Below are positions 1 through 64,000 of a stretch of DNA of 64,000 nucleotides, piece by piece. Made by a program: the position numbers and the translations under genes. Below the pieces are notes generated by a model. The model did not search any database. It saw only the letters and a list, made by a program, of their open reading frames with translations, and had not been told where the DNA came from. This DNA is from Promethearchaeia archaeon (GTDB lineage Archaea; Asgardarchaeota; Lokiarchaeia; Sigyniarchaeales; SOKP01): the NCBI GenBank assembly GCA_029856085.1, contig JAHQWI010000184.1:2972-66971 (forward strand), written 5' to 3'. Position 1 is the first letter of the stretch. Each line of letters opens with the position of its first letter.

Positions 1-2
1 AA

Positions 3-224
3 TTATATAAGAAACATAAGAACCTTACAAAGAAATTTATCATCATGGATACACAATTGAATGACTTAATTGATCAATTAAATAAAACAGGTTACTTTAA
101 ATTTGTCATGAGATCAATTATTGCTCGTAGAAAGCAATTATTTCAAAGATGGAAAGAAATAGTTGTTTGGATTCTGTATTTTCCCCTCTACTTTAATAAA
201 TATGTTAGAAAATATTATACTTAA
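3..224 (+). CDS. 3' end of an unidentified CDS that starts upstream of the window
   Basis: Frame 3 is open from the window edge to TAA 222-224 (...FQRWKEIVVWILYFPLYFNKYVRKYYT*). No family recognised. Confidence 0.3.
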   Translation, partial: LYKKHKNLTKKFIIMDTQLNDLIDQLNKTGYFKFVMRSIIARRKQLFQRWKEIVVWILYFPLYFNKYVRKYYT

Positions 225-396
225 TCTAAAATATAGATCTAAATAGTACTTTCTTTAATTATATTGAACTAAAAAGACAATTTTGTTATCCTTTTCTATT
301 AATTCAAAAGAAATTAATAGAATCAATAATTCTCTATAAAATAAGTTATACGCTATTAATTTATTAGTTTTAAGTATATACTAAAGGTGATATTAC

Positions 397-1161
397 ATAA
401 AAGCAATAATCATAGCAGCAGGACCAAGTACTAGATTACGACCCTTCACAGAATATAAACCTAAATGTTTATTAGAAATTGAAGGGAAAACTATTCTTAA
501 TCGAGTTTTAGAAACTTTTTATAGTTGTGGGATTAATGAAATAGTTATTGTTCGTGGATATCAGAAAGAAACACTTAATTTACCGAATATTAGATACTAT
601 GATAATGATAACTTTTATAACAATAACATATTAGAATCCCTTTTTTACGCTGAACCAGAAATGGACGAAGAGTTTATTTTTACTTATTCAGATATCCTTT
701 ATAGTAAAAAAGTTGTTCAAAAACTCTTAGAGTCAGCTCATGACTTTAGCCTAATAATAGATACAGCTTGGAGACAACGTTATGAAAATCGGACAAAACA
801 CCCTACAGATGAAGCAGAACTAGCGATTGTAGAGAATGGTAAAGTAATGCATCTTTCAAAGTTTTTTAACCCTGATGCGGCTTATGGTGAATTTATAGGC
901 CTAGGGAAGATATCTAAGACGGGAGCAGAAATTTTTACACGAAATTATAACCGTGCGAAATACAATAAAACTTGTAAGTTTGCAGGACGATTCCATGATT
1001 CTACCACCTTCGAAAAGGCGTATTTAACAGATATGTTTGAAGAACTTATTGATAGAGGATATCCTATTTATTCAGTAGATATCCAAGAAGGTTGGGTCGA
1101 ATTAGATACAGACGAAGATTATGAATATGCTATACAATTAATAAAAGATGGAAAAATATAA
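397..1161 (+). CDS. Nucleotidyltransferase (LicC/PntC-like cytidylyltransferase), stand-alone paralog of the C-terminal domain of the PEP mutase fusion; probable AUA start
   Basis: The ORF track starts at ATG 661, but the frame is open from 391 (in-frame TGA at 388-390). That stretch encodes the nucleotide-binding N-terminus KAIIIAAGPSTRLRPFTEYKPKCLLEIEGKTIL. GGTGA at 386-390 lies 6 nt before ATA 397. The C-terminal half matches residues ~405-569 of ORF 2697-4406 (YSDIL, EF-x-G, IDRG, GW-x-E). Confidence 0.75.
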   Translation: MKAIIIAAGPSTRLRPFTEYKPKCLLEIEGKTILNRVLETFYSCGINEIVIVRGYQKETLNLPNIRYYDNDNFYNNNILESLFYAEPEMDEEFIFTYSDILYSKKVVQKLLESAHDFSLIIDTAWRQRYENRTKHPTDEAELAIVENGKVMHLSKFFNPDAAYGEFIGLGKISKTGAEIFTRNYNRAKYNKTCKFAGRFHDSTTFEKAYLTDMFEELIDRGYPIYSVDIQEGWVELDTDEDYEYAIQLIKDGKI

Positions 1162-1191
1162 TAATACAAAATTCGTTAAGGTAAATAAAAT

Positions 1192-2505
1192 ATGAATGAA
1201 AATTTAGATTCTAGTAGTGAGGCCGAGGTAAAGAAAACATATAAATCATGGAGAAATCGTATATTTTTTACGGTTTGGATTACATATATGATCTACTATA
1301 TTGGGCGTACAAATATTTCAATTGCGAAACCATTTATTATGGACGAATACGGAATTTCACTTGGAGTAATGGGATTAATAGGCACAATTTTTTTCCTTGC
1401 TTACGCCTTCGGACAATTTGTTAATGGATTTTTGGGTGATAAAATAGGTGCGAGACGATTTATTACAATAGGATTAATAATTTCAGCCGTCATTAATATA
1501 TTTATGGGGGTTGCTTTTGACTTCATCTGGGTTGCATTTTTACTATGGGGTTTGAATGGATATTTCCAATCAATGGGATGGGCTCCTTCTGTAAAAACTA
1601 TTGCAAATTGGCATCCTGTAGAAGAAAGAGGGAAATGGTCAAGTAGACTTGCTACATCATATTTGCTTGGAGGTGTCGTATCATGGATTATCGCTATATT
1701 TATAACTGATACCCTTAGTTTAAATTGGCGATTTTCTTTTATCATTCCCGGAATAATCATGGTATTCATGGCGATTCATTTTTATGTAAGGAATAGAAAC
1801 GCTCCTGAAGAATGCGGTTTACCAACTATTGAAGAAGAATATGAGGGTAAAATTGGAATGGGTGATTTCCGTGACGATGAATTTGTAGGTTTTAAGTACA
1901 CTGCCAAAACAGTTTTCTTTACAAAAACCGTTCTTTTTGCTTCTTTTGGTTTATTTTGTTTGAATATGGTTAGATATGGATTAACAGACTGGCTTCCATA
2001 TTTACTCAGTCCTGAAGTAACTGGTGCTGCTGAATTTGCTGTATGGAAATCTATATTCTACCCAATTGGAGGTACAATTGGAGTTCTTTTAGGTGCGTGG
2101 ATTTCTGATAAATTTGCTGGAAAAAGAAGAATACCTGTGATATGTGCTTTTTTTATCTTATTATCCCTAGTATTATTAATTTATACATTACTTCCCCCGC
2201 TTGACATGGTTTTTGGAATTCCTGTATTGATTTTAATTGGGATTTTGAATTTTGCACCGCATGCACTTCTAGTTGCTACAATACCTATGGAATTTGGTAC
2301 AAGAAAAGCAGCGTCTGCTGCTACGGGATTTATTGATGGCTGGGGATATATTGGAGCTGCAATTACAACTTTTACTTCAGCAACCCTTATTGAGGTTGCA
2401 GGTTCTTGGGCTGCTTTTTTACTTTGGATAATCGTAGCATTAATAGGGGGTTTAGTTCTACTAGCGGATTGGAAAAGTCTTCCAGAAAGAAAAGAGTTTT
2501 TATAA
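1192..2505 (+). CDS. MFS transporter of the organophosphate:phosphate antiporter family (GlpT/UhpC-like)
   Basis: Multi-TM hydrophobic profile. GDKIGARR and LNGYFQSMGWAPSVKTIANWHPVEERGKWSS resemble the GlpT/UhpC signature LNGWFQGMGWPPC...ERG. Confidence 0.75.
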   Translation: MNENLDSSSEAEVKKTYKSWRNRIFFTVWITYMIYYIGRTNISIAKPFIMDEYGISLGVMGLIGTIFFLAYAFGQFVNGFLGDKIGARRFITIGLIISAVINIFMGVAFDFIWVAFLLWGLNGYFQSMGWAPSVKTIANWHPVEERGKWSSRLATSYLLGGVVSWIIAIFITDTLSLNWRFSFIIPGIIMVFMAIHFYVRNRNAPEECGLPTIEEEYEGKIGMGDFRDDEFVGFKYTAKTVFFTKTVLFASFGLFCLNMVRYGLTDWLPYLLSPEVTGAAEFAVWKSIFYPIGGTIGVLLGAWISDKFAGKRRIPVICAFFILLSLVLLIYTLLPPLDMVFGIPVLILIGILNFAPHALLVATIPMEFGTRKAASAATGFIDGWGYIGAAITTFTSATLIEVAGSWAAFLLWIIVALIGGLVLLADWKSLPERKEFL

Positions 2506-2696
2506 GAACAATATTATAAAATTAATTTTTTTTTCTCTATTTTTATTTTGAACAATAATATAAATGGAAAACCTAATTAATTTTAGATAATTTAAGTAAT
2601 TAAATTAATTTTAGGTTTAAAATAATATTCTAAACATTTCACAAACCAAAAATATATTACATAATTTATGAGATTTAAACCTGACTGAACATATGA

Positions 2697-4406
2697 GTGA
2701 CAATAATGGAATTAAAAAAAACCAGTGGTATATTACCATATTTAAGAAGAGGATTGTTAAAAGAATTACTTCAAAAGAAAAAGATTGTTAAAATCATAGA
2801 GGCACACAACGGTCTTAGCGCGATAATTGCAAATAATATAAAAGAAAGTTATCAAGATGAAATTCTTGAATTTGATGGATTTTGGGTTAGTAGTTTTACT
2901 GATAGTGCTGCTAAAGGTTATCCTGATATCGAAGTAATTGGATTAGAATCAAGATACGAAACAATTAGACAGATTTTAAATAGCTCAAATAAGCCATTAA
3001 TAATCGACGGAGATACTGGTGGCGAAGCTGCAAATTTTGAATATTTCATTCGTGCTTTAGAAGATATGGGAGTATCAATGGTTATTATTGAAGATAAAAA
3101 ATTTCCCAAAAGAAACAGTTTAGAAAGCGGGACTATTCAAGATCAAGAAGAACCTGAGGTGTTTGCTACAAAAATTAAAAGAGGGAAAGACATTCAAATC
3201 TCTGATAATTTCATGATAGTTGCGCGCATTGAAAGTTTGATTTCTGGTTCAGGATTAAAGGATGCGATATATAGAGCTAAAAAATATTTGATGGCAGGTG
3301 CAGATGGGATAATGATTCATTCAAAGCAAAGGGATCCTAAAGAAATCTTAGATTTTGCCAGGGAATACGATAAATTATCAAGAGATTTAGGTTTCAGAAA
3401 ACCACTGGTTTGTGTTCCAACTACATATAACACAATTACTGAAGATGAATTGGTAGATCATGGATTTAATATCGTTATATATGCAAATCATCTATTGCGA
3501 GCTGCTCATAAAGCAATGAAAGAAACTGCCTCAATCATTCTGAAGAACAAAAGAACATTTGAAGCGGAATCTATGTGTAGTCCTGTGAAAGCTGTTTTTA
3601 AAGATGTTGGGTTCTTAGATGTCAAAGAAAAAGATTTAAAATATATAAAAGGACCAACAAAAGTAATAATCCCTGCTGCAGGGAGTGATCAAGATTTCAT
3701 TATTCCAAAAGGAATGACACCTTTAAATGGTAAGCCTGTTCTCCAACGACAAATAGAAACCTTAAACAATTGTAAAATTAAAGATATTATTGTTATAAGA
3801 GGATATGGAAAAGAGGAATTTAGTATGGGGGGTGCAAGATATATTGATAATGATGAGTATGAGAAGTTTTACATCTTATATTCTTTATTCAAAGCTGAAG
3901 AGGAAATGGAGGGGGGCTTTATTTTCATATATTCAGATATATTGTTTAATGACCAAATAATAAAAAATCTTCTCAGCACGAAAGGAGATATTATCTTAGT
4001 TCTCGATAATTCTTATACATATCATAAACATAAAATTGATAAAAATCTCGAACTCGTTCTAACGAAGAATAAACCAAGTGAACAAACAAGGGATCTCTAT
4101 CAATTAGAAAACGAAATTATCAGAATAGGAAGAAGTATTAATATGGATATGGCAGATTATGAATTTACGGGGATAGCTTATTTCTCGGAATATGGTGTTG
4201 AAATCATCAGAAAAATATATAATGAGTGCAAACTGAGCCATAAGGGTAAATTTCATGAAGCAAATTCATTTGAAAATGCCTCTTTTATAGATCTTATACA
4301 AGAGGTAATAGATAGAGGGTTTAGAGTAGATATTTTGGAAGTACATAAAGGATGGTTTGAGATTCATAATAAAAAAGATATTGAAATTGCTGAAAGATTA
4401 ATATAA
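2697..4406 (+). CDS. ppm: Phosphoenolpyruvate phosphomutase fused to a C-terminal cytidylyltransferase domain
   Basis: The N-terminal ICL/PEP-mutase fold carries DGDTGG and the PEP-mutase-diagnostic EDKxxxxxNS motif (EDKKFPKRNS, nt 3090-3119). The C-terminal ~240 aa form a nucleotidyltransferase fold (VIIPAAGSDQ..., YSDILF, IDRGF, GWFEI). The start may be GTG 2697 or ATG 2706. Confidence 0.85.
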   Translation: MTIMELKKTSGILPYLRRGLLKELLQKKKIVKIIEAHNGLSAIIANNIKESYQDEILEFDGFWVSSFTDSAAKGYPDIEVIGLESRYETIRQILNSSNKPLIIDGDTGGEAANFEYFIRALEDMGVSMVIIEDKKFPKRNSLESGTIQDQEEPEVFATKIKRGKDIQISDNFMIVARIESLISGSGLKDAIYRAKKYLMAGADGIMIHSKQRDPKEILDFAREYDKLSRDLGFRKPLVCVPTTYNTITEDELVDHGFNIVIYANHLLRAAHKAMKETASIILKNKRTFEAESMCSPVKAVFKDVGFLDVKEKDLKYIKGPTKVIIPAAGSDQDFIIPKGMTPLNGKPVLQRQIETLNNCKIKDIIVIRGYGKEEFSMGGARYIDNDEYEKFYILYSLFKAEEEMEGGFIFIYSDILFNDQIIKNLLSTKGDIILVLDNSYTYHKHKIDKNLELVLTKNKPSEQTRDLYQLENEIIRIGRSINMDMADYEFTGIAYFSEYGVEIIRKIYNECKLSHKGKFHEANSFENASFIDLIQEVIDRGFRVDILEVHKGWFEIHNKKDIEIAERLI

Positions 4407-4426
4407 CTAATTTTTAAAAATGCGAT

Positions 4427-5569
4427 ATGAATATGAATGAATTTATTGGGAACGGTTCCATTAAAAATCTTCATAAAATTCTCTCAGAAAATAATTATAA
4501 GAACATCTTTTTTATTACAGGTAAATCGCCTTTAGAACAGGAGAATATTGACAAAACTTTAAAAATAATTAAAAATATGTCTCAGTTTTTTCACTACAAT
4601 GATATAGCCCCGTCTCCTAGTGTTGAGGGTGTGGAAAAAGCCCTAAATTTATTTAATAAGGGTAATTTCGATTTGGTTGTCGCCATGGGAGGAGGTTCTG
4701 TTTTAGATATTGGTAAAAGTGTATCAGTTTTTTCTGCAAACGAAGGAAAAATTGAAGATTTTCTTTTAAAGAATAGAAGAATTAAAAAAAAAGGAACCCC
4801 CTTAGTATTAATACCCACAACAGCAGGAACGGGGAGTGAAGCAACTCATTTTGCTGTAATTTTTATTAAAAAAACAAAGTATTCCTTAGCAAATGATAAA
4901 TACATACCCGGTGATTATGTGATTATAGATCCAGAATTAACATATAGCCTTCCAAAGAGGGTGACTGCATATACAGGTATGGATGCATTAAGCCAAGCAA
5001 TCGAATCATATTGGAATATTAATTCTACAAAGGATTCAAAAGAATACGCAAGGAAAGCAATAAAACTCATAATGAATAATTTGTTAAAAGTTGTTCATAA
5101 TCCCGATAAAGAATCTAGATACAATATGGCAATAGCCGCGAATTATGCAGGTAAAGCAATAAATATAACAAAGACTACTGCTTGTCATGCTATTTCATAT
5201 CCTATTACTTCATTTTTTAACATTCCTCATGGTCAAGCTGTTGCTTTGACTTTACCTTCTATGGTTGTATTCAATTCAGAAGTTGATAACGATGATGTGT
5301 TAGATTTACGTGGATGTGATTATGTAAAAGAAATAATGAAAGATTTGATCACTTTAATAGGAACCTCTACATTTAATGAAGCAAAAGAAAAGATCAATGA
5401 AATCATAAAGAATATTGGATTAGAATCAACATTATCAAATTTAGGAATAAAAAGTCAAGAAGAAATTGAAATTTTAATAAAGAACGGATTTAATCCTGAT
5501 AGGGTTAAAAATAACCCGCGGTTATTAACAGAAACTCATCTAAGAAAGATTTTAGAGGGGATTAGATGA
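4427..5569 (+). CDS. Iron-containing (group III) alcohol dehydrogenase, probable phosphonoacetaldehyde reductase
   Basis: Fe-ADH motifs are present: VAMGGGSVLDIGK, PTTAGTGSE and the His-rich metal site (CHAISYP...PHG). It lies between ppm and ppd. Its stop overlaps the next start (ATGA at 5566-5569). Confidence 0.75.
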   Translation: MNMNEFIGNGSIKNLHKILSENNYKNIFFITGKSPLEQENIDKTLKIIKNMSQFFHYNDIAPSPSVEGVEKALNLFNKGNFDLVVAMGGGSVLDIGKSVSVFSANEGKIEDFLLKNRRIKKKGTPLVLIPTTAGTGSEATHFAVIFIKKTKYSLANDKYIPGDYVIIDPELTYSLPKRVTAYTGMDALSQAIESYWNINSTKDSKEYARKAIKLIMNNLLKVVHNPDKESRYNMAIAANYAGKAINITKTTACHAISYPITSFFNIPHGQAVALTLPSMVVFNSEVDNDDVLDLRGCDYVKEIMKDLITLIGTSTFNEAKEKINEIIKNIGLESTLSNLGIKSQEEIEILIKNGFNPDRVKNNPRLLTETHLRKILEGIR

Positions 5570-6282
5570 AGGTTATAATATTAAATGCAGGAATAGGTAA
5601 AAGATTAGCACCATTAACTTATAAAATGCCAAAATGCCTTATTAAAATAAGTAATAATAATACAATATTGGATCATCAGCTAAAGAATATAATAAAACTA
5701 GGCTTTAAAGATTTCATTTTGCCTACTGGTCCTTTTGAGGATCAAATTATAAATCATATTGATAAAAATTATCCTAATATTAATGTACAGTATGTTAACA
5801 ATCCGGTTTATAATAAGACAAATTATATTTATTCTTTATATTTAGCTAAAGAGATTATTGATGACGACGTTTTATATTCTCATGGGGATTTAATCTTCTC
5901 TGAAAATTTAGTAAAACTTTTACTTGATTCCAAAGCTAGTGATTGCGTTTTGATTAATAAAGAAATCCCCCCTCCAGTAAAAGATTTTAAGGCGATTATA
6001 TTAAACGATAAAATAAATAAAATAGGAGTAAACCTATTTGGAGAAAACACAGCCTTTTTGGCTCCATTATACAAATTGTCTAAAGAATTTATGATACAAT
6101 GGTTAACTCATATTGAAAATTTTGTTAAAAATAACAGAGTAAATTGTTATGCGGAAGATGCTTTAAATGAAATTTTGGATATTCTTCTACTAAAACCTTG
6201 TTATTATAATGAATTTTGTGTTGAAATTGATGATCATGAAGATTTAGAAGGAGTAAAGAATTATCTATCTAAAAATAAATAG
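5566..6282 (+). CDS. Nucleotidyltransferase (LicC/MobA-like NTP transferase)
   Basis: N-terminal MKVIILNAGIGKRLAPLTYKMPKCLIKI (G-x-G-x-R-L loop). Translationally coupled to the upstream ADH by a 4-nt overlap. Confidence 0.7.
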   Translation: MKVIILNAGIGKRLAPLTYKMPKCLIKISNNNTILDHQLKNIIKLGFKDFILPTGPFEDQIINHIDKNYPNINVQYVNNPVYNKTNYIYSLYLAKEIIDDDVLYSHGDLIFSENLVKLLLDSKASDCVLINKEIPPPVKDFKAIILNDKINKIGVNLFGENTAFLAPLYKLSKEFMIQWLTHIENFVKNNRVNCYAEDALNEILDILLLKPCYYNEFCVEIDDHEDLEGVKNYLSKNK

Positions 6283-6299
6283 ATCACTAGTTAAAATAG

Positions 6300-7436
6300 A
6301 TGAAAATGATATCTTGTAGAGATTTTATTAATATCTTAATTAAACATGATTTAACTTTCTTTACTGGAGTTCCAGATTCGACTTTTAAAGATTTGATGAA
6401 ATTTTTATCAGAAAGTGATATAAAAAGTCTTGAGAATATTATAGCATGTAATGAATGTGAAGCCATTGCATTAGCTTCAGGTTATCATCTAGCTACAAAT
6501 AAAGTTGGGATTGTTTATATGCAAAATTCCGGGCTTGGAAAAGCAGTTAATCCTCTTACATCTTTATGTGATCCTGATGTTTATTCAATTCCGATCCTTT
6601 TGATGATTGGATGGCGTGGGGAACCAGGAAAAAAAGATGCACCTCAACATAAAAAAATGGGTAAAATTACACTACAACTACTAGACACACTTCAGATACC
6701 TTATACTATTTTGGATGCTGATTTGGATTATGTTGATAAAGAACTAAAGAAAGTAAAAAATCATTTTAATGAGCAAAAGGGACCATACGCTTTTATTTTT
6801 CGTCGTAATTTCTTTAAAGAGTATGAAATGAAGAAAAAGCCATTAAATAATTACTCATTAACTACTAACGATGTAATTCATTTGATTGTGGATAATTTAG
6901 ACAATACTGAAGTAATTGTTTCTACAACGGGTTATATCTCAAGAGAATTATTTGAATATAGTGAATCAAAAAATATGGATCATAATAAAAGTTTCTATAA
7001 TATAGGATCTATGGGTTGTGCTAGTTCTATTGGGTTGGGTATAGCGCTCCAAAAACCAAATAAAAGGGTAATAATATTTGATGGAGATGGAGCGGCAATC
7101 ATGCAGATGGGGGCTTTTACTACAATTGGAAAGAACTCTCCACCAAACTTTGTTCATATAATATTTGATAATGAAGTTCATGAATCAACTGGAGGTCAAC
7201 CTACAAATTCCTCGATAGTTGATTTTTCTGCAATTGCAAAAGCGAGTAATTATAAATTAACGCTTTTTATACAAACGCGAAAAGAATTATTGGATTGCAT
7301 GAACCAAATTAAAAATAGACAGGGACCAATTTTAGTTAGAATAAAAATTAATCTTTCACATGATAAAGAACTAAAAAGACCAAACAAACTTCCAAAAGAA
7401 TATAAGGAAGAATTTATGAAGTATTTAAAAATTTAA
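6300..7436 (+). CDS. ppd: Phosphonopyruvate decarboxylase (thiamine-diphosphate dependent)
   Basis: GVPDSTFKDL N-terminus, GSMGCASSIGLGIAL, and the TPP-binding GDGAAIMQMG...IIFDNEVHESTGGQ motif. A size of ~378 aa is typical of single-chain Ppd. It sits in the ppm cluster. Confidence 0.8.
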   Translation: MKMISCRDFINILIKHDLTFFTGVPDSTFKDLMKFLSESDIKSLENIIACNECEAIALASGYHLATNKVGIVYMQNSGLGKAVNPLTSLCDPDVYSIPILLMIGWRGEPGKKDAPQHKKMGKITLQLLDTLQIPYTILDADLDYVDKELKKVKNHFNEQKGPYAFIFRRNFFKEYEMKKKPLNNYSLTTNDVIHLIVDNLDNTEVIVSTTGYISRELFEYSESKNMDHNKSFYNIGSMGCASSIGLGIALQKPNKRVIIFDGDGAAIMQMGAFTTIGKNSPPNFVHIIFDNEVHESTGGQPTNSSIVDFSAIAKASNYKLTLFIQTRKELLDCMNQIKNRQGPILVRIKINLSHDKELKRPNKLPKEYKEEFMKYLKI

Positions 7437-7551
7437 AAGAAAAGAGTTTAATTGCAATTCTCAGAATTTCAGTTTTATGAATATTTTTATAGGATATGAG
7501 ATTTTTTATGATAAAATTTAATTTAAATTTGCTTTAATGTGTATTAGATAA

Positions 7552-9837
7552 ATGAGTGAAATTAGACTAAAATTTAATAGAATTCTCTTCTTCATCCATT
7601 CTAGAATTAATTGCTTCATCTTCTTAGTTTCTATAATCTCTATGATGTTTGTTTTTTTAAAATTAATTGATTTTAATACGATTATAGGAATATCAGATAT
7701 AATTGGTCTTGAAATTATATTTGAATTTATAGTAATTTTTAGTTCAATCTTTGTCATATTATTTTTACCTTCTTACCCTATTTTCTTCAAGCTACTAAAT
7801 AAAAGTGAATTTACCTCCTTAGAGAAATTAGGATTAACCATTGTTATCAACTCAGCTTTCTATATCTTTTTAGGGTATTTTGGGTATTGGATTGGAGCCT
7901 CAATAACAGGTCTCTTTTTCTTTTATGGAACATTGATTTTATTTCTTATATTTATTTGTTATATAGCATATAATGAATTTAAAAAGGAAACTTATGTATA
8001 TTTTAAACCAAGAAAACCATCAATAAATAATCTCGAGAGATTACAGCAATTTTCCCTCTTTAAATACTTTAAAAATAAAATAAATTTAAACTTATTCTTA
8101 CTTATTGCTTTTATTTCCTTAATTTGTATTCTTAATATCACTAAATTTAGTGTTTTTGTTGGAACGGACCCATGGCTTCACATTCTTAATAGTAGAATAA
8201 TAACTGAAGAAAATATTCTTCCCCTAAAAGGATATCATGGAACGATGGGTATTAGTATTTTTGGAGCAGTTATCAATTTTTTTTCTGGAGTAAGTCATAT
8301 TTTAATTCCTAAATATTTTGTAATTTATACATTCTTTCTTTCTGCTATTATCTTCTATAGTATCTCTATGAGGATTTTTAAAAGGAAAAATCTAGCTATT
8401 TTTAGCGTTTTTATCATTGAGTTTTCTTCATTGGGATTTTCTAACATGATGCTTCAGTATTGGCCTTCAGGATCTGCATTAATTAAATGTTTAGCAATAT
8501 TTCTCCTTCTTTATATTAGATTGCAGAAATTCGTTCAATTGGAGCGCCCAACTAAAAGGGAGATACTTTCAAACATCTTTTTGATCTATATTTTAACTAT
8601 TTTGATATTCACTAGTGCTGTGCTCACACATGTAGTTACATCTATTTTCTTTTTATTTTCATTTTTGTGGGTATATCTAATTTATTTCTTGAAGGATTAT
8701 AGAAGGGGAATAGATTTTATTTTCTTATGTGGCCTAGTGGGGATTTTTTTGATTTTAAATATTTTTGGCATAGGAAGTGGTCATTATTGGTTTTTTATCC
8801 CACTTAATCTCTCTTGGTATTTTTTACTTCTAATTGGCGGTGTGGGATGTATAGCAGGTGGAATTTTATTATGGAAATTACAGAATTCAATTAATTTCAC
8901 CAAGGGTAGGTTTAAGTTGGTAATAACAGGAAAGCGAGACAAATATTTCAAAAAAATTGAAGATAAAGCAATAATTCCTCTTATCTTCAGTATTTTAATA
9001 GCAATAACCATTAGTTTATTGATTGTAAATCTGATTTGGATAGAAATAGAAATTACTAATATATTTTACGTATCTGAAATCATATTACTTAGTGCTTTTG
9101 CTGTATGGGGCTTAATAGTCTACCAAAAGAAGCCAAGAGGAAAGCCATTATTTATTTGGGGTATAGGACTTTCTATTCTATTAGGTGTAGGATTTGTTTT
9201 CAATATACTGATATTAAGTAATATGATTTGGCAGAGAATTTTATATCTAATTCCTCCGATTATTGTAATTGGATTTATTTCTTATATATATAAAATTATT
9301 AAGATAAAGAAGATTGGAACATTTCGCATGAAATTCATAATTTTCATTATTATAACTTTCTCATTATTAACCACTTACTTTTTTGAATCTGTTAATTTTG
9401 ATGTTTTTACACTAAGAAGAAGAGATATAAGCCCGATTCAATGGTATTCGAATAATACTTCCGATAAGAATGTCTTAATTACTGAATTCGGTTGGAAAAA
9501 TGTATTTAAATATTATGGTTATGATCATAATAATACAAATGGTACTCTTGCTTTTGAAGGCAATTTTTACAATCTAAAATATGAAATTGATTTATTTCCC
9601 CCAGATAATCATCTTTATGAAAATAAGACCAATATTTTACAAGAAATTAAAGAAGATTATAATACAGATGTATATATTATTTTTTCTGATACTTATATTA
9701 TTAATAAAGGATTTGAGTTGTTTGGACACTTATCACAGGATGAATTAGAAGAATACTACAGTCTTCCTTATTTAGATAAAATTTGTTCTTCTAAAACAGA
9801 GGGAGGAGGGGAAACTCCTATATTTTGGGTCATTTAA
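7552..9837 (+). CDS. Large polytopic membrane protein with a C-terminal soluble domain; possible GT-C-type glycosyl/oligosaccharyl-transferase-like enzyme
   Basis: About 20 hydrophobic segments precede a ~150-aa hydrophilic C-terminus. The loop motif GTDPWLHILNSR resembles the acidic first-loop motif (DP-x-x-H/Y...R) of GT-C enzymes. No WWDYG motif is present, so it is not called AglB. Confidence 0.35.
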   Translation: MSEIRLKFNRILFFIHSRINCFIFLVSIISMMFVFLKLIDFNTIIGISDIIGLEIIFEFIVIFSSIFVILFLPSYPIFFKLLNKSEFTSLEKLGLTIVINSAFYIFLGYFGYWIGASITGLFFFYGTLILFLIFICYIAYNEFKKETYVYFKPRKPSINNLERLQQFSLFKYFKNKINLNLFLLIAFISLICILNITKFSVFVGTDPWLHILNSRIITEENILPLKGYHGTMGISIFGAVINFFSGVSHILIPKYFVIYTFFLSAIIFYSISMRIFKRKNLAIFSVFIIEFSSLGFSNMMLQYWPSGSALIKCLAIFLLLYIRLQKFVQLERPTKREILSNIFLIYILTILIFTSAVLTHVVTSIFFLFSFLWVYLIYFLKDYRRGIDFIFLCGLVGIFLILNIFGIGSGHYWFFIPLNLSWYFLLLIGGVGCIAGGILLWKLQNSINFTKGRFKLVITGKRDKYFKKIEDKAIIPLIFSILIAITISLLIVNLIWIEIEITNIFYVSEIILLSAFAVWGLIVYQKKPRGKPLFIWGIGLSILLGVGFVFNILILSNMIWQRILYLIPPIIVIGFISYIYKIIKIKKIGTFRMKFIIFIIITFSLLTTYFFESVNFDVFTLRRRDISPIQWYSNNTSDKNVLITEFGWKNVFKYYGYDHNNTNGTLAFEGNFYNLKYEIDLFPPDNHLYENKTNILQEIKEDYNTDVYIIFSDTYIINKGFELFGHLSQDELEEYYSLPYLDKICSSKTEGGGETPIFWVI

Positions 9838-10625
9838 ATCTCGTAATCTCCGAGAAATAAATCATCCAATTTTTCTCGTAAAATCTGTCTTTTATCCCCT
9901 TCAATCTTTATTAATTTTGGTAATTTCCCTGCTTGACCAATTTTATCTTCTCTACTAATAAAAGTACCTATAACCCCATCAATATCATCAGCAATGTCTA
10001 GTCCTTTTTTTATTGATTTCTCAACATCTTTACCTTTTACTGAATTTGCCACTTTAGTTGCTGCTGCATCAGCTAGAGCCGCGTTTGTGGCAAAAATAGT
10101 AACAGCATCAGCTTGTCCAAAACTAATAGCATGCCCAATGGTTGCAGAACTTGTGCCAACACCAATTGGACAATCCTTTTTTTCTATTAAAAATCCAATA
10201 TTCAAATTCAATTCATTATTTCCAGCATACAGAGCTATATTCATAGGTTTTATAGAATCGATAGCAATTTCACCCCCATTTTCAACTAAGGCAATTTTGG
10301 CTTTAACAAAATCGGTGTCTTCTTCCTCATCTCTATTTTTCATAACTTCTAACATGAGATCGGCTAGGGCTCCCGCAACAGCAGCCATAGGACCTACATC
10401 ACAAACATAGGCAGCATCAGCCATTAGTTTAATAACTCTTATTTCTGTATTCACATTAATAGGAGATAGTGAAGTTAAAAAATGATTATTTTTTAGTACG
10501 TATTTCTCTAAATTTCCCCGATGTAGATAAAAAATTTTTCTCGCTTTTAATATTGCAGTTTTGGATTCTGAAATGATAGTTATATCAGATTCTTTTTCTG
10601 AAAAATGAGTTTTATATACTTTCAA
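9834..10625 (-). CDS. UPF0280 / ApbE-superfamily protein
   Basis: CDVGPMAAVAGALADLM and the Gly/Ala-rich C-terminal half resemble archaeal UPF0280 (ApbE-like) proteins. Its 3' end overlaps the convergent upstream gene by 4 nt. Confidence 0.45.
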   Translation of the reverse strand: MKVYKTHFSEKESDITIISESKTAILKARKIFYLHRGNLEKYVLKNNHFLTSLSPINVNTEIRVIKLMADAAYVCDVGPMAAVAGALADLMLEVMKNRDEEEDTDFVKAKIALVENGGEIAIDSIKPMNIALYAGNNELNLNIGFLIEKKDCPIGVGTSSATIGHAISFGQADAVTIFATNAALADAAATKVANSVKGKDVEKSIKKGLDIADDIDGVIGTFISREDKIGQAGKLPKLIKIEGDKRQILREKLDDLFLGDYEI

Positions 10626-10733
10626 TTTGGGTATCTTTTTAATTCAAAATCTAAGTGATATAATGAGTTTAATAACAAATAAATATAAATAAATTGGGTT
10701 TCATTATTTAATCAAAAATAAAATTTCCAAATT

Positions 10734-11225
10734 ATGAGTCAAATTAATTACGAGGAAATTATCGGACAATTAAAATCTGATTTAAATGCTGAATGTGCTA
10801 TAGCAAATAAGTATGGAGTCATATTAGGAACTAAGATTAAAGAATTATCTAAGGGAAAAGTTATTCCTCAAAAAATTCTTTCGCTAATTTCAAATTCAAA
10901 AGAGATTGCTAAGGAACTGAATTTAGATAAGATAAATTCATTTGCCATCGAAGCTCAGGAAAATAATTATTTATTTTCTTTTTCAGAAAAATTGATCCTG
11001 ATTTCAAAACTAGATCTAAGTGTTAATTTAGCTAAATTTATGCCTAGTATAAGTGTTTTTTTGAAAAAATTAAGTGAAAGCTCGAAGGATGAGGAGATTA
11101 AAGAATTCTCAATCTTTAATTTTTCTAAGGAGTTATCAAAAATAGAAGAAACTCTAAAACAAGAAGAAATAAAAAAGGAAAAATATTCAATTATAAAAGA
11201 TTTAGTAAGACACGTCTCTAGCTAA
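10734..11225 (+). CDS. Roadblock/LC7 (MglB-like) domain protein
   Basis: The alpha-beta-alpha pattern (ECAIANKYGVILG...INSFAIEAQENNYLFSFSEKLILISKLD) is typical of Roadblock/LC7. It lies directly upstream of a small-GTPase gene. Confidence 0.45.
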   Translation: MSQINYEEIIGQLKSDLNAECAIANKYGVILGTKIKELSKGKVIPQKILSLISNSKEIAKELNLDKINSFAIEAQENNYLFSFSEKLILISKLDLSVNLAKFMPSISVFLKKLSESSKDEEIKEFSIFNFSKELSKIEETLKQEEIKKEKYSIIKDLVRHVSS

Positions 11226-11368
11226 TCTTGAAATTATATGGTATATTTCATTGGTGAATTATCATTCTAAGGCAAGTATTCATTTATAAAGGGGAGGAAC
11301 TTCTTTATTACAGGCATTTTGGTAAAGCATTAAAACATGAAGCTTTAGATTATCTTATATCAGAAATC

Positions 11369-13207
11369 ATGGAAGATGAATCTACCAGAGGGGAAGATAG
11401 TGTGGAATTCCATGATTATTATAAATTTAGAGTATCATACGTAACACAAAAGAGTTTAGGAATAATTGTTTTATTTGTTACTGGTTTAACAGATAAATTT
11501 GATAATATTAAAAAGGAATTAGTGAAATGTAGGAAAGAATTTATTAATTTATTTGAAGAAATCCTACAACATCGTTTTGATGCAAAAACTTTCGAAGTGT
11601 TTGATCCAATAGTAGATTCAATCCATAAAAATCTTCGACCTAAGATATCTTTGATTGGTTTTTCTGGAGTAGGAAAAACAACTATAACTAGATTAATCAG
11701 AGCAGAAGAAATACCATTGCAACATATACCTACGATTACTGGTGACATAGCTACTGTAAGAATAGGAAAATTACATTTTCATTTATGGGATTTTGCTGGA
11801 CAGGAACAATTTAGTTATCTTTGGAATAATTTTATTAAAGGTAGTGATGCTGCTCTTTTAATTACTGATTCAACTTTAGAAAATGTTGAAAAAAGCAAGT
11901 TTTTCTTAGAATTAATAAAAGAACAATCCCCACATGCGCACACAGCAGTAATCGGAAACAAACAAGATTTAGGAGGAGCTATTAAATCTGCGCAAATTGA
12001 ACGGATTTTAGGGTTAAAAACATACTCTATGATCGCAAAAAAACCTGAAAATCGGGACAAGATGATTCAAATTATTGCTGATATATTGGAAATGAGCGCA
12101 GAGGTTTCACCCTTATTAAAACCGCTTTTAGAGCGAGATAAATTAATAGAAGAAGCGACAGGAGCATTGAAAAGTGCAGATTTCGAAAAAGCTGCATTTC
12201 TTTTTGATAAGATTAGTGATTTGTGCTTAGAATTGGGAGATGATTCATTAGGTAAAGAATTTTTTGAGAAATCACAAAAAATTAAAACTATGTTAGAACA
12301 AGTTGGGGCTCCTCAACCAACACCAGCTTTTCCAATAGAAACAGATAGGGCTGAACAATCTAAAGCTTCAGGAAAACCAAAATTGTCAGAAGAAGTTATT
12401 GTATCAAAGCCAACAATAGCAATTGAAACATCAGAAATGCCTAAGCCCCCTGCGCCTATTCTTCCACCTCCAAGACCAATAAAAGAACAAACAGTAGATC
12501 ATAATATAGCAGAATTACCAAAAGAAAAACTAGATTCTACAATAGATTGGATTAAATCTAGCAAGCCTATACAAGAACAAAATAAAGTGATGGAATCTGA
12601 AATTGAAAATAATAATATCGGTTTGAAATTAAATCCCGAAGATTATATAGTAAAAATTAGACCAAAAACTATAGGAGCTGTACCGAAAGATGCTAAATCA
12701 AAGTTGAAAACATCTGCATATGGTCATGTTAAAAATATACCCTCCTTAAAAGAAGAAGCAATTGTTAGTCAAACAAAAACGCAAGAACCTGTATCAATAA
12801 AAGTGTCTGAAGAAGTGTCAACAGTAAGATCACCCTCCCGCCCTTCAGAACTATTCAAGACGGATACCCAATCGATATCTACGCAACCACTAGAGACTCA
12901 TGAACAATTAAAATCTACTGTAACACCTAAAGACATAATTCCAGAGACAATTTCTAAAGATGTTATTGAAACTGAACGACCGATATCTACGATTGATAAA
13001 ATTCAAATAGACCATGCGAAAAAAACACTGATAGAATTAAAATTAAAAAAAGCTGATTTATACAAAATGGCTTTAGATTTTGATATAAAAGAACTTAAAG
13101 GTGAAATTTCTGAAGAGGAACTTGAAAATAAAAAGAAGAAAATAAAGGAATATGAGAAAAAAATAGATATTCAGATTCAAGAGATGCAAAAACTATTAAA
13201 AGATTAA
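11369..13207 (+). CDS. Multidomain Ras-superfamily small GTPase with a long disordered P/S/T/E/K-rich region and a C-terminal coiled coil
   Basis: G1 GFSGVGKTT, G3 WDFAGQEQF and G4 GNKQDL are present. There is a ~90-aa N-terminal domain, a ~300-aa low-complexity region and a terminal coiled coil. The frame is open upstream to 11258 (VFIYKGEELLYYRHFGKAL...), so the true start may be ATT 11264, 6 nt after GGTGA 11253-57. Confidence 0.8.
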   Translation: MEDESTRGEDSVEFHDYYKFRVSYVTQKSLGIIVLFVTGLTDKFDNIKKELVKCRKEFINLFEEILQHRFDAKTFEVFDPIVDSIHKNLRPKISLIGFSGVGKTTITRLIRAEEIPLQHIPTITGDIATVRIGKLHFHLWDFAGQEQFSYLWNNFIKGSDAALLITDSTLENVEKSKFFLELIKEQSPHAHTAVIGNKQDLGGAIKSAQIERILGLKTYSMIAKKPENRDKMIQIIADILEMSAEVSPLLKPLLERDKLIEEATGALKSADFEKAAFLFDKISDLCLELGDDSLGKEFFEKSQKIKTMLEQVGAPQPTPAFPIETDRAEQSKASGKPKLSEEVIVSKPTIAIETSEMPKPPAPILPPPRPIKEQTVDHNIAELPKEKLDSTIDWIKSSKPIQEQNKVMESEIENNNIGLKLNPEDYIVKIRPKTIGAVPKDAKSKLKTSAYGHVKNIPSLKEEAIVSQTKTQEPVSIKVSEEVSTVRSPSRPSELFKTDTQSISTQPLETHEQLKSTVTPKDIIPETISKDVIETERPISTIDKIQIDHAKKTLIELKLKKADLYKMALDFDIKELKGEISEEELENKKKKIKEYEKKIDIQIQEMQKLLKD

Positions 13208-13320
13208 CTCCAATAGAAACTGATCTCATCCAATAATTTTTTACTCTTTTGAAAAACACTTAGTTAAAAAAGTAAGTATCCTAATAGAGAATATGTATAG
13301 AATTAAAATTGAACCCTTAA

Positions 13321-14193
13321 TTAAATAAAACTCTTTAAATATTCATTAGGTACATTTGCATCTCCGATCTTTATTCCCTTTATCCCTCCATGGTAATCGG
13401 AACCACCTGATTTTATTAAGTTATATTTTTCTGCAATATTTCTGTAATAATTTGGGAAAAATTCTTGTGCCCATGTAGCTTTATCTGTTTCATAAAATGG
13501 TCTATTTTTCGCATAAGTATATTCGATTTCAATCCCTTCAATTCCTGCTTCAACACAAAATTCAATAAATTTTACTCGATTTGATACCTGATAAATTCCA
13601 GGATGGGCAAGAATGGGAACACCTCCAACAGATTTAATTAATTCAATAGATTCTTCAAAGTTGAGCTCAATTTCTCTATCTACAAATGCAACACCACCAA
13701 TACTAATCATCTTAAAGAGGTCCTTTTTAGATTGTCCCTTAATCCTATCTGGGTTATTTTTTATCATAATTTCAACAATATGAGGGCGTCCAATAACCTT
13801 ACCTCCGGCTATAGCTTTAACTTCTTCGAAAGAAATATTGTAATCAAATTCATTTCTAAGACGATTACAAATCGCTTCTTTTTGTTCCAATCTTCCTCTA
13901 ATTTGATTTTCTATCGATTTTATTAATTTTGTTGACTTGTGATCGATATTTAAGCCAAGAATATGTATATCTATTAATTCTCTTTCGGGTTCGTGTTTTA
14001 TTGAAATCTCAATGCCTGGTATTACAATTAAATCTTTTTTTTCCCCATAGGATAAAAAATCTCCCAATCCATCAATTGTATCATGATCTGTTAAAGCAAT
14101 GGCCTTTAAGTTAAGTTTCAATGCTTTATCTATTAATTGAGAAGGTGTATTTAAACCATCAGAACTAGTTGAATGAAGGTGAAGATCAATCAC
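13321..14193 (-). CDS. PHP-domain metal-dependent phosphoesterase (TrpH/YciV-like)
   Basis: MIDLHLHSTSSDG...LTDHDT and the C-terminal GGSDYHG PHP motifs. Confidence 0.8.
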   Translation of the reverse strand: MIDLHLHSTSSDGLNTPSQLIDKALKLNLKAIALTDHDTIDGLGDFLSYGEKKDLIVIPGIEISIKHEPERELIDIHILGLNIDHKSTKLIKSIENQIRGRLEQKEAICNRLRNEFDYNISFEEVKAIAGGKVIGRPHIVEIMIKNNPDRIKGQSKKDLFKMISIGGVAFVDREIELNFEESIELIKSVGGVPILAHPGIYQVSNRVKFIEFCVEAGIEGIEIEYTYAKNRPFYETDKATWAQEFFPNYYRNIAEKYNLIKSGGSDYHGGIKGIKIGDANVPNEYLKSFI

Positions 14194-14307
14194 GTGATAT
14201 GAAAATTAATTCTGAAATTTTACTTTTTCTTTAAAATTTATTAAAGGATTTGAAAAAAATATAAGTGTACAAGAATTAAAGGGTTTAAACAGAGATGTTT
14301 AAAATAT

Positions 14308-15717
14308 ATGCCTATAATTGTTATGAAATTTGGAGGTTCGTGTTTGATCGACAAAACGGCATTCAAAAAAATTCTAAATATCAATAATATCTATAATGAT
14401 GTAAAGAAAATTTTTGTGATTTCAGCTTTAAGCGGGATAACAGATTTACTTTTAAAAACAGCTCAAAAATTAGAAGACACTAAAATAACTGATCAGGCTA
14501 TTTCTTTAATTGAAAAACGGCATATTGATATAATTGAACAAATATTTGATGAAGATTCTGATTATTATATTAAGGCTAAAGACTGGATTGACGATAAATT
14601 AAGTGAGTTAGATGATGCATTTGCGGACATAAAAGAATTTGGATTAGAACCATATTATAGAGATTATGTTCTTAGTTTTGGGGAGATACTTTCAACCTAT
14701 ATTTTAAATCAGTATCTTTTAAGTAATGGATTAGATTCTGTATATATTCCAGCAAATAAAATTATAATTACAAATGATGAATTTAATAACGCCTATCCTT
14801 TATATGATTTAACAAATTCTCGAATTAAAAATCTTTTAACTCCTCTTTTGGAAAATCCTAAAAAAGATACTATAATTTGTTTAACCGGTTTTATTGGAAG
14901 AAATAAAATAGGATATATTACAACTTTAGGAAGGGGTGGTTCAGATTATACTTCAACAATAGTAGCTCATTCTCTTTTTACTGTTGGAAATGATAAGGAT
15001 ATTAAAGTTATTTTATGGAAAGATGTCGATGGATTGTTAGCAATAAATCCAAAATATGTCCCTGAATCTTCCCTAATAAAGAATTTAGATTATGGTGAAG
15101 CAAAACATATTGCTAATTTTGGAGCGAAAATCCTTCACCCAAAATGTTTAGAAGCAATAGAGAAATTTAAAATACCTCTAGAAATCAGAAATTTTGATAA
15201 CCCTTTAGGTGACGATTTTACTGAAATTTCAGATCGAACAGATAAAGAACAAATAAAAGGAATTTCTGCTGTTGAGTTGGCAACGATTATAACAGTAATT
15301 TCCGGGAGTTTAGTTGATGTGCCTGGAGTTCTGGCAAAAATTTTTAAAACCATGAGCAAAAAAAAAATAAGCGTATCTTTAGTTGCGCAAAGCTCATCTG
15401 AAATAAGCACTTCTTTTATTGTTAGTGCAGAGGATTCGGAAAAGGCACTCCAAGCATTAAAAAAGTCAAAGTTCTTTTCAGAATTTTTTGAAATAAAAGG
15501 GGAAGATGTCGCAGTAATTAACATAACAGGTTTAAAAATCCTTGAAACTAGAACTAAAGCAGAAATATTCAATGCATTAGATAAAAAACATATTAAGGTT
15601 AAAGCAATTTCTCAAAGCTATGATGAATTAAATTTATCAATTGTTATTAATAGAGAAAAATTATCAGATGCAATTAAAATAATTCATGAGGATTTATATG
15701 AAGAATTTGAATCCTAA
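14308..15717 (+). CDS. Aspartate kinase with C-terminal ACT domains
   Basis: IVMKFGGSCL N-terminus, GRGGSDYT, FGAKILHP, and a tandem ACT-like C-terminus. Confidence 0.85.
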   Translation: MPIIVMKFGGSCLIDKTAFKKILNINNIYNDVKKIFVISALSGITDLLLKTAQKLEDTKITDQAISLIEKRHIDIIEQIFDEDSDYYIKAKDWIDDKLSELDDAFADIKEFGLEPYYRDYVLSFGEILSTYILNQYLLSNGLDSVYIPANKIIITNDEFNNAYPLYDLTNSRIKNLLTPLLENPKKDTIICLTGFIGRNKIGYITTLGRGGSDYTSTIVAHSLFTVGNDKDIKVILWKDVDGLLAINPKYVPESSLIKNLDYGEAKHIANFGAKILHPKCLEAIEKFKIPLEIRNFDNPLGDDFTEISDRTDKEQIKGISAVELATIITVISGSLVDVPGVLAKIFKTMSKKKISVSLVAQSSSEISTSFIVSAEDSEKALQALKKSKFFSEFFEIKGEDVAVINITGLKILETRTKAEIFNALDKKHIKVKAISQSYDELNLSIVINREKLSDAIKIIHEDLYEEFES

Positions 15718-15802
15718 ATAGAATTCATTATATTTTTAATAATTCAATATTAAGTGTAAAAGAGCTATTAAGGATAAAGAAAAAGAAAACAAATAATAAC
15801 TA

Positions 15803-16327
15803 CTATGTTCTTGAATCTATAATTCGACGGGTCAATTCAGTAAAGGCTTCATCAACATTTACACCCGTTTTAGCAGATGTTTCAACATATATACTCCCTT
15901 CTTTTTCTGCAAATGAACGAGCTTCATCTCTATCTATAACTAAACCAACATCCTCGATTAAATCCGCTTTATTTCCAATTAATACAAAAGGAATATTCTC
16001 TCCCGCAAACTGGCGTATCTCCGTTAACCATTTCCTAGTTTCTGTGTAAGTTTGCTCTCTAGTTAAATCAAATACCAACAGGGCACCGGCAGCTCCTTTG
16101 TAAAATGTACTACGTATAAACTCGAACCGTTGTTGTCCACCAATGTCCCAAATTGACAAAGTTGCTATTTCACCAGATCTAAATTCTACATCTTTAGTAA
16201 GGATATCAACCCCCACTGTTAATTTGTAATTAGCTTGGAATCTGTTTTTGATGAATCTTTGAACCAGACTTGTCTTACCAACGGCAGCCGCGCCAGTAAG
16301 TAATACTTTTAATTTAAAACTTGACAT
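15803..16327 (-). CDS. Rab-like small GTPase (Asgard-type, no C-terminal prenylation Cys)
   Basis: GAAAVGKTSL (G1), WDIGGQQRF (G3), YKGAAGALLVFD, GNKADL (G4) and ETSAKTG (G5). The protein ends ...RIIDSRT without a CC/CAAX motif. Confidence 0.85.
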   Translation of the reverse strand: MSSFKLKVLLTGAAAVGKTSLVQRFIKNRFQANYKLTVGVDILTKDVEFRSGEIATLSIWDIGGQQRFEFIRSTFYKGAAGALLVFDLTREQTYTETRKWLTEIRQFAGENIPFVLIGNKADLIEDVGLVIDRDEARSFAEKEGSIYVETSAKTGVNVDEAFTELTRRIIDSRT

Positions 16328-16594
16328 TAAGCTCCACTCACGTCGATTGTTATGATTTTAGTTATTAATCATTTTGTATTTTCTATAAATTAATTATAAA
16401 ATTATGATATTTAATAATTTATTTAATTTATTAATACAAATTAAATTATAGATTTAATATATTAACAATTTAAATATTTTTACATAAACTTAACCAGAAT
16501 TTTAATCGTTCTAAACCTGATTTATACATTATTGTGGCATAAGAAAGATTTATATTTAGTTAGATAAAAAAAATGCAAATCTTTTAACTATTAA

Positions 16595-18553
16595 TTATCT
16601 TTTTTGAATCTCTTTATATTCTATTAAAGTGGGAAAATAATCGAGATTCAGGTGGGGGAAATACATGGCTTCAGCATATTCTTTTTGAAATTCTTCTTTA
16701 ACTGCTATTTCTATATATTGAATTCTGTTTAACAATTGTTCTGCTTTATTTCTTAAATCTTTATTTAACAAGCAATATTGAGCTCCAATTCCCGCAGCAT
16801 TACCAATCTGAAATATATTTTCATTAGGTATGTCAGGAATCATTCCAATAAATTTTGCATTTTCTGAATTGATATAGTTCCCAAAAGCTCCAGCTAGAAA
16901 TACTTTTTTGATTTTTAAGCTTTCACTACCCATGTTATGTAAAATAAGTCTTGTTCCAGAAAAAAATGCTGCTTTTGCCATTTGAATTTGTCTGATGTCA
17001 TTTTGAGTTATAGTAATATCTTTTCCTATAGACGTTTCGTCTTTATTAACAATAATAAACTTAAAAGATTTATCAGATTTAATCAATCTCTCATGATTGA
17101 CAAGGACTTTATTGAAATTACCACTCCTCGTGAGAATTTTAGATTTTAACATCTCTGCTACCGCATCTATTAAACCAGATCCACAGATCCCTATCGGTTT
17201 TTTATTCTTTATTGTTGAAAAAGATACGTCTAGATTATCAGGATCAATTTTTAGTGAATCAATTGCGCCAGCAGCGGCTCTCATACCATCACTAATATGA
17301 GCACCTTCTAGTGCTGAACCAGCGGCGCACGAGCCAACAGCTAAAGTTTTCCGGTTTCCTATGATAATCTCTCCATTAGTTCCAATATCAATTGCTAAAG
17401 TGAGATCTTTTTCTTTATATATATTTGAAGAAAGAATAACTCCAATGGTATCAGCTCCAACAAACCCAGATATAATTGGAGCAGTATAAACTATACCGTT
17501 TTTAGAAATATTAAGCTTCAAATCTTTAGCTGCAACATTTAATCCCTTTTGAATAACAGGAACAAAGGGACTTAAACCTATATTAGTAGGGTCTAATCCT
17601 AAAAATATATGATGCATAACGGAATTCCCAACAATGCTAGCTTCATAAACTCGAGATGGATTAATTTTAGCTTTAGAACATGTCTTCAAAAGTATTTCAT
17701 TTAAATCTTTTATTACTATGGAATTTAATACATCAAGGTTTTTTCTATCACTCTTTATAAAAGTTATTCTGGTGATAACATCTTCTCCATAAGCTGTTTG
17801 GCTATTTAGATTAGAATCTAAAGCATAAACTTTTCCATTATTTAGATTTATTAAATAACCGACTACAGTTGTCGTTCCTATGTCAAAGGCTATTCCATAA
17901 TTGTCCTCAACAGTATTACCGGGTTCGCAAGCTATTATAGTTTTATTATTCCATAAAGTAATGGTAATTTTATGTTTTTTTTCTCTTAAAATATTTGGCA
18001 AATCGTTTAATAAATCTAAACTGATATCAAATTGAATATTTCTACTAAAATTTTTATTCGTAGAAATAAGCTTCTTAATAATCCTTTCAAAATCAGCTTG
18101 AGGTTCTTCTAAGGAGGCTGTATCAACCTCAAGATAGTATTTCTTAATTGCAGGAAGTAATTTTACTCCCTTTCCAACCCCCGCAGTGAGAATATTAAAA
18201 TCTTCCAGCATTAACTCATTCGGTAAAAATATCCGAAATTGAGATGTTTCAATTTTTTCTAATGATTGGAGTTTATTCTTATCTATTCTTGCTTGACATG
18301 CTAACCGCCAACCATTTTCTAAATCAATTTGATCTAAGAATTTTCTCTCAGCACTGGTTGGTAGGTTAAAAAATTCTTTACCTTTTTGAATTAATAACCT
18401 ACATTTTCCACAAGTACCTAAACCACCACATATAGATCTGATTGGAACACTTAAATCTGAAAGTAGATCATACATTGATTTATCACTTGTTAATATCACC
18501 CTCCTTGAAATTGGTTCAATATCAATAATGATATTTTTATTTTTAAAATCCAT
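16595..18553 (-). CDS. RACo-type corrinoid reductive activase: N-terminal [2Fe-2S] ferredoxin plus ASKHA ATPase (DUF4445)
   Basis: The plant-type ferredoxin motif CGGLGTCGKCRL...C is followed by a ~500-aa ASKHA-like body (DIGTTTVVG, DIGTNGE, GSCAAGSALEG). Confidence 0.7.
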   Translation of the reverse strand: MDFKNKNIIIDIEPISRRVILTSDKSMYDLLSDLSVPIRSICGGLGTCGKCRLLIQKGKEFFNLPTSAERKFLDQIDLENGWRLACQARIDKNKLQSLEKIETSQFRIFLPNELMLEDFNILTAGVGKGVKLLPAIKKYYLEVDTASLEEPQADFERIIKKLISTNKNFSRNIQFDISLDLLNDLPNILREKKHKITITLWNNKTIIACEPGNTVEDNYGIAFDIGTTTVVGYLINLNNGKVYALDSNLNSQTAYGEDVITRITFIKSDRKNLDVLNSIVIKDLNEILLKTCSKAKINPSRVYEASIVGNSVMHHIFLGLDPTNIGLSPFVPVIQKGLNVAAKDLKLNISKNGIVYTAPIISGFVGADTIGVILSSNIYKEKDLTLAIDIGTNGEIIIGNRKTLAVGSCAAGSALEGAHISDGMRAAAGAIDSLKIDPDNLDVSFSTIKNKKPIGICGSGLIDAVAEMLKSKILTRSGNFNKVLVNHERLIKSDKSFKFIIVNKDETSIGKDITITQNDIRQIQMAKAAFFSGTRLILHNMGSESLKIKKVFLAGAFGNYINSENAKFIGMIPDIPNENIFQIGNAAGIGAQYCLLNKDLRNKAEQLLNRIQYIEIAVKEEFQKEYAEAMYFPHLNLDYFPTLIEYKEIQKR

Positions 18554-18760
18554 ATCCTATTTTTATAAATAATTTATATTTTTTTCTCAAAATCTGAGTT
18601 CAATCTTCTTGTAAATTAGATAAAAATTAACGTATTCAGTAATTTAGTTAAGATAATTATAACAATATAAAAAATTTAATTACTTAGTTGGGATAATTTA
18701 AAGTAAGAAAATTAATTGTTATTTTTTAATTCAAATTACGATTAAACAGGTTTTTTTAAA

Positions 18761-21700
18761 ATGCAAAATCCAGAAGAATTAGCTCAAGAAGCTTTAAAAT
18801 TTTTAGAACTAGCTCAAAAGTTTGAAGAAGAAAAAATGGCAGAAGAGGCAATCTCAAATTATCAAAAAGCAGTGGAATTTCTGAAAAAAAGCGGATATTT
18901 AATGCATAGAATTAATGAGATATATGAAAGAATAGAGGAATTGAAAGATTTCATAAAACAGAAAAAGTTATATCAACAGACTCAAATTAAGACTCAAGTA
19001 GAACAACTCCAAGACCAAGCATTTGCCTTATTAGAAGGGGCTAAAAAATTAGAATTTGATGGCTTTTTTGAAGATGCTATCCAACAATATTTATCGGCTA
19101 TTAATTTATTAAATCAATCTGGTTGGTCTGAAACTCAGTTAGAAAACTTAAGATTAAAAATAAAAGATCTTTCCGATACCTTAAAAAAGGAACAAGGTAT
19201 TCATCAAAAACAACAAAAAGAACTGACTCCTCCTGAGGAATATCTACAAAAAATAGAAGATATAAAACCTGAAGTTGTTGGTATGTTTGGGGAAACAGCA
19301 AGTAGAGAAAAAGCAGAATCTATAGCCCGATATAGATCTAGGAAGATGCAAGAGGAAGAAACACAAAATCATGCGTTTGCTCATATAGATAAAGCTAAAG
19401 AATTTGAAAAAGAAAGAAAATTCGATAAGGCAATATTGAATTATGAAAGCGCAATAGATTTATTAAATTCTATAGGGTGGGATGAACAAACTCAAAAAAT
19501 TAAGGTTATTATTGAGAAGCTTAAGAAAGACAAACAACAATTTGAAGACTTTCAACAAAAACAAGCTAGCATTGAAATAATAGGTAAAACAACAAGTGAA
19601 GAATCAATTGAAAAATCAGAAACAGAATTGGAAAAAGCTAAACTAATTGAATTTGAAGAAAAAAAGAAGAGAGAAGAAAATATTCAAGCAAGTGCGTTTA
19701 ACTTAATTAATATTGGAAAAAGATTCGAAAGGGAGAAAGATTATGAAAATGCCATTCAAAAATTTGAACAAGCCGTTGATTTATTCAAATCAATAGATTG
19801 GGATTCATATATTCAGCCTGTTATTAATTTAATAGAAGATATTAAAGCAAGGAAGGAAAGAGAACAAAGAGCAGGGCAATTAAAAGAAAAAAGACAAAAG
19901 GATATTACAATTCTTCAAAAATCTATATATAGAAAGCAAAAGGAAGAAATTTTTCAATCAGCAAAGGAATTGGATTTACGAAGACGACAATTTGAAGAAA
20001 AAAGAGAAGATGAAACAAAGAAGGAAAAACATTTTTTTACAATTTTAAGTAATGCTGATAGCATTTTACAGTCAAAAAATTATGAAGAGGCGATTAATGA
20101 ATATCAGGATGCTTTAAAACTTATAGAAGAATTGGGTCCTGGTTGGGAAACTTATGTTTCTAATATTAATAATACCATTTCAAATGTACAAAAATTGAAA
20201 AATTCACAACTAAAGAAAGAATATGAAGTTCAACAGAAACTAGAAAAAAGAGAAATTGAGGAATTGGAGTTTCAAAAACAAATTGCTAATCAATTAGATA
20301 AAGAGCGAGAGCATTTAAAACAAAAAGAAATTGTATTAAAAGATAAAGAAAAAGAAATAATATATTTAGAACAACGTAAAAATGTTGCATTTGAATCTTT
20401 AGATTCTGCTATAAATTATATAAACCAAGGGGATTATGATAATGCGATAATAGCTTACCAAAATGCAGGTAATATATTTGCTGAAATTCAATGGAAGGAT
20501 GAAATTCCTATAATAGAAAAGTCTATACTAAAAGTTGAAGAACTACGAAAAAACCAAAAAATTCTAAAACAAAAAAGAATGCAAGAAACGTTGGAAAGAC
20601 AGAAAGAAGATGAAGCATTCCAAAAACAGATTTCTCAATATTTAAAACAAGAACGTGAAAAATTAAAGAAAGGAGAAATAGAATTAAAAAAACGTGAGGA
20701 AGAACTAAAATATCGTGAAGAAAGAAGAGAAGCAGGATTTAAATTGCTTGAGCAAGCTCAAGATGAAGTAACCAAAGGAAATTTTGATAAAGCTATTGAG
20801 ATACTTCATTATACCACAAACTTCTTCGCTGAAGCTCAATGGCAAAATGAAATTAGTTTAATTCAAGATTCGATAATTGAAATTGAAAATAAAAAAAGAG
20901 AAGCAGAAATACAAGAGCAGATAAAATTACAAACAAAATTGGAAAGAGATAAGCAAGACAAAGCTTTTCAAAAGTTGGTAACATATGAGATTAAATCACG
21001 TCAAGAAAAACTAAAAAAACAAGAGATTATCGTTAGGGAACGCGAAAAAGAAATCGCATTTCGTGAGAAGAAAAAAGAAGAAGCGTTTAGTTTGCTAGAT
21101 GAAGCGAAAAAATTAGTATCTGTTAATAACTATGATGCTGTTCTTGAAATATATTATAGAGTATTAAACTTGTTTGCCCAGATTCAATGGAAAGAAGAAA
21201 TTTCAATATTAAAAGAAGCAATACAAGATATAGAGGAAAAGAGGAGGGAAGAAATACTTTTTAAACAGAAACAATTGCAAATAGCTGTTAAAAAAGAAGT
21301 AGATGATAAAGTTTTTATCGAAAAAATTAAATATCAGAGAGAAAGAGAAAAACAAGAAGCTCTTACAGATTTAGAATTTATTGAAAAGCAAAAGAAAATA
21401 TCTGCTCAGAATTTAACTAAACAACAGGAAGCTTTTATAATGATTGAAGGAGGAGAAAATCTACTTCAAGTTGAGAAATATGAGGAGGCTGCAAAAAATT
21501 ATCGGAAAGCAATAGAGATATTAAAAGAGATTGGCTGGGGAACGGATTATTTGAAATTATTAAAGGAAACAATATTCACAATACAATCTAGAAAATTAGA
21601 AAAAGAAAAAGAGACCCAAATTGAATTTGAATTAAAATTAAAACATCAAAAAGAAGAAGAACAATTTCAAAAGAAAATTTCTGGATATCTGAAAACAGAA

Positions 21701-24700
21701 CAAGAGCGAATTAAAGCAAAACAAATACAATTTCAAAAACGCGAAGAAATGTTAGATATTATTGAAACACGTAAATCAGAAGCTTTTAGTATGATGGATA
21801 AAGCAGAGAATTTATTAGACCAAGGTCAATATAACGAATCAATAGAACATTACAGGCAAGCTGAATTAAATTTAAATGAAATTGGTTTTCCAACTGATCT
21901 TATTAGAGAAACTATTCAAAAGATTCAAGAAAAAAGAAGAGAGGAAGAATTAAATAAATTTAAAGAATTAGAGATGAGTCTCAGAAAAGAACAAGAAGAT
22001 TTGGCATTTCAACAACAAATTTCTGAAAAAGTAAGACTGGAACAGGAAAAAATGAGAGCAAAGCAGGAGAAACTAAAGAAACAGGAGGAAATTAGGTTAT
22101 TAATCGAAAAGAAAGAAGAAAACGCATTTAATATATTAGAAAAAGCACAAACCAACATTGCTAAGGGAGAATTTGATAAAGCAATTGTTTTATATCAAGA
22201 AGCATCTGAGATTTTTACAGAAATTCATTGGGATGATGAAATTAAGTTAATTCAGAACTCAATCAGAGATGTTGCGAATAAAAAGCGTGAAGCTGAATTG
22301 AAAAAACAGAGAGAGTTAGAAGAAGCTTTAGAACATGAAAAACTTGAAAACGCGTTTCAAGAACAAATCGTAATAGAAATTACAAGTCAAAGAGAACAAA
22401 TAAAACAAAGAGAAATTGTCCTCAGAAAAAAAGAAAAAGAAATTGCTTATCGCGAGGAACAAAAGGAAATAGCGTTCAATTTATTAGATGAAGCTCAAGC
22501 TCTTCTCTCACAAGGAAAATATGATAACGCACTCAAATTATATAATAATGTTGCCAATATATTTGCTCAAATTCAATGGGTTGATGAGATTCCTATAATT
22601 CAAGAAGCAGTAAATGATATCAAGAAGATAAAAAGAGAAAAAGATATCATACAACAAAGAGAATTAGAAAAAGCAATAGAAGATGAAAAAGGTAATTATG
22701 CTTTTCTGGAGCAAATTAAAGTTCATAAAGAACGAGAAAAAGCAATGGCAATGAGGGAACTGGAATCAATAGAAATACAAAAAAAAGCAACAACTCATAA
22801 TTTAATAAAACAGCAAGAAGCATTTAAACAAATTGAAGAAGGGGATGAATTACTTAAACAAAATAACTTTGAAAACGCCTTAAACAAATATAATGAAGCT
22901 ATTACTATTTTAACCGAAATTGGGTGGACTGGGGCTTATTTAAAATTATTGAATGATACTATTAGTACAATCAAGAGTAGGAAAAGAGAATTAGAAGAAG
23001 CCAAAAGATTAAAACAGCAATTATCAATTAGACAACTAAAAGAAGAGGAAAAATTCCAGAAAAAGGTTTTCGAATCTATTCAGAGTGAAAAAGAGAGATT
23101 AAAAGAAAAAGAAATCCAAATTCAAAAACAAGAGGAATTACTAAAATTATTGGAAAAAAGAAAGTCAGAAGCATTTGAATTAATGCATGGTGCTGAAAAA
23201 ATTTTAAGTAAAGGTCAATATGAGCAAGCGATTGAAAAGTACCGTCAAGCAGAATTAATATTATATGAAATCGGATTTCCTACTGGAGCAGTTAAGGAAA
23301 TGATAAATAAAATTCAAGCGAAGAACAGAGAAGAAATCATTTCAAAGCAGAAAGATTTGGAGAATATGTTAAGAAAAGAAAGCGAAGAACTTCAGTTTCA
23401 GAGAAAAATCGCTGAAAGTATACAAATAAATGAAATGAAGATGAAAACTAACCAGAAAGAATTTGAAAGACAAAGGGAATATTATGAGTACATGGAGAAA
23501 AGAAAGAATGAAGCTTTTGAACTCCTTGAAGAAGCAGAAATCTATATGAACCAAGCTCAATATGATAAATCTCTTGAATATTATCGTTCTGCTGAAATTT
23601 TACTAAATGAAATAGCCTTCCCAACTGAAGCTATTCGAGAAATGATTCAAAAAGTTCAAGAAAAGAAAAAAGGACATCAACTACAGAAACAAAAAGAACT
23701 AGAGCTAAAACTTCTAAAGGAAAGGGAAGAATGGGAGTTTCAGCACAACATTACCGAACAATTTAAAGAAGAAACAGAAAGATTACAAGTAAAACAAGTA
23801 CAAATTGAGGAAATGGAAAATTTGAAAGCAAAGCTTGAAAATAGAAAACAAGATGCTTTTAAGATTTTGGATGATGCAGAGGATTCATTAAAAAGATTTG
23901 AATATGAGAAAGCAATTGAAAGTTACAGAAGAGCAGAATTAATTTTAAATGAATTGCGTTTCCCGACGGATTCGATTAAGAGTATGGTAATGAAGGTTAG
24001 ACAAGTAATAAAGCAAAAGGAAGAAATACAAGAATTACAATTTCAAAGAGAACTAGAAAAAGTACAGGAAGAAAAAGATTTACAATTGCTTATTGAAGAA
24101 AGGCAAAGACAAGAAAGAGAAAAGAAAAAAGCCCAACTATTAGCACTTCAAGAAAGAGAAAGAATCATTCAAGAACAAATGAGTATAAGAGAATCTGCTT
24201 ATTCTATGTTAGAAGAAGCAGGGAAGTATCTGAAACAATTAATCCCCGACTACAATAAAGCTATTTCTTTATATGTTCAATCTAGGAATCTTTTAGCAGA
24301 AAATATAGGATGGGATCTTGAAATAAATAATTTAAATGCCTTGATCAAGGATTTACAGCAAGAGCAGGTTAATTATCAAGAAAAAAAACGATTAGAGGAA
24401 CAAGCGCGAGTCCAAAGACAGAAAGAATATGAATTATTCCAAGAAGAAGTTAAAGCAAGAAGATTAGAACAAGAAAAGCTAAAGAGAGAACAAGAAAGGC
24501 AATATAGGGAACTAATTCTAAGCAAACGTAGAATAGATGAAATTAAAGATGAGGGATTAAAATTAATAGATGAAGGTAAAAAGTGGGGAGCATATCATGA
24601 CTTTAAGAGAGCGTATCAAAATTTTGAGATGGCAAAAGGAAAGTTCAAGGATATTGGTTGGCTTGAAGAAATAAAATATATTGAAACTGAAATAAAAAAT

Positions 24701-25123
24701 ACGAAAGCTCTTGAAGAAAGAGTTGAAGGTGAGGAATTAAAAATCCAAAATCTTCAAGATCAATTAGAGAAGCAGAGAGTATTAGAAGAAAGTCGCAGAA
24801 AAACAGAAGAAGCGCAATTGAGAGAAACTGTTGGAGACGTTAGTAATCTAGCTAATGAGGTTATTAATTTAATTGAAGAAAGGAGAAAACAACAAGAAAT
24901 AACAGATACACAGAAAAAAGAGGAGATAAAGTATGAAGCAAAAGAATTTAGACGAATGATGGGAGATATAATAAAGATAAAAGAAGAGCTAATTAAAGAA
25001 TTAGAAACAAAAGAAATTGAAAAACGAGATTTCCAAGAAAAATTACAAAGGGCTAAAGAGAGAGAAGAAATAGATAATTTAAAAAGGATAATTAAAGAAG
25101 CGGGGAAAAAGGAAAAAAAATAA
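18761..25123 (+). CDS. Giant (2120 aa) repeat protein: about 18 MIT/TPR-like three-helix units separated by K/E/Q/R-rich coiled-coil linkers
   Basis: A single uninterrupted ORF. The recurring unit is AF-x-LL-x-x-A-x(5-7)-G-x-Y(F)-D/E-x-A-I-x-x-Y-x-x-A-x-x-I/L-F/L-x-E-I-(Q/G)-W (or G-F-P-T), about every 115 aa. Confidence 0.85.
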   Translation: MQNPEELAQEALKFLELAQKFEEEKMAEEAISNYQKAVEFLKKSGYLMHRINEIYERIEELKDFIKQKKLYQQTQIKTQVEQLQDQAFALLEGAKKLEFDGFFEDAIQQYLSAINLLNQSGWSETQLENLRLKIKDLSDTLKKEQGIHQKQQKELTPPEEYLQKIEDIKPEVVGMFGETASREKAESIARYRSRKMQEEETQNHAFAHIDKAKEFEKERKFDKAILNYESAIDLLNSIGWDEQTQKIKVIIEKLKKDKQQFEDFQQKQASIEIIGKTTSEESIEKSETELEKAKLIEFEEKKKREENIQASAFNLINIGKRFEREKDYENAIQKFEQAVDLFKSIDWDSYIQPVINLIEDIKARKEREQRAGQLKEKRQKDITILQKSIYRKQKEEIFQSAKELDLRRRQFEEKREDETKKEKHFFTILSNADSILQSKNYEEAINEYQDALKLIEELGPGWETYVSNINNTISNVQKLKNSQLKKEYEVQQKLEKREIEELEFQKQIANQLDKEREHLKQKEIVLKDKEKEIIYLEQRKNVAFESLDSAINYINQGDYDNAIIAYQNAGNIFAEIQWKDEIPIIEKSILKVEELRKNQKILKQKRMQETLERQKEDEAFQKQISQYLKQEREKLKKGEIELKKREEELKYREERREAGFKLLEQAQDEVTKGNFDKAIEILHYTTNFFAEAQWQNEISLIQDSIIEIENKKREAEIQEQIKLQTKLERDKQDKAFQKLVTYEIKSRQEKLKKQEIIVREREKEIAFREKKKEEAFSLLDEAKKLVSVNNYDAVLEIYYRVLNLFAQIQWKEEISILKEAIQDIEEKRREEILFKQKQLQIAVKKEVDDKVFIEKIKYQREREKQEALTDLEFIEKQKKISAQNLTKQQEAFIMIEGGENLLQVEKYEEAAKNYRKAIEILKEIGWGTDYLKLLKETIFTIQSRKLEKEKETQIEFELKLKHQKEEEQFQKKISGYLKTEQERIKAKQIQFQKREEMLDIIETRKSEAFSMMDKAENLLDQGQYNESIEHYRQAELNLNEIGFPTDLIRETIQKIQEKRREEELNKFKELEMSLRKEQEDLAFQQQISEKVRLEQEKMRAKQEKLKKQEEIRLLIEKKEENAFNILEKAQTNIAKGEFDKAIVLYQEASEIFTEIHWDDEIKLIQNSIRDVANKKREAELKKQRELEEALEHEKLENAFQEQIVIEITSQREQIKQREIVLRKKEKEIAYREEQKEIAFNLLDEAQALLSQGKYDNALKLYNNVANIFAQIQWVDEIPIIQEAVNDIKKIKREKDIIQQRELEKAIEDEKGNYAFLEQIKVHKEREKAMAMRELESIEIQKKATTHNLIKQQEAFKQIEEGDELLKQNNFENALNKYNEAITILTEIGWTGAYLKLLNDTISTIKSRKRELEEAKRLKQQLSIRQLKEEEKFQKKVFESIQSEKERLKEKEIQIQKQEELLKLLEKRKSEAFELMHGAEKILSKGQYEQAIEKYRQAELILYEIGFPTGAVKEMINKIQAKNREEIISKQKDLENMLRKESEELQFQRKIAESIQINEMKMKTNQKEFERQREYYEYMEKRKNEAFELLEEAEIYMNQAQYDKSLEYYRSAEILLNEIAFPTEAIREMIQKVQEKKKGHQLQKQKELELKLLKEREEWEFQHNITEQFKEETERLQVKQVQIEEMENLKAKLENRKQDAFKILDDAEDSLKRFEYEKAIESYRRAELILNELRFPTDSIKSMVMKVRQVIKQKEEIQELQFQRELEKVQEEKDLQLLIEERQRQEREKKKAQLLALQERERIIQEQMSIRESAYSMLEEAGKYLKQLIPDYNKAISLYVQSRNLLAENIGWDLEINNLNALIKDLQQEQVNYQEKKRLEEQARVQRQKEYELFQEEVKARRLEQEKLKREQERQYRELILSKRRIDEIKDEGLKLIDEGKKWGAYHDFKRAYQNFEMAKGKFKDIGWLEEIKYIETEIKNTKALEERVEGEELKIQNLQDQLEKQRVLEESRRKTEEAQLRETVGDVSNLANEVINLIEERRKQQEITDTQKKEEIKYEAKEFRRMMGDIIKIKEELIKELETKEIEKRDFQEKLQRAKEREEIDNLKRIIKEAGKKEKK
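20640..23430 (+). repeat. Tandem ~1.39-kb (about 462 aa, four-unit) super-repeat inside the giant ORF
   Basis: Units 7-10 match units 11-14 one-to-one. Examples: NLTKQQEAFIMIEGGENLL..EIGWGTDYLKLLKETIFTIQSRK versus NLIKQQEAFKQIEEGDELL..EIGWTGAYLKLLNDTISTIKSRK, and EIGFPTDLIRETIQKIQEK versus EIGFPTGAVKEMINKIQAK. The offset between matching motifs is ~1386-1390 nt. Boundaries are approximate. Confidence 0.6.
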
Positions 25124-25245
25124 TAATTGATTTTATTGTCTATTAACATTCAAATTTTAGATATTGTTATTTCCTTATACTTAAACTAATCAACTGAAAG
25201 AGTTTATATTTAGATGATTAAATTATAATAGTATATTCGTAAAAA

Positions 25246-26874
25246 ATGAGGATATTTGGAATGACTGAAAAAATTGAAGATGTTGTTAAGGCACGTATGT
25301 ATGCTCGACAACAGCTTATTGACGGATGGGATCAAGACATCATAAATGAAGGATGTATTATAATCATCGGAGTAGGCGCGTTAAGAATATTATAATTAAT
25401 AAATTTCGCGAATGGCTGTGAAATCGCTAAAGATTTCGCTCTGATGGGTATAGGTAAATTAATATTAGTTGATCTTGATACAATTGAAACGTCTAACTTG
25501 TCTCGTCAAATGCTATTTAGACCTGGAGATGAGGGACGCCCAAAAGCAGAAGTCGCAGCTGAACGACTAAAAGAAATGAATCCGTATTTAAATATTGATT
25601 TTTACTTTGAAAAACTCCAAAAGTTGTCGATGTCAGTTTATGAAGAATCAGACGTAGTTGTCGCTGCTTTAGATAACTTTAATGCAAGATTAGATTTGAA
25701 CAAAATCTGCCTTAGAATGAAAAAACCCATGGTTGAGGGAGGTACAGTAGGTTTTGAAGGACATGTGCAAATCGTAATTCCTGAAGGTACAGGATTAAGA
25801 TATAAAAATAAAAAAAATGAAATTGAAAATTTAGTAGAAGCAAGACTTTGGGAAATAACGGATACTGAATATCCTGATTATTATAGGGCTCAAAGAGAAA
25901 TTGAATTATTAGAAGAGGAAATTGAACGAATAAAGAATGCAAGAATCTATCCTATAGTCAATAAAATAAAAAAAGAAATTGAATTGGTTTTTGATTGGAA
26001 ATATGCCCCTGAGTTTTTAGACCAAACACCATGTTATAGATGTTTAGTTCCAATTCCTCCTGCTGATGATAAATTAGTAGCTGCGTGCACTTTAAAAGGG
26101 TTACCCCGTAATAGAAATCATTGTGTTATCAAAGCTGAAGTCGAATTTGAAAAAAAATACAGTCATAAGCCAGATCTCAATTTAAATGATGAAGTTCTTA
26201 AGTTAATGGAGATTGCCCAAGTAGAATTAGAAAATCTAAGAGAAAGAGTATTTAATGAGAATGTTCCTTCAGAAGAGAGGGATTCTTTAACCAAAGAACA
26301 AATTGAAGATTGGAAAAAAAATATTAGAGAGACATTCGGACCAGATTATAAGTTTGAGGAAATGGAAAATATTTTGGGAAATAAAATAGCTGCGATACAA
26401 ACTGTTAGTTCTATTATCTCTAGTATTCAATCTCAAGAAGCGTTAAAACTTTTATTCAGAGTTAATGGAAGAAATATTGGACCCCCAATGGATCCTCCGT
26501 ATGTCAATTATAATGGTATCTATGGTCAATTTGATCACTTAAATATCCTAAAAAGAGATGATTGCCTTGCTTGCGGAAAAATAGAAGGAGAAGAAAATGT
26601 TCAAATTGTAGTTCCTTTTGATGCGAATGTAGGTTATATATTTGAAGCAATGGAAATTTCAGGACATATGTTAGATTCAGAATTATGGATGATTACGAAT
26701 CCTATGACTAAAGAAATCTATTGGAATCCATATATGCCTTCATTGAAAGACCCAGAGGTAAAACTGACTTCTCTAAAAATAAAGAGCAATGATATAGTTA
26801 CGCTGAGTCCGTTAGGAAAGGCATTAGCAGAATCAGAAATAAAAAAGTTTAATGTCGTAATCGCTTTTATGTAG
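25246..26874 (+). CDS. Ubiquitin-activating E1-like enzyme (ThiF/MoeB/UBA fold), interrupted in its GxGxxG loop by a 30-nt stop-containing insert (putative BHB intron)
   Basis: The upstream piece reads M(RIFGM)TEKIEDVVKARMYARQQLIDGWDQDIINEGCIIIIGVGA. It continues in the same frame after the insert as GCEIAKDFALMGIGKLILVDLDTIETSNLSRQMLFR. The zinc motifs PCYRC and CLACG are present. In-frame TAA at 25393-95. Confidence 0.8.
25383..25412 (+). other. Putative BHB-type intron in the E1-like gene (30 nt)
   Basis: A 4-bp helix CGCG(25377-80)/CGCG(25407-10) is flanked by 3-nt bulges UUA(25381-83) and AAU(25411-13). Cutting after the 2nd bulge nucleotide joins GCG UU|U GGC to give GVGAFGCE, in frame and with the stop removed. 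No convincing outer helix was found. Confidence 0.5.
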
Positions 26875-26894
26875 AATTTATTTCTTATATTTCT

Positions 26895-27500
26895 TTACAG
26901 GTTTCTTTTTTTTACTAAATTTATTAAATCGTCTATTAAGTATGCATCAATTCCAGCATTTTCTCCTGTCAAAAGGTCATTTTCTAAATCTCCGAAATAC
27001 ACCATTTCTTCTTTTTTTATCTTGAAATAATTTTGAATTTTTATAAGTCCCTCTGGAGCGGGTTTCCATTTCCTCACATCTTCCCTACCTATAATAAGTT
27101 CTATTTTATCATGTATGTTAGCTAATACTAAAGCCTGGATTATTGTATCTCTAACATTAAGTGATAGAATTGCAAATTTAGCATTATTTTTTACACCAAA
27201 TAACTCCTTGCTTTTTATGAAAAAAATTGTCTCCTCTATTAGCTGGGTATCTCTTATATTTTCTAGCTCATAATGCCGTATTACGCCAAAGAAATTCTCT
27301 AAAATATTTTCGTCATTTTTCTCTACTATTTTTTCTAAACATATTGAAATCCTTTTAAAATCACATTGTTCTTTATATATTTCTCTATATTTCTCAACTA
27401 AATTCTCTTTTAAAGCCATCCAATCCACTATTAAATTAACGATAGTACCATCAAGATCAAAAATTATGACTTTCTTTTCTGTAAATGAGATATTGTTCAT
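26895..27500 (-). CDS. HAD-superfamily hydrolase (phosphatase-like)
   Basis: Motif I IIFDLDGTIV and a C-terminal GD-x-x-x-D (YFGDLENDLL). Confidence 0.75.
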   Translation of the reverse strand: MNNISFTEKKVIIFDLDGTIVNLIVDWMALKENLVEKYREIYKEQCDFKRISICLEKIVEKNDENILENFFGVIRHYELENIRDTQLIEETIFFIKSKELFGVKNNAKFAILSLNVRDTIIQALVLANIHDKIELIIGREDVRKWKPAPEGLIKIQNYFKIKKEEMVYFGDLENDLLTGENAGIDAYLIDDLINLVKKRNL

Positions 27501-27528
27501 GGCTTTTCTCCTAAGAATTCAGAATCTT

Positions 27529-28401
27529 TTATATTTGCCTATAAAACAGTACTTGGTACCCAACTTTATGAAAAGGACATTTCTCTATACATACAGAACA
27601 TCCAGTCGTTTCATAGAAATATTCAAAACATTTTTTACTATCTATGCGTGTTACTGTTCCATTTTCATTAACAACTGGTTCATCCAAAATAGCATTGACA
27701 GGACAAAAATTAATACACCTTCTACATTTCTCACAAAACTTAGAAATTTCAAATTCTTCATGCTTATTTTCTGGCAGTGGCCCTGCTTTTATTGAGATCA
27801 ATGATAATCTTTGTCTTGGCCCAAATTTCTTTGTGATCAAGAGCCCCTGACTGCCTATTTCCCCCATATTCGCCTTAACTGCCATGGCAGGATAAAGAAT
27901 TGGTCCACCTAAGGGGTGACAAGCGATTGCTCTATAGCCTTTAGAACGAATGAAATCTGCAAGCTGATTTGTAGCCTCTCCTAATTCTGCATATATCCTT
28001 AAAGACTCTAAACCCGCAGGAGGATTAGGGGCAGTATTAATGGCATCATAATCCATTTCCATCCCCAATACAATTCCATTTTCATATAATAACTCAATAG
28101 CACCTATATAATCATTCTCAAAAATTAGATTTTCATCAATAGGAGCAAACCCAATAAGATCGATTCCTAATGACTTAGCCATCTGATTAATTTCATCCCA
28201 CAATTCTTCTGGGGCTGTTTTTATTTCTTGGGGTAGATCTTTGATCTCATTTTTATAATCTCTTCTAGCTTTTTGGATCCCCTTAAACATTTTTGGGATT
28301 ATTTTTGAAGCGTCTTCTGCTAAGTGCTCCTGAAATGAAGAGATTTTAAATTTAGTGTTGTCAATAAACTTCGCTTTTAATCCTTTTGATTTTTTAATCA
28401 A
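27529..28401 (-). CDS. 4Fe-4S dicluster protein of the QueG / reductive-dehalogenase-like family
   Basis: C-terminal CEKCRRCINFCP and CSVCIEKCP ferredoxin motifs follow a ~200-aa N-terminal domain. Confidence 0.45.
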   Translation of the reverse strand: MIKKSKGLKAKFIDNTKFKISSFQEHLAEDASKIIPKMFKGIQKARRDYKNEIKDLPQEIKTAPEELWDEINQMAKSLGIDLIGFAPIDENLIFENDYIGAIELLYENGIVLGMEMDYDAINTAPNPPAGLESLRIYAELGEATNQLADFIRSKGYRAIACHPLGGPILYPAMAVKANMGEIGSQGLLITKKFGPRQRLSLISIKAGPLPENKHEEFEISKFCEKCRRCINFCPVNAILDEPVVNENGTVTRIDSKKCFEYFYETTGCSVCIEKCPFHKVGYQVLFYRQI

Positions 28402-28520
28402 TCAAACCACTATTAGATTAAGTAGTTAGGTTAATCCATTTATCATTTTAAATATTTGGATTATGATTTTAAGAAAAATGGTATAAAATTACAATAAAAT
28501 TGACAAATGAGCGAAAAAAG

Positions 28521-28657
28521 TTTTTCGATTTGGAAAAAGATCCTTTTGAATTCGAGAACTTAGCTGACTCGAGTCAGCATAAAAGCCTTCGGAACGAACT
28601 GGAAAAACTGTTGGAGCGCTGGAATGCAGAAACTCCATGGCAGGCTTCAGATTCCTG
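28521..28657 (+). pseudogene. Relic 3' fragment of a sulfatase gene
   Basis: It translates to FFDLEKDPFEFENLADSSQHKSLRNELEKLLERWNAETPWQASDS*, the typical sulfatase C-terminal LYDLxxDPxExxNLA region. No upstream sulfatase body is present. It is visibly more GC-rich than its flanks. Confidence 0.6.
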
Positions 28658-28783
28658 ACCGTGGTTGACTATTGCTATTCAAGAATATGAAACTTTTTGA
28701 AGTTATTATCTATATAGAAATTCATAAAATTAAAAATTAAATATATGATTGCTAATGTTATAAGCTTATTATAAAAATATTTT

Positions 28784-29806
28784 ATGGTTAGAAGGATGAA
28801 ACTTAAAGTTGGGTTAATTGGTGCTGGAGGGTTTGGGTATCTGCATCTATCCGGCTATAAAAGGAATGAAAATTGTGAAATAACCGCAGTAGCATCTCGA
28901 ACAGAGAAATCCGCTAGAAAAGCAGCTGAAAAATTCAATATACCACGGGTGTATTGGGGTGATGGTTGGAGAAAAATGCTTGAACTTGAAAAGTTGGATG
29001 CGGTATCGATTTGTTCTCCAAATTATCTTCATGCTCAAATGACATTGGAAGCACTTAAAAATAATTGTAACGTTTTGTGCGAGAAACCTATAGCAATTTC
29101 ACAGAAGGAACTCTATGAAATAGAAAAGGAAATGAAAAGTAAGGAACTGATTTTTTTTAGTTCATTCCAGAAGAGATATATACCGTTTATATCACGAATA
29201 AAAGAAATGATTAAAAACAATGTATTAGGAGAGATCAACCTAGTAAGACATTTCTTTAGTCATTATGGCCCATATACCTCCTGGAGACCATTATCGGAAC
29301 AAAAATGGTTTTTTGATGCTGATAAAGCGGGAGGTGGTGTGTTAATGGATCTCGGTGTGCATTCAATTGATTTACTTCGTTATTTAATCGGTGAGTATGA
29401 TAGAGTCGAAGGATACAGCCATAATACAACATGTAAAAAAATAATTAAAGAAGACAATTGTAACGTCATATTTAGATTTAATAATGGTGTTCTCGGAACT
29501 ATAATGATATCCTGGTGTAATGAACCATTAGATATTATAGAACTTTTCGGTACAAAGGGAATGCTTAAGCTAGATCTGCAATCTAAGGAACCCTTATCAT
29601 ATAGGCCAAAGAAGTTAAGAAGAAACCCAGCAATTAAAGAATTTTTAGAAGGAGACCATTCAATGAAAATAATACCACAACATCTTTTAATTAATCATTT
29701 CATCGATTGTATCCTGAAGGGAAGGCAAGAAAATCCAGACTTTAACGATGGTAAGAGAGCAGTAGAATTTGTCTTGGAAGCATACTCAAAATCGAATTCG
29801 GACTGA
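28784..29806 (+). CDS. Gfo/Idh/MocA-family NAD(P)-dependent oxidoreductase
   Basis: KVGLIGAGGFG Rossmann N-terminus and the EKP motif (LCEKPIA). The start may be ATG 28796. Confidence 0.8.
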   Translation: MVRRMKLKVGLIGAGGFGYLHLSGYKRNENCEITAVASRTEKSARKAAEKFNIPRVYWGDGWRKMLELEKLDAVSICSPNYLHAQMTLEALKNNCNVLCEKPIAISQKELYEIEKEMKSKELIFFSSFQKRYIPFISRIKEMIKNNVLGEINLVRHFFSHYGPYTSWRPLSEQKWFFDADKAGGGVLMDLGVHSIDLLRYLIGEYDRVEGYSHNTTCKKIIKEDNCNVIFRFNNGVLGTIMISWCNEPLDIIELFGTKGMLKLDLQSKEPLSYRPKKLRRNPAIKEFLEGDHSMKIIPQHLLINHFIDCILKGRQENPDFNDGKRAVEFVLEAYSKSNSD

Positions 29807-29952
29807 AGAAAGACAGAAATACATATTAATTCACTTAATACTTATTATAATATAAGAAAAGATATTTAAATAGATGAGATCTTAATGCTCTTCTTCGTTA
29901 TAGCCTAAATCTTAAAAAATAAAAATAGAATATAAAAATTGATTAAGCTCCT

Positions 29953-30471
29953 TCAATCTTTTGAATATTTTTCAGTCCATGATTTCGCTTTAGCTTCGAA
30001 CTTTTTCTGTGCTCTAAAATATTGCTCTCCTGCTTCGTGGTTTAATGGATCTCCCGGGTTAAAGAAAGGAGGCTCGACATGCATCATGCCTTTGAGAGCT
30101 TCAATAATATTAGTTAAAGTTTTACTTGGTGTCCACCCCGATGCCCCCGTACTTGCATCAACTTTTCCCACAAGGTCTGGATTAATTAAATCTAAACAAA
30201 TGTTAAGCTTTCCCGGTGGAATAGAACTGTCAATATTGGGATGCCACATTAGGGTAACGGCATAAGCATATGGAGGGGCGAAAGGGTAATTATCTGGAAA
30301 TTTGATTTCAAATATAAATTTGCCATCTGCATAAGGAGTTCCTTTCTTGCCTATGATAGTTAAGCGTAAGTGATCAATACTCCTACCCCATGGTTCTAAA
30401 ATGACAGTAGGTTCGTTCTTATACGTTTCGATTGCTTCAGTATAATCAGTTTCTTCCCTGATGGTAATCAC
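29953..30471 (-). CDS. Ubiquitin-conjugating E2-like enzyme (UBC fold)
   Basis: FPDNYPFAPP followed by WHPNIDSSIPPGKLNICLDLI (HPN motif plus catalytic Cys, compare HPNI..G.ICLDIL). GTG start within aaaGGTGAtt. Confidence 0.85.
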   Translation of the reverse strand: MITIREETDYTEAIETYKNEPTVILEPWGRSIDHLRLTIIGKKGTPYADGKFIFEIKFPDNYPFAPPYAYAVTLMWHPNIDSSIPPGKLNICLDLINPDLVGKVDASTGASGWTPSKTLTNIIEALKGMMHVEPPFFNPGDPLNHEAGEQYFRAQKKFEAKAKSWTEKYSKD

Positions 30472-30758
30472 CTTTATAATAAATTTACAATTAAATTGTA
30501 ATAGTTATATTAGTTTAATTTTATAAAAATATTTATTATGACAATAAAAATTTTTCACAACAAAAGTATTTTGCGTTTTTTTATTGGAAAATTTTTTGTT
30601 AATATTCTTATAAAGTAAACATATTTGAAGTTTTCTTAATCAAAAGGTAGAACTTTGTGGGTATAAAAAAAATATCAATATCTTTTTGTTATTACTCACT
30701 CTATCTAAAAACATAAAAAATAAATTAATTATATTATTATTTTATTTTAAAACATATC

Positions 30759-30912
30759 CCCTCCCTAACTCAGTGGTCAGAGTGCTCGGCTGTAGATAAT
30801 ATCGCGTACTAAAGCTTGTAGCTAATGAAGTTACGTCAGCCGTTACCGAGCGGTCCCCGGCTCGAAATAAGGTTCCATATCGGAACAAGCTAGAATCCGG
30901 GGGGAGGGACCA
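30759..30912 (+). tRNA. tRNA-Tyr (GUA) with two introns (49 nt at 37/38 and 29 nt in the T-loop at 59/60) and an encoded CCA
   Basis: Acceptor CCCUCCC/GGGAGGG with the C1:G72 pair plus A73. D arm ACUC-AGUGGUCA-GAGU. Anticodon stem CUCGG(30785-89)/CCGAG(30846-50), loop CU-GUA-G|..|A. T stem CCCGG(30856-60)/CCGGG(30897-901). Introns at 30796-30844 and 30867-30895. 154 nt minus 78 nt gives a 76-nt mature tRNA. Confidence 0.85.
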
Positions 30913-30987
30913 TTTATTCTAATATTATATATTAATGTAAAAAAAAAGGTTTAAAATGGAGAAAATTGGAATTTAATAGTAATAGCT

Positions 30988-31323
30988 TTAGGGTTGAATT
31001 GCTTCAATAACCTTCTCCTTAAAATCTTCTCCTTCTAATATTTGCATTTCGTAAATTGCTTCTATTTCTATTCCAGTACCTCCTTCACTCTTCTCAAATA
31101 TTTTACGTATTGATTCAAGGTCTTTTGCATTCCATTCACAATATAATTTTTCTTGTTCAGGTACTGCCCAGCTTCTCAGCCAATCAGCATCATCTGTACA
31201 ATCTGATTTTAGATTACGTAGTAATACATTTTTCTCAGAAGGAAGTTTTAACATCCCCTCTAAAGTCCGTTTTCTAATTGGATGAATCACAATATACTTC
31301 GGCATTTTCATCTCACCTTTCAA
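30988..31323 (-). CDS. DUF4242-like small protein
   Basis: MPKYIVIH... and DWLRSWAVPEQEKLYCEWNAKDLESIRKIF fit the DUF4242 pattern (MPK-hydrophobic-H, W..S.V..D...YC.Y.A.S.E). Confidence 0.45.
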   Translation of the reverse strand: MKGEMKMPKYIVIHPIRKRTLEGMLKLPSEKNVLLRNLKSDCTDDADWLRSWAVPEQEKLYCEWNAKDLESIRKIFEKSEGGTGIEIEAIYEMQILEGEDFKEKVIEAIQP

Positions 31324-31566
31324 ATTTATTGATTTCCTTTTAATTTTATTAAATTAATTTACAAAATTGTAAACCAATTATAAAGTAATACAATTAATAA
31401 TATAACTTTTACATTTTAGTAACAATGAATTAAGAGAAGAAGTAAAGATATCTTTATTATTTTTCTTTCGGAACAAAAATTCTCAAAAAATTATTATTTT
31501 AGCCACCATTAATTATTAATATAATTATTTAAATATACTATTAAATTAGCGGAGATAATTGATTAA

Positions 31567-31992
31567 ATGAATGAAAGCGATAAAGATTTTGAACAGCATG
31601 AGTTAGAAAAAATACGGATGAGAAAAATGAAAGCGATAATAGACGCAAAAAAACAACAAGAATTTGCTAAAGATAGAGTAGTTTCAATTTCAGAAAAAGG
31701 TGAATATGTTTTAAAGGTGGTATTAGCTCCAGAAGCGTATAACTACTTAAACAGTATAAAGAGTAAGGAACCAAATGTATATCAAGCAATTTACAATGAG
31801 CTAATTAGCCCAGATGTAATACAAAGCATAGATTATTTATTGGCAATTATCCAACAAAGAGGAGGTGTTCCAAAAAAAATTCCTCTTGATGCTATAATAT
31901 ATTTAGAGCGGAAAGTTAAAGGAATAAAAAGTAAGATCCAGGTTAAACGTGGTGATGATCTCATGGATTTAGGATCATTTTTAACTAAATAA
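31567..31992 (+). CDS. Possible PDCD5/TFAR19-like dsDNA-binding protein
   Basis: N-terminal ELEKIRMRKMKAIIDAKKQQE plus the helical VLKVVLAPEAYNYLNSIKSKEPNVYQAIYNELI resemble archaeal PDCD5 homologs. Recognition is weak. Confidence 0.3.
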   Translation: MNESDKDFEQHELEKIRMRKMKAIIDAKKQQEFAKDRVVSISEKGEYVLKVVLAPEAYNYLNSIKSKEPNVYQAIYNELISPDVIQSIDYLLAIIQQRGGVPKKIPLDAIIYLERKVKGIKSKIQVKRGDDLMDLGSFLTK

Positions 31993-32032
31993 TAATGAAA
32001 TTCCAACCACATTAACTATTATAATGGAATTT

Positions 32033-32587
32033 TTATTGCTCTCTCCCTGATATTATGGCTATTACTTCACATTCGTCATTAGGAAGAGGATTTGATGATA
32101 TCTCGAAAAATTGAAAGGCAAATGGCCTCCCAAAAATTTGCTCTACTAAATAACCAAACGACTGAATCGCAAATATAAAAACTCTTTTCAGAGTAGATTC
32201 AGTATCGGTTTGAATATTTAATTCCTTTATTACTTCTTCAATTACTTCAATTTCTTTGGAATTATATCTATACTTAAATACTAATTTGAAATCAACAGGA
32301 GTAGGGGCTTCAGGATCTTCAAATGAAAGGCCTTGCTTTCGGAAATGAAAAGAAGTATTTAAATACAATGAAAAGATTTCCTCATGATGATCCTTTAAAA
32401 GATGAGATATACGTGAACGGGCTTGATATTGAGGCCAATAATCCTTCATGAGTTTTAGTAATCTCGGGTAATTCTTGTATTTGTTTTCACTTTCCTTTTT
32501 CAAACAATTGAGTAACTGATTCTTCAGGGGCTTAAATTCAGACTGTTGCCCAACCCGAGTTATAAATTTTCGAAATGTAACACTCAT
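32033..32587 (-). CDS. Hypothetical protein
   Basis: A 184-aa ORF with normal composition. No motif recognised. Confidence 0.5.
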   Translation of the reverse strand: MSVTFRKFITRVGQQSEFKPLKNQLLNCLKKESENKYKNYPRLLKLMKDYWPQYQARSRISHLLKDHHEEIFSLYLNTSFHFRKQGLSFEDPEAPTPVDFKLVFKYRYNSKEIEVIEEVIKELNIQTDTESTLKRVFIFAIQSFGYLVEQIFGRPFAFQFFEISSNPLPNDECEVIAIISGREQ

Positions 32588-32784
32588 TCTTTAAAGTAAG
32601 AAAATAATTTTGTATGAACTATATATTATATATTTATTTTTTCCTATGATATTTTGATAATACTAGTTCTCTTATATATTACTATTTTTTTATCAAATTT
32701 ATCAAACAGATAAAGCACTTTTGAAATTAAGTTTTATAAAATATGTAAAAAAAATTTATAGTAATCCTAATTTTACTTATTATA

Positions 32785-33978
32785 ATGGTGGATAAAGTTG
32801 GGCTTGTTTATACCAAAGAATATCAAAAATACAATTTTGGAAAAGATCATCCTTTGAGACCCTTAAGGCTCAAATTGACATATAGCCTTATGGATAAGCT
32901 AAAATTGTTAGAAAATGAAAGATTAGAGATTCTGGAACCTCGAATGGCCACCAGAGAGGAATTAGAAAGAGTCCATTCTCCGAAATATGTTGATGTTGTA
33001 AAAAAATTGAGTGAAAATCCCAATGATAAATCAACGTCTCCTTATATCTATGGTTTAGGACCTGGAGATAACCCAATCTTTAAAGGTATGTATGAAGCTT
33101 CTGCTTTGATATCTGGAGGAAGTATTATTGCTGCAGATAAAGTGTGGAATGAACAAGAGATTAGAATCGCATTTAATCCGGCTGGTGGGCTTCATCACGC
33201 GATGAGAGAAAAAGCTTCAGGTTTTTGTATTTTCAATGATATTGCTGTCTCTATTCAGCATTTAAAAACCTTGAAAAAAGACATTAGAATTGCTTATGTT
33301 GATATTGATTGTCATCATGGTGATGGTGTTCAATGGCTTTTCTATAATGATCCGAACGTTTTAACAATATCATACCATCAAGATGGAAAGTTTCTTTTTC
33401 CAGGAACGGGATTTATTAATGAAACTGGGGAAGGAGAGGGGAATGGCTTTTCTATAAATTTTCCTTTGATACCAGGGACAAATAATAAATCTTTTATTAA
33501 ATTATTTAGGAAAACTGCACCAAAATTATTAGAAGCATATAAACCAGATATTTTAATAACTCAATTAGGGGTAGATACCTACTTTGATGATCCCTTAACA
33601 CAGATGGGTTTTTCATTATCAGTTTATAGAGATATTGCCCAAACGATGAAAACATGTGCAAAAGATTATTGTCAAGATAAATGGGTTGCATTTGGAGGGG
33701 GAGGTTATTTATTAACTGTTGTACCTAGAGCTTGGAGTATCTTTTTAGCCAGGATGCTTGGCATAGAATTGCCTAATGAATTACCAGATAGTTGGATAAA
33801 AGAAGTTAAGAAAGAGGTTCCTTATGAAGATACACCATACCTATTATGGGATAGAGGTGAAAAGGTTGAGATTCAAATGCTTCGAAACCCTGAAATCGCT
33901 AAAAAAATCATAGATTATACAAACTCACTTGTTGAGCTTTCAAATGAAAAATTTCTACCAAATTTGATTAAAATATAA
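32785..33978 (+). CDS. Histone deacetylase-family enzyme (class I HDAC / AcuC-like)
   Basis: HPLRPLRL, GGLHHA, FCIFNDIAV and DIDCHHGDGVQ catalytic motifs. Confidence 0.85.
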   Translation: MVDKVGLVYTKEYQKYNFGKDHPLRPLRLKLTYSLMDKLKLLENERLEILEPRMATREELERVHSPKYVDVVKKLSENPNDKSTSPYIYGLGPGDNPIFKGMYEASALISGGSIIAADKVWNEQEIRIAFNPAGGLHHAMREKASGFCIFNDIAVSIQHLKTLKKDIRIAYVDIDCHHGDGVQWLFYNDPNVLTISYHQDGKFLFPGTGFINETGEGEGNGFSINFPLIPGTNNKSFIKLFRKTAPKLLEAYKPDILITQLGVDTYFDDPLTQMGFSLSVYRDIAQTMKTCAKDYCQDKWVAFGGGGYLLTVVPRAWSIFLARMLGIELPNELPDSWIKEVKKEVPYEDTPYLLWDRGEKVEIQMLRNPEIAKKIIDYTNSLVELSNEKFLPNLIKI

Positions 33979-34196
33979 AAAAAATTCAATAATTTTTTCC
34001 CTAAAAAGATTTGCCAGTAAGGAGTGAAAAGAAAAGATATCTCTACTGTTAAGTAAGTAATCAAATTTGTGATAAATTTCTAAATTTCAAATTTTAAGTG
34101 GTGAAATTCTTGTATAATTTATTTTCTACTTTGTCATGTGAATTTTTGGAAATCTTTAAATAGTAGAAAAATTCAACATATATTGTTAAAATAAAA

Positions 34197-34336
34197 GATC
34201 GGAAGACCATGAACGACAATATATTCTTATACCTAAAGTCGAGCAATCGGCTAAATACCTCAACCCTTAACCCTGTTATTAGATAAATACGTCTCCTCTT
34301 TTTAATTTTTTAAGATTCATGGTTTCCGATTTTTTG
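34197..34336 (+). ncRNA. Candidate structured small RNA closed by a 15-bp terminal helix (function unknown)
   Basis: AUCGGAAGACCAUGAA (34198-213) pairs with UUCAUGGUUUCCGAU (34316-330): 15 bp with one bulged A. A T6 tract follows at 34331-36 and TTTAAATA lies at 34155-62. It sits in a 430-bp gap between convergent genes and is locally GC-richer. The strand is uncertain. Confidence 0.35.
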
Positions 34337-34407
34337 CTTTTTCTACTTAACTTACTCGAAATCAAAATAAATTATCTAAAATTCAAGAAGTAAAAGAGTG
34401 TGTCTTT

Positions 34408-34788
34408 TTAGGCAAATAATTCTAAAAACTGACCTGCGATCCCAAAAAAGTCTTCATCGTTTAGAGGGCCAAGATCACCTTTTAAATATAATACTATATC
34501 CCCATCGGAATCTACAATCTCCCCTTTTTCTTTTTTAAATTCAAAAATAAACTTATCTGCAAAAGAAGAAAATATCTTTCCTTCTTTGATATAACCCTGT
34601 TGTTCTCCTTCATTCCAAGTTATGGCGCCATTTTCCTTAAGAATCAAAAGTGTATAGCCTGTTTTGTCTTTAAACTCATTTTTTTCCAAGTAGCCAATCA
34701 ATTTCTTTTTTTTATTCAAGAATCTATTCCCTTCAATAAAACCTTCTAATTTCTCCTTTTTATTAAAAACTTCAATCATAAATTTCAC
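34408..34788 (-). CDS. Hypothetical protein with short internal G-x-I/L beta-hairpin-like repeats
   Basis: A 126-aa ORF. No family recognised. Confidence 0.45.
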   Translation of the reverse strand: MKFMIEVFNKKEKLEGFIEGNRFLNKKKKLIGYLEKNEFKDKTGYTLLILKENGAITWNEGEQQGYIKEGKIFSSFADKFIFEFKKEKGEIVDSDGDIVLYLKGDLGPLNDEDFFGIAGQFLELFA

Positions 34789-35012
34789 CCTAATATGTGT
34801 ATTTAGAAATAAGTAAGACAGAAAATTTAAGTTTTATTTAAAGAAGTTAATTAAAATTATTCGAACGAATTTTTTTTAGTCAGACTGAATAATCATCAAT
34901 TCTTAATGGATTTTAATTCAGTTGTAAACTTTTTAAATACTTTGTTGATTGAAAATATTTATTAAATCGTAATCCATTAATTATTAAGGATTATCATAAT
35001 TTTAGATTCAAG

Positions 35013-35480
35013 TTGAGATTGGGTATGAGTGAAGATACCAAAAAGATAAAATTAAGTACAGACACAGAAGTAGATTTTGATGAAAAAGCCCCGACAACTC
35101 TTTTTGAAATTATTATTAGTGAGATTCTGATTCCTAAGTATAAGGAAAATGCGGATTGGAATTTATCTTTAAATATTATCATCGAGGAAATGAATAAGCT
35201 TATAATAAAGTATGACCTTAGTCCAAAACTTAAGTTAGGCTTGCTTAATAATGTTGAAAAACATCTAGATAAAGACATTGAAGAGTTAACTGGAGTGGAT
35301 AAGATTGAAATATTATTCTTAAATATGGATGATTATGTTGAAGATATACGAACACTGATACTTGCAGGTAAAGATAAAGAAGAACTCCGTACTGATATGG
35401 CAAATTTAGTAATGCCATTGACGCTTTTTGAGTTAGCAGAGCTTTTTATTTATTTAGGAAAGAGAACATTTTTAAAATGA
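35013..35480 (+). CDS. Hypothetical acidic helical protein
   Basis: A 155-aa ORF (probable start ATG 35025). The antisense ORF 34994-35278 is low-complexity and judged spurious. Confidence 0.45.
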   Translation: MRLGMSEDTKKIKLSTDTEVDFDEKAPTTLFEIIISEILIPKYKENADWNLSLNIIIEEMNKLIIKYDLSPKLKLGLLNNVEKHLDKDIEELTGVDKIEILFLNMDDYVEDIRTLILAGKDKEELRTDMANLVMPLTLFELAELFIYLGKRTFLK

Positions 35481-35501
35481 TTAAATTAATTTTTTCTCTT
35501 T

Positions 35502-36482
35502 CTATTCTATTAATCTCAGAGTTGTAATGGGTCGACTTTGGAGGGGATATAGAATATCATTTTCAATAGCCCATTCAATATCTTGAGGATAATTGAAGAT
35601 TGTCTCAAGATTCAATCCTAGATTGTAAAGTTGGAAGAGCTGATCGTTATTTAAAGAAAGTTTTTCTTTAAGTTCTGGTTTAGTGTCTAATAGTATTGTT
35701 GATGAACCTTCAGGGTTTGGGACAGACATTTTCTCCTTTTTTCCAATTATAATCTTTATCAATCTAAACTGTTTTTTATCAAGGATTATCATATCGGGAA
35801 TAACAAGGTTGTTCGTAATAAGTTCACCAAGACCCCAGGTTGAGTTAATCAGCATTTCATTTTTTTCATTATTTAATACATTTACCGTGAATAAAACGCC
35901 CGAAGTTTGAGAATTAATCATTTTTTGAATTATTACTGCCATCTCTAAATCTATTAAAGATATTTCTTCATTTCTTTTCTTCATTTGGAGGAAATATAAT
36001 AATGCTTGAGGGCTGTACAATGATATCCAGCAGTTTTTTACATAGATTACGATATCTTTAAAAGTTTTGATATTTAAATAACTTTCTGCCTGTCCAGCAA
36101 AGGAGAACGATTTTGAATCTTCAATATTGGCTGATGATCTAACAGAAAACGAGGTTTTTTTGCCAATTTTTTTAATCAGATTAATATAAGCGCTCTTAAT
36201 TTCATCAACAATTCCCTGGGGGATTTGTGCTCTAAGGAATAATTCTTTTATTCTAGTAGAAATATCCATAATATCGTTCGGAGTGTAGTCGGTTGAAATA
36301 ATTTGAAGAAGTTTTTCATTTAAATGGGAAGTTTTTAGAAATTGTCTATAGGAATTTGTATTTACAATAATTCCTGGGGGGGTATTGACGCCAAAATTTA
36401 TGAGATTAATTAGATTTGAGCCTTTTCCACCGAACAATGATGGATTGGGTTTTGCATTATCTAAAAAATCCACAAAATTCAT
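35502..36482 (-). CDS. PEP synthase / pyruvate phosphate dikinase N-terminal ATP-grasp domain protein (PPDK_N)
   Basis: FGGKGSNLINL (compare GGKGANL), SVRSSANIEDS and the C-terminal QDIEWA motifs. Confidence 0.75.
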   Translation of the reverse strand: MNFVDFLDNAKPNPSLFGGKGSNLINLINFGVNTPPGIIVNTNSYRQFLKTSHLNEKLLQIISTDYTPNDIMDISTRIKELFLRAQIPQGIVDEIKSAYINLIKKIGKKTSFSVRSSANIEDSKSFSFAGQAESYLNIKTFKDIVIYVKNCWISLYSPQALLYFLQMKKRNEEISLIDLEMAVIIQKMINSQTSGVLFTVNVLNNEKNEMLINSTWGLGELITNNLVIPDMIILDKKQFRLIKIIIGKKEKMSVPNPEGSSTILLDTKPELKEKLSLNNDQLFQLYNLGLNLETIFNYPQDIEWAIENDILYPLQSRPITTLRLIE

Positions 36483-36483
36483 T

Positions 36484-36882
36484 TTATTCCAAGTTAGAAT
36501 TTAATTCATTCAAATATAAAATCCCTTTGTCATCTCCGTCATGAATAATTTTAGCGTTTTTACCGTTTAGAGATGACACATCTTCTGTAAGAAATTCTGT
36601 AGCCATTATACAAGGAAGGCCGAACTCTCTTGAAACTATAGCTAGATGCGATCCTGCTGATCCAGTAGTACAAATTGTACCAGATAATTCTGATAATATA
36701 GGACTCAGTGTAGTTATTCCAGCATCATCAACAATACATATTTTTCCAGCAGCACTATCAAAAAGGTTTATTACATCTTCTATGGTCCTAACGTAAACTA
36801 ACTCTCCAGAAACATCAGATTTTGAAGAACAAGATAAACCTTCACCGATTTTTATCATGATAAATATACTTAAGAATTCCAA
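36484..36882 (-). CDS. PEP-utilising enzyme mobile (swivelling phosphohistidine) domain protein
   Basis: GSAGSHLAIVSREFGLPCIM matches the phosphohistidine motif G-x-TSH-x-AIVARE-x-G-IP. Its stop lies 1 nt before the start of the PPDK_N gene. Confidence 0.7.
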   Translation of the reverse strand: MEFLSIFIMIKIGEGLSCSSKSDVSGELVYVRTIEDVINLFDSAAGKICIVDDAGITTLSPILSELSGTICTTGSAGSHLAIVSREFGLPCIMATEFLTEDVSSLNGKNAKIIHDGDDKGILYLNELNSNLE

Positions 36883-37033
36883 AACAAATGATATTAATTA
36901 AATTTTTATTTTTTATACTTTAATCAAATTTGTGACTTAAGTTTTATTAAAACCATTAAAACTGGTTATTAAATATAAATAGTATTAAGTTTAAACATAT
37001 TATCAAAAATTAAAATTTTAGTATGATAGATAC

Positions 37034-38191
37034 ATGAATGTAAAAGAAGCAAACGAGCTTATCGCTCATGCGTCTAAATTAGTTGATTATCAAGTATCAA
37101 AAAGAGGCTTATTGGAAACACAATTATTTCCAGTTACTGCTTATATCTGTGTATCCTTTTATAATAGTTATGATATGCTTTATGATATACTAAAAAAAGT
37201 ATCAGAAAAGACTACACCCGAACAAATGGGAAAGGAAAGTAGGAAAATTCTTTCAGAAATTCATGCTTTAAGTATTTTTTATATCCCGTTATATTATATG
37301 GCAGGAAGGATGGGAGAAATTTGCCGAAATAATAATGATCCTAAGAGTGAAAGTGTCGAAAAAAGAGAACAAACAATTTTTGTACTTGATTTTTGGAAAC
37401 GGATGGCATCATCCTATTTCCCAGAGGGTAAAGTATCTGTGTTTGATTCAGATAAAAAGAATATCGCATTGGATCAACATGATATTGATTGGGCAATGAA
37501 TCATATTATGAATGTAACAAATGATCAAGCTACAAAAGTAAAGCGTGCTGTAGCTAATCTAGAATTAGTTTCATTTATTGATGAATGTGAAGCGAGAGCG
37601 AAATTATGCGATCATGGCCCATATAATTTAGAGGATAATGAAATTTTAGTTTTTAGGGAAATTTCTCATCTATATGATGGAGGTAAACCTCATTTTCCTT
37701 GGTCTATAACAGAAGCAAAGGCACCTTACAATAATATTGCTGTGGCGTTCCGACTAAAAGATGTAGAAACAAGTTTTGATGATTTTGCATCCTTAGAATC
37801 TAATCCCGTAGATTTTTTAAATAATATAACGGGTATTGCCTTATTTACACGCGATAAAGAAAAAGTTATCCCTCTTGATCTTGATATTTTAAATGATTTT
37901 AGCGATTATGCTGTAAAGGCAAATAAAGAACTATTTTTGAAATTCTCTAAATGGGATAAACGGCAAAGATTAACAGCAGGAGCTTTTGCATACTGTTATG
38001 GATATGCCAGATTTACTAATTTTGTTGGAATAGCTGAGAAGATAAATTGGGATCTTACGGAAAGAACTATTAGTAAGTACATACCCGAATTCATGGAGAG
38101 TGATTTTGATCCAGGGATTCCAAGATTTTTAAGGAGTAGAGTAAAGAAGAAAAAAGAAGGTCCATCACTTTTTCTATTACCAGAGGACTAA
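37034..38191 (+). CDS. Hypothetical protein
   Basis: A 385-aa ORF, first of four co-directional genes. No motif recognised. Confidence 0.5.
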   Translation: MNVKEANELIAHASKLVDYQVSKRGLLETQLFPVTAYICVSFYNSYDMLYDILKKVSEKTTPEQMGKESRKILSEIHALSIFYIPLYYMAGRMGEICRNNNDPKSESVEKREQTIFVLDFWKRMASSYFPEGKVSVFDSDKKNIALDQHDIDWAMNHIMNVTNDQATKVKRAVANLELVSFIDECEARAKLCDHGPYNLEDNEILVFREISHLYDGGKPHFPWSITEAKAPYNNIAVAFRLKDVETSFDDFASLESNPVDFLNNITGIALFTRDKEKVIPLDLDILNDFSDYAVKANKELFLKFSKWDKRQRLTAGAFAYCYGYARFTNFVGIAEKINWDLTERTISKYIPEFMESDFDPGIPRFLRSRVKKKKEGPSLFLLPED

Positions 38192-38196
38192 TTAGT

Positions 38197-39120
38197 ATGA
38201 ATTCAGAAAAAGTAAAATCAGCTCTTACAGACGCCGATGAGCTTCTTCATAACCCCACTGATGAAATGAAATGGCGAGAATCATACTACTTCAATTGGGT
38301 TGATCTTAAAAATAGAGTTTCGGGATTTTCTACAATTGGAATATTGCCCAATGAAAAAAGGCGTGAATTTGTATTTTTGCTTTTTTTAGAAGATCAAAAT
38401 GAAATTTATTATAAAGAACCCCCACTCCATCAATATGAAGATAATATTGAAATTATGCTTAAGGAAAAACGACTATCTTATAAACTCGTTAAGCCCTTCA
38501 AGATTTGGGAGATTGAATACAATTCTCGAAAATTGGAATTTAAAATTATATTTGAAACTAGATTTCCAACATATTATTTTGGCTTAGATTCCTCTGCATC
38601 ATGGCATCAGCATTTTGAGTCATCTGGAACCATAAAAGGGACATTAAAGATAAAGGATCATACACCAATAATTATCAATGGATATGGTCAACGTGATAAG
38701 AGTTGGGGTTATCGAGATTGGCACCAATTTGATAAATGGTATGCAGGTCACTTTCAATTTAAGGATTGGTCGTGTGCCTTCCGAAAGGATTATTATGAAG
38801 ATAGAATAGATTTATCAGGTCATATTTCAAATGATAAAGGAAATTCTCCTTTATCTATTTTAGATATCGAAACTATCAATGATGATGATAAATTTCAAAG
38901 TCCTCTCACAGCAACTTATTTCATTAAAGATGCAAATAAAAATTCTTATACAATAAAAGCAGAGAGAATAAAGAAAAATTCATTTATAAGATTTGCACGA
39001 ACATTTCTAGGAGGTTTTACAGAGCTGTTTGAGCAAATAGTTGTTATGAAAAACCTAGATACGGGTGAAGTGGGCTCTGGAATGATGGAGCATTTACGTA
39101 CTTTTAAATCAGATGATTGA
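38197..39120 (+). CDS. Hypothetical beta-rich protein
   Basis: A 307-aa ORF starting 5 nt after the upstream gene. The W/Y-rich WRESYYFNWVD segment gives no confident family call. Confidence 0.5.
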   Translation: MNSEKVKSALTDADELLHNPTDEMKWRESYYFNWVDLKNRVSGFSTIGILPNEKRREFVFLLFLEDQNEIYYKEPPLHQYEDNIEIMLKEKRLSYKLVKPFKIWEIEYNSRKLEFKIIFETRFPTYYFGLDSSASWHQHFESSGTIKGTLKIKDHTPIIINGYGQRDKSWGYRDWHQFDKWYAGHFQFKDWSCAFRKDYYEDRIDLSGHISNDKGNSPLSILDIETINDDDKFQSPLTATYFIKDANKNSYTIKAERIKKNSFIRFARTFLGGFTELFEQIVVMKNLDTGEVGSGMMEHLRTFKSDD

Positions 39121-39188
39121 ATATTAATTTTTAAAATTAAAGGTTTTAAATTAGTTTACATTTAATCTAAAATAAATTATAAAGAATT

Positions 39189-40085
39189 TTGAAAAATAAG
39201 GGGATAAAAAAAATGTGTAAATGGTGTTTTTCTCACGGAACCAATGGCGAGAAATGGTACATGAATGCTAAAAATTATTCCAATCAGCTTGCCGATGAGA
39301 TGAATCTAAAAGATTATTTAAGCGAACAATGGCAACATTATGAACAAATTTATATTAGGAAAATTATGGGTGTTTCTTCGAAAGATTTAGGGTATAAATT
39401 GAAAATGCCAATAATAGGTAGAGTAGTTAGAAATATGGCTGAGAACATGATTCATAGTGAAAAGAAAAACAGGAAGGGAGTAAGAGCAGATGGTCATTTT
39501 GGTCAAGTTATACCTCTTGAAGATGGAAAAATTATTCTCTCTGAATTAGCTGCCGAACCAATAATTTGTAATTATTGTATGTGTCGTTGGCAACGGAGAG
39601 GTGAAAAAGAAGCGGTTTGTATTAATTTTGGAGCTTTATCTGAAGTTATTGAAAAACTCCCCCGTTTTATACCAAAAGATAGAGCAGTGAGATTAGATCG
39701 TGAGGCAGCTGTAAAACAACTAGAAGAAAATAATAAGAAAGGATATATAGCTTCTGTTTGGTTTCAACCGGTGCCATATATATCTGCTATTTGTTCGTGT
39801 GAAAATCCAGAATGCGGAGCTTTTACTCTAAGAAATAGTTTTGATATTAATATTATGTATAAGGCAGAGTATATAATTAGTTTAAACCAGGATAATTGCC
39901 AAGGATGTAAGTCGTGCGTTTCTTGGTGCCAACTTGGAGCTTTGAAATACATCCCTTCAATGAAAAGAGTGATCGTTGATTACGATAAATGTGTTGGTTG
40001 CGGAGTTTGTCGGCATGCTTGTGAAAATGATGCGTTGAAATTAATTCCTAGAGAAGAATTCCCGGGATATAACGGAAAATATTAG
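39189..40085 (+). CDS. 4Fe-4S dicluster domain protein
   Basis: C-terminal CQGCKSCVSWC and CVGCGVCRHAC ferredoxin motifs, with additional N-terminal Cys pairs (CKWC, CNYCMC). Confidence 0.6.
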   Translation: MKNKGIKKMCKWCFSHGTNGEKWYMNAKNYSNQLADEMNLKDYLSEQWQHYEQIYIRKIMGVSSKDLGYKLKMPIIGRVVRNMAENMIHSEKKNRKGVRADGHFGQVIPLEDGKIILSELAAEPIICNYCMCRWQRRGEKEAVCINFGALSEVIEKLPRFIPKDRAVRLDREAAVKQLEENNKKGYIASVWFQPVPYISAICSCENPECGAFTLRNSFDINIMYKAEYIISLNQDNCQGCKSCVSWCQLGALKYIPSMKRVIVDYDKCVGCGVCRHACENDALKLIPREEFPGYNGKY

Positions 40086-40097
40086 ATTGGTGATCTT

Positions 40098-40397
40098 ATG
40101 GGAAGTAAAGTAAAAACTAAAAAGTTAAAAAAACAATTAAAGGAAAAAAGAACGAAAATCCGAATTGATTACTCGATTTGTGGTGAAGATGGAAAGATAG
40201 ATCCAAGAGATTGTTGTAAGTGTCTTAAAGTTTGCGATCCCGCAGTTTTTACGATGCATTCTGCATTAGATCTAAAATTTAAAGATCCTTATGATCCACA
40301 GAGATGGATGATAACTCCCCAATGGGGTTCACTTTGTACACGTTGTCTAAAGTGTGTTGAAGTGTGTCCTGAAAATGCAATAAGTATAAAATGGTAA
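40098..40397 (+). CDS. Small Cys-rich ferredoxin-like protein
   Basis: CGEDG...CCKCLKVCDP and CTRCLKCVEVCPENAI. Confidence 0.5.
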   Translation: MGSKVKTKKLKKQLKEKRTKIRIDYSICGEDGKIDPRDCCKCLKVCDPAVFTMHSALDLKFKDPYDPQRWMITPQWGSLCTRCLKCVEVCPENAISIKW

Positions 40398-40420
40398 ACT
40401 GCTTTTATTTCAAAATATTT

Positions 40421-41218
40421 TTAATCCAATTTTACTTCCTTTGCACTTTTATAAAGATAATCAAAATAGTATAAAGAAGAAGGACCAAAAGCTACATGGT
40501 CCGTGACAATACCGAAATAAGACATTTTTTTTAGGAAGAAACTTTCAGAGAGAATAATAAAAGCATCTTCTCCCTCATCAATTATAACTGAACTGCCAAA
40601 AATTTGATCTCTCCACCTGATTTCACTGATTGTATTATATTTCTTAAGTAGAGATTTAAAATTTTTTACTTCTAAACCTTTAGCTTCAACTAGGAGCTTT
40701 ATATCAGTTACACCCCTAGCTCTTGCTTTTTTTATGTCATCAAAAAACAATTCCAACAATTCGAATTCGTTTGAGGTAAAATAAATTGAAGTTTTTGCCA
40801 AATTTATTAAAGATAGAGCTCTGTTTATGCAGACATCTCTGCCTCTGTGAACGTATAAAGCGATTTTGATTGGGGTATCGTGTGATTGGTAAATAGGCGT
40901 AAGAGTATGGATAATTTTATTTGAATGATCATTGAAGTTATCACTATATTGTTTTTTAGCAATTATTAAAGCCTCATCAGGTGATTTTGCAAAGTAACGA
41001 CTAGGCCTGGAATCTTCTTTGATTATCCACATTTTATCCTTTTCCAGCTGTGTAAGGATGTTATATATCCGGGAGTAAGGAACACCTGATGCCTCTGATA
41101 ACTCTCGAGCATCCATTGGGCCTTTTGAGATCAAAGTGAGATAAATTGAGATTTCATAATCTGTAAGACCTATTGATCTTAAAGATCCCTTAACATTTTC
41201 TGGAATTTCTTTTGACAT
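40421..41218 (-). CDS. TrmB-family transcriptional regulator
   Basis: N-terminal wHTH GLTDYEISIYLTLISKGPMDARELSEASGVPYSRIYNILTQLEKDKMW plus a TrmB-like C-terminal domain. Confidence 0.8.
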   Translation of the reverse strand: MSKEIPENVKGSLRSIGLTDYEISIYLTLISKGPMDARELSEASGVPYSRIYNILTQLEKDKMWIIKEDSRPSRYFAKSPDEALIIAKKQYSDNFNDHSNKIIHTLTPIYQSHDTPIKIALYVHRGRDVCINRALSLINLAKTSIYFTSNEFELLELFFDDIKKARARGVTDIKLLVEAKGLEVKNFKSLLKKYNTISEIRWRDQIFGSSVIIDEGEDAFIILSESFFLKKMSYFGIVTDHVAFGPSSLYYFDYLYKSAKEVKLD

Positions 41219-41611
41219 TATTTTACCACTTCTATATGATTATATATTGAAAAATTAATGCATCTCTAATAATATTAATGGTACTACAATTTCTTCTAAA
41301 AATAATCGGAATTCAAATTAAAGAAATGAGGATAAACAAAATATAGCTAAAATTTTTGATGTTATAAATATTTAAACGCAATTAATTATCAAAAAATTCT
41401 AAATTTTAGTTCTTTTTACCGTATTTGTTCTTGTTTATTTCTTTATTAATAGATTGATAAACATTTTCAGACAATAGTTTTTTCAATTCGCAAAAAAATA
41501 TTTGAATTTGAGAATACAATTAAAGTTTTTATATACATTATTCATCACATTTAATAATAAAGTTAAATTATTTTTATAAAAAGCATATAAAAAATTCGTG
41601 ATTTCGATATT

Positions 41612-42031
41612 ATGGATATTGTAGATCTAAAAATTTTAGAATTATTAAAAGATAATAGTAGAATGTCTTTTAATGAGATTTCTCAAAGTGTAGGCAAAAC
41701 TGAAGCAACTGTTAGAAGACGTGTAAAAAAGTTAACAGACGAGGGTGTAATTAGAAAATTTACCATTGATTACGCAATCGATAACAAACCCCGTACTCGG
41801 GCTACCGTGAAAATTGAACCAGATTTTAAAGAGATTAAGAGAATTTTAAAGGAATTGTTAGAAATTGAAGAAATAACAAATATTTGGAGACTTTCAGGAG
41901 ATTGTGGATTATTTATGAAAGTTGAAATACCTTCTATTGAACAATTTAATCCTCTCATAGAAGAGAAGATCTCACAAATTAAGGGACTAAAAATAGTAGA
42001 AACATGTTTTATTACTGATGTAATCAAATGA
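41612..42031 (+). CDS. Lrp/AsnC-family transcriptional regulator
   Basis: DLKILELLKDNSRMSFNEISQSVGKTEATVRRRVKKLTDEGVIRKFT HTH plus a RAM-like C-terminus. Confidence 0.85.
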   Translation: MDIVDLKILELLKDNSRMSFNEISQSVGKTEATVRRRVKKLTDEGVIRKFTIDYAIDNKPRTRATVKIEPDFKEIKRILKELLEIEEITNIWRLSGDCGLFMKVEIPSIEQFNPLIEEKISQIKGLKIVETCFITDVIK

Positions 42032-42178
42032 AGTTTTTCTTTTTTTATTGAATTTTCTAATTTTATTAACTATATGTGTTTTCTTCTTGTTTTTAGATTA
42101 TCTTGTAGTTTTTCTATAAATGAAATTTATTTGTATTCCATAATTTTAACTATCATCAATAATAATTAGGATGAAAAT

Positions 42179-43501
42179 ATGTCGTACAAATTCTCAAAGG
42201 AGGAGCTTCGGGAACTCCTTATTGATTATAATAAAATTGCATTGGAAAATTATGATTTACTTGATAGTATTGAGATCTGGGATGAAACTCTACGTGATGG
42301 AGAACAAAGCCCTACAGTTTATTTAACTCTTGATGAAAAGATACATTTAGCAAAATTGATGGATGAAATAGGAGTTAAACTAATAGCAGTAGGTTTTCCA
42401 GCAGTTTCAGATTCAGAAAAGAAAATTGTAAAAACAATCGTTAATGAAAATATTAATAATTCCACAATTTTAGGTATAGCTCGACCAAGGAAGGATGATA
42501 TCGATGCTTGTATAGACGCAGATCTTAAAGAAATTGTTATCTTTATGCCAATATCACCTATTTTTAGAAAAACATTAAAACAAAATGAGAATCAACAATT
42601 AGACGAGATTAAAACATCTATTCAATATGCAAAAGACAATGGATTCAAAGTTAATTGGGTTTCAGAAGATGGGACTAGGTGTGATTTTAGTCATTTAAAA
42701 AATGTTTTTGCTACAGCAATAGAAGCAGGAGCAGAACGTATAGTCTTAGGAGATACCGTTGGTGTTTTAACACCCCCCTCTACTTCATATCTAATAAAAC
42801 GTATTAAAGAGGAAGTAATTTCACCGTTAAAGGAAAAAATTCCATTAGGAATTCATACTCATAATGATTTTGGTCTAGCTGTTTCAAATACTATAACTGG
42901 TGTTATAGAAGGATGTCAATATCCTCACACCTGTATAAATGGATATGGCGAACGTGCAGGGAATGCGGCTCTAGAAGAAGTAGCCACAATTTTAGAACGA
43001 TTAGGAATAAGCACAGGGATAGATCTAACCAGGTTACCAGAATTAAGTGAAGTTTGCGAAAAATATTTTTGTAAACCTTTATCACAATATAAACCAATCG
43101 TAGGAGATTTTGCATTTTCTCATGAAAGCGGACTCCATATTGCTGCAATTCTTGCTCATCCATTAACCTACGAACCAATAAACCCCCATATGGTCGGCAG
43201 GAAAAGAAAGTTTTATTTAGGAAAATTTTCAGGGACAAAATCAGTTTCCCATGCATTACAACAGAAGATAAAAGTACTAGATATAGATATACCTATAGAA
43301 ATAATTAGAAAAATTTCTACGGAAGTTAAAAGGAAACACGAGACGACATCGAAAGAAGAACTCAGAAAATCGTTCAATATTATTAAAGAAGAGCTAAAGA
43401 AAGTTACGAAAGGTGTTAGTGATAAAGATTTTTTTGAAATCGTCAATAAATACGCACAGCCTTATATTCCGAAAGGCCACCCAGTGAAGCCAAAAGATTA
43501 A
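42179..43501 (+). CDS. 2-isopropylmalate / homocitrate / citramalate synthase family enzyme (DRE-TIM aldolase)
   Basis: IWDETLRDGEQSP, HTHNDFGLAVSNT and GYGERAGNAALEE motifs. It lacks a LeuA-type regulatory domain. Confidence 0.75.
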   Translation: MSYKFSKEELRELLIDYNKIALENYDLLDSIEIWDETLRDGEQSPTVYLTLDEKIHLAKLMDEIGVKLIAVGFPAVSDSEKKIVKTIVNENINNSTILGIARPRKDDIDACIDADLKEIVIFMPISPIFRKTLKQNENQQLDEIKTSIQYAKDNGFKVNWVSEDGTRCDFSHLKNVFATAIEAGAERIVLGDTVGVLTPPSTSYLIKRIKEEVISPLKEKIPLGIHTHNDFGLAVSNTITGVIEGCQYPHTCINGYGERAGNAALEEVATILERLGISTGIDLTRLPELSEVCEKYFCKPLSQYKPIVGDFAFSHESGLHIAAILAHPLTYEPINPHMVGRKRKFYLGKFSGTKSVSHALQQKIKVLDIDIPIEIIRKISTEVKRKHETTSKEELRKSFNIIKEELKKVTKGVSDKDFFEIVNKYAQPYIPKGHPVKPKD

Positions 43502-43526
43502 TTTTCATTAAGAATATTGTGGTTAC

Positions 43527-44921
43527 TCATTTTTCTAAAAATTTATCGATAACATTGATCTTTTTCTTTGTTTTCTTTACATCATTTTGCAGTTTCTTTG
43601 ATCTTTTTGAATATTCTTCATCATTAATCGTTCCAGACGAATGTTTTTTGTCAATAAACTCTAGTAAGTCCTCAACAGAAGTAAGTTTTGATTCTAATCC
43701 CTCTTTTTCATCTTTTAACTCCTTTTTTGTCTTACCTTTTGTTTTGAGTTTAGGTACTGGCTTTAAGCCTGTTTCTTCAACTTCTTCTTCCATCAGAATT
43801 TCAGGTTTTGGTGGTAAAGCTGTAAGGGCTTCTTCACTTTTTTCCTTATTGCTAATAGCACTTATTTCACTAGTTATTTCTGGTAATGATGGAATCTTTT
43901 GGACACTAGGCTGAATATCTTGAGCTTTATCTTGTACTTCAGAAATATCGAGTTGCGTGGATTCAATTATATCTTTATCTGACTCTGATGCAGTCTTTAT
44001 TAATTTATCAATAGTAGTTTTAATTGTGTTTATTTGATTTTGAAAAATCTTTAATAATTCTACCAATTCACTTTTTTTAGAAATTTTCATAGAAAAATCT
44101 ATGTTGATTGTTCTTCCTTCGCTTGGAGTGGAAGTGGTTGATGTTTCAGGTTGTATTTGTATTTGAGAAGTTTCTTCAGCTGGACGAGAAATAGGTGTTG
44201 GAATATCCAGGGTTGACCTCAATTCCATACGATAATCAGAAACAAGCCATTTAAAAATATTTAATGCAAAACTAGGATGATCATAACATTGGAATCCTCC
44301 TCCAATTTTATCTCTAAATATTTCATAACTACCAATGCAACAAACCCTTCCATTTCCTATTTCGGATACACAGACTAGAGGACAAGAAAAGGGTTCTGAT
44401 GTTTCGTTCGAATCAGCTATCGAGAATGCCCCACTCCCAACAATTGAAAGAGAGCACCCTGATCTATAACATAAAGTGTCTATTTTAGACGTAATTGGAT
44501 GAGGAATGTTGAATGTCGAAATTAATGGGATATTTTCCATCCCTAAATTAACTCTTTCATCTAAAACTTGATCATTTTCAAAAATTATTCCAAATTGTTC
44601 CGATATTTCAGATAAGTTGCTCCCACGACCTCTATCACCACCTGCGTGTGATAACAATAAGAGTCCACCTCCAGAATTTTTAACCCACTTTACTATTTGT
44701 GTGATTTCATTAGCAGTAATTCTTGAAAAGTCAGGACATACGAATACTAATATATCAAAGGGCATTAGTGATTCTTCTGTTATGGGAACCTCTAAAAAAT
44801 TATAACATACAAAATCATTTGAATTTAATTGATCTCGAAGTTCAGTTAAATTATCATCAATTCGACCTCTTGGTTTATGAGCAACATCAAATGCGATGTG
44901 ATACGACATGATTAACCACAA
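43527..44921 (-). CDS. Hypothetical protein: N-terminal ~230-aa globular domain, S/T/P/E-rich linker, C-terminal coiled coil
   Basis: A 464-aa ORF. The N-terminal domain (DILVFVCPD...LLLLSHAGGDRGRGSNL) has a flavodoxin/GATase1-like alternating pattern. The family is uncertain. Confidence 0.5.
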   Translation of the reverse strand: MWLIMSYHIAFDVAHKPRGRIDDNLTELRDQLNSNDFVCYNFLEVPITEESLMPFDILVFVCPDFSRITANEITQIVKWVKNSGGGLLLLSHAGGDRGRGSNLSEISEQFGIIFENDQVLDERVNLGMENIPLISTFNIPHPITSKIDTLCYRSGCSLSIVGSGAFSIADSNETSEPFSCPLVCVSEIGNGRVCCIGSYEIFRDKIGGGFQCYDHPSFALNIFKWLVSDYRMELRSTLDIPTPISRPAEETSQIQIQPETSTTSTPSEGRTINIDFSMKISKKSELVELLKIFQNQINTIKTTIDKLIKTASESDKDIIESTQLDISEVQDKAQDIQPSVQKIPSLPEITSEISAISNKEKSEEALTALPPKPEILMEEEVEETGLKPVPKLKTKGKTKKELKDEKEGLESKLTSVEDLLEFIDKKHSSGTINDEEYSKRSKKLQNDVKKTKKKINVIDKFLEK

Positions 44922-45070
44922 GACAAGTATAATTTAAAATTCTTATATATTCAAAATCATGATATTATTAATTACTATTTTAATCTTTCTAAAATTAATA
45001 TTTAACTATATTATATAGAAATTACTAATCTCTAATTTTTAAGTTAGACACAATTTGATGAGGAGTTTTA

Positions 45071-46168
45071 CTAAGACCTGCTTTTATCTCCTATAATTAG
45101 GTAATCTTTACTAATATTCTCAACCATTACATCGCTACCTATGATTGAGTTTGTTGTAATAATGTTATTAAGCTGTGCTCTTTTTTCTATGACACTATTT
45201 TCTAAAATGCAGTTTTCTATATATGAATTTTCTCCTATTGAAACATAGGGACCGATAACACAATTATTAATTTTAGTGTTCTCTCCAATGAAAATAGGAT
45301 TTTTCAAAAAGGACTTATCGACTGTTATATTTAATTTTGGAAAATCTTCCTTTTTAACAGAATTTTGCGTTAGTAGATATCTATTACCGTTAAGTAATTC
45401 AGAGGGCCTACCAAAGTCAAGAATTCCTTTTTTTAGTTTAACTGCGGCGATTCTAAAACCTTTATCCACTAAATCTTGTAAACTTTGTGTTAAATATATC
45501 TCCTTTGTTGTATCTGACTTCTGATCTAGATAATATTTAATGTTTTCAAAAAGTGCAATTGTAGCTGAATTTGAAAAAGCGTAAGGACCAGCAATGGCTA
45601 AATTCGAGATGAATTCTTTTGGTTTTTCCACGAGACTTTGAATAATTGAATTTTCATCTACAGTCACTACACCATATGAGCTTGCATCTTCGTTTGGGAC
45701 TTCCATAACTGTAATAATTCCATCTATATCAGATTCAAAATAACGATACATAAAATATGAATATTCATCAATAGGAATCATATCTCCTAAAAAGATAAGA
45801 GCACCTTCTCTTTTATCTTGCTCTTTTGTTTCAAAATGCTGTTTTTTAAACCTTATATTTGATAAATAAACTGCTTCACCTAATCCCCAATAAAAGGGAA
45901 TGTTATTGGAATATCCTCTCGGAATTTGTTCAATAAATGTAAGTTTAAATTTATCAGCATAATTTTTTTTTACATAATCAATTATTTGTCTCTTTTTATA
46001 GCCAACAATAAGTATTAATTCTGTGTTTGGATCAAAAGTATTACTAAATTTTTCGAGAATGTGATCCAAAACAGTTTTTCCTGCAACTGTTAAAAAAGCT
46101 TTTGGTTTGCTTAAAGTAAACGGTTTTAATCTTGAACCGATGCCTGCTATGGGTCCTATAATTTTCAT
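45071..46168 (-). CDS. Sugar-phosphate nucleotidyltransferase with a C-terminal left-handed beta-helix
   Basis: MKIIGPIAGIGSRLKPFTLSKPKAFLTVAGKTVLDHIL N-terminus. C-terminal hexapeptide-like repeats (IGENTKINNCVIGPYVSIGENSYIENCILENSVI). Confidence 0.75.
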   Translation of the reverse strand: MKIIGPIAGIGSRLKPFTLSKPKAFLTVAGKTVLDHILEKFSNTFDPNTELILIVGYKKRQIIDYVKKNYADKFKLTFIEQIPRGYSNNIPFYWGLGEAVYLSNIRFKKQHFETKEQDKREGALIFLGDMIPIDEYSYFMYRYFESDIDGIITVMEVPNEDASSYGVVTVDENSIIQSLVEKPKEFISNLAIAGPYAFSNSATIALFENIKYYLDQKSDTTKEIYLTQSLQDLVDKGFRIAAVKLKKGILDFGRPSELLNGNRYLLTQNSVKKEDFPKLNITVDKSFLKNPIFIGENTKINNCVIGPYVSIGENSYIENCILENSVIEKRAQLNNIITTNSIIGSDVMVENISKDYLIIGDKSRS

Positions 46169-46213
46169 TCTTTTTAGAATAATCTTTCTAATTGATTTGA
46201 AATTTAAATTTAT

Positions 46214-46990
46214 TTAATAGAATTTTGATTCATCTGAATCAAAAACTCTTTGTAAATGCCCAAATAGAATATCTAAACCATGGTCTTCTCTTGATGAACA
46301 TGGAATTAATTCACTTGTAGATCCCATTTGGATAAATACTTCTGAAAGAAGCATTGATAATTCTCTGATCAATCCCTTTTCTCTTTCATTGGTTGAATCC
46401 TCTAACGCTTGAAAGTCGTGACTCCAATTAAGAATCATATCTATTTGATCTTCATCAATAAGATCAACTTTAGATAAGATATTTATTTGCGAGATATTCC
46501 TAAAACGAAACTGAACAGAAGCTGCTAAAAGTAAGGTTGAAATAAAACCATTAGGTCTGAGAACAAAATTTGAATCAAAGAGAAAACTCACAGATCTTTG
46601 GATATCGCCAAATCCTAATGCGCTAGCTATTAAAGGTCCAGTTTCTCGAAAAGCAAATAGCTCTAATTGCCCTGCAGTATCCACAAATATCCAATCCGGG
46701 TTATATTCATCAATTTCGTCTTTTATATCATCTAAAAAATTTACCATTAAATCAGAAGCTAAAATCATCCCACCATTCGGTCCTAAACCATATTCTTCCA
46801 TAACCTCTTCTAAAACAATATAATCCCTTACATCGATGTCAGGAACATAAGAAATAACTTTAACTCCAGGATCAAGATTCAACGTAATTGCTGAAATCTC
46901 TGGATTTCGATTTACAACATATTCCTTTAACTCACCCGTGAGAGTACTCTTACCACTTCCGGCTGTACCTATGAAATAATTTAATAATAT
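46214..46990 (-). CDS. GPN-loop GTPase (Npa3/XAB1-like); probable AUA start
   Basis: GLGPNGG GPN motif and DTAGQLELF. The ORF track starts at TTG 46882, but the frame is open to 47002 and encodes the P-loop (I)LLNYFIGTAGSGKSTLTGELKEYV. The only plausible start is ATA 46990, 8 nt after AGAGGT. Confidence 0.8.
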   Translation of the reverse strand: MLLNYFIGTAGSGKSTLTGELKEYVVNRNPEISAITLNLDPGVKVISYVPDIDVRDYIVLEEVMEEYGLGPNGGMILASDLMVNFLDDIKDEIDEYNPDWIFVDTAGQLELFAFRETGPLIASALGFGDIQRSVSFLFDSNFVLRPNGFISTLLLAASVQFRFRNISQINILSKVDLIDEDQIDMILNWSHDFQALEDSTNEREKGLIRELSMLLSEVFIQMGSTSELIPCSSREDHGLDILFGHLQRVFDSDESKFY

Positions 46991-47120
46991 TTTAAATAAC
47001 CTCTATTGAATAAATTTCCTCTTTTATCTCTTTTAAACCAATATTAGAAAATAATTAAAGATTTGCCACTTAATTATTAGAAATAACTGTCAAAAATTTA
47101 ATGATCCATATAAATCTATT

Positions 47121-48101
47121 TTATTTCGGTTTTTTGAGACCATCTAAGTGGATTTCTTTTTCCTGTTGTTTTTTAAGCCTTTTTATCTGATTATTAATTG
47201 CCTCTTCTTCTTTCTTCATCAAAACTTCATCGTCCACCATCAATTCTTTAAGTTCCTCTTCAGTTAATGGTTTTAAAATCTCTTTAACATTAAATATTTC
47301 ATTTTTTTCAAAATTTTGCTTGAAAATTGTTTTCATCTCTTTGATTACCATTAATTTACCGGAGGACATTTGACCTTGAATTAATGCTGGTTTTGTTGGA
47401 CCTCTTATTCTTTCAATTCCAGATTCAGAACTCCTGTTAGGTAGACGAGGGGGTGAACCATAGGAAAAATTTCCAACCGGCATGTTTTGAAATGTCAAAT
47501 TTAAATTCTTTAGATGTTGCTCAATGTTTTTTAATGTTTGATTGCTTTCACTAATCATTGAGATAATCGAATCATCTACAGATATACTTTTGATGCTATT
47601 TTTCTCGTAAATAACCGTACTCTTTCGTTCCTTATTATTGAAATCAGTTTTTACCTCCTGATATAGTTTTTCTCTGGTAAAACTGTGATGTTGGTTTTTC
47701 TTTATACCTAAATCGATGAAGTGAAAGCCGATATAACAATCTTCATTAATCCATATATCTGAAATGTTGAATTTTTCTTCGAATGTAAATTCAATACGCT
47801 GTCCAGAATACATGAAGACTGTTAACCTTAAAATTCTAATTTGTAAATCGTCATATCCAAATATCTCGTCTAAATCTATTGAAAAACAGAGATGTTCATC
47901 CGAATAATAGAGCTTCTTAATAGAAACAAGATAAGGAGGTTGATTAGAAAATATGTCTTGTTTAGTCGTTTTTGAAATCTCAAATTTTAGGTTTAAACGT
48001 TTAATTTTTTCTGGGAGAAGAAATTGATTTTCTCTTTCATCTTTCTTGAATTCTAAAAAAAGTCTTTTTCCCTCGTCCCAAAAAACTTGGAACAATTCCA
48101 T
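47121..48101 (-). CDS. Hypothetical protein with a C-terminal charged helix
   Basis: A 326-aa ORF upstream of the GPN GTPase on the same strand. No motif recognised. Confidence 0.5.
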   Translation of the reverse strand: MELFQVFWDEGKRLFLEFKKDERENQFLLPEKIKRLNLKFEISKTTKQDIFSNQPPYLVSIKKLYYSDEHLCFSIDLDEIFGYDDLQIRILRLTVFMYSGQRIEFTFEEKFNISDIWINEDCYIGFHFIDLGIKKNQHHSFTREKLYQEVKTDFNNKERKSTVIYEKNSIKSISVDDSIISMISESNQTLKNIEQHLKNLNLTFQNMPVGNFSYGSPPRLPNRSSESGIERIRGPTKPALIQGQMSSGKLMVIKEMKTIFKQNFEKNEIFNVKEILKPLTEEELKELMVDDEVLMKKEEEAINNQIKRLKKQQEKEIHLDGLKKPK

Positions 48102-48211
48102 TTTTGCGTTTAAACCCTTAAATTCAATTTCCTATTAATAGTTCATTTGTAAGTATTAGGCTTTCCTTAATAAAAATGTGAGCTTATGAAATTAATGATT
48201 TACTTGAGATA

Positions 48212-48616
48212 TTATAGATTTTTTCTTAACTCAGAAAAGTAGTAAATTGGTTTTTTGTATTTTTTCTCAAAAATCTCGATTTCTTCCATAGAATGATCTC
48301 CAATATAACCATCTATATCCAATACTAACATAGCATCTTGATCTTGTAATTTTCTTAGGGCTATTTCTTGTAATTTCTCCCATTCTCTTAGGGAAAACTT
48401 TTCTTTATTTAATAATCCATCAACCGAGCATATATAGACGATTTTATTATATAGAATTTGCAAAATAGACTCAATTTTGATAAAATAGTTTTTAAAGCGA
48501 ATTGACCCAACTAAATATATTTTATTCTCTTGGATTTTAGAAAAATCATAATCTTTAAATTCATCCAAGAAATTCTTATTTAACCGTTCCTTACTCATAA
48601 TAATTGTATAAATCAT
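48212..48616 (-). CDS. Nucleoside 2-deoxyribosyltransferase-like / SLOG-like small protein
   Basis: KIYLVGSIRF ... DAMLVLDIDGYIGDHSMEEIEIFEKKYKKPIYYF fits the NDT-like Rossmannoid pattern (IYLAG ... D..v.....g.s.G...E.g.A...gkPv). The start may be ATG 48598. Confidence 0.4.
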   Translation of the reverse strand: MIYTIIMSKERLNKNFLDEFKDYDFSKIQENKIYLVGSIRFKNYFIKIESILQILYNKIVYICSVDGLLNKEKFSLREWEKLQEIALRKLQDQDAMLVLDIDGYIGDHSMEEIEIFEKKYKKPIYYFSELRKNL

Positions 48617-48636
48617 CAGTTCTATTTAACTACCAT

Positions 48637-49437
48637 ATGATTTTAAATAGTGTCTATCTCGCAGAAAATTTAGAATTCTTAAGAAAACTTGATTCAGATT
48701 TTCTTGATCTAATATATATTGATCCACCTTTTTACACAGGAGTAGATTATAAAGAATTTTCAGATAATTGGAATTCTTTAGAAGAATATTTGAATTTCAT
48801 GGAAAAAAGATTAACAGAAATGCACCGTGTCTTAAAACATTCTGGTAGCTTTTACTGTCATTGTGATGCAAATGCGGTGTTTGATCTTAAACTTTTATGT
48901 GATAGAATCTTTAGAAGGCGGTTTTTTAGAAGAGAGATTATATGGAATGTAGGAAGTGTGTCTGGATTTAAAAGTCAGGTTAAAGGATGGGTGCGTCAAC
49001 ACGATACAATCTTATTCTATACCAAATCTGATCAATATACATTCAATAAACAATATACTCCTTATAAGGAAGAATATATTAGAAAAATGTTTCGATATAG
49101 AGATGAGGACGGACGCGTTTATAGAAAAAGAAGGGGAGGAAAACAATACTTAGATGAAAAGCCTGGAAATGCAGTCGGAGATGTTTGGAACGATATATAT
49201 TCATATCAAACAAGAACAAGATCAAAAGAGTATTTAGGGTACCCAACACAAAAGCCTGAAGAACTACTTGAACGAATAATTTTAGCATCCTCAAATGAAG
49301 AAGATATTGTGGCTGACTTTTTTTGTGGAACGGGTACAACTTTAGCCGTAGCTAACAAATTAAATCGAAAATGGATAGGTGTAGATAATAATTCAAATGC
49401 TATTGATTTATGTAAAAAGAGATTAAATATTAAATGA
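48637..49437 (+). CDS. DNA methyltransferase, beta-class N6-adenine/N4-cytosine (DPPF motif before the AdoMet motif)
   Basis: LDLIYIDPPFYTG (motif IV) and the C-terminal VADFFCGTGTTLAVA (motif I). ATG 48637 is preferred over the track's TTG 48604. Confidence 0.8.
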   Translation: MILNSVYLAENLEFLRKLDSDFLDLIYIDPPFYTGVDYKEFSDNWNSLEEYLNFMEKRLTEMHRVLKHSGSFYCHCDANAVFDLKLLCDRIFRRRFFRREIIWNVGSVSGFKSQVKGWVRQHDTILFYTKSDQYTFNKQYTPYKEEYIRKMFRYRDEDGRVYRKRRGGKQYLDEKPGNAVGDVWNDIYSYQTRTRSKEYLGYPTQKPEELLERIILASSNEEDIVADFFCGTGTTLAVANKLNRKWIGVDNNSNAIDLCKKRLNIK

Positions 49438-49443
49438 TAATGA

Positions 49444-49821
49444 TTAGTCTGATTCTATTATAATCTCTGTAACTCCAATCCAATCTTTTGCATCATCAAG
49501 ATTCTGTACGATTTTCCTTTTCGGAGATTTAGCTCTATCCAGAAGTATTTGGATTTCTGTATCCAATGGTGGATTTTTAGAAACAATCCAAGCAGATCTA
49601 TTCAATCTTTCATTGTTTTTTTTTAGGAAATCTAAAATTATTTCAAATGATTCAAGGTTGAGCAAAATAAAATCCACCCCATCTATAATTACAGAAAATA
49701 ACTTTAATTTTTTCGTGTTTTTATTAAATTCTTTTATGAAACGTTTTGCTACTGAGGGTGGAAATGTACCTAATACCTTTATATAAAGTTGATTTTCCCC
49801 AATTTTCTCGATTCGATACAT
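49444..49821 (-). CDS. Hypothetical small alpha/beta protein (possibly STAS-like)
   Basis: A 125-aa ORF. Resemblance is pattern-level only. Confidence 0.4.
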   Translation of the reverse strand: MYRIEKIGENQLYIKVLGTFPPSVAKRFIKEFNKNTKKLKLFSVIIDGVDFILLNLESFEIILDFLKKNNERLNRSAWIVSKNPPLDTEIQILLDRAKSPKRKIVQNLDDAKDWIGVTEIIIESD

Positions 49822-50057
49822 GATTAAACTCTCAATTTCTTTAATTGCAAATTAAATAATTGTTAGTTGTTCATATTAATTTTATCATAAAATGTAATTC
49901 TTTTTTTTAATATTATGGTTAAAAACATTAATTCAATTATTTTATGATATCAAAATATGATGAGAAAATCATAAATTATTAGATGCCAATTATTATTATA
50001 ATATTAGAAATCATTTTTTTAAAGTTTTCAAACATATTTCGAGCTGATATTAAGTAA

Positions 50058-51956
50058 ATGGAGAATATAAATATCGAACAATCAGAAAAAGAGAGAATTG
50101 AAAAAGAAAAAATGGAAAAGGAAAGATTAGAAAAAGAGAGAATTGAAAAACAGAAAATGGAGATTAAATTATTTCCCAGCAACTCGCTTTTTATGATACC
50201 CAGTTGGGGCGATTTGTTAGGTTACCCCACATTAGGTATGTATGCTCATCATCGGGTATCAAGAATAGTATCAGATACAGTAATCTTTTTAACCGGCTAT
50301 GATTATTCCATTGAAATTGAAAGAGGAACACTCCATTATCTCTTTGGTTTAGGATATTATTTTCTAAAATTTGAACTAGAATCTGGTAAGTATATTACTG
50401 ACAACAGAATTTTAACGGGTTTAATACTATCTGACTTCGCTTATGACCATATGGCTACATCCATAAATGTTACTTTAGAAGATGATCATGACGTTATTAT
50501 CGCAGAAAAAGTGATTAAAGTTCCGGTCGATTTATCTTATAAATCAGAGAACCATAAAACTTTCATAAAGGGTGCATTAATGAGAAATATATTCATACCT
50601 TATAAGGATGTATTTTTAGAGATGATGGAGACAATCCGTAATGATAATTCCTATCAAATTGCTAAAGATGGTCATATGCTCTTGAGTACTCATTGGGATT
50701 TTTACAATCAGATTTTAGTTTCTGATAAAATGAGAGAAAAATCTGATCCTTCCTACTTAAATTCAGTAGCAGGATTAGATGGGATTGTTTTCGCAGCTGA
50801 TCAACACTTACAAGAAACACTATCTCCTGTAAATCTCACCATTATTGAAAGTCATATCAATTGTTTGAAAAGTATTTATTCTAATCTTGAGTTTGATCCA
50901 ATGTATCTATTCTCAATATTAGAAAAAGCATCAACAGTGTTATCATCTGGTGTACCACAGATTGCTTCGAAACAAAGAGATTCAATTTCTACGAAATCAT
51001 CTAAAGAATCAATTTTTGCTTCCGCAGAAGATCGCTTGTATGCATTCGCCAGTTGGCCAATACAGTTTAAAAGAAAAGCAAAAAAAGAACCCTTAATTAC
51101 TCCTAAAATGGTAGAAGAACCTGTTTATCTTCAACAAAATGATATTCGAAGTACCCAAATTAGAACCACAAAAACACCTGACTATAAACAAGAAGAATTT
51201 GAGCTAAAAACATTGAAATCCGAAAAGGTTGAATTTAAGCCATTGCCCAATCAACCTGCAGCAGATATTAAACAAATAGTGTTATATTTAAAAAAGGTGA
51301 TTGAAGAAGATTATGAAATGCGATCTATTGGACAAGCTTTTGAAATCGCTAGGGAAAGTATGAGACAAATTGGCATTAGTTCAACTACAACGCAACAGAA
51401 AAAAATATGGGAAATGAGTAAATATGCTAATATTTACTTGAAAAAAGAACCTAGTTTTGGATTACCAGCAAAAGAAAAACAGGAATTAATTCTAAAAGTA
51501 GACTCATGGTTTTTTGAAATCGAAGAGGAAGAGAGAAAAGAAAGAGAAAGATTAGAGAGCATTCGCTTGGAAAAAGAAAGGAGAGAAAGGGAAGAAAAGA
51601 AGAGAAAGGAAAGGGAAATTCGAGAAAGGGAAAAACGGGAAAGAGAACGTCTAGAAAGAGAACGAAAAGAAAGAGAAAGGTTAGAGCAAGAAAAAGCAGA
51701 AAAAAGGCGATTAGAAAAAATTGAAAAAGAGAGACAAGAGGAGATCAGAATAGAAAAGGAACGTATAGAAAGGGAGAGAGAGGAAATAGAAGCAATTGAA
51801 AGAGAAAAACTGGAACTTGAAAGGTTGAAACAAGAAAGAAAACTAAAAGAAAAAGAAGCGAAACAAGAAACAAAAAGACGAAAAAAGTTAGAAAAACAAA
51901 AGAAAAAAATAGAAAAAAAGAAGCAAAAAGAACAAGAAAGGTTGAAAAACTTATAA
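50058..51956 (+). CDS. Hypothetical protein with E/K/R-rich coiled-coil termini flanking a ~400-aa globular core
   Basis: The N-terminus reads EKERIEKEKMEKERLEKERIEKQKME. The C-terminal ~140 aa are almost pure E/R/K heptad-like repeats. Confidence 0.6.
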   Translation: MENINIEQSEKERIEKEKMEKERLEKERIEKQKMEIKLFPSNSLFMIPSWGDLLGYPTLGMYAHHRVSRIVSDTVIFLTGYDYSIEIERGTLHYLFGLGYYFLKFELESGKYITDNRILTGLILSDFAYDHMATSINVTLEDDHDVIIAEKVIKVPVDLSYKSENHKTFIKGALMRNIFIPYKDVFLEMMETIRNDNSYQIAKDGHMLLSTHWDFYNQILVSDKMREKSDPSYLNSVAGLDGIVFAADQHLQETLSPVNLTIIESHINCLKSIYSNLEFDPMYLFSILEKASTVLSSGVPQIASKQRDSISTKSSKESIFASAEDRLYAFASWPIQFKRKAKKEPLITPKMVEEPVYLQQNDIRSTQIRTTKTPDYKQEEFELKTLKSEKVEFKPLPNQPAADIKQIVLYLKKVIEEDYEMRSIGQAFEIARESMRQIGISSTTTQQKKIWEMSKYANIYLKKEPSFGLPAKEKQELILKVDSWFFEIEEEERKERERLESIRLEKERREREEKKRKEREIREREKRERERLERERKERERLEQEKAEKRRLEKIEKERQEEIRIEKERIEREREEIEAIEREKLELERLKQERKLKEKEAKQETKRRKKLEKQKKKIEKKKQKEQERLKNL

Positions 51957-52010
51957 TTCGTCTATTCAATAATTAATCTTATTGATTATTTTAAATATTA
52001 TTTAAGTAAA

Positions 52011-52113
52011 TGGGGACTGAGGGATTTGAACCCCCGACCGACAGGTGTCCACGGAACAGCTTTTGCTTGTAGGATCTGGAGCCTGCTGTGCCACCGGGCT
52101 ACACCAAGTCCCC
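52011..52113 (-). tRNA. tRNA-Trp (CCA) with a 29-nt intron at the canonical 37/38 site
   Basis: Acceptor GGGGACU/AGUCCCC plus A73. D arm GUGU-AGCCCGGUG-GCAC. Anticodon stem GCAGG/CCUGU, loop CU-CCA-G|..|A (anticodon 52079-52077). T arm GGGGG-UUCAAAU-CCCUC. Intron at 52047-52075. No encoded CCA. Confidence 0.9.
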
Positions 52114-52232
52114 TTTGGTAATTTAAATTATTAAAGAATTTATGAAATTTATATCTTTTCTTAATTATTCATGCTTTTTGATATTAACTGATTGAATAAA
52201 GTAAAAATAATTAATGAAATAGAAATCTAAAT

Positions 52233-52733
52233 TCATGTTTTCGGAAAACCTTTCATACCTTCTTCAAGTTGAAGTCCGAGGGAGTTGAGTACCATCGAAA
52301 CTAAATTGTATTGACCAACAGTAAAGACCAGATCCATGAGTTGGTGCTTATCATAGGTTTTCGCAAGTTCATTCCATGTAGTATCGCTTATAAAGGAATC
52401 AACATATAATTCGTCTACAGCATGTAGTAAAAGAGCATCAAAAGGGCTCCAACCTTCAGCATCAGGACCATCTCTAATCCTTAATATCTCCTCATCACTA
52501 AGTCCCGCTCGTTTTCCTATAAAAGAATGCTGAGCCCATTCATATTCCGAATTACAGAGCCAACCAATGCGTAGAATAAGAATTTCTTTTTCTCTAAGGG
52601 GAAGTGAACATTTATATAAAATGTGATTACCAAAAACACGCCATCGGTTATATAACTTCGAATAATTGCCTAGAGTTTTCATAATGTTTGGAGCTGGAGC
52701 ATTATTATTCATCTTCGCCCATCCCTCAATCAA
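52233..52733 (-). CDS. Carboxymuconolactone decarboxylase (CMD/AhpD-like) family protein, N-terminus apparently frameshifted
   Basis: CMD-like helical core. The frame stays open upstream to 52862 and encodes the conserved PRIPPVEEADWDDD N-terminal region. The only upstream ATG (52816) is in another frame. Confidence 0.6.
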   Translation of the reverse strand: MIEGWAKMNNNAPAPNIMKTLGNYSKLYNRWRVFGNHILYKCSLPLREKEILILRIGWLCNSEYEWAQHSFIGKRAGLSDEEILRIRDGPDAEGWSPFDALLLHAVDELYVDSFISDTTWNELAKTYDKHQLMDLVFTVGQYNLVSMVLNSLGLQLEEGMKGFPKT

Positions 52734-52962
52734 ATTTCGAGTATCATCATCCCAATCTGCTTCTTCTACTGGTGGGATTCTTGGTTTAGGAAGGTAAACT
52801 GATTTTCTCGGACCATTTTTTCTATTATAGGTTTCTCTTCTTTTTTCTGAAATTGTTTATCTCACCAATTTTAATCTATAAGGATAAAAAATATTCTATC
52901 ATTATAGGATTTATTATTTATCTTAATTAATTTGAAAAAACATAATAGGATTTTGAAAACCT

Positions 52963-53538
52963 TTGAAAACCATATTTTCTAATTTAAATTTACACACTAT
53001 CACTATTATCCAGTTTGCTATAGCAATATTAATATCATTAACTTTCCAATTTTTAATTCCCTTTTCATGGCAACCATTAGATACATTCCTATATGGTGCC
53101 AAACAACATGGAGATCCTGGTGCAAATATAATAATTTTTACCATTAGCCAATGGTATTTCTCTCTTTCAATCGCATGGCTCTTTTATCGCAAAAATCCTT
53201 ATGTAAACAATTTTTTAATTTATTCGATTGCACCTTTAAGTATTATTGTAATCTATGAATATTTTGTTTTATATCTCTACTACGATTATATTCATATAAC
53301 TCCAATCATCATTGATATATATTTAATCTGGAAACGAAGGGAAACTCTTTTTAGGAAATTTGCACCACTTATTATTACATTAAATATAGCATGGTTATTT
53401 TTAGTCTATTTTTTTAAATTGGCTTATTATAACGAGGATTTACTAATTTTTATAAGAAATGTTATTGTTTATTTAGGTTTATGGACTGCCCTATCATTTT
53501 TATTTAATTCTAAGAAAAAGGAAGGATTGAATAGTTAG
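52963..53538 (+). CDS. Integral membrane protein (about 6 TM segments)
   Basis: Hydrophobic 191-aa ORF. The antisense ORF 52923-53144 is judged spurious. Confidence 0.5.
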   Translation: MKTIFSNLNLHTITIIQFAIAILISLTFQFLIPFSWQPLDTFLYGAKQHGDPGANIIIFTISQWYFSLSIAWLFYRKNPYVNNFLIYSIAPLSIIVIYEYFVLYLYYDYIHITPIIIDIYLIWKRRETLFRKFAPLIITLNIAWLFLVYFFKLAYYNEDLLIFIRNVIVYLGLWTALSFLFNSKKKEGLNS

Positions 53539-53545
53539 ATGTTTA

Positions 53546-54037
53546 CTATATTTTTTCTCCGCATTCTTCACAAAATTTAATATTTGTGCTTTTCAATTCA
53601 GCACCACAATTGGCACAAAAATTAGGTTTTTTAGGTAAAGGAGAACCTTTTTCAATAATTTCATACTGAAATGTTTCTCTTTCTTTCTCAGTATGTTTAA
53701 ATTCAATATTGCAATTATCGCAAAATTTAGTATCAGCACGCATATATTTGCCGCATGAAAGACACTTGAACCATAGTTTGAGACCACAATTTCTACAAAA
53801 TTCACCATATTTACTTACAGGAGCATTGCAACGTGGACAATATTCTTTTTCTAACCAGAAATAACGTGAAGTCAATTGAACTACGATAATCAAGAACAAT
53901 GATATAGGAAGTAAGATCCACCAAAATGGATTGATTAATAGAGATAATATAAAAGTTAAGGATGTAATTAAAATGAATATTAAAATCCCTATAGCAAATG
54001 AACTTTTTTTCTTCGTGTTTTTACCTTTAAAGCTCAC
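53546..54037 (-). CDS. Membrane-anchored double zinc-ribbon protein
   Basis: Two N-terminal TM segments are followed by CPRC..CRNC, CLSC..CDNC and CANC..CEEC pairs. Confidence 0.6.
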   Translation of the reverse strand: MSFKGKNTKKKSSFAIGILIFILITSLTFILSLLINPFWWILLPISLFLIIVVQLTSRYFWLEKEYCPRCNAPVSKYGEFCRNCGLKLWFKCLSCGKYMRADTKFCDNCNIEFKHTEKERETFQYEIIEKGSPLPKKPNFCANCGAELKSTNIKFCEECGEKI

Positions 54038-54115
54038 AGAAATGCCTACGTTTTATAATTTAATTAGTATAAATTATAATATTTCTTTAGCTTTAAGATA
54101 TTTGGGATGGAAGAA

Positions 54116-54265
54116 TTATTCAATAGGCGTTTTGCAATAGGGGCAAATTTCTGTATCTTTGTCAATTTGTTCCCCGCATGCAAAACAGACTTTTTTATTT
54201 ACCCCGTACAATATTTTTTCTTCACCCTTTTTAACAATACTATTATCAAATCCTTCTTCAGGCAT
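54116..54265 (-). CDS. Small (49 aa) zinc-ribbon protein, below the ORF-track size cutoff
   Basis: MPEEGFDNSIVKKGEEKILYGVNKKVCFACGEQIDKDTEICPYCKTPIE*, with CxxC...CxxC. Confidence 0.4.
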   Translation of the reverse strand: MPEEGFDNSIVKKGEEKILYGVNKKVCFACGEQIDKDTEICPYCKTPIE

Positions 54266-54383
54266 AATGCAACTTAAAATAAGATTTAGTTTAATTAAAA
54301 AAATTACTAATAAATTTAATAAAAAATTGGAGTCCGATCTTTAAGATTAGCTTTTGACAGCAAAATTTAAGAATTTGAATTTA

Positions 54384-54392
54384 TTTATATAA
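54384..54392 (+). promoter_or_regulatory. TATA-box-like element upstream of the eS30 gene
   Basis: TTTATATAA lies 41-49 nt upstream of ATG 54433. The predicted TSS (~25 nt downstream) falls just before the GGTGA Shine-Dalgarno-like element at 54418-22. Confidence 0.4.
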
Positions 54393-54432
54393 TCATACTA
54401 ATAATATAAAAAAATAAGGTGATAAAAAGAAA

Positions 54433-54667
54433 ATGCCTGGTTCTCATGGGAGTTTGACTAAAGCTGGAAACTCATTCTAGAAAGACTAGATGAGCTAGAG
54501 AAGTCAAAATGCAAACTCCTAAAATTGCAAGGTCAGGAGTGAATTCTCGAAAGAAGAAATCTCCAAGAATGCGATTTCGGGATTTATATAAAGCTCGATT
54601 TGTTGATGGTCGATTTGGAGGTCAACAAGATAGTATTGGGGCTAAAAGAGCTCAATTTAAAAGATAA
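54433..54667 (+). CDS. rps30e: Ribosomal protein eS30 (S30e), split by a 31-nt BHB intron (exons 54433-54469 and 54501-54667)
   Basis: Exon 1 reads MPGSHGSLTKAG-. Exon 2 reads -KVKMQTPKIARSGVNSRKKKSPRMRFRDLYKARFVDGRFGGQQDSIGAKRAQFKR*. The join gives 204 nt (67 aa), matching the conserved SHGSLTKAGKV.xQTPK core. The unspliced frame stops at TAG 54478. Confidence 0.8.
54470..54500 (+). other. BHB (endonuclease-type) intron in rps30e
   Basis: H helix CUGG(54464-67)/CUAG(54495-98). Bulges AAA(54468-70) and AGA(54499-501). Inner hairpin 54471-94. Outer helix UUUGACU(54453-59)/AGUCAAA(54502-08). Confidence 0.75.
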
Positions 54668-54679
54668 AATCTTTTTTTA

Positions 54680-56569
54680 TTATTCACCTACTCCTATTTT
54701 CTGAAGTTGATTCTTTAAATCTCGACTTTGTTTTACATGATATTGTGATTTCTGGTTATTTTTTTCTATAACCTTGTAATAATCACTCATCAACAAGTTC
54801 CACCGTATAGCTCTCTCTATATTATTGATTTCTTTAGGGGAAAGATGGTTTTCTAAGCTGCTCAAATAGTAAATTGCTTTCTTGGAATCTTTTCTATGAT
54901 GGATATAGAATTCAGCTAATTCTAGAACATAATCAATAAAAACATTCTGATTTTGGTCATCATTAAAATTAAAATCAGCATTATTTAAGCCTGCTTTTAA
55001 GAATCTTTGAGCTTGTGAAAGATTTCCTTGATTTTTAAATCTAATAGCACGAGTTAAAAAGTATGTTAACTTGATTTTAGGTAATTTGCTCCCGATTTCA
55101 AGCACTCGTCTAAAATAAGCTTTTGATTCAATAATTTTATTTTGTTCCAAATAGATTAGTCCGATGTGAAGGTATGCCATTCCAACATAATCTTCTTTAA
55201 TGAAAGGGATTTTTTCGTTTTTTAAGAAATTGATAATTATATTAAAATGATTTAATGCCTTCTCATAATCTTTCTGCTTGAAATAACTAATTCCTAATTT
55301 ATAATGTATTTTTATTATGTAATCTATTGGTACCTCTCCTGATTTAGCAACACCAAGAGCGCTTTCTAAGTAATTACGTGCTAAATCTTCATTATTTAAA
55401 AGAGCTGCAATTTTCCTTAATTTCAAAAGAATTGCAACAACCACTTTTTTTTGTTGATTCTTATTAAATACTTTTAATGATTCGTTGAGTTTTTTTGTCG
55501 CTTCCTCAAAACTATAATTCTTAATAAGCTCTTCTGCCTCTGTATATTGATTTATAGTTTCAATTACTTCGAAATTGGTTGGTGGTTTATTAAATAAATC
55601 ATTATGTATTTGAAATAACTCTTTAGCGATTGAACTTTCATAGCACAGTCCTGTAAATGGAAAATTATTTTGGTCTGAAATAAAATTTTTACTTCTGTAA
55701 ATCAATTCCTTTGAAGGTCTAAAGTTTAGAAGTTCACTCTGATTAATTTTATCCCTTTCAATAACCTTTAAGATTGAATTTAAAATGATTCTGGAGAATT
55801 TAATCCAATTTTCCACTAATTCTTCTAACTTAAAGTCAGGAACATCATTAAATAAGTCAATTAATACGTATGGAGAATAAGTATCAAAAGAACTCCTAAT
55901 GTAGAATTTTTTATATTCAAGATCTTTAAAATATGAAAAAAATCCTTTTTCTAATATGAAGAATTCATTAAATTCACCCTCATTTGAAAAAAATAACGTT
56001 TCAGACGTTCTGATTTTGGGAACCCCATTCTTTAATTCCCATGGTAAATTAAAACTAGGTTCTAATCCAATATTTTTGAGAGATTCTATAAGATTCTTAT
56101 GTTGATCAATTGTGAAATCCTTTAATTGTTCTCTCTTATTTAAGAGGGAAACTCTGATGCGATTTAGCCAAGTGTTCTCATTTTCTCCTCTTATTAATTC
56201 AGGCATTATCAAATTTAGTAAACTAATGATTTTCTGCTCTTTTCCCATAATTGGAAAAGTATGCTCCAAGGTGAGAGATATCGCTAAACTTCTAAGAGCT
56301 TTCATTAAATAAAGTATTGCAGTAAAAGAATTTTGATCCAAGTTCCAAATTTGAAATGCTACGGAAACTCGAAAACTTACAACTTCAAATGGAACATTTA
56401 GCCTTATTGGTAGTGTTATAGGAAATTTTATAGTAAATATTATAATTTTTTCCTTTTTCAAGCTATATCGAAAATAATTTTCTGTGACTCCATTTATTTT
56501 CCATCCATATTTTTCGATTAATTCTCTAAGATTTTTTATTTCGTTTAATGAAAATGGGTTTAGAGACAT
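54680..56569 (-). CDS. TPR-repeat protein with an unknown ~330-aa N-terminal domain
   Basis: The C-terminal half carries several 34-aa TPR-like units (…YEKALNHFNIIINF…, …GMAYLHIGLIYLEQNKIIESKAYFRRVLEI…). Confidence 0.6.
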   Translation of the reverse strand: MSLNPFSLNEIKNLRELIEKYGWKINGVTENYFRYSLKKEKIIIFTIKFPITLPIRLNVPFEVVSFRVSVAFQIWNLDQNSFTAILYLMKALRSLAISLTLEHTFPIMGKEQKIISLLNLIMPELIRGENENTWLNRIRVSLLNKREQLKDFTIDQHKNLIESLKNIGLEPSFNLPWELKNGVPKIRTSETLFFSNEGEFNEFFILEKGFFSYFKDLEYKKFYIRSSFDTYSPYVLIDLFNDVPDFKLEELVENWIKFSRIILNSILKVIERDKINQSELLNFRPSKELIYRSKNFISDQNNFPFTGLCYESSIAKELFQIHNDLFNKPPTNFEVIETINQYTEAEELIKNYSFEEATKKLNESLKVFNKNQQKKVVVAILLKLRKIAALLNNEDLARNYLESALGVAKSGEVPIDYIIKIHYKLGISYFKQKDYEKALNHFNIIINFLKNEKIPFIKEDYVGMAYLHIGLIYLEQNKIIESKAYFRRVLEIGSKLPKIKLTYFLTRAIRFKNQGNLSQAQRFLKAGLNNADFNFNDDQNQNVFIDYVLELAEFYIHHRKDSKKAIYYLSSLENHLSPKEINNIERAIRWNLLMSDYYKVIEKNNQKSQYHVKQSRDLKNQLQKIGVGE

Positions 56570-56731
56570 ATTTTAAGTGTTTTACAATGAGAGAAATTAA
56601 ATTCTTATTTAATCTTAAAGAAATAGTAGTGTTAGGAAATTTTAATTTTTGGGAAATAATCAAATAAATATTTAATAATATGAATTTACATGTAAAACAT
56701 GTAATTTAAATAAGAATGGGTAGAATCACGG

Positions 56732-57397
56732 ATGGATGTTGAAAAATTTAATGAAGCACTAAAAACTAAAGTCGCATTAGCTAAAGGCTACGAAAGAAGA
56801 AATGAAATTGAGTCTGCTATAAAAATTTGGTTAGAAATTTCTGAAATGACGCTGAATTTTTCAAAATCCCGTAATATTGACGCTACTTATAAGAATATGC
56901 TTATCAATAGAACTAAAGGTATTGTAGCTCATATAAAAAATCTGAAAGCTGGTCAAATAGAAAAAGTTCTGTTCGAAGAAGAGATTATTGTGCAAGAAGA
57001 AGATACTCAAGAAGAAATTAATTCTAAATTAATTGAAAATGAGAAATTAGCATCTCATAAGATTGAAAAAGAAGAGATTGAACCTAGTGAAGCTGTGGTT
57101 AATAATGATACAAATATTGTAGAAAAGCCTGAATTTAAAAAAATACCTAAGGGATTCAAAGAGATTCAGACCTCAACAGATTTTAAAATTATCACACCCC
57201 ACGACGAAGATTATGTGAAAAAACGTTTGAATCCTGAATCAGACTCAATCCACAAACAACAAACTCAACCAAAGCAGGAAAGACTTGATTTTGAACAACC
57301 AAAGGATGGTAAAAGCTTGATTTGTTTCGCGTGTGGATACGATAAAAATCCTAAGAATGCTAAAACCTGTAAAAGTTGTGGCACTAAATTAAACTAA
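56732..57397 (+). CDS. MIT-like N-terminal domain protein with an acidic linker and a C-terminal zinc ribbon
   Basis: N-terminal FNEALKTKVALAKGYERRNEIESAIKIWLEISEMTLNFSK three-helix pattern. C-terminal CFACG...CKSCG. Confidence 0.5.
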   Translation: MDVEKFNEALKTKVALAKGYERRNEIESAIKIWLEISEMTLNFSKSRNIDATYKNMLINRTKGIVAHIKNLKAGQIEKVLFEEEIIVQEEDTQEEINSKLIENEKLASHKIEKEEIEPSEAVVNNDTNIVEKPEFKKIPKGFKEIQTSTDFKIITPHDEDYVKKRLNPESDSIHKQQTQPKQERLDFEQPKDGKSLICFACGYDKNPKNAKTCKSCGTKLN

Positions 57398-57410
57398 ACT
57401 TTTGGATTTT

Positions 57411-57968
57411 TTAATCATTTTTCTTCTTTCTTTCCTCTCTAATTTTATTGTATTTTTCAATTGCTCTTTCGCGCCACACCGAATTCCATTTTTTGAAGCC
57501 AGATTTTACGTATTTTTCTCTCTTAAAGAAGTCATAACAGACCCAATTAAACAAAATAAAGTAACGTCTTGCTCCAGATTTCTTTGTTAAGTTTCTTGAC
57601 CGTACGTTTAAATCATTTCGAAGGTGATCAATTAATTTTCCTTCAACTGCATCTTGAAGTTTGCCTTCAACTATCGCGTCTTCGTAATTAATTCCCTCTT
57701 CTAAAAAATAGGATCTCACTTGATCGAATATATTGCCGCGGCAAAGATGTACTATTTCTGTATCCTTTTTGAAGTTTAGTTCTCGTAATCCATCTTTAAC
57801 TAAATTTACTGCTTCGCTATATGGTTTTTTATTTTTCCAATTTTCCCCCTTAAATAAGTCAACAGATAAAGTTTTAAAAATAAGCTCGTCTGTTTCCTTC
57901 CTCAAGAGACCAATAAAGGCATCTCCAACGAGATCTCCGGTACCTGCGTCATCAATTTCTATTGTCAT
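57411..57968 (-). CDS. Conserved-looking hypothetical protein
   Basis: A 185-aa ORF with an N-terminal IEIDDAGTGDLVGDAFIG acidic motif and a basic C-terminus. No family assigned. Confidence 0.5.
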   Translation of the reverse strand: MTIEIDDAGTGDLVGDAFIGLLRKETDELIFKTLSVDLFKGENWKNKKPYSEAVNLVKDGLRELNFKKDTEIVHLCRGNIFDQVRSYFLEEGINYEDAIVEGKLQDAVEGKLIDHLRNDLNVRSRNLTKKSGARRYFILFNWVCYDFFKREKYVKSGFKKWNSVWRERAIEKYNKIREERKKKND

Positions 57969-58113
57969 TGATTTCCAAGAGCATTTCTTATATCTATCGG
58001 TAATTGAATAAATTAATTAATAAATATCAAGTTTTATAAAATTAAATTGTTAAGAAAAATAAATGAAATTATTGAATATTATAAGTTTCAAACTTCTTTT
58101 TGATGGTTAAAAT

Positions 58114-58908
58114 ATGGATGTGGAATTATTAGTTATCGGTAATGAGATTTTAATTGGAAAGACACTTGATAGCAATTCAAATTGGATGGCAAAAAGGATT
58201 ACTCGATATGGTCATCAACTTAGAAGGATATCCACGGTAGGGGATGATCTGAATGTAATCTCTAGTACATTACAAGAAATTTTAAAACGAAATCCGGATT
58301 TAATTATTACTTCCGGCGGACTTGGACCAACCTTTGATGATATGACTTTAGAGGGAATAGCTATTGGTTTAAAAAGGAAATTGGAACTAAATGAACATGC
58401 TTTTAGTTCAATAAAGAAGGTTTACAAACATGCTTATGAAAGAGGAATTTTAAAACTTGAAGGGATGACAAAAGAACGAAAGAAAATGGCATTTCTTCCA
58501 CAAGGTTCTACCCCCTTGCCAAATACGGTGGGTACTGCCCCAGGAGTTAAAATTAGAGAAAAAAGCACAACAATATTTATACTTCCAGGTGTACCCGCAG
58601 AGATGAAATCAATATTTAGGAATATAATAAATCCTATTTTGAAAGAGAAGAAAGGTAAGTTTGTTGAAAAAGGATTTCTTTTCTCGGGTATTGGGGAAAG
58701 TCAGATTGCACCATATACGAGTGAGTTAGAAAATAAATATCCTCAGTTGTGGATCAAAACTCACCCCAAGATTGGGCTATCTGTTTTGGTTGAGGTCTCT
58801 ATTACTGCTTTTAATGTAGAAAATGGGGAAGAATTAATAGATAAAGCCTTAAGTGAAATTAAAGAGATTATCTTAAACCTAAAAGGAGAAATTAAAGAAA
58901 GAAACTAA
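58114..58908 (+). CDS. CinA-family / MoaB-Mog-like molybdopterin-binding domain protein
   Basis: VELLVIGNEILIGKTLDSNSNWMAKRI... and TSGGLGPTFDDMT motifs. Confidence 0.8.
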   Translation: MDVELLVIGNEILIGKTLDSNSNWMAKRITRYGHQLRRISTVGDDLNVISSTLQEILKRNPDLIITSGGLGPTFDDMTLEGIAIGLKRKLELNEHAFSSIKKVYKHAYERGILKLEGMTKERKKMAFLPQGSTPLPNTVGTAPGVKIREKSTTIFILPGVPAEMKSIFRNIINPILKEKKGKFVEKGFLFSGIGESQIAPYTSELENKYPQLWIKTHPKIGLSVLVEVSITAFNVENGEELIDKALSEIKEIILNLKGEIKERN

Positions 58909-58918
58909 TTTTAGATAT

Positions 58919-58942
58919 GAAGCCACCTTGCAGGTGGAATTC
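58919..58942 (-). terminator. Hairpin between convergent genes, downstream of the SelD-1 SECIS
   Basis: CCACC(58923-27)/GGTGG(58933-37) stem with flanking GAA/TTC pairs. The equivalent position after SelD-2 carries a different but also self-complementary sequence. Confidence 0.3.
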
Positions 58943-58989
58943 TCAATAAGTCCCCACTAAAAAGTGTTTCAACTTATCTCATTGACATC
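58941..58989 (-). promoter_or_regulatory. SECIS element (kink-turn AUGA...GA type) in the 3' UTR of SelD-1
   Basis: mRNA sense: AAUGA-G-AUAAGU-UGAAACAC-UUUUUA-GUGGGG-ACUUAU-UGAG. The AUAAGU/ACUUAU helix becomes AUAAGC/GCUUAU in the paralog (compensatory change). Confidence 0.65.
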
Positions 58990-58990
58990 T

Positions 58991-60019
58991 TTAAATTTTT
59001 GTAATTTCAATATTTTGAACATTTTCTGAAATTCTAACTAAACCAGACTGAACGTGATCTATTGTTCCCACGATCCAATTAGAAATTTTATTACTAGTAA
59101 GTGTTGTTGTGAAATCTTCTACTCTAGTAGGATCAACGGCAACAATCATGCCTCCCGCAGTTTCATGGCACATGCAATCATCAAAAGCATACCCTAACTC
59201 ATGGGATAATTCTTCAGAAAATTTTATCGAGGGCACGGTTTCTATTATTGCAGAGAGATCAGAATTCTGAAGCAATTCTGCAGTATGACCAGCTAAGCCA
59301 AATCCGGTAATATCACTTAAGGCATGAATAAATGAAAAATCATCATAGGAGTGTATTGCTTTGACAACATTCTGATTAGGAGTTGTCATAATTTTTATTG
59401 CAAGATCTATAGATTTTTGAAGTTCATCAGTAGAATATTGTTCTAACATTTCTGGAAAATCCTTAAGAATCCTATATGATGCCATAATTGCTTGTAGTCC
59501 AATGGGTTTTGTTATTACTAGTTTATCTCCTTTCTTTACTCCTTGTTTTTGAATAATTGCATCTTTATGTACATATCCAGAGGCTTCACCACCCATTAAT
59601 GGCCATTCACTATAAATAGTGTGCCCACCAACCACGTTAGAATTTATTTTTTCTTCCATAAAATACTTTATACCCTTTAGAATCCCTTCAGCTACTTTTA
59701 TTGGAGTTCTATTACTTATAGCTAGAAACACAAGCATTCCTGATATCTCCGGAACATTCATCGCAAAAATATCATTTGTAACATTACACGCAGCAATTTC
59801 ACCCTCTATTTCGGGTTCATCAATAATGGGCGTGAAAATATCAATATTTTTCACAAGAACCAAATCACTGTTAGGTATGGGTATAATAGCAGCATCTTCA
59901 ATGTCTCCCGCTAATCCCACATTGGCTAATAAATCGTTTAAATCGTTTTGTCCGAGTTTACAGCTTCATCCGTGTATGCCTACATCTTTCGTAAGCCTAT
60001 ATTCTGATTCTTTGTTCAT
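58991..60019 (-). CDS. selD: Selenophosphate synthetase (SelD), selenocysteine-containing, paralog 1
   Basis: The ORF track begins at 59920, but the frame continues through TGA 59968-59966 to ATG 60019: MNKESEYRLTKDVGIHG-U-SCKLGQNDL... This is the U/C-x-C-K active-site motif. The AIR-synthase-like body carries DAAIIP and GGHTI. GAGGTG lies upstream of the ATG. Confidence 0.85.
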
Positions 60020-60188
60020 ACACCTCAACTTTTAATGATTTCAATATATTTTAATTTAAAGTTAGTTAATAAATCAAATTCTTACTATCTATAAATATTT
60101 TCGATATTATTTATCAATTCTATCGATAAATTAATCTAATAAAATTAAAAATAAGAAGTAGAATAAAGAAGTTATTTTTATATATTCG

Positions 60189-60207
60189 ATGCCGTTTCGC
60201 AACGGAT
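60189..60207 (-). terminator. Hairpin downstream of the SelD-2 SECIS
   Basis: CCGTT(60192-96)/AACGG(60201-05) with a 4-nt loop. It is positionally equivalent to the hairpin after SelD-1. Confidence 0.3.
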
Positions 60208-60208
60208 T

Positions 60209-60257
60209 TCTCTATAAGCACCCACAATGATGTGTTTTTGCTTATTTCATCGACATC
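60209..60257 (-). promoter_or_regulatory. SECIS element (kink-turn AUGA...GA type) in the 3' UTR of SelD-2
   Basis: mRNA sense: GAUGA-A-AUAAGC-AAAAACAC-AUCAUU-GUGGGU-GCUUAU-AGAG. It is colinear with the SelD-1 element. Confidence 0.65.
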
Positions 60258-60258
60258 G

Positions 60259-61290
60259 TTAGAATTTTGTTATTTCAATATGTTCAACATCTTCAGAAAC
60301 GTGAACATATTTATGCTTATGAACATTATCGATTGACCCAATAATCCAATTTGAAACTCCAAACTTTGTAAGTCGTTCTGAAAATTCTTCTGCTTGTTTA
60401 TGATCAACAGAAATGAGCATCCCGCCTGCTGTTTCTGGCATTTCGCATGAATCAAATTTATAACCAAAATCATATGACAATTCTCTAGATAATTTAATAA
60501 TAGGCACTATATCAATAGTTGCTGAAAGTTTAGAATTTTGAAGCATCTCTTTTAAATGACCTGCTAAGCCAAATCCAGAAACGTCTGTCATTGAATGAAT
60601 GAAGTTATTCTCAGGGTAAGAATGTGTTACTTCTACTACATCTTGAAGCGGTGTAATCATTAAATTTATTGCTAAATCAATAGAAGCATCAATCTTCGAT
60701 TTAGAGTAATTCTCTATAAGAGCGGGGTTGTTTTTTTGTAGACGATATGCTGCCATAATAGCTTGATTTCCTATTGGTTTAGTAACTATAAGTTTATCTC
60801 CTAATTCAACATAGTTTTTTCGTATAATCTTGGTTTTCTCAACGAAGCCTGATGCCTCACCTCCAATCAGCGGCCATTCAGAGTATATTGTATGTCCCCC
60901 TAAGATTTTAGAATTTATCTTATTTTCCATGAAATTTTTAATTCCACTTAATATACCTTCAGCAACGTGCATTGGCATATTTTTCTTCATTCCTAAGAAA
61001 ACAAGCATTCCAGAAATGTCTAGTACATTTAATGCAAAAACATCATTAGTTACATTGGCAGCAGCAATCTCTCCCATGATTTCTGGTTCATCTAGGATTG
61101 GAGTGAAAATGTCAATATTTTTCACCATGACAAGGTCGGTATTAGGCACAGGAATTACGGCAGAATCTTCAATGTCTCCTTTTAATCCAACGTTGGATAG
61201 TAGTTTATCTAACTTTTCCGCGTCAAGTTTACAATTTCAGCCAAATAGTTTCGTTTGCAATGTCAATCGATAACTCTCTAACTCTTGCAT
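60259..61290 (-). CDS. selD: Selenophosphate synthetase (SelD), selenocysteine-containing, paralog 2
   Basis: The frame continues upstream of 61149 through TGA 61239-61237 to ATG 61290: MQELESYRLTLQTKLFG-U-NCKLDAEKL... GAGGTGA lies 3 nt before the ATG. The body is similar along its whole length to paralog 1. Confidence 0.85.
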
Positions 61291-61504
61291 CCTTCACCTC
61301 AATTTTATTATTCCTATAGCATTAGTAGATTTATTTAGAATTAACAAATATATTAATCTTTTTCATATAATTTATTCAAAAAATAAATTAAACTATTCAT
61401 GAGATAAGAAATTTCTAATAAAAATTTATAAGAAATTAATTAAATGATAAACGAAATTTATAACAGTATCATTAATCGAAAAGAAGTTAAATCTTCATAC
61501 TGCT

Positions 61505-64000
61505 TTATGGAATGAATAAATCAATATGTTTAGTTGTTTTTTTTGTGTTGTTGAATTGATCTTTATAGAATAATTCTACTTTAATTTCGTCTGCTGAAGC
61601 ATTAAAAAGGTTCTTCTTAAGTTCTTTTTGTTTGTCTATTTTCAAGACATAATTAAACTTAAAAGCAGAACCAGGTTTTAACTCACTTAATTGTAGGTAT
61701 TTTGGATAACTTTCCTTTCTCTTAATGTTGACATAGGTCGGGACTTTTAAAGAAATTTGGAAATCTTTAAATTCCAAACTTGAAGGGTTAGTTAGTTTAA
61801 AATTCAAGTAGATTTCGTTGCCAATTGTCTTTATGTTTTTGAAAAAGAAGATATCTTTAGAATCTGTAATAAAAGACTCAATTTGCTCGAAAGATAATGT
61901 TTCATTTATGATTTTCGCATTAAGCTTATTCCTGTTAATGAATTTAAGAATAGTTTCTTTTAATTGCTCTGTGTTAACATTTAGAAATTTAGAGAGTAAA
62001 TCCAATTTTATGGGGTTGCTAATTTTGGAGTAATACTTAATCTGACTTAGATGAAGTTTATCTTCTCCTTTTCGTATGAAATTTTTAAGCCGATTTATCA
62101 GTAATTCTTTTGAGGTGTTAAATTTGTCGATATATGGTCTCACATATAAGTTAAACACATTATTGTCTTCCAGTAATTTCTCTTTACCAAGAATGTTTTC
62201 AATTTGTTTATCAGTTTCTTCTATATAATTCTGTATTTGTCTTGTATTCATTTCAATTAACTTTTTTCCATCACTAAACTCATTAGTCTTTATTAAAAAT
62301 TCTAATTTTGGAGTTAGTGTTTCAAAATTATCATTTAACTTTTTAATTCCTTCGATTCTCTCTGTAATAATAGATTGGATATGTCCTTGAAGGAGTTGAA
62401 ATCTAAGTTCATTATCAATCCCATTTATCTCTTTATTATCAGAAATTTCCCCTATGACCCTACTTTGTATCATATAGTCGATTAAATCATCTTTTATCGT
62501 CTTAAATTGTCTATCTAAATCAATTAAATATTCCTGAATTTCAATTTTTATTGAAACCCATTTTCTTAACAGATCTTCGAAGATTTCATCAAACTCTACA
62601 TTATTTATTAATAGTTCTCTTATTTCTCCATCTAACGTGAATAATTTTTTTCTTATTTGGGTTATATAAGTGAATGTTTCATTTTCACCATTGCTAACAT
62701 TCATCTCAAGTTCATTTTCTTTTATGTAATCAAATTCAGCTTTAAGGATATTTATGCGATTATCTAATAGCTTGATTTCTTGATGTAAATCAGAGACAAA
62801 CTCTTGCTTTTTTTCTTCGCATATTTCAGAGATAAAACTTTTTATAATACTTAATTCTTCAATTATCTGGACTTTAGTATCTTCCCAATCTTCAATTAAT
62901 CCAAAAGCTAATCTTTTATAATCAAATTTATTAATTACGTTATCAAATTTTTTGATTTTTCTAAGAATCTTATTGTATTTTCTATTTAATTGAACTTCTG
63001 TATTGTTAAATTTAAAATTTTCAATATAGGAATTTAGTTTTTCTCTGAATTGCGCAGGAATTTTTCGAAATCTAACTATTTTTTTATGAAATAATGCTAA
63101 TTCATAATTTATGCGTTCTATTGTAGAATCGATTTTTTTAAAGTTGGTGTTAATATTTTCTAATGTAAAAAAGATCTCTTCCTTCACTTCTGGATCTTTT
63201 TCAATTTGTAAGGATTTGTTTAATTCAATCGTAATCCAAACAGCTATTTTATGGCTTTTTAAAATGAAACATATATGGTTTAAAAAATTGATTGTTTGTT
63301 TTCTTTCTCTCCAAAAACGCGACTCTAGTTGATATAATATTCTGGTTATTTCGTTCTCAATTTCAATTTGATATTCTTCAAATAGCCGCTTAAAAACCAG
63401 GGCAATTCCTTCTCTAATGTTTTCAGAAGGGTTTTCTAATTCTTCGAACAAATAAGGAAATATTTCGGTAATATTTTTTTGACAGAGCTGATATAACGCA
63501 TTTATTAATGAATTTCTATAATAAGAATGTCCTGTTTCTGACATTGAATTTAATAAATTAGCCCATATCTGGTCAAAGTTATTTTCTGCTATATTTACGA
63601 GAGCTTCTATTACTTTTGATTGAATGCGATAATCTTTCTCTTTTAAGATGTTTATTAATTTTGGAATAATTGAGATTATTTCAGAAGACTTTTCTTTACC
63701 TATTTCGCCAAATAACCAAATAATTAATTCTTTGACTCTATTTGCTTCGTTGTAAAGAAGGTTGAGTAGAAGATAGAATAATTTTTCTTTAGATAGGAAG
63801 TACGTACCATGGATCTTTAGGAGTTCAGCAGCAGCGTGCGCAACATCATCATCTTCATCTCTGAGATTTATGATTACCATTGATAATAATGGTTCTAAAT
63901 CTCTTATTTTAGTATAATCTTGATTTAATATCTTTTGTATCGTTTTGATTACATTGAGTTTTACTTTCCAATCATTATCCATCAATTTTTCCGTGTATTC
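61505..64000 (-). CDS. HEAT/ARM-repeat N-terminal domain protein with a long helical/coiled-coil body (5' end probably beyond the window)
   Basis: HEAT-like units (DWKVKLNVIKTIQKI..., DEDDDVAHAAAELL...). The frame remains open from 63985 to the window edge. Confidence 0.55.
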   Translation of the reverse strand, partial: EYTEKLMDNDWKVKLNVIKTIQKILNQDYTKIRDLEPLLSMVIINLRDEDDDVAHAAAELLKIHGTYFLSKEKLFYLLLNLLYNEANRVKELIIWLFGEIGKEKSSEIISIIPKLINILKEKDYRIQSKVIEALVNIAENNFDQIWANLLNSMSETGHSYYRNSLINALYQLCQKNITEIFPYLFEELENPSENIREGIALVFKRLFEEYQIEIENEITRILYQLESRFWRERKQTINFLNHICFILKSHKIAVWITIELNKSLQIEKDPEVKEEIFFTLENINTNFKKIDSTIERINYELALFHKKIVRFRKIPAQFREKLNSYIENFKFNNTEVQLNRKYNKILRKIKKFDNVINKFDYKRLAFGLIEDWEDTKVQIIEELSIIKSFISEICEEKKQEFVSDLHQEIKLLDNRINILKAEFDYIKENELEMNVSNGENETFTYITQIRKKLFTLDGEIRELLINNVEFDEIFEDLLRKWVSIKIEIQEYLIDLDRQFKTIKDDLIDYMIQSRVIGEISDNKEINGIDNELRFQLLQGHIQSIITERIEGIKKLNDNFETLTPKLEFLIKTNEFSDGKKLIEMNTRQIQNYIEETDKQIENILGKEKLLEDNNVFNLYVRPYIDKFNTSKELLINRLKNFIRKGEDKLHLSQIKYYSKISNPIKLDLLSKFLNVNTEQLKETILKFINRNKLNAKIINETLSFEQIESFITDSKDIFFFKNIKTIGNEIYLNFKLTNPSSLEFKDFQISLKVPTYVNIKRKESYPKYLQLSELKPGSAFKFNYVLKIDKQKELKKNLFNASADEIKVELFYKDQFNNTKKTTKHIDLFIP

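Follow-up and report, generated by a model that had tools for sequence, protein, structure and literature searches.

The window, the 64-kb stretch of Lokiarchaeial (Asgard) DNA analysed here, very probably carries two old tandem selD paralogs, each a full-length gene in which a UGA at codon 18 encodes selenocysteine (Sec18), and each equipped with its own Shine-Dalgarno sequence and its own type II SECIS element. The preliminary description of the locus, as tandem duplicated selenophosphate synthetase genes that are both selenoproteins, is confirmed as a whole.

Gene structure and active site

Both genes lie on the minus strand and their proteins share 60% amino acid identity. The coding features are as follows.

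60259-61290, minus strand: selD, upstream-type paralog (MQELESYRLTLQTKLFG-U-NCKL...), 343 codons including Sec18; TIGR00476 180 bits, both AIRS domains
61290-61288, minus strand: ATG of the upstream paralog, with its stop codon at 60261-59
61237-61239, minus strand: in-frame TGA (Sec18) of the upstream paralog, a TGA in 44/47 orthologues and aligned to E. coli Cys17
61294-61300, minus strand: Shine-Dalgarno sequence GAGGTGA of the upstream paralog, 3 nt 5' of the ATG and kept in nearly all orthologues
58991-60019, minus strand: selD, downstream-type paralog (MNKESEYRLTKDVGIHG-U-SCKLG...), 342 codons including Sec18; TIGR00476 182 bits
60019-17, minus strand: ATG of the downstream paralog, with its stop codon at 58993-91
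59966-59968, minus strand: in-frame TGA (Sec18) of the downstream paralog, a TGA in 81/81 orthologues
60021-60026, minus strand: Shine-Dalgarno sequence GAGGTG of the downstream paralog, 1 nt 5' of the ATG

Translation through the TGA, codon 18 in both genes, gives ...LFG-U-NCKL in the upstream paralog and ...IHG-U-SCKL in the downstream one. The two SelD reading frames listed by the ORF program had been described as N-terminally truncated, with the true starts upstream of a single TGA, and this is borne out by comparative evidence and by the SECIS behind each gene. The positions given for the TGA codons (59968-66 and 61239-37) and for an ATG behind GAGGTG(A) hold in every case. Of the overall range 58941-61290, the upper end is the ATG start, and the lower end falls inside a 3'-UTR element, the last coding position being 58991.

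Both proteins score above the 125-bit cutoff of TIGR00476, the SelD model of NCBIfam, and both match Pfam PF00586 and PF02769, the N- and C-terminal AIRS domains that make up the two-domain PurM-like fold. The best-scoring NCBIfam model, NF010705, gives 255 and 276 bits, slightly below its cutoff of 291, and the nearest PDB relatives of both proteins are all SelD/SPS. In the alignment with characterised SelD/SPS proteins, U18, C20 and K21 stand opposite C17, C19 and K20 of E. coli SelD (3u0o), the loop G17-U18-x-C20-K21 matching G16-C17-G18-C19-K20 (numbering taken from the alignment), and T29 of human SPS1 aligns to U18 of both paralogs. The TGA had been placed at the catalytic Sec position; alignment, conservation and SECIS agree with this and indicate that both tandem paralogs are selenoproteins.

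SelD forms selenophosphate from selenide in an ATP-dependent reaction. Both paralogs have conserved Asp residues in the motifs eDsAV, nIDiFTP, tnDvFA and mtDvsGFG, these Asp residues being invariant across the SelD protein alignment; the Asp ligands for ATP and metal in E. coli SelD we take to be D51, D68, D91 and D227. Because Sec, Lys and the four metal/ATP-binding Asp residues are all retained, both copies are probably active enzymes, neither having lost its predicted Sec or its catalytic residues.

Conservation of the Sec codon

The comparison set comprised 80 related Lokiarchaeial (Promethearchaeota) genomes with 128 homologous selD genes, 81 of the downstream type and 47 of the upstream type. 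A TGA occupies the equivalent position in 125 of these 128 genes, and its placement is therefore not due to chance. The 12 codons 5' of the TGA show coding periodicity, with entropies at codon positions 1/2/3 of 0.33/0.12/0.97 and 0.55/0.33/1.27, and the Shine-Dalgarno sequence and ATG upstream of the TGA are likewise conserved across the homologues.

UGA is not globally reassigned: in the window, 9 of the 51 ORFs terminate at TGA in the ordinary way, including genes with Pfam matches that reach the domain model's end. Database homologues predicted under genetic code 4 have a W at the Sec position. Many database entries are annotated in truncated form.

In three relatives the Sec codon is the site of an intron-like insertion of 31 nt. 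Bulge-helix-bulge geometry was seen there only by an explicit geometric scan, and minimum-free-energy folding of the insertion regions gave non-significant z-scores. Translational bypass was considered for the insertion and rejected, as the relative L014 is without matching take-off and landing codons (UAU vs UGU).

Predicted SECIS elements

Behind each gene, 1 nt past the stop codon, begins a conserved 3'-UTR element of ~72 nt that combines an AUGA...GA core with an AAA bulge and a ministem. By primary sequence and covariation, the two elements are assigned as eukaryote-like type II SECIS of Asgard selD.

60187-60258, minus strand: predicted SECIS of the upstream paralog; covariance model 95.7 bits, E 3e-21; single-sequence fold z = -3.5
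60258-60254 and 60191-60187, minus strand: its P1, CGAUG pairing with CAUCG
60250-60247 and 60212-60211, minus strand: its core, AUGA and GA, followed by the P4 hairpin at 60205-60192
58919-58989, minus strand: predicted SECIS of the downstream paralog; covariance model 89.9 bits, E 8e-20
58989-58986 and 58922-58919, minus strand: its P1, GAUG pairing with CUUC, with one U.U mismatch in the basal helix
58982-58979 and 58944-58943, minus strand: its core, AUGA and GA, followed by the P4 hairpin at 58937-58923

In the upstream element AUGA is followed in order by P2, the AAA bulge and the P3 ministem. The predicted overall shape is a three-way junction of a basal helix, a putative K-turn arm and a conserved 3' hairpin. 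The downstream element comes to within 10 nt of the stop codon of a convergent gene (58114-58908, plus strand).

The structure is backed by covariation. In an alignment of 116 sequences, 94.5% of cells are paired and 17 of 20 pairs show double changes, a level reached by none of 500 shuffles (0/500), and RNAalifold independently recovers P1, P2 and P4. The P1 helix, GAUG/CAUC, is 94% paired with double changes in 4 of 5 pairs, and it fits the lower stem G[A/U]G_C[U/A]C given in the main text of PMC11227280; the ministem, helix 3, is 88% paired with double changes in 3 of 4. Within the core, G and A in AUGA and A in GA never vary, and the other bases are at least 90% conserved; two As of the AAA bulge are also invariant. 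In the window the covariance model matches only the two selD 3' ends (96 and 90 bits, the next best scoring 14), and across 0.87 Mb of related loci it finds 118 selD 3' ends; the element occurs behind no genes other than selD.

No Rfam SECIS family matched, whether 58700-61500 was searched at E<=10 or the full 64 kb at the gathering threshold. The element is thus SECIS-like in its predicted action, yet lies outside the Rfam SECIS family as modelled. Standard SECIS tools have likewise been reported to fail on Lokiarchaeota. Two other scans were set aside: a loose AUGA...AAA...GA pattern was uninformative (92 matches vs 98 expected by chance), and a type I lokiSECIS scan gave a single match inside a HEAT-repeat gene (62301-62334), which was judged to be chance.

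Putative transcription signals and search for Sec machinery

Promoter-like motifs precede both genes, and a T-rich tract follows the first SECIS.

61348-61364, minus strand: BRE/TATA-like block GAAAAAGATTAATATAT, putative promoter of the upstream paralog, ~60-75 nt 5' of the ATG
60138-60155, minus strand: T-rich tract CTTATTTTTAATTTTATT after the upstream SECIS, from its sequence a likely archaeal oligo-T terminator
60085-60129, minus strand: conserved intergenic block, TTATCGATAG at 60129-60120 and ATCGAAAATATTTATAGATAG at 60105-60085

The consensus is GAAAA.ATTAATATAT for 43 aligned upstream regions and GATA.ATAA.ATCGAAAA..TT.AT..ATA for the aligned intergenic regions. We infer that the intergenic block comprises a BRE/TATA-like putative promoter of the downstream paralog and, upstream of it, a repeated TATCGA motif. 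The motifs before the two genes are similar (TATCGA... CGAAAA-TTAATATA), and T-tracts are found at the same place in orthologous loci. The assignment of promoter and terminator functions is putative. With a BRE/TATA-like block in front of each gene and a T-tract behind the first SECIS, the two genes are probably separate transcription units with common promoter motifs.

No gene for tRNASec, EFSec/aSelB, PSTK or SepSecS was found within the 64-kb window with ARAGORN, Rfam and Pfam on ~50 ORFs, and ARAGORN itself reported no tRNA, including tRNASec, in the window. The sole Rfam tRNA (52011-52113, minus strand) is an ordinary intron-containing tRNA, not tRNASec. A CMD/AhpD-like ORF at 52233-52733 was considered as a hidden Sec gene and rejected, its upstream frame being full of stops. 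Published Lokiarchaeial genomes have the full set of Sec machinery, according to PMC4989117 and the main text of PMC11227280; SBP2 was not detected in Lokiarchaeota (PMC4989117).

Order and age of the pair

The upstream and downstream types stand in tandem, in the same order, in 47 of the 80 related loci/genomes. At least 15 related loci with a full 6-kb upstream flank carry the downstream-type gene only, so this type can exist without an adjacent partner. The two types form separate clades, with identities of 78% and 73% within them and 61% between them. Eleven positions are clade-specific, including the residue beside Sec, which is N19 in the upstream type and S19 in the downstream type. Another of the eleven is position 284 (C-x-C-H-ETAGG in the downstream type vs C-E-M-P-ETAGG in the upstream type). 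The duplication is, as judged from these sequence comparisons, old and lineage-specific.

The close homologues are all Promethearchaeota MAGs; ABR05 (JAHQWK01) is 92% identical. The window also holds Asgard-typical genes, namely Ras/Arf GTPases, E1/E2 and an MIT/TPR giant protein. The preliminary description called two adjacent Sec-containing SelD paralogs unusual. This is true among prokaryotes generally, but not in the lineage itself, where the pair is found in 47/80 and multi-copy selD is published (PMC11227280, main text).

Proposed mechanism and alternatives

We propose that, with the ribosome at codon 18, ~980 nt 5' of the 3'-UTR SECIS, the element would recruit the archaeal Sec-specific elongation factor carrying Sec-tRNASec, either directly or through a kink-turn-binding adaptor, and that the UGA would then be read as Sec rather than as a stop. 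As the product of SelD is the selenium donor required for the enzyme's own Sec, the two genes would lie within a positive feedback loop. The two copies are most likely kept as co-regulated or condition-specific isozymes. That the pair is old and ordered, and not a set of sporadic duplicates, narrows the hypotheses for keeping two copies.

Two rivals deny that the TGA codons encode Sec. Translation might instead begin at the GTG codons 59920 and 61149, 3' of the TGAs, which would then be ordinary stops of short upstream ORFs, in line with the shorter frames in the mechanical ORF list and with the truncated annotation of many database entries. Proteins so shortened, however, would be without the Sec/Cys-x-Cys-Lys loop, the defining feature of SelD catalysis, whereas the 17 upstream codons, Shine-Dalgarno sequence and ATG are conserved with coding periodicity in >120 genes and every gene has a SECIS 3' of it, which makes such starts extremely unlikely. 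The chance that TGA is reassigned globally, for example to Trp or Gly, and that the proteins are not selenoproteins at all is practically negligible: some gene callers do place W at the Sec position, but TGA ends 9/51 ORFs in the window, among them genes with complete Pfam domain ends, the position aligns to the catalytic Cys/Sec, and dedicated SECIS elements are present.

Other readings accept both selenoproteins and differ on why two are kept. Biochemical sub-functionalisation, with different Se substrates or partners or with one copy in a role other than Sec synthesis, would by analogy resemble SEPHS1/SEPHS2. The clades do stay distinct (78%/73% within, 61% between, with the 11 clade-specific positions), and a 'new function' is raised as a possibility in the main text of the 2024 paper (PMC11227280), but neither paralog has lost Sec, Cys20, Lys21 or the Asp ligands, whereas SPS1-type paralogs lose Sec/Cys. 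In addition, the markers ybbB, yqeB and yqeC were not found in Lokiarchaeota (PMC4989117), and the reported absence of ybbB weakens a selenouridine role in particular; we consider this kind of specialisation possible though unlikely. An obligate or preferred heterodimer of the two products, which we hold to be quite improbable, would explain the retained adjacency and the apparent co-regulation, since SelD is a dimer. The tandem order kept in 47/80 genomes and the similar promoter motifs before both genes speak for it, but at least 15 loci with the full 6-kb upstream flank have the downstream type alone.

A bolder, rather unlikely reading is that the pair, rather than being redundant, is an ancient fixed two-gene module of SelD types that are functionally diverged or heterodimeric, each recoded through a kink-turn three-way-junction SECIS, an architecture not known to be described for SECIS elements of eukaryotes or archaea. 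If this were true, the eukaryote-like SECIS would have begun as a junction element, and an SPS paralog pair, a forerunner of the SEPHS1/SEPHS2 split, would already have been present in the ancestral Asgard archaeon.

For the preferred reading, two full-length Sec-containing paralogs each with its own SECIS, the window is a clean and complete example: two genes, two SECIS elements, and promoter-like and terminator-like signals. SelD is the one selenoprotein common to Asgard archaea and eukaryotes, and PMC11227280 proposes that the eukaryotic SECIS descends from the selD type II element. The covariation-backed structure, with its extra hairpin, gives reporter assays of Sec recoding in Asgard archaea something concrete to test. 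There is also a consequence for annotation, as both genes are routinely called N-terminally truncated or with W at Sec; a correct gene model has to include the Sec codon as well as the 3'-UTR element.

Comparison with known systems

Gene pairs of this kind are already known from Loki-type archaea. Mariotti et al. 2016 reported a Sec-containing SelD with a type II-like 'lokiSECIS' in Lokiarchaeota (PMC4989117). That SPS agrees with the present genes in family and in its single in-frame UGA at the ancestral Sec position, and the lokiSECIS in its location near the stop codon, AUGA/GA core, A-rich bulge and extra apical stem. The differences are that a single SPS per genome was found there, the Loki assembly holding only a fragment, and that the main text of PMC4989117 mentions neither a 3' hairpin nor a three-way junction.

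Huang, Xiao & Zhang 2024 described at least two Sec-containing selD genes in 51 Loki-/Thorarchaeia (PMC11227280, main text). In their eSECIS-like model selD elements are mostly type II, with a lower stem equivalent to P1 here, whereas the main text is silent on the adjacency of the copies, on two old orthologous clades in fixed order, and on a hairpin separating the lower stem from the GA core. Neither the main text of PMC4989117 nor that of PMC11227280 appears to report the conservation of the tandem order, a three-way junction in the SECIS or the 31-nt insertion at the Sec codon.

As in the eukaryotic type II SECIS (SEPHS2; RF00031), helix II of the elements is flanked by a non-Watson-Crick quartet (AUGA_GA), unpaired As precede the ministem on its 5' side, and the location is the 3' UTR. 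The elements differ in having a helix II of just 6 bp, a start 1 nt past the stop codon, and a conserved GC hairpin on the 3' side between core and basal helix; there is also no Rfam match here and no SBP2 known in the lineage. The eukaryotic pair SEPHS1/SEPHS2 (SPS1/SPS2; Mariotti et al. 2015, as cited in PMC4989117) is similarly a duplicated selenophosphate synthetase that has long been retained. SPS1-type copies replace Sec/Cys, whereas here both paralogs keep Sec and have their own SECIS; such a replacement is found in neither paralog of the window, and 125/128 relatives keep the TGA. The SelD of Methanococcales and Methanopyrus is likewise an archaeal Sec-containing enzyme recoded from the 3' UTR, but it relies on a GAA_A bulge-type SECIS and is encoded by a single gene copy.

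Gene models and identity of the two SelD proteins

Two selD genes lie in tandem on the reverse strand.

60259-61290 (-), upstream-type selD, 343 residues; ATG at 61290, TGA at 61239-61237
58991-60019 (-), downstream-type selD, 342 residues; ATG at 60019, TGA at 59968-59966

A mechanical ORF listing yields only N-terminally short versions of these genes (58991-59920 and 60259-61149). As the preliminary description had it, both ORFs are truncated: upstream of each, the open frame continues through a single TGA to an ATG preceded by GAGGTG(A), and the TGA is codon 18 in both genes.

The two proteins are 60% identical to each other and both contain the AIRS N-terminal and C-terminal domains. On TIGR00476, the curated SelD model with a cutoff of 125 bits, the downstream-type protein scores 182 bits and the upstream-type 180 bits, and the related solved structures are selenophosphate synthetases only. 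G17-U18-x-C20-K21 aligns with G16-C17-G18-C19-K20 of E. coli SelD (3u0o), which puts U18 on C17 and bears out the earlier placement of the TGA at the catalytic Sec/Cys. In human SPS1, T29 occupies the column of U18. The alignments also reveal the active-site Asp-containing motifs in both paralogs.

Evidence for decoding of the TGA as selenocysteine

Four lines of evidence indicate that the TGA at codon 18 is read through. Scanning genomes at one per species gave 80 related loci, all from Promethearchaeota (Lokiarchaeia-type) MAGs. In a tblastn parse of these, the matching codon is TGA in 81/81 downstream-type genes and in 44 of 47 upstream-type genes. The ATG and GAGGTGA 5′ of the Sec codon are conserved in the relatives' genes, whose N-terminal peptides hardly vary, reading MQELESYRLTLQTKLFG-U-NCKL in the upstream type and M..EYRLT..VKI[HFY]G-U-SCKLG in the downstream type. 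The 12 codons before the TGA differ chiefly in their third bases (entropies of 0.33/0.12/0.97 and 0.55/0.33/1.27 at codon positions 1/2/3 for the two types), a pattern that matches the one after the TGA. The closest full-length database proteins carry W at the Sec position because gene callers, faced with short contigs, changed to genetic code 4; the TGA is therefore present in many independent assemblies. Of the 51 ORFs in the window, 9 end at a TGA that serves as an ordinary stop, so there is no global reassignment. At one related locus (L002:2133-2621), the upstream-type gene has its start masked by Ns, precisely where the Sec region lies.

Structure and distribution of the SECIS element

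A conserved element lies directly 3′ of each selD stop codon, its basal helix beginning 1 nt past the stop.

60187-60258 (-), SECIS of upstream-type selD, covariance model 95.7 bits
58919-58989 (-), SECIS of downstream-type selD, covariance model 89.9 bits

Across an alignment of 116 distinct elements, the G and A of AUGA, two As of the AAA bulge and the A of GA are invariant. The proposed fold consists of a basal helix P1 (GAUG/CAUC), an AUGA/GA core, a 6-bp P2, an A bulge, a ministem P3, and P4, a GC-rich hairpin between the core GA and the 3′ strand of P1. Over the alignment this fold is 94.5% paired, with both-sided changes in 17 of 20 pairs; none of 500 shuffles came close to the observed fold, nor did any slid register, and P1, P2 and P4 were independently predicted by RNAalifold. 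P4 is conserved, with all five of its pairs covarying, and this hairpin makes the SECIS a three-way junction.

The covariance model made from this alignment matches the window at the two selD 3′ ends only (next best, 14.3 bits), and in 0.87 Mb of related loci it finds 118 sites, all of them selD 3′ ends. An Rfam search of the window returned no SECIS match, which agrees with the failure of standard SECIS tools on Lokiarchaeota noted in PMC4989117. The elements are of the eSECIS-like type II of Asgard selD, since the core, A bulge, ministem and lower stem G[A/U]G_C[U/A]C match the element as described in PMC4989117 and PMC11227280. The read-through evidence and a SECIS behind each gene support the reading of both tandem paralogs as selenoproteins, and the preliminary description was correct in its observation and core interpretation.

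In other genomes, the element of seven downstream-type genes is type I-like instead (coordinates of the respective loci).

L017:7021-7100, type I-like SECIS
L035:7027-7106, type I-like SECIS
L046:7057-7136, type I-like SECIS
L068:6015-6094, type I-like SECIS
L070:7015-7094, type I-like SECIS
L075:7030-7109, type I-like SECIS
L076:7018-7097, type I-like SECIS

From 5′ to 3′ this form runs AUGA, a 9-bp stem, an A-rich loop of 11 nt whose last bases are AG, and GA; the basal helix and 3′ hairpin architecture of the type II form is retained. Replacement of type II by a type I-like lokiSECIS is thus confined to a minority of the downstream-type selD genes. At L067:3433-3515, a SECIS match lies 5′ of a downstream-type gene at a locus where tblastn gave no upstream-type gene.

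Duplication and transcription signals

The upstream type followed by the downstream type on the same strand recurs at 47 of the 80 related loci, with spacers of 213 nt to 1.9 kb between the paired genes. In a neighbour-joining tree, the upstream type is a single clade of 44 sequences, and the remaining ingroup consists of the 77 downstream-type sequences. Identity is 78% and 73% within the two types and 61% between them, and all other SelD representatives, including one Thorarchaeota and one Methanospirillum protein, are at most 43% identical to either. The tree and identities indicate that the duplication is older than the radiation of the sampled genomes and specific to the lineage. Eleven positions are clade-specific, including the residue following Sec (N in the upstream type, S in the downstream type). 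Position 284, another of the eleven, is M in the upstream type and C in the downstream type, giving C-x-C-H-ETAGG in the latter. Neither type has lost a catalytic residue.

A separate conserved BRE/TATA-like block (GAAAA-ATTAATATA type) stands in front of each selD, and a TATCGA motif lies farther upstream.

61348-61364 (-), BRE/TATA-like block, TATCGA-containing motif then CGAAAA-(N)TTAATATA
60085-60129 (-), BRE/TATA-like block of the same form

Because each gene has its own promoter-like block and a T-tract lies 3′ of the first SECIS (that of the upstream-type gene), we infer two transcription units with related promoters. The similarity of the two blocks suggests either that the promoter was duplicated along with the gene or that a regulator is shared. 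A convergent MoCF_biosynth (CinA/MoaB-like) gene, 58114-58908 (+), stops 10 nt short of the downstream SECIS, at the 3′ end of that element. Many related loci conserve the C-terminal coding part of this gene beside the SECIS; transcripts of this gene and of the downstream selD therefore probably overlap at their 3′ ends.

A 31-nt insertion at the Sec codon

Three related upstream-type selD genes contain a 31-nt insertion.

L013:4480-4513, 31-nt insertion
L014:4278-4311, 31-nt insertion
L082:4753-4786, 31-nt insertion (metagenome contig)

It sits one base past the UGA in all three (GGY UGA A, 31 nt, AC UGU AAR) and disrupts the reading frame. Even so, the SECIS is intact, as is the downstream ORF of 325 codons, which is under purifying selection. 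A geometric scan found that bulge-helix-bulge (BHB) geometry is possible in 3/3 insertions at the same offset, with a 4-bp helix (G[Y]UG with CA[R][Y], one compensatory change) and 3-nt bulges on opposite strands. Archaeal BHB introns are cleaved between the second and third bulge residues (PMC2738675), and cleavage by this rule would bring back UGA-AAC-UGU, which encodes G-U-N-C-K together with its flanking codons. Asgard archaea possess a broad-specificity (alpha-beta)2 splicing endonuclease (PMC5829648). A BHB intron of archaeal type, located in an mRNA at the Sec codon, may account for the insertion, a reading that stays a lead because, in the only three cases found, the outer helix is weak and the MFE z-scores are not significant.

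Proposed decoding and reasons for two copies

Alongside the gene models, UGA position, covarying SECIS and conservation determined here, the decoding steps can be inferred from what is established about Sec decoding in archaea and eukaryotes. The AUGA/GA core would form a kink-turn, and the 3′-UTR element would bring EFSec with Sec-tRNASec to the ribosome paused at codon 18, some 980 nt upstream. SBP2 was not detected in Lokiarchaeota according to PMC4989117. Synthesis of SelD would depend on SelD's own product.

Co-regulated isozymes are the favored explanation for the two copies, followed by biochemical sub-functionalisation and, behind that, a heterodimer of the two SelD types. A selenouridine role for one copy is a weak proposal, against which stands the report in PMC4989117 that ybbB was not found in Lokiarchaeota.

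Other features of the window

The GC content is about 30%, and the gene content fits an Asgard genome. Eukaryote-signature genes of the kind usual in Asgard archaea encode Arf/Roc/Ras-family GTPases, a ThiF/E1-like protein, a UQ_con E2, a 2120-residue MIT and TPR protein, an IFT52 GIFT-domain protein and a GPN-loop GTPase.

11369-13207 (+), 15803-16327 (-), 25444-26874 (+), 29953-30471 (-), eukaryote-signature genes
18761-25123 (+), 43527-44921 (-), 46214-46882 (-), eukaryote-signature genes
2697-7436 (+), phosphonate-biosynthesis-like cluster

The cluster comprises a PEP mutase fused to an NTP-transferase domain, an Fe-alcohol dehydrogenase, a nucleotidyl transferase and a TPP-dependent decarboxylase; an MFS transporter (1192-2505) lies just 5′ of it. 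A tRNA gene at 52011-52113 (-), matched by Rfam at 49 bits and missed by ARAGORN, has an insertion of roughly 30 nt (an intron) in its anticodon loop. This gene does not encode tRNASec.

Comparison with known systems

The fixed tandem order, the two orthologous selD clades and the P4 hairpin with its three-way junction were not found in a search of the main texts of PMC4989117 and PMC11227280. The selD pair is real but known in kind, since the phenomenon is published. A 2016 paper describes an SPS that contains Sec and has a distinct lokiSECIS of type II-like form (PMC4989117), and a 2024 survey reports 51 Loki-/Thorarchaeia organisms with two or more selD genes, multiple copies being rare in other prokaryotes and type II elements predominating at selD (PMC11227280).
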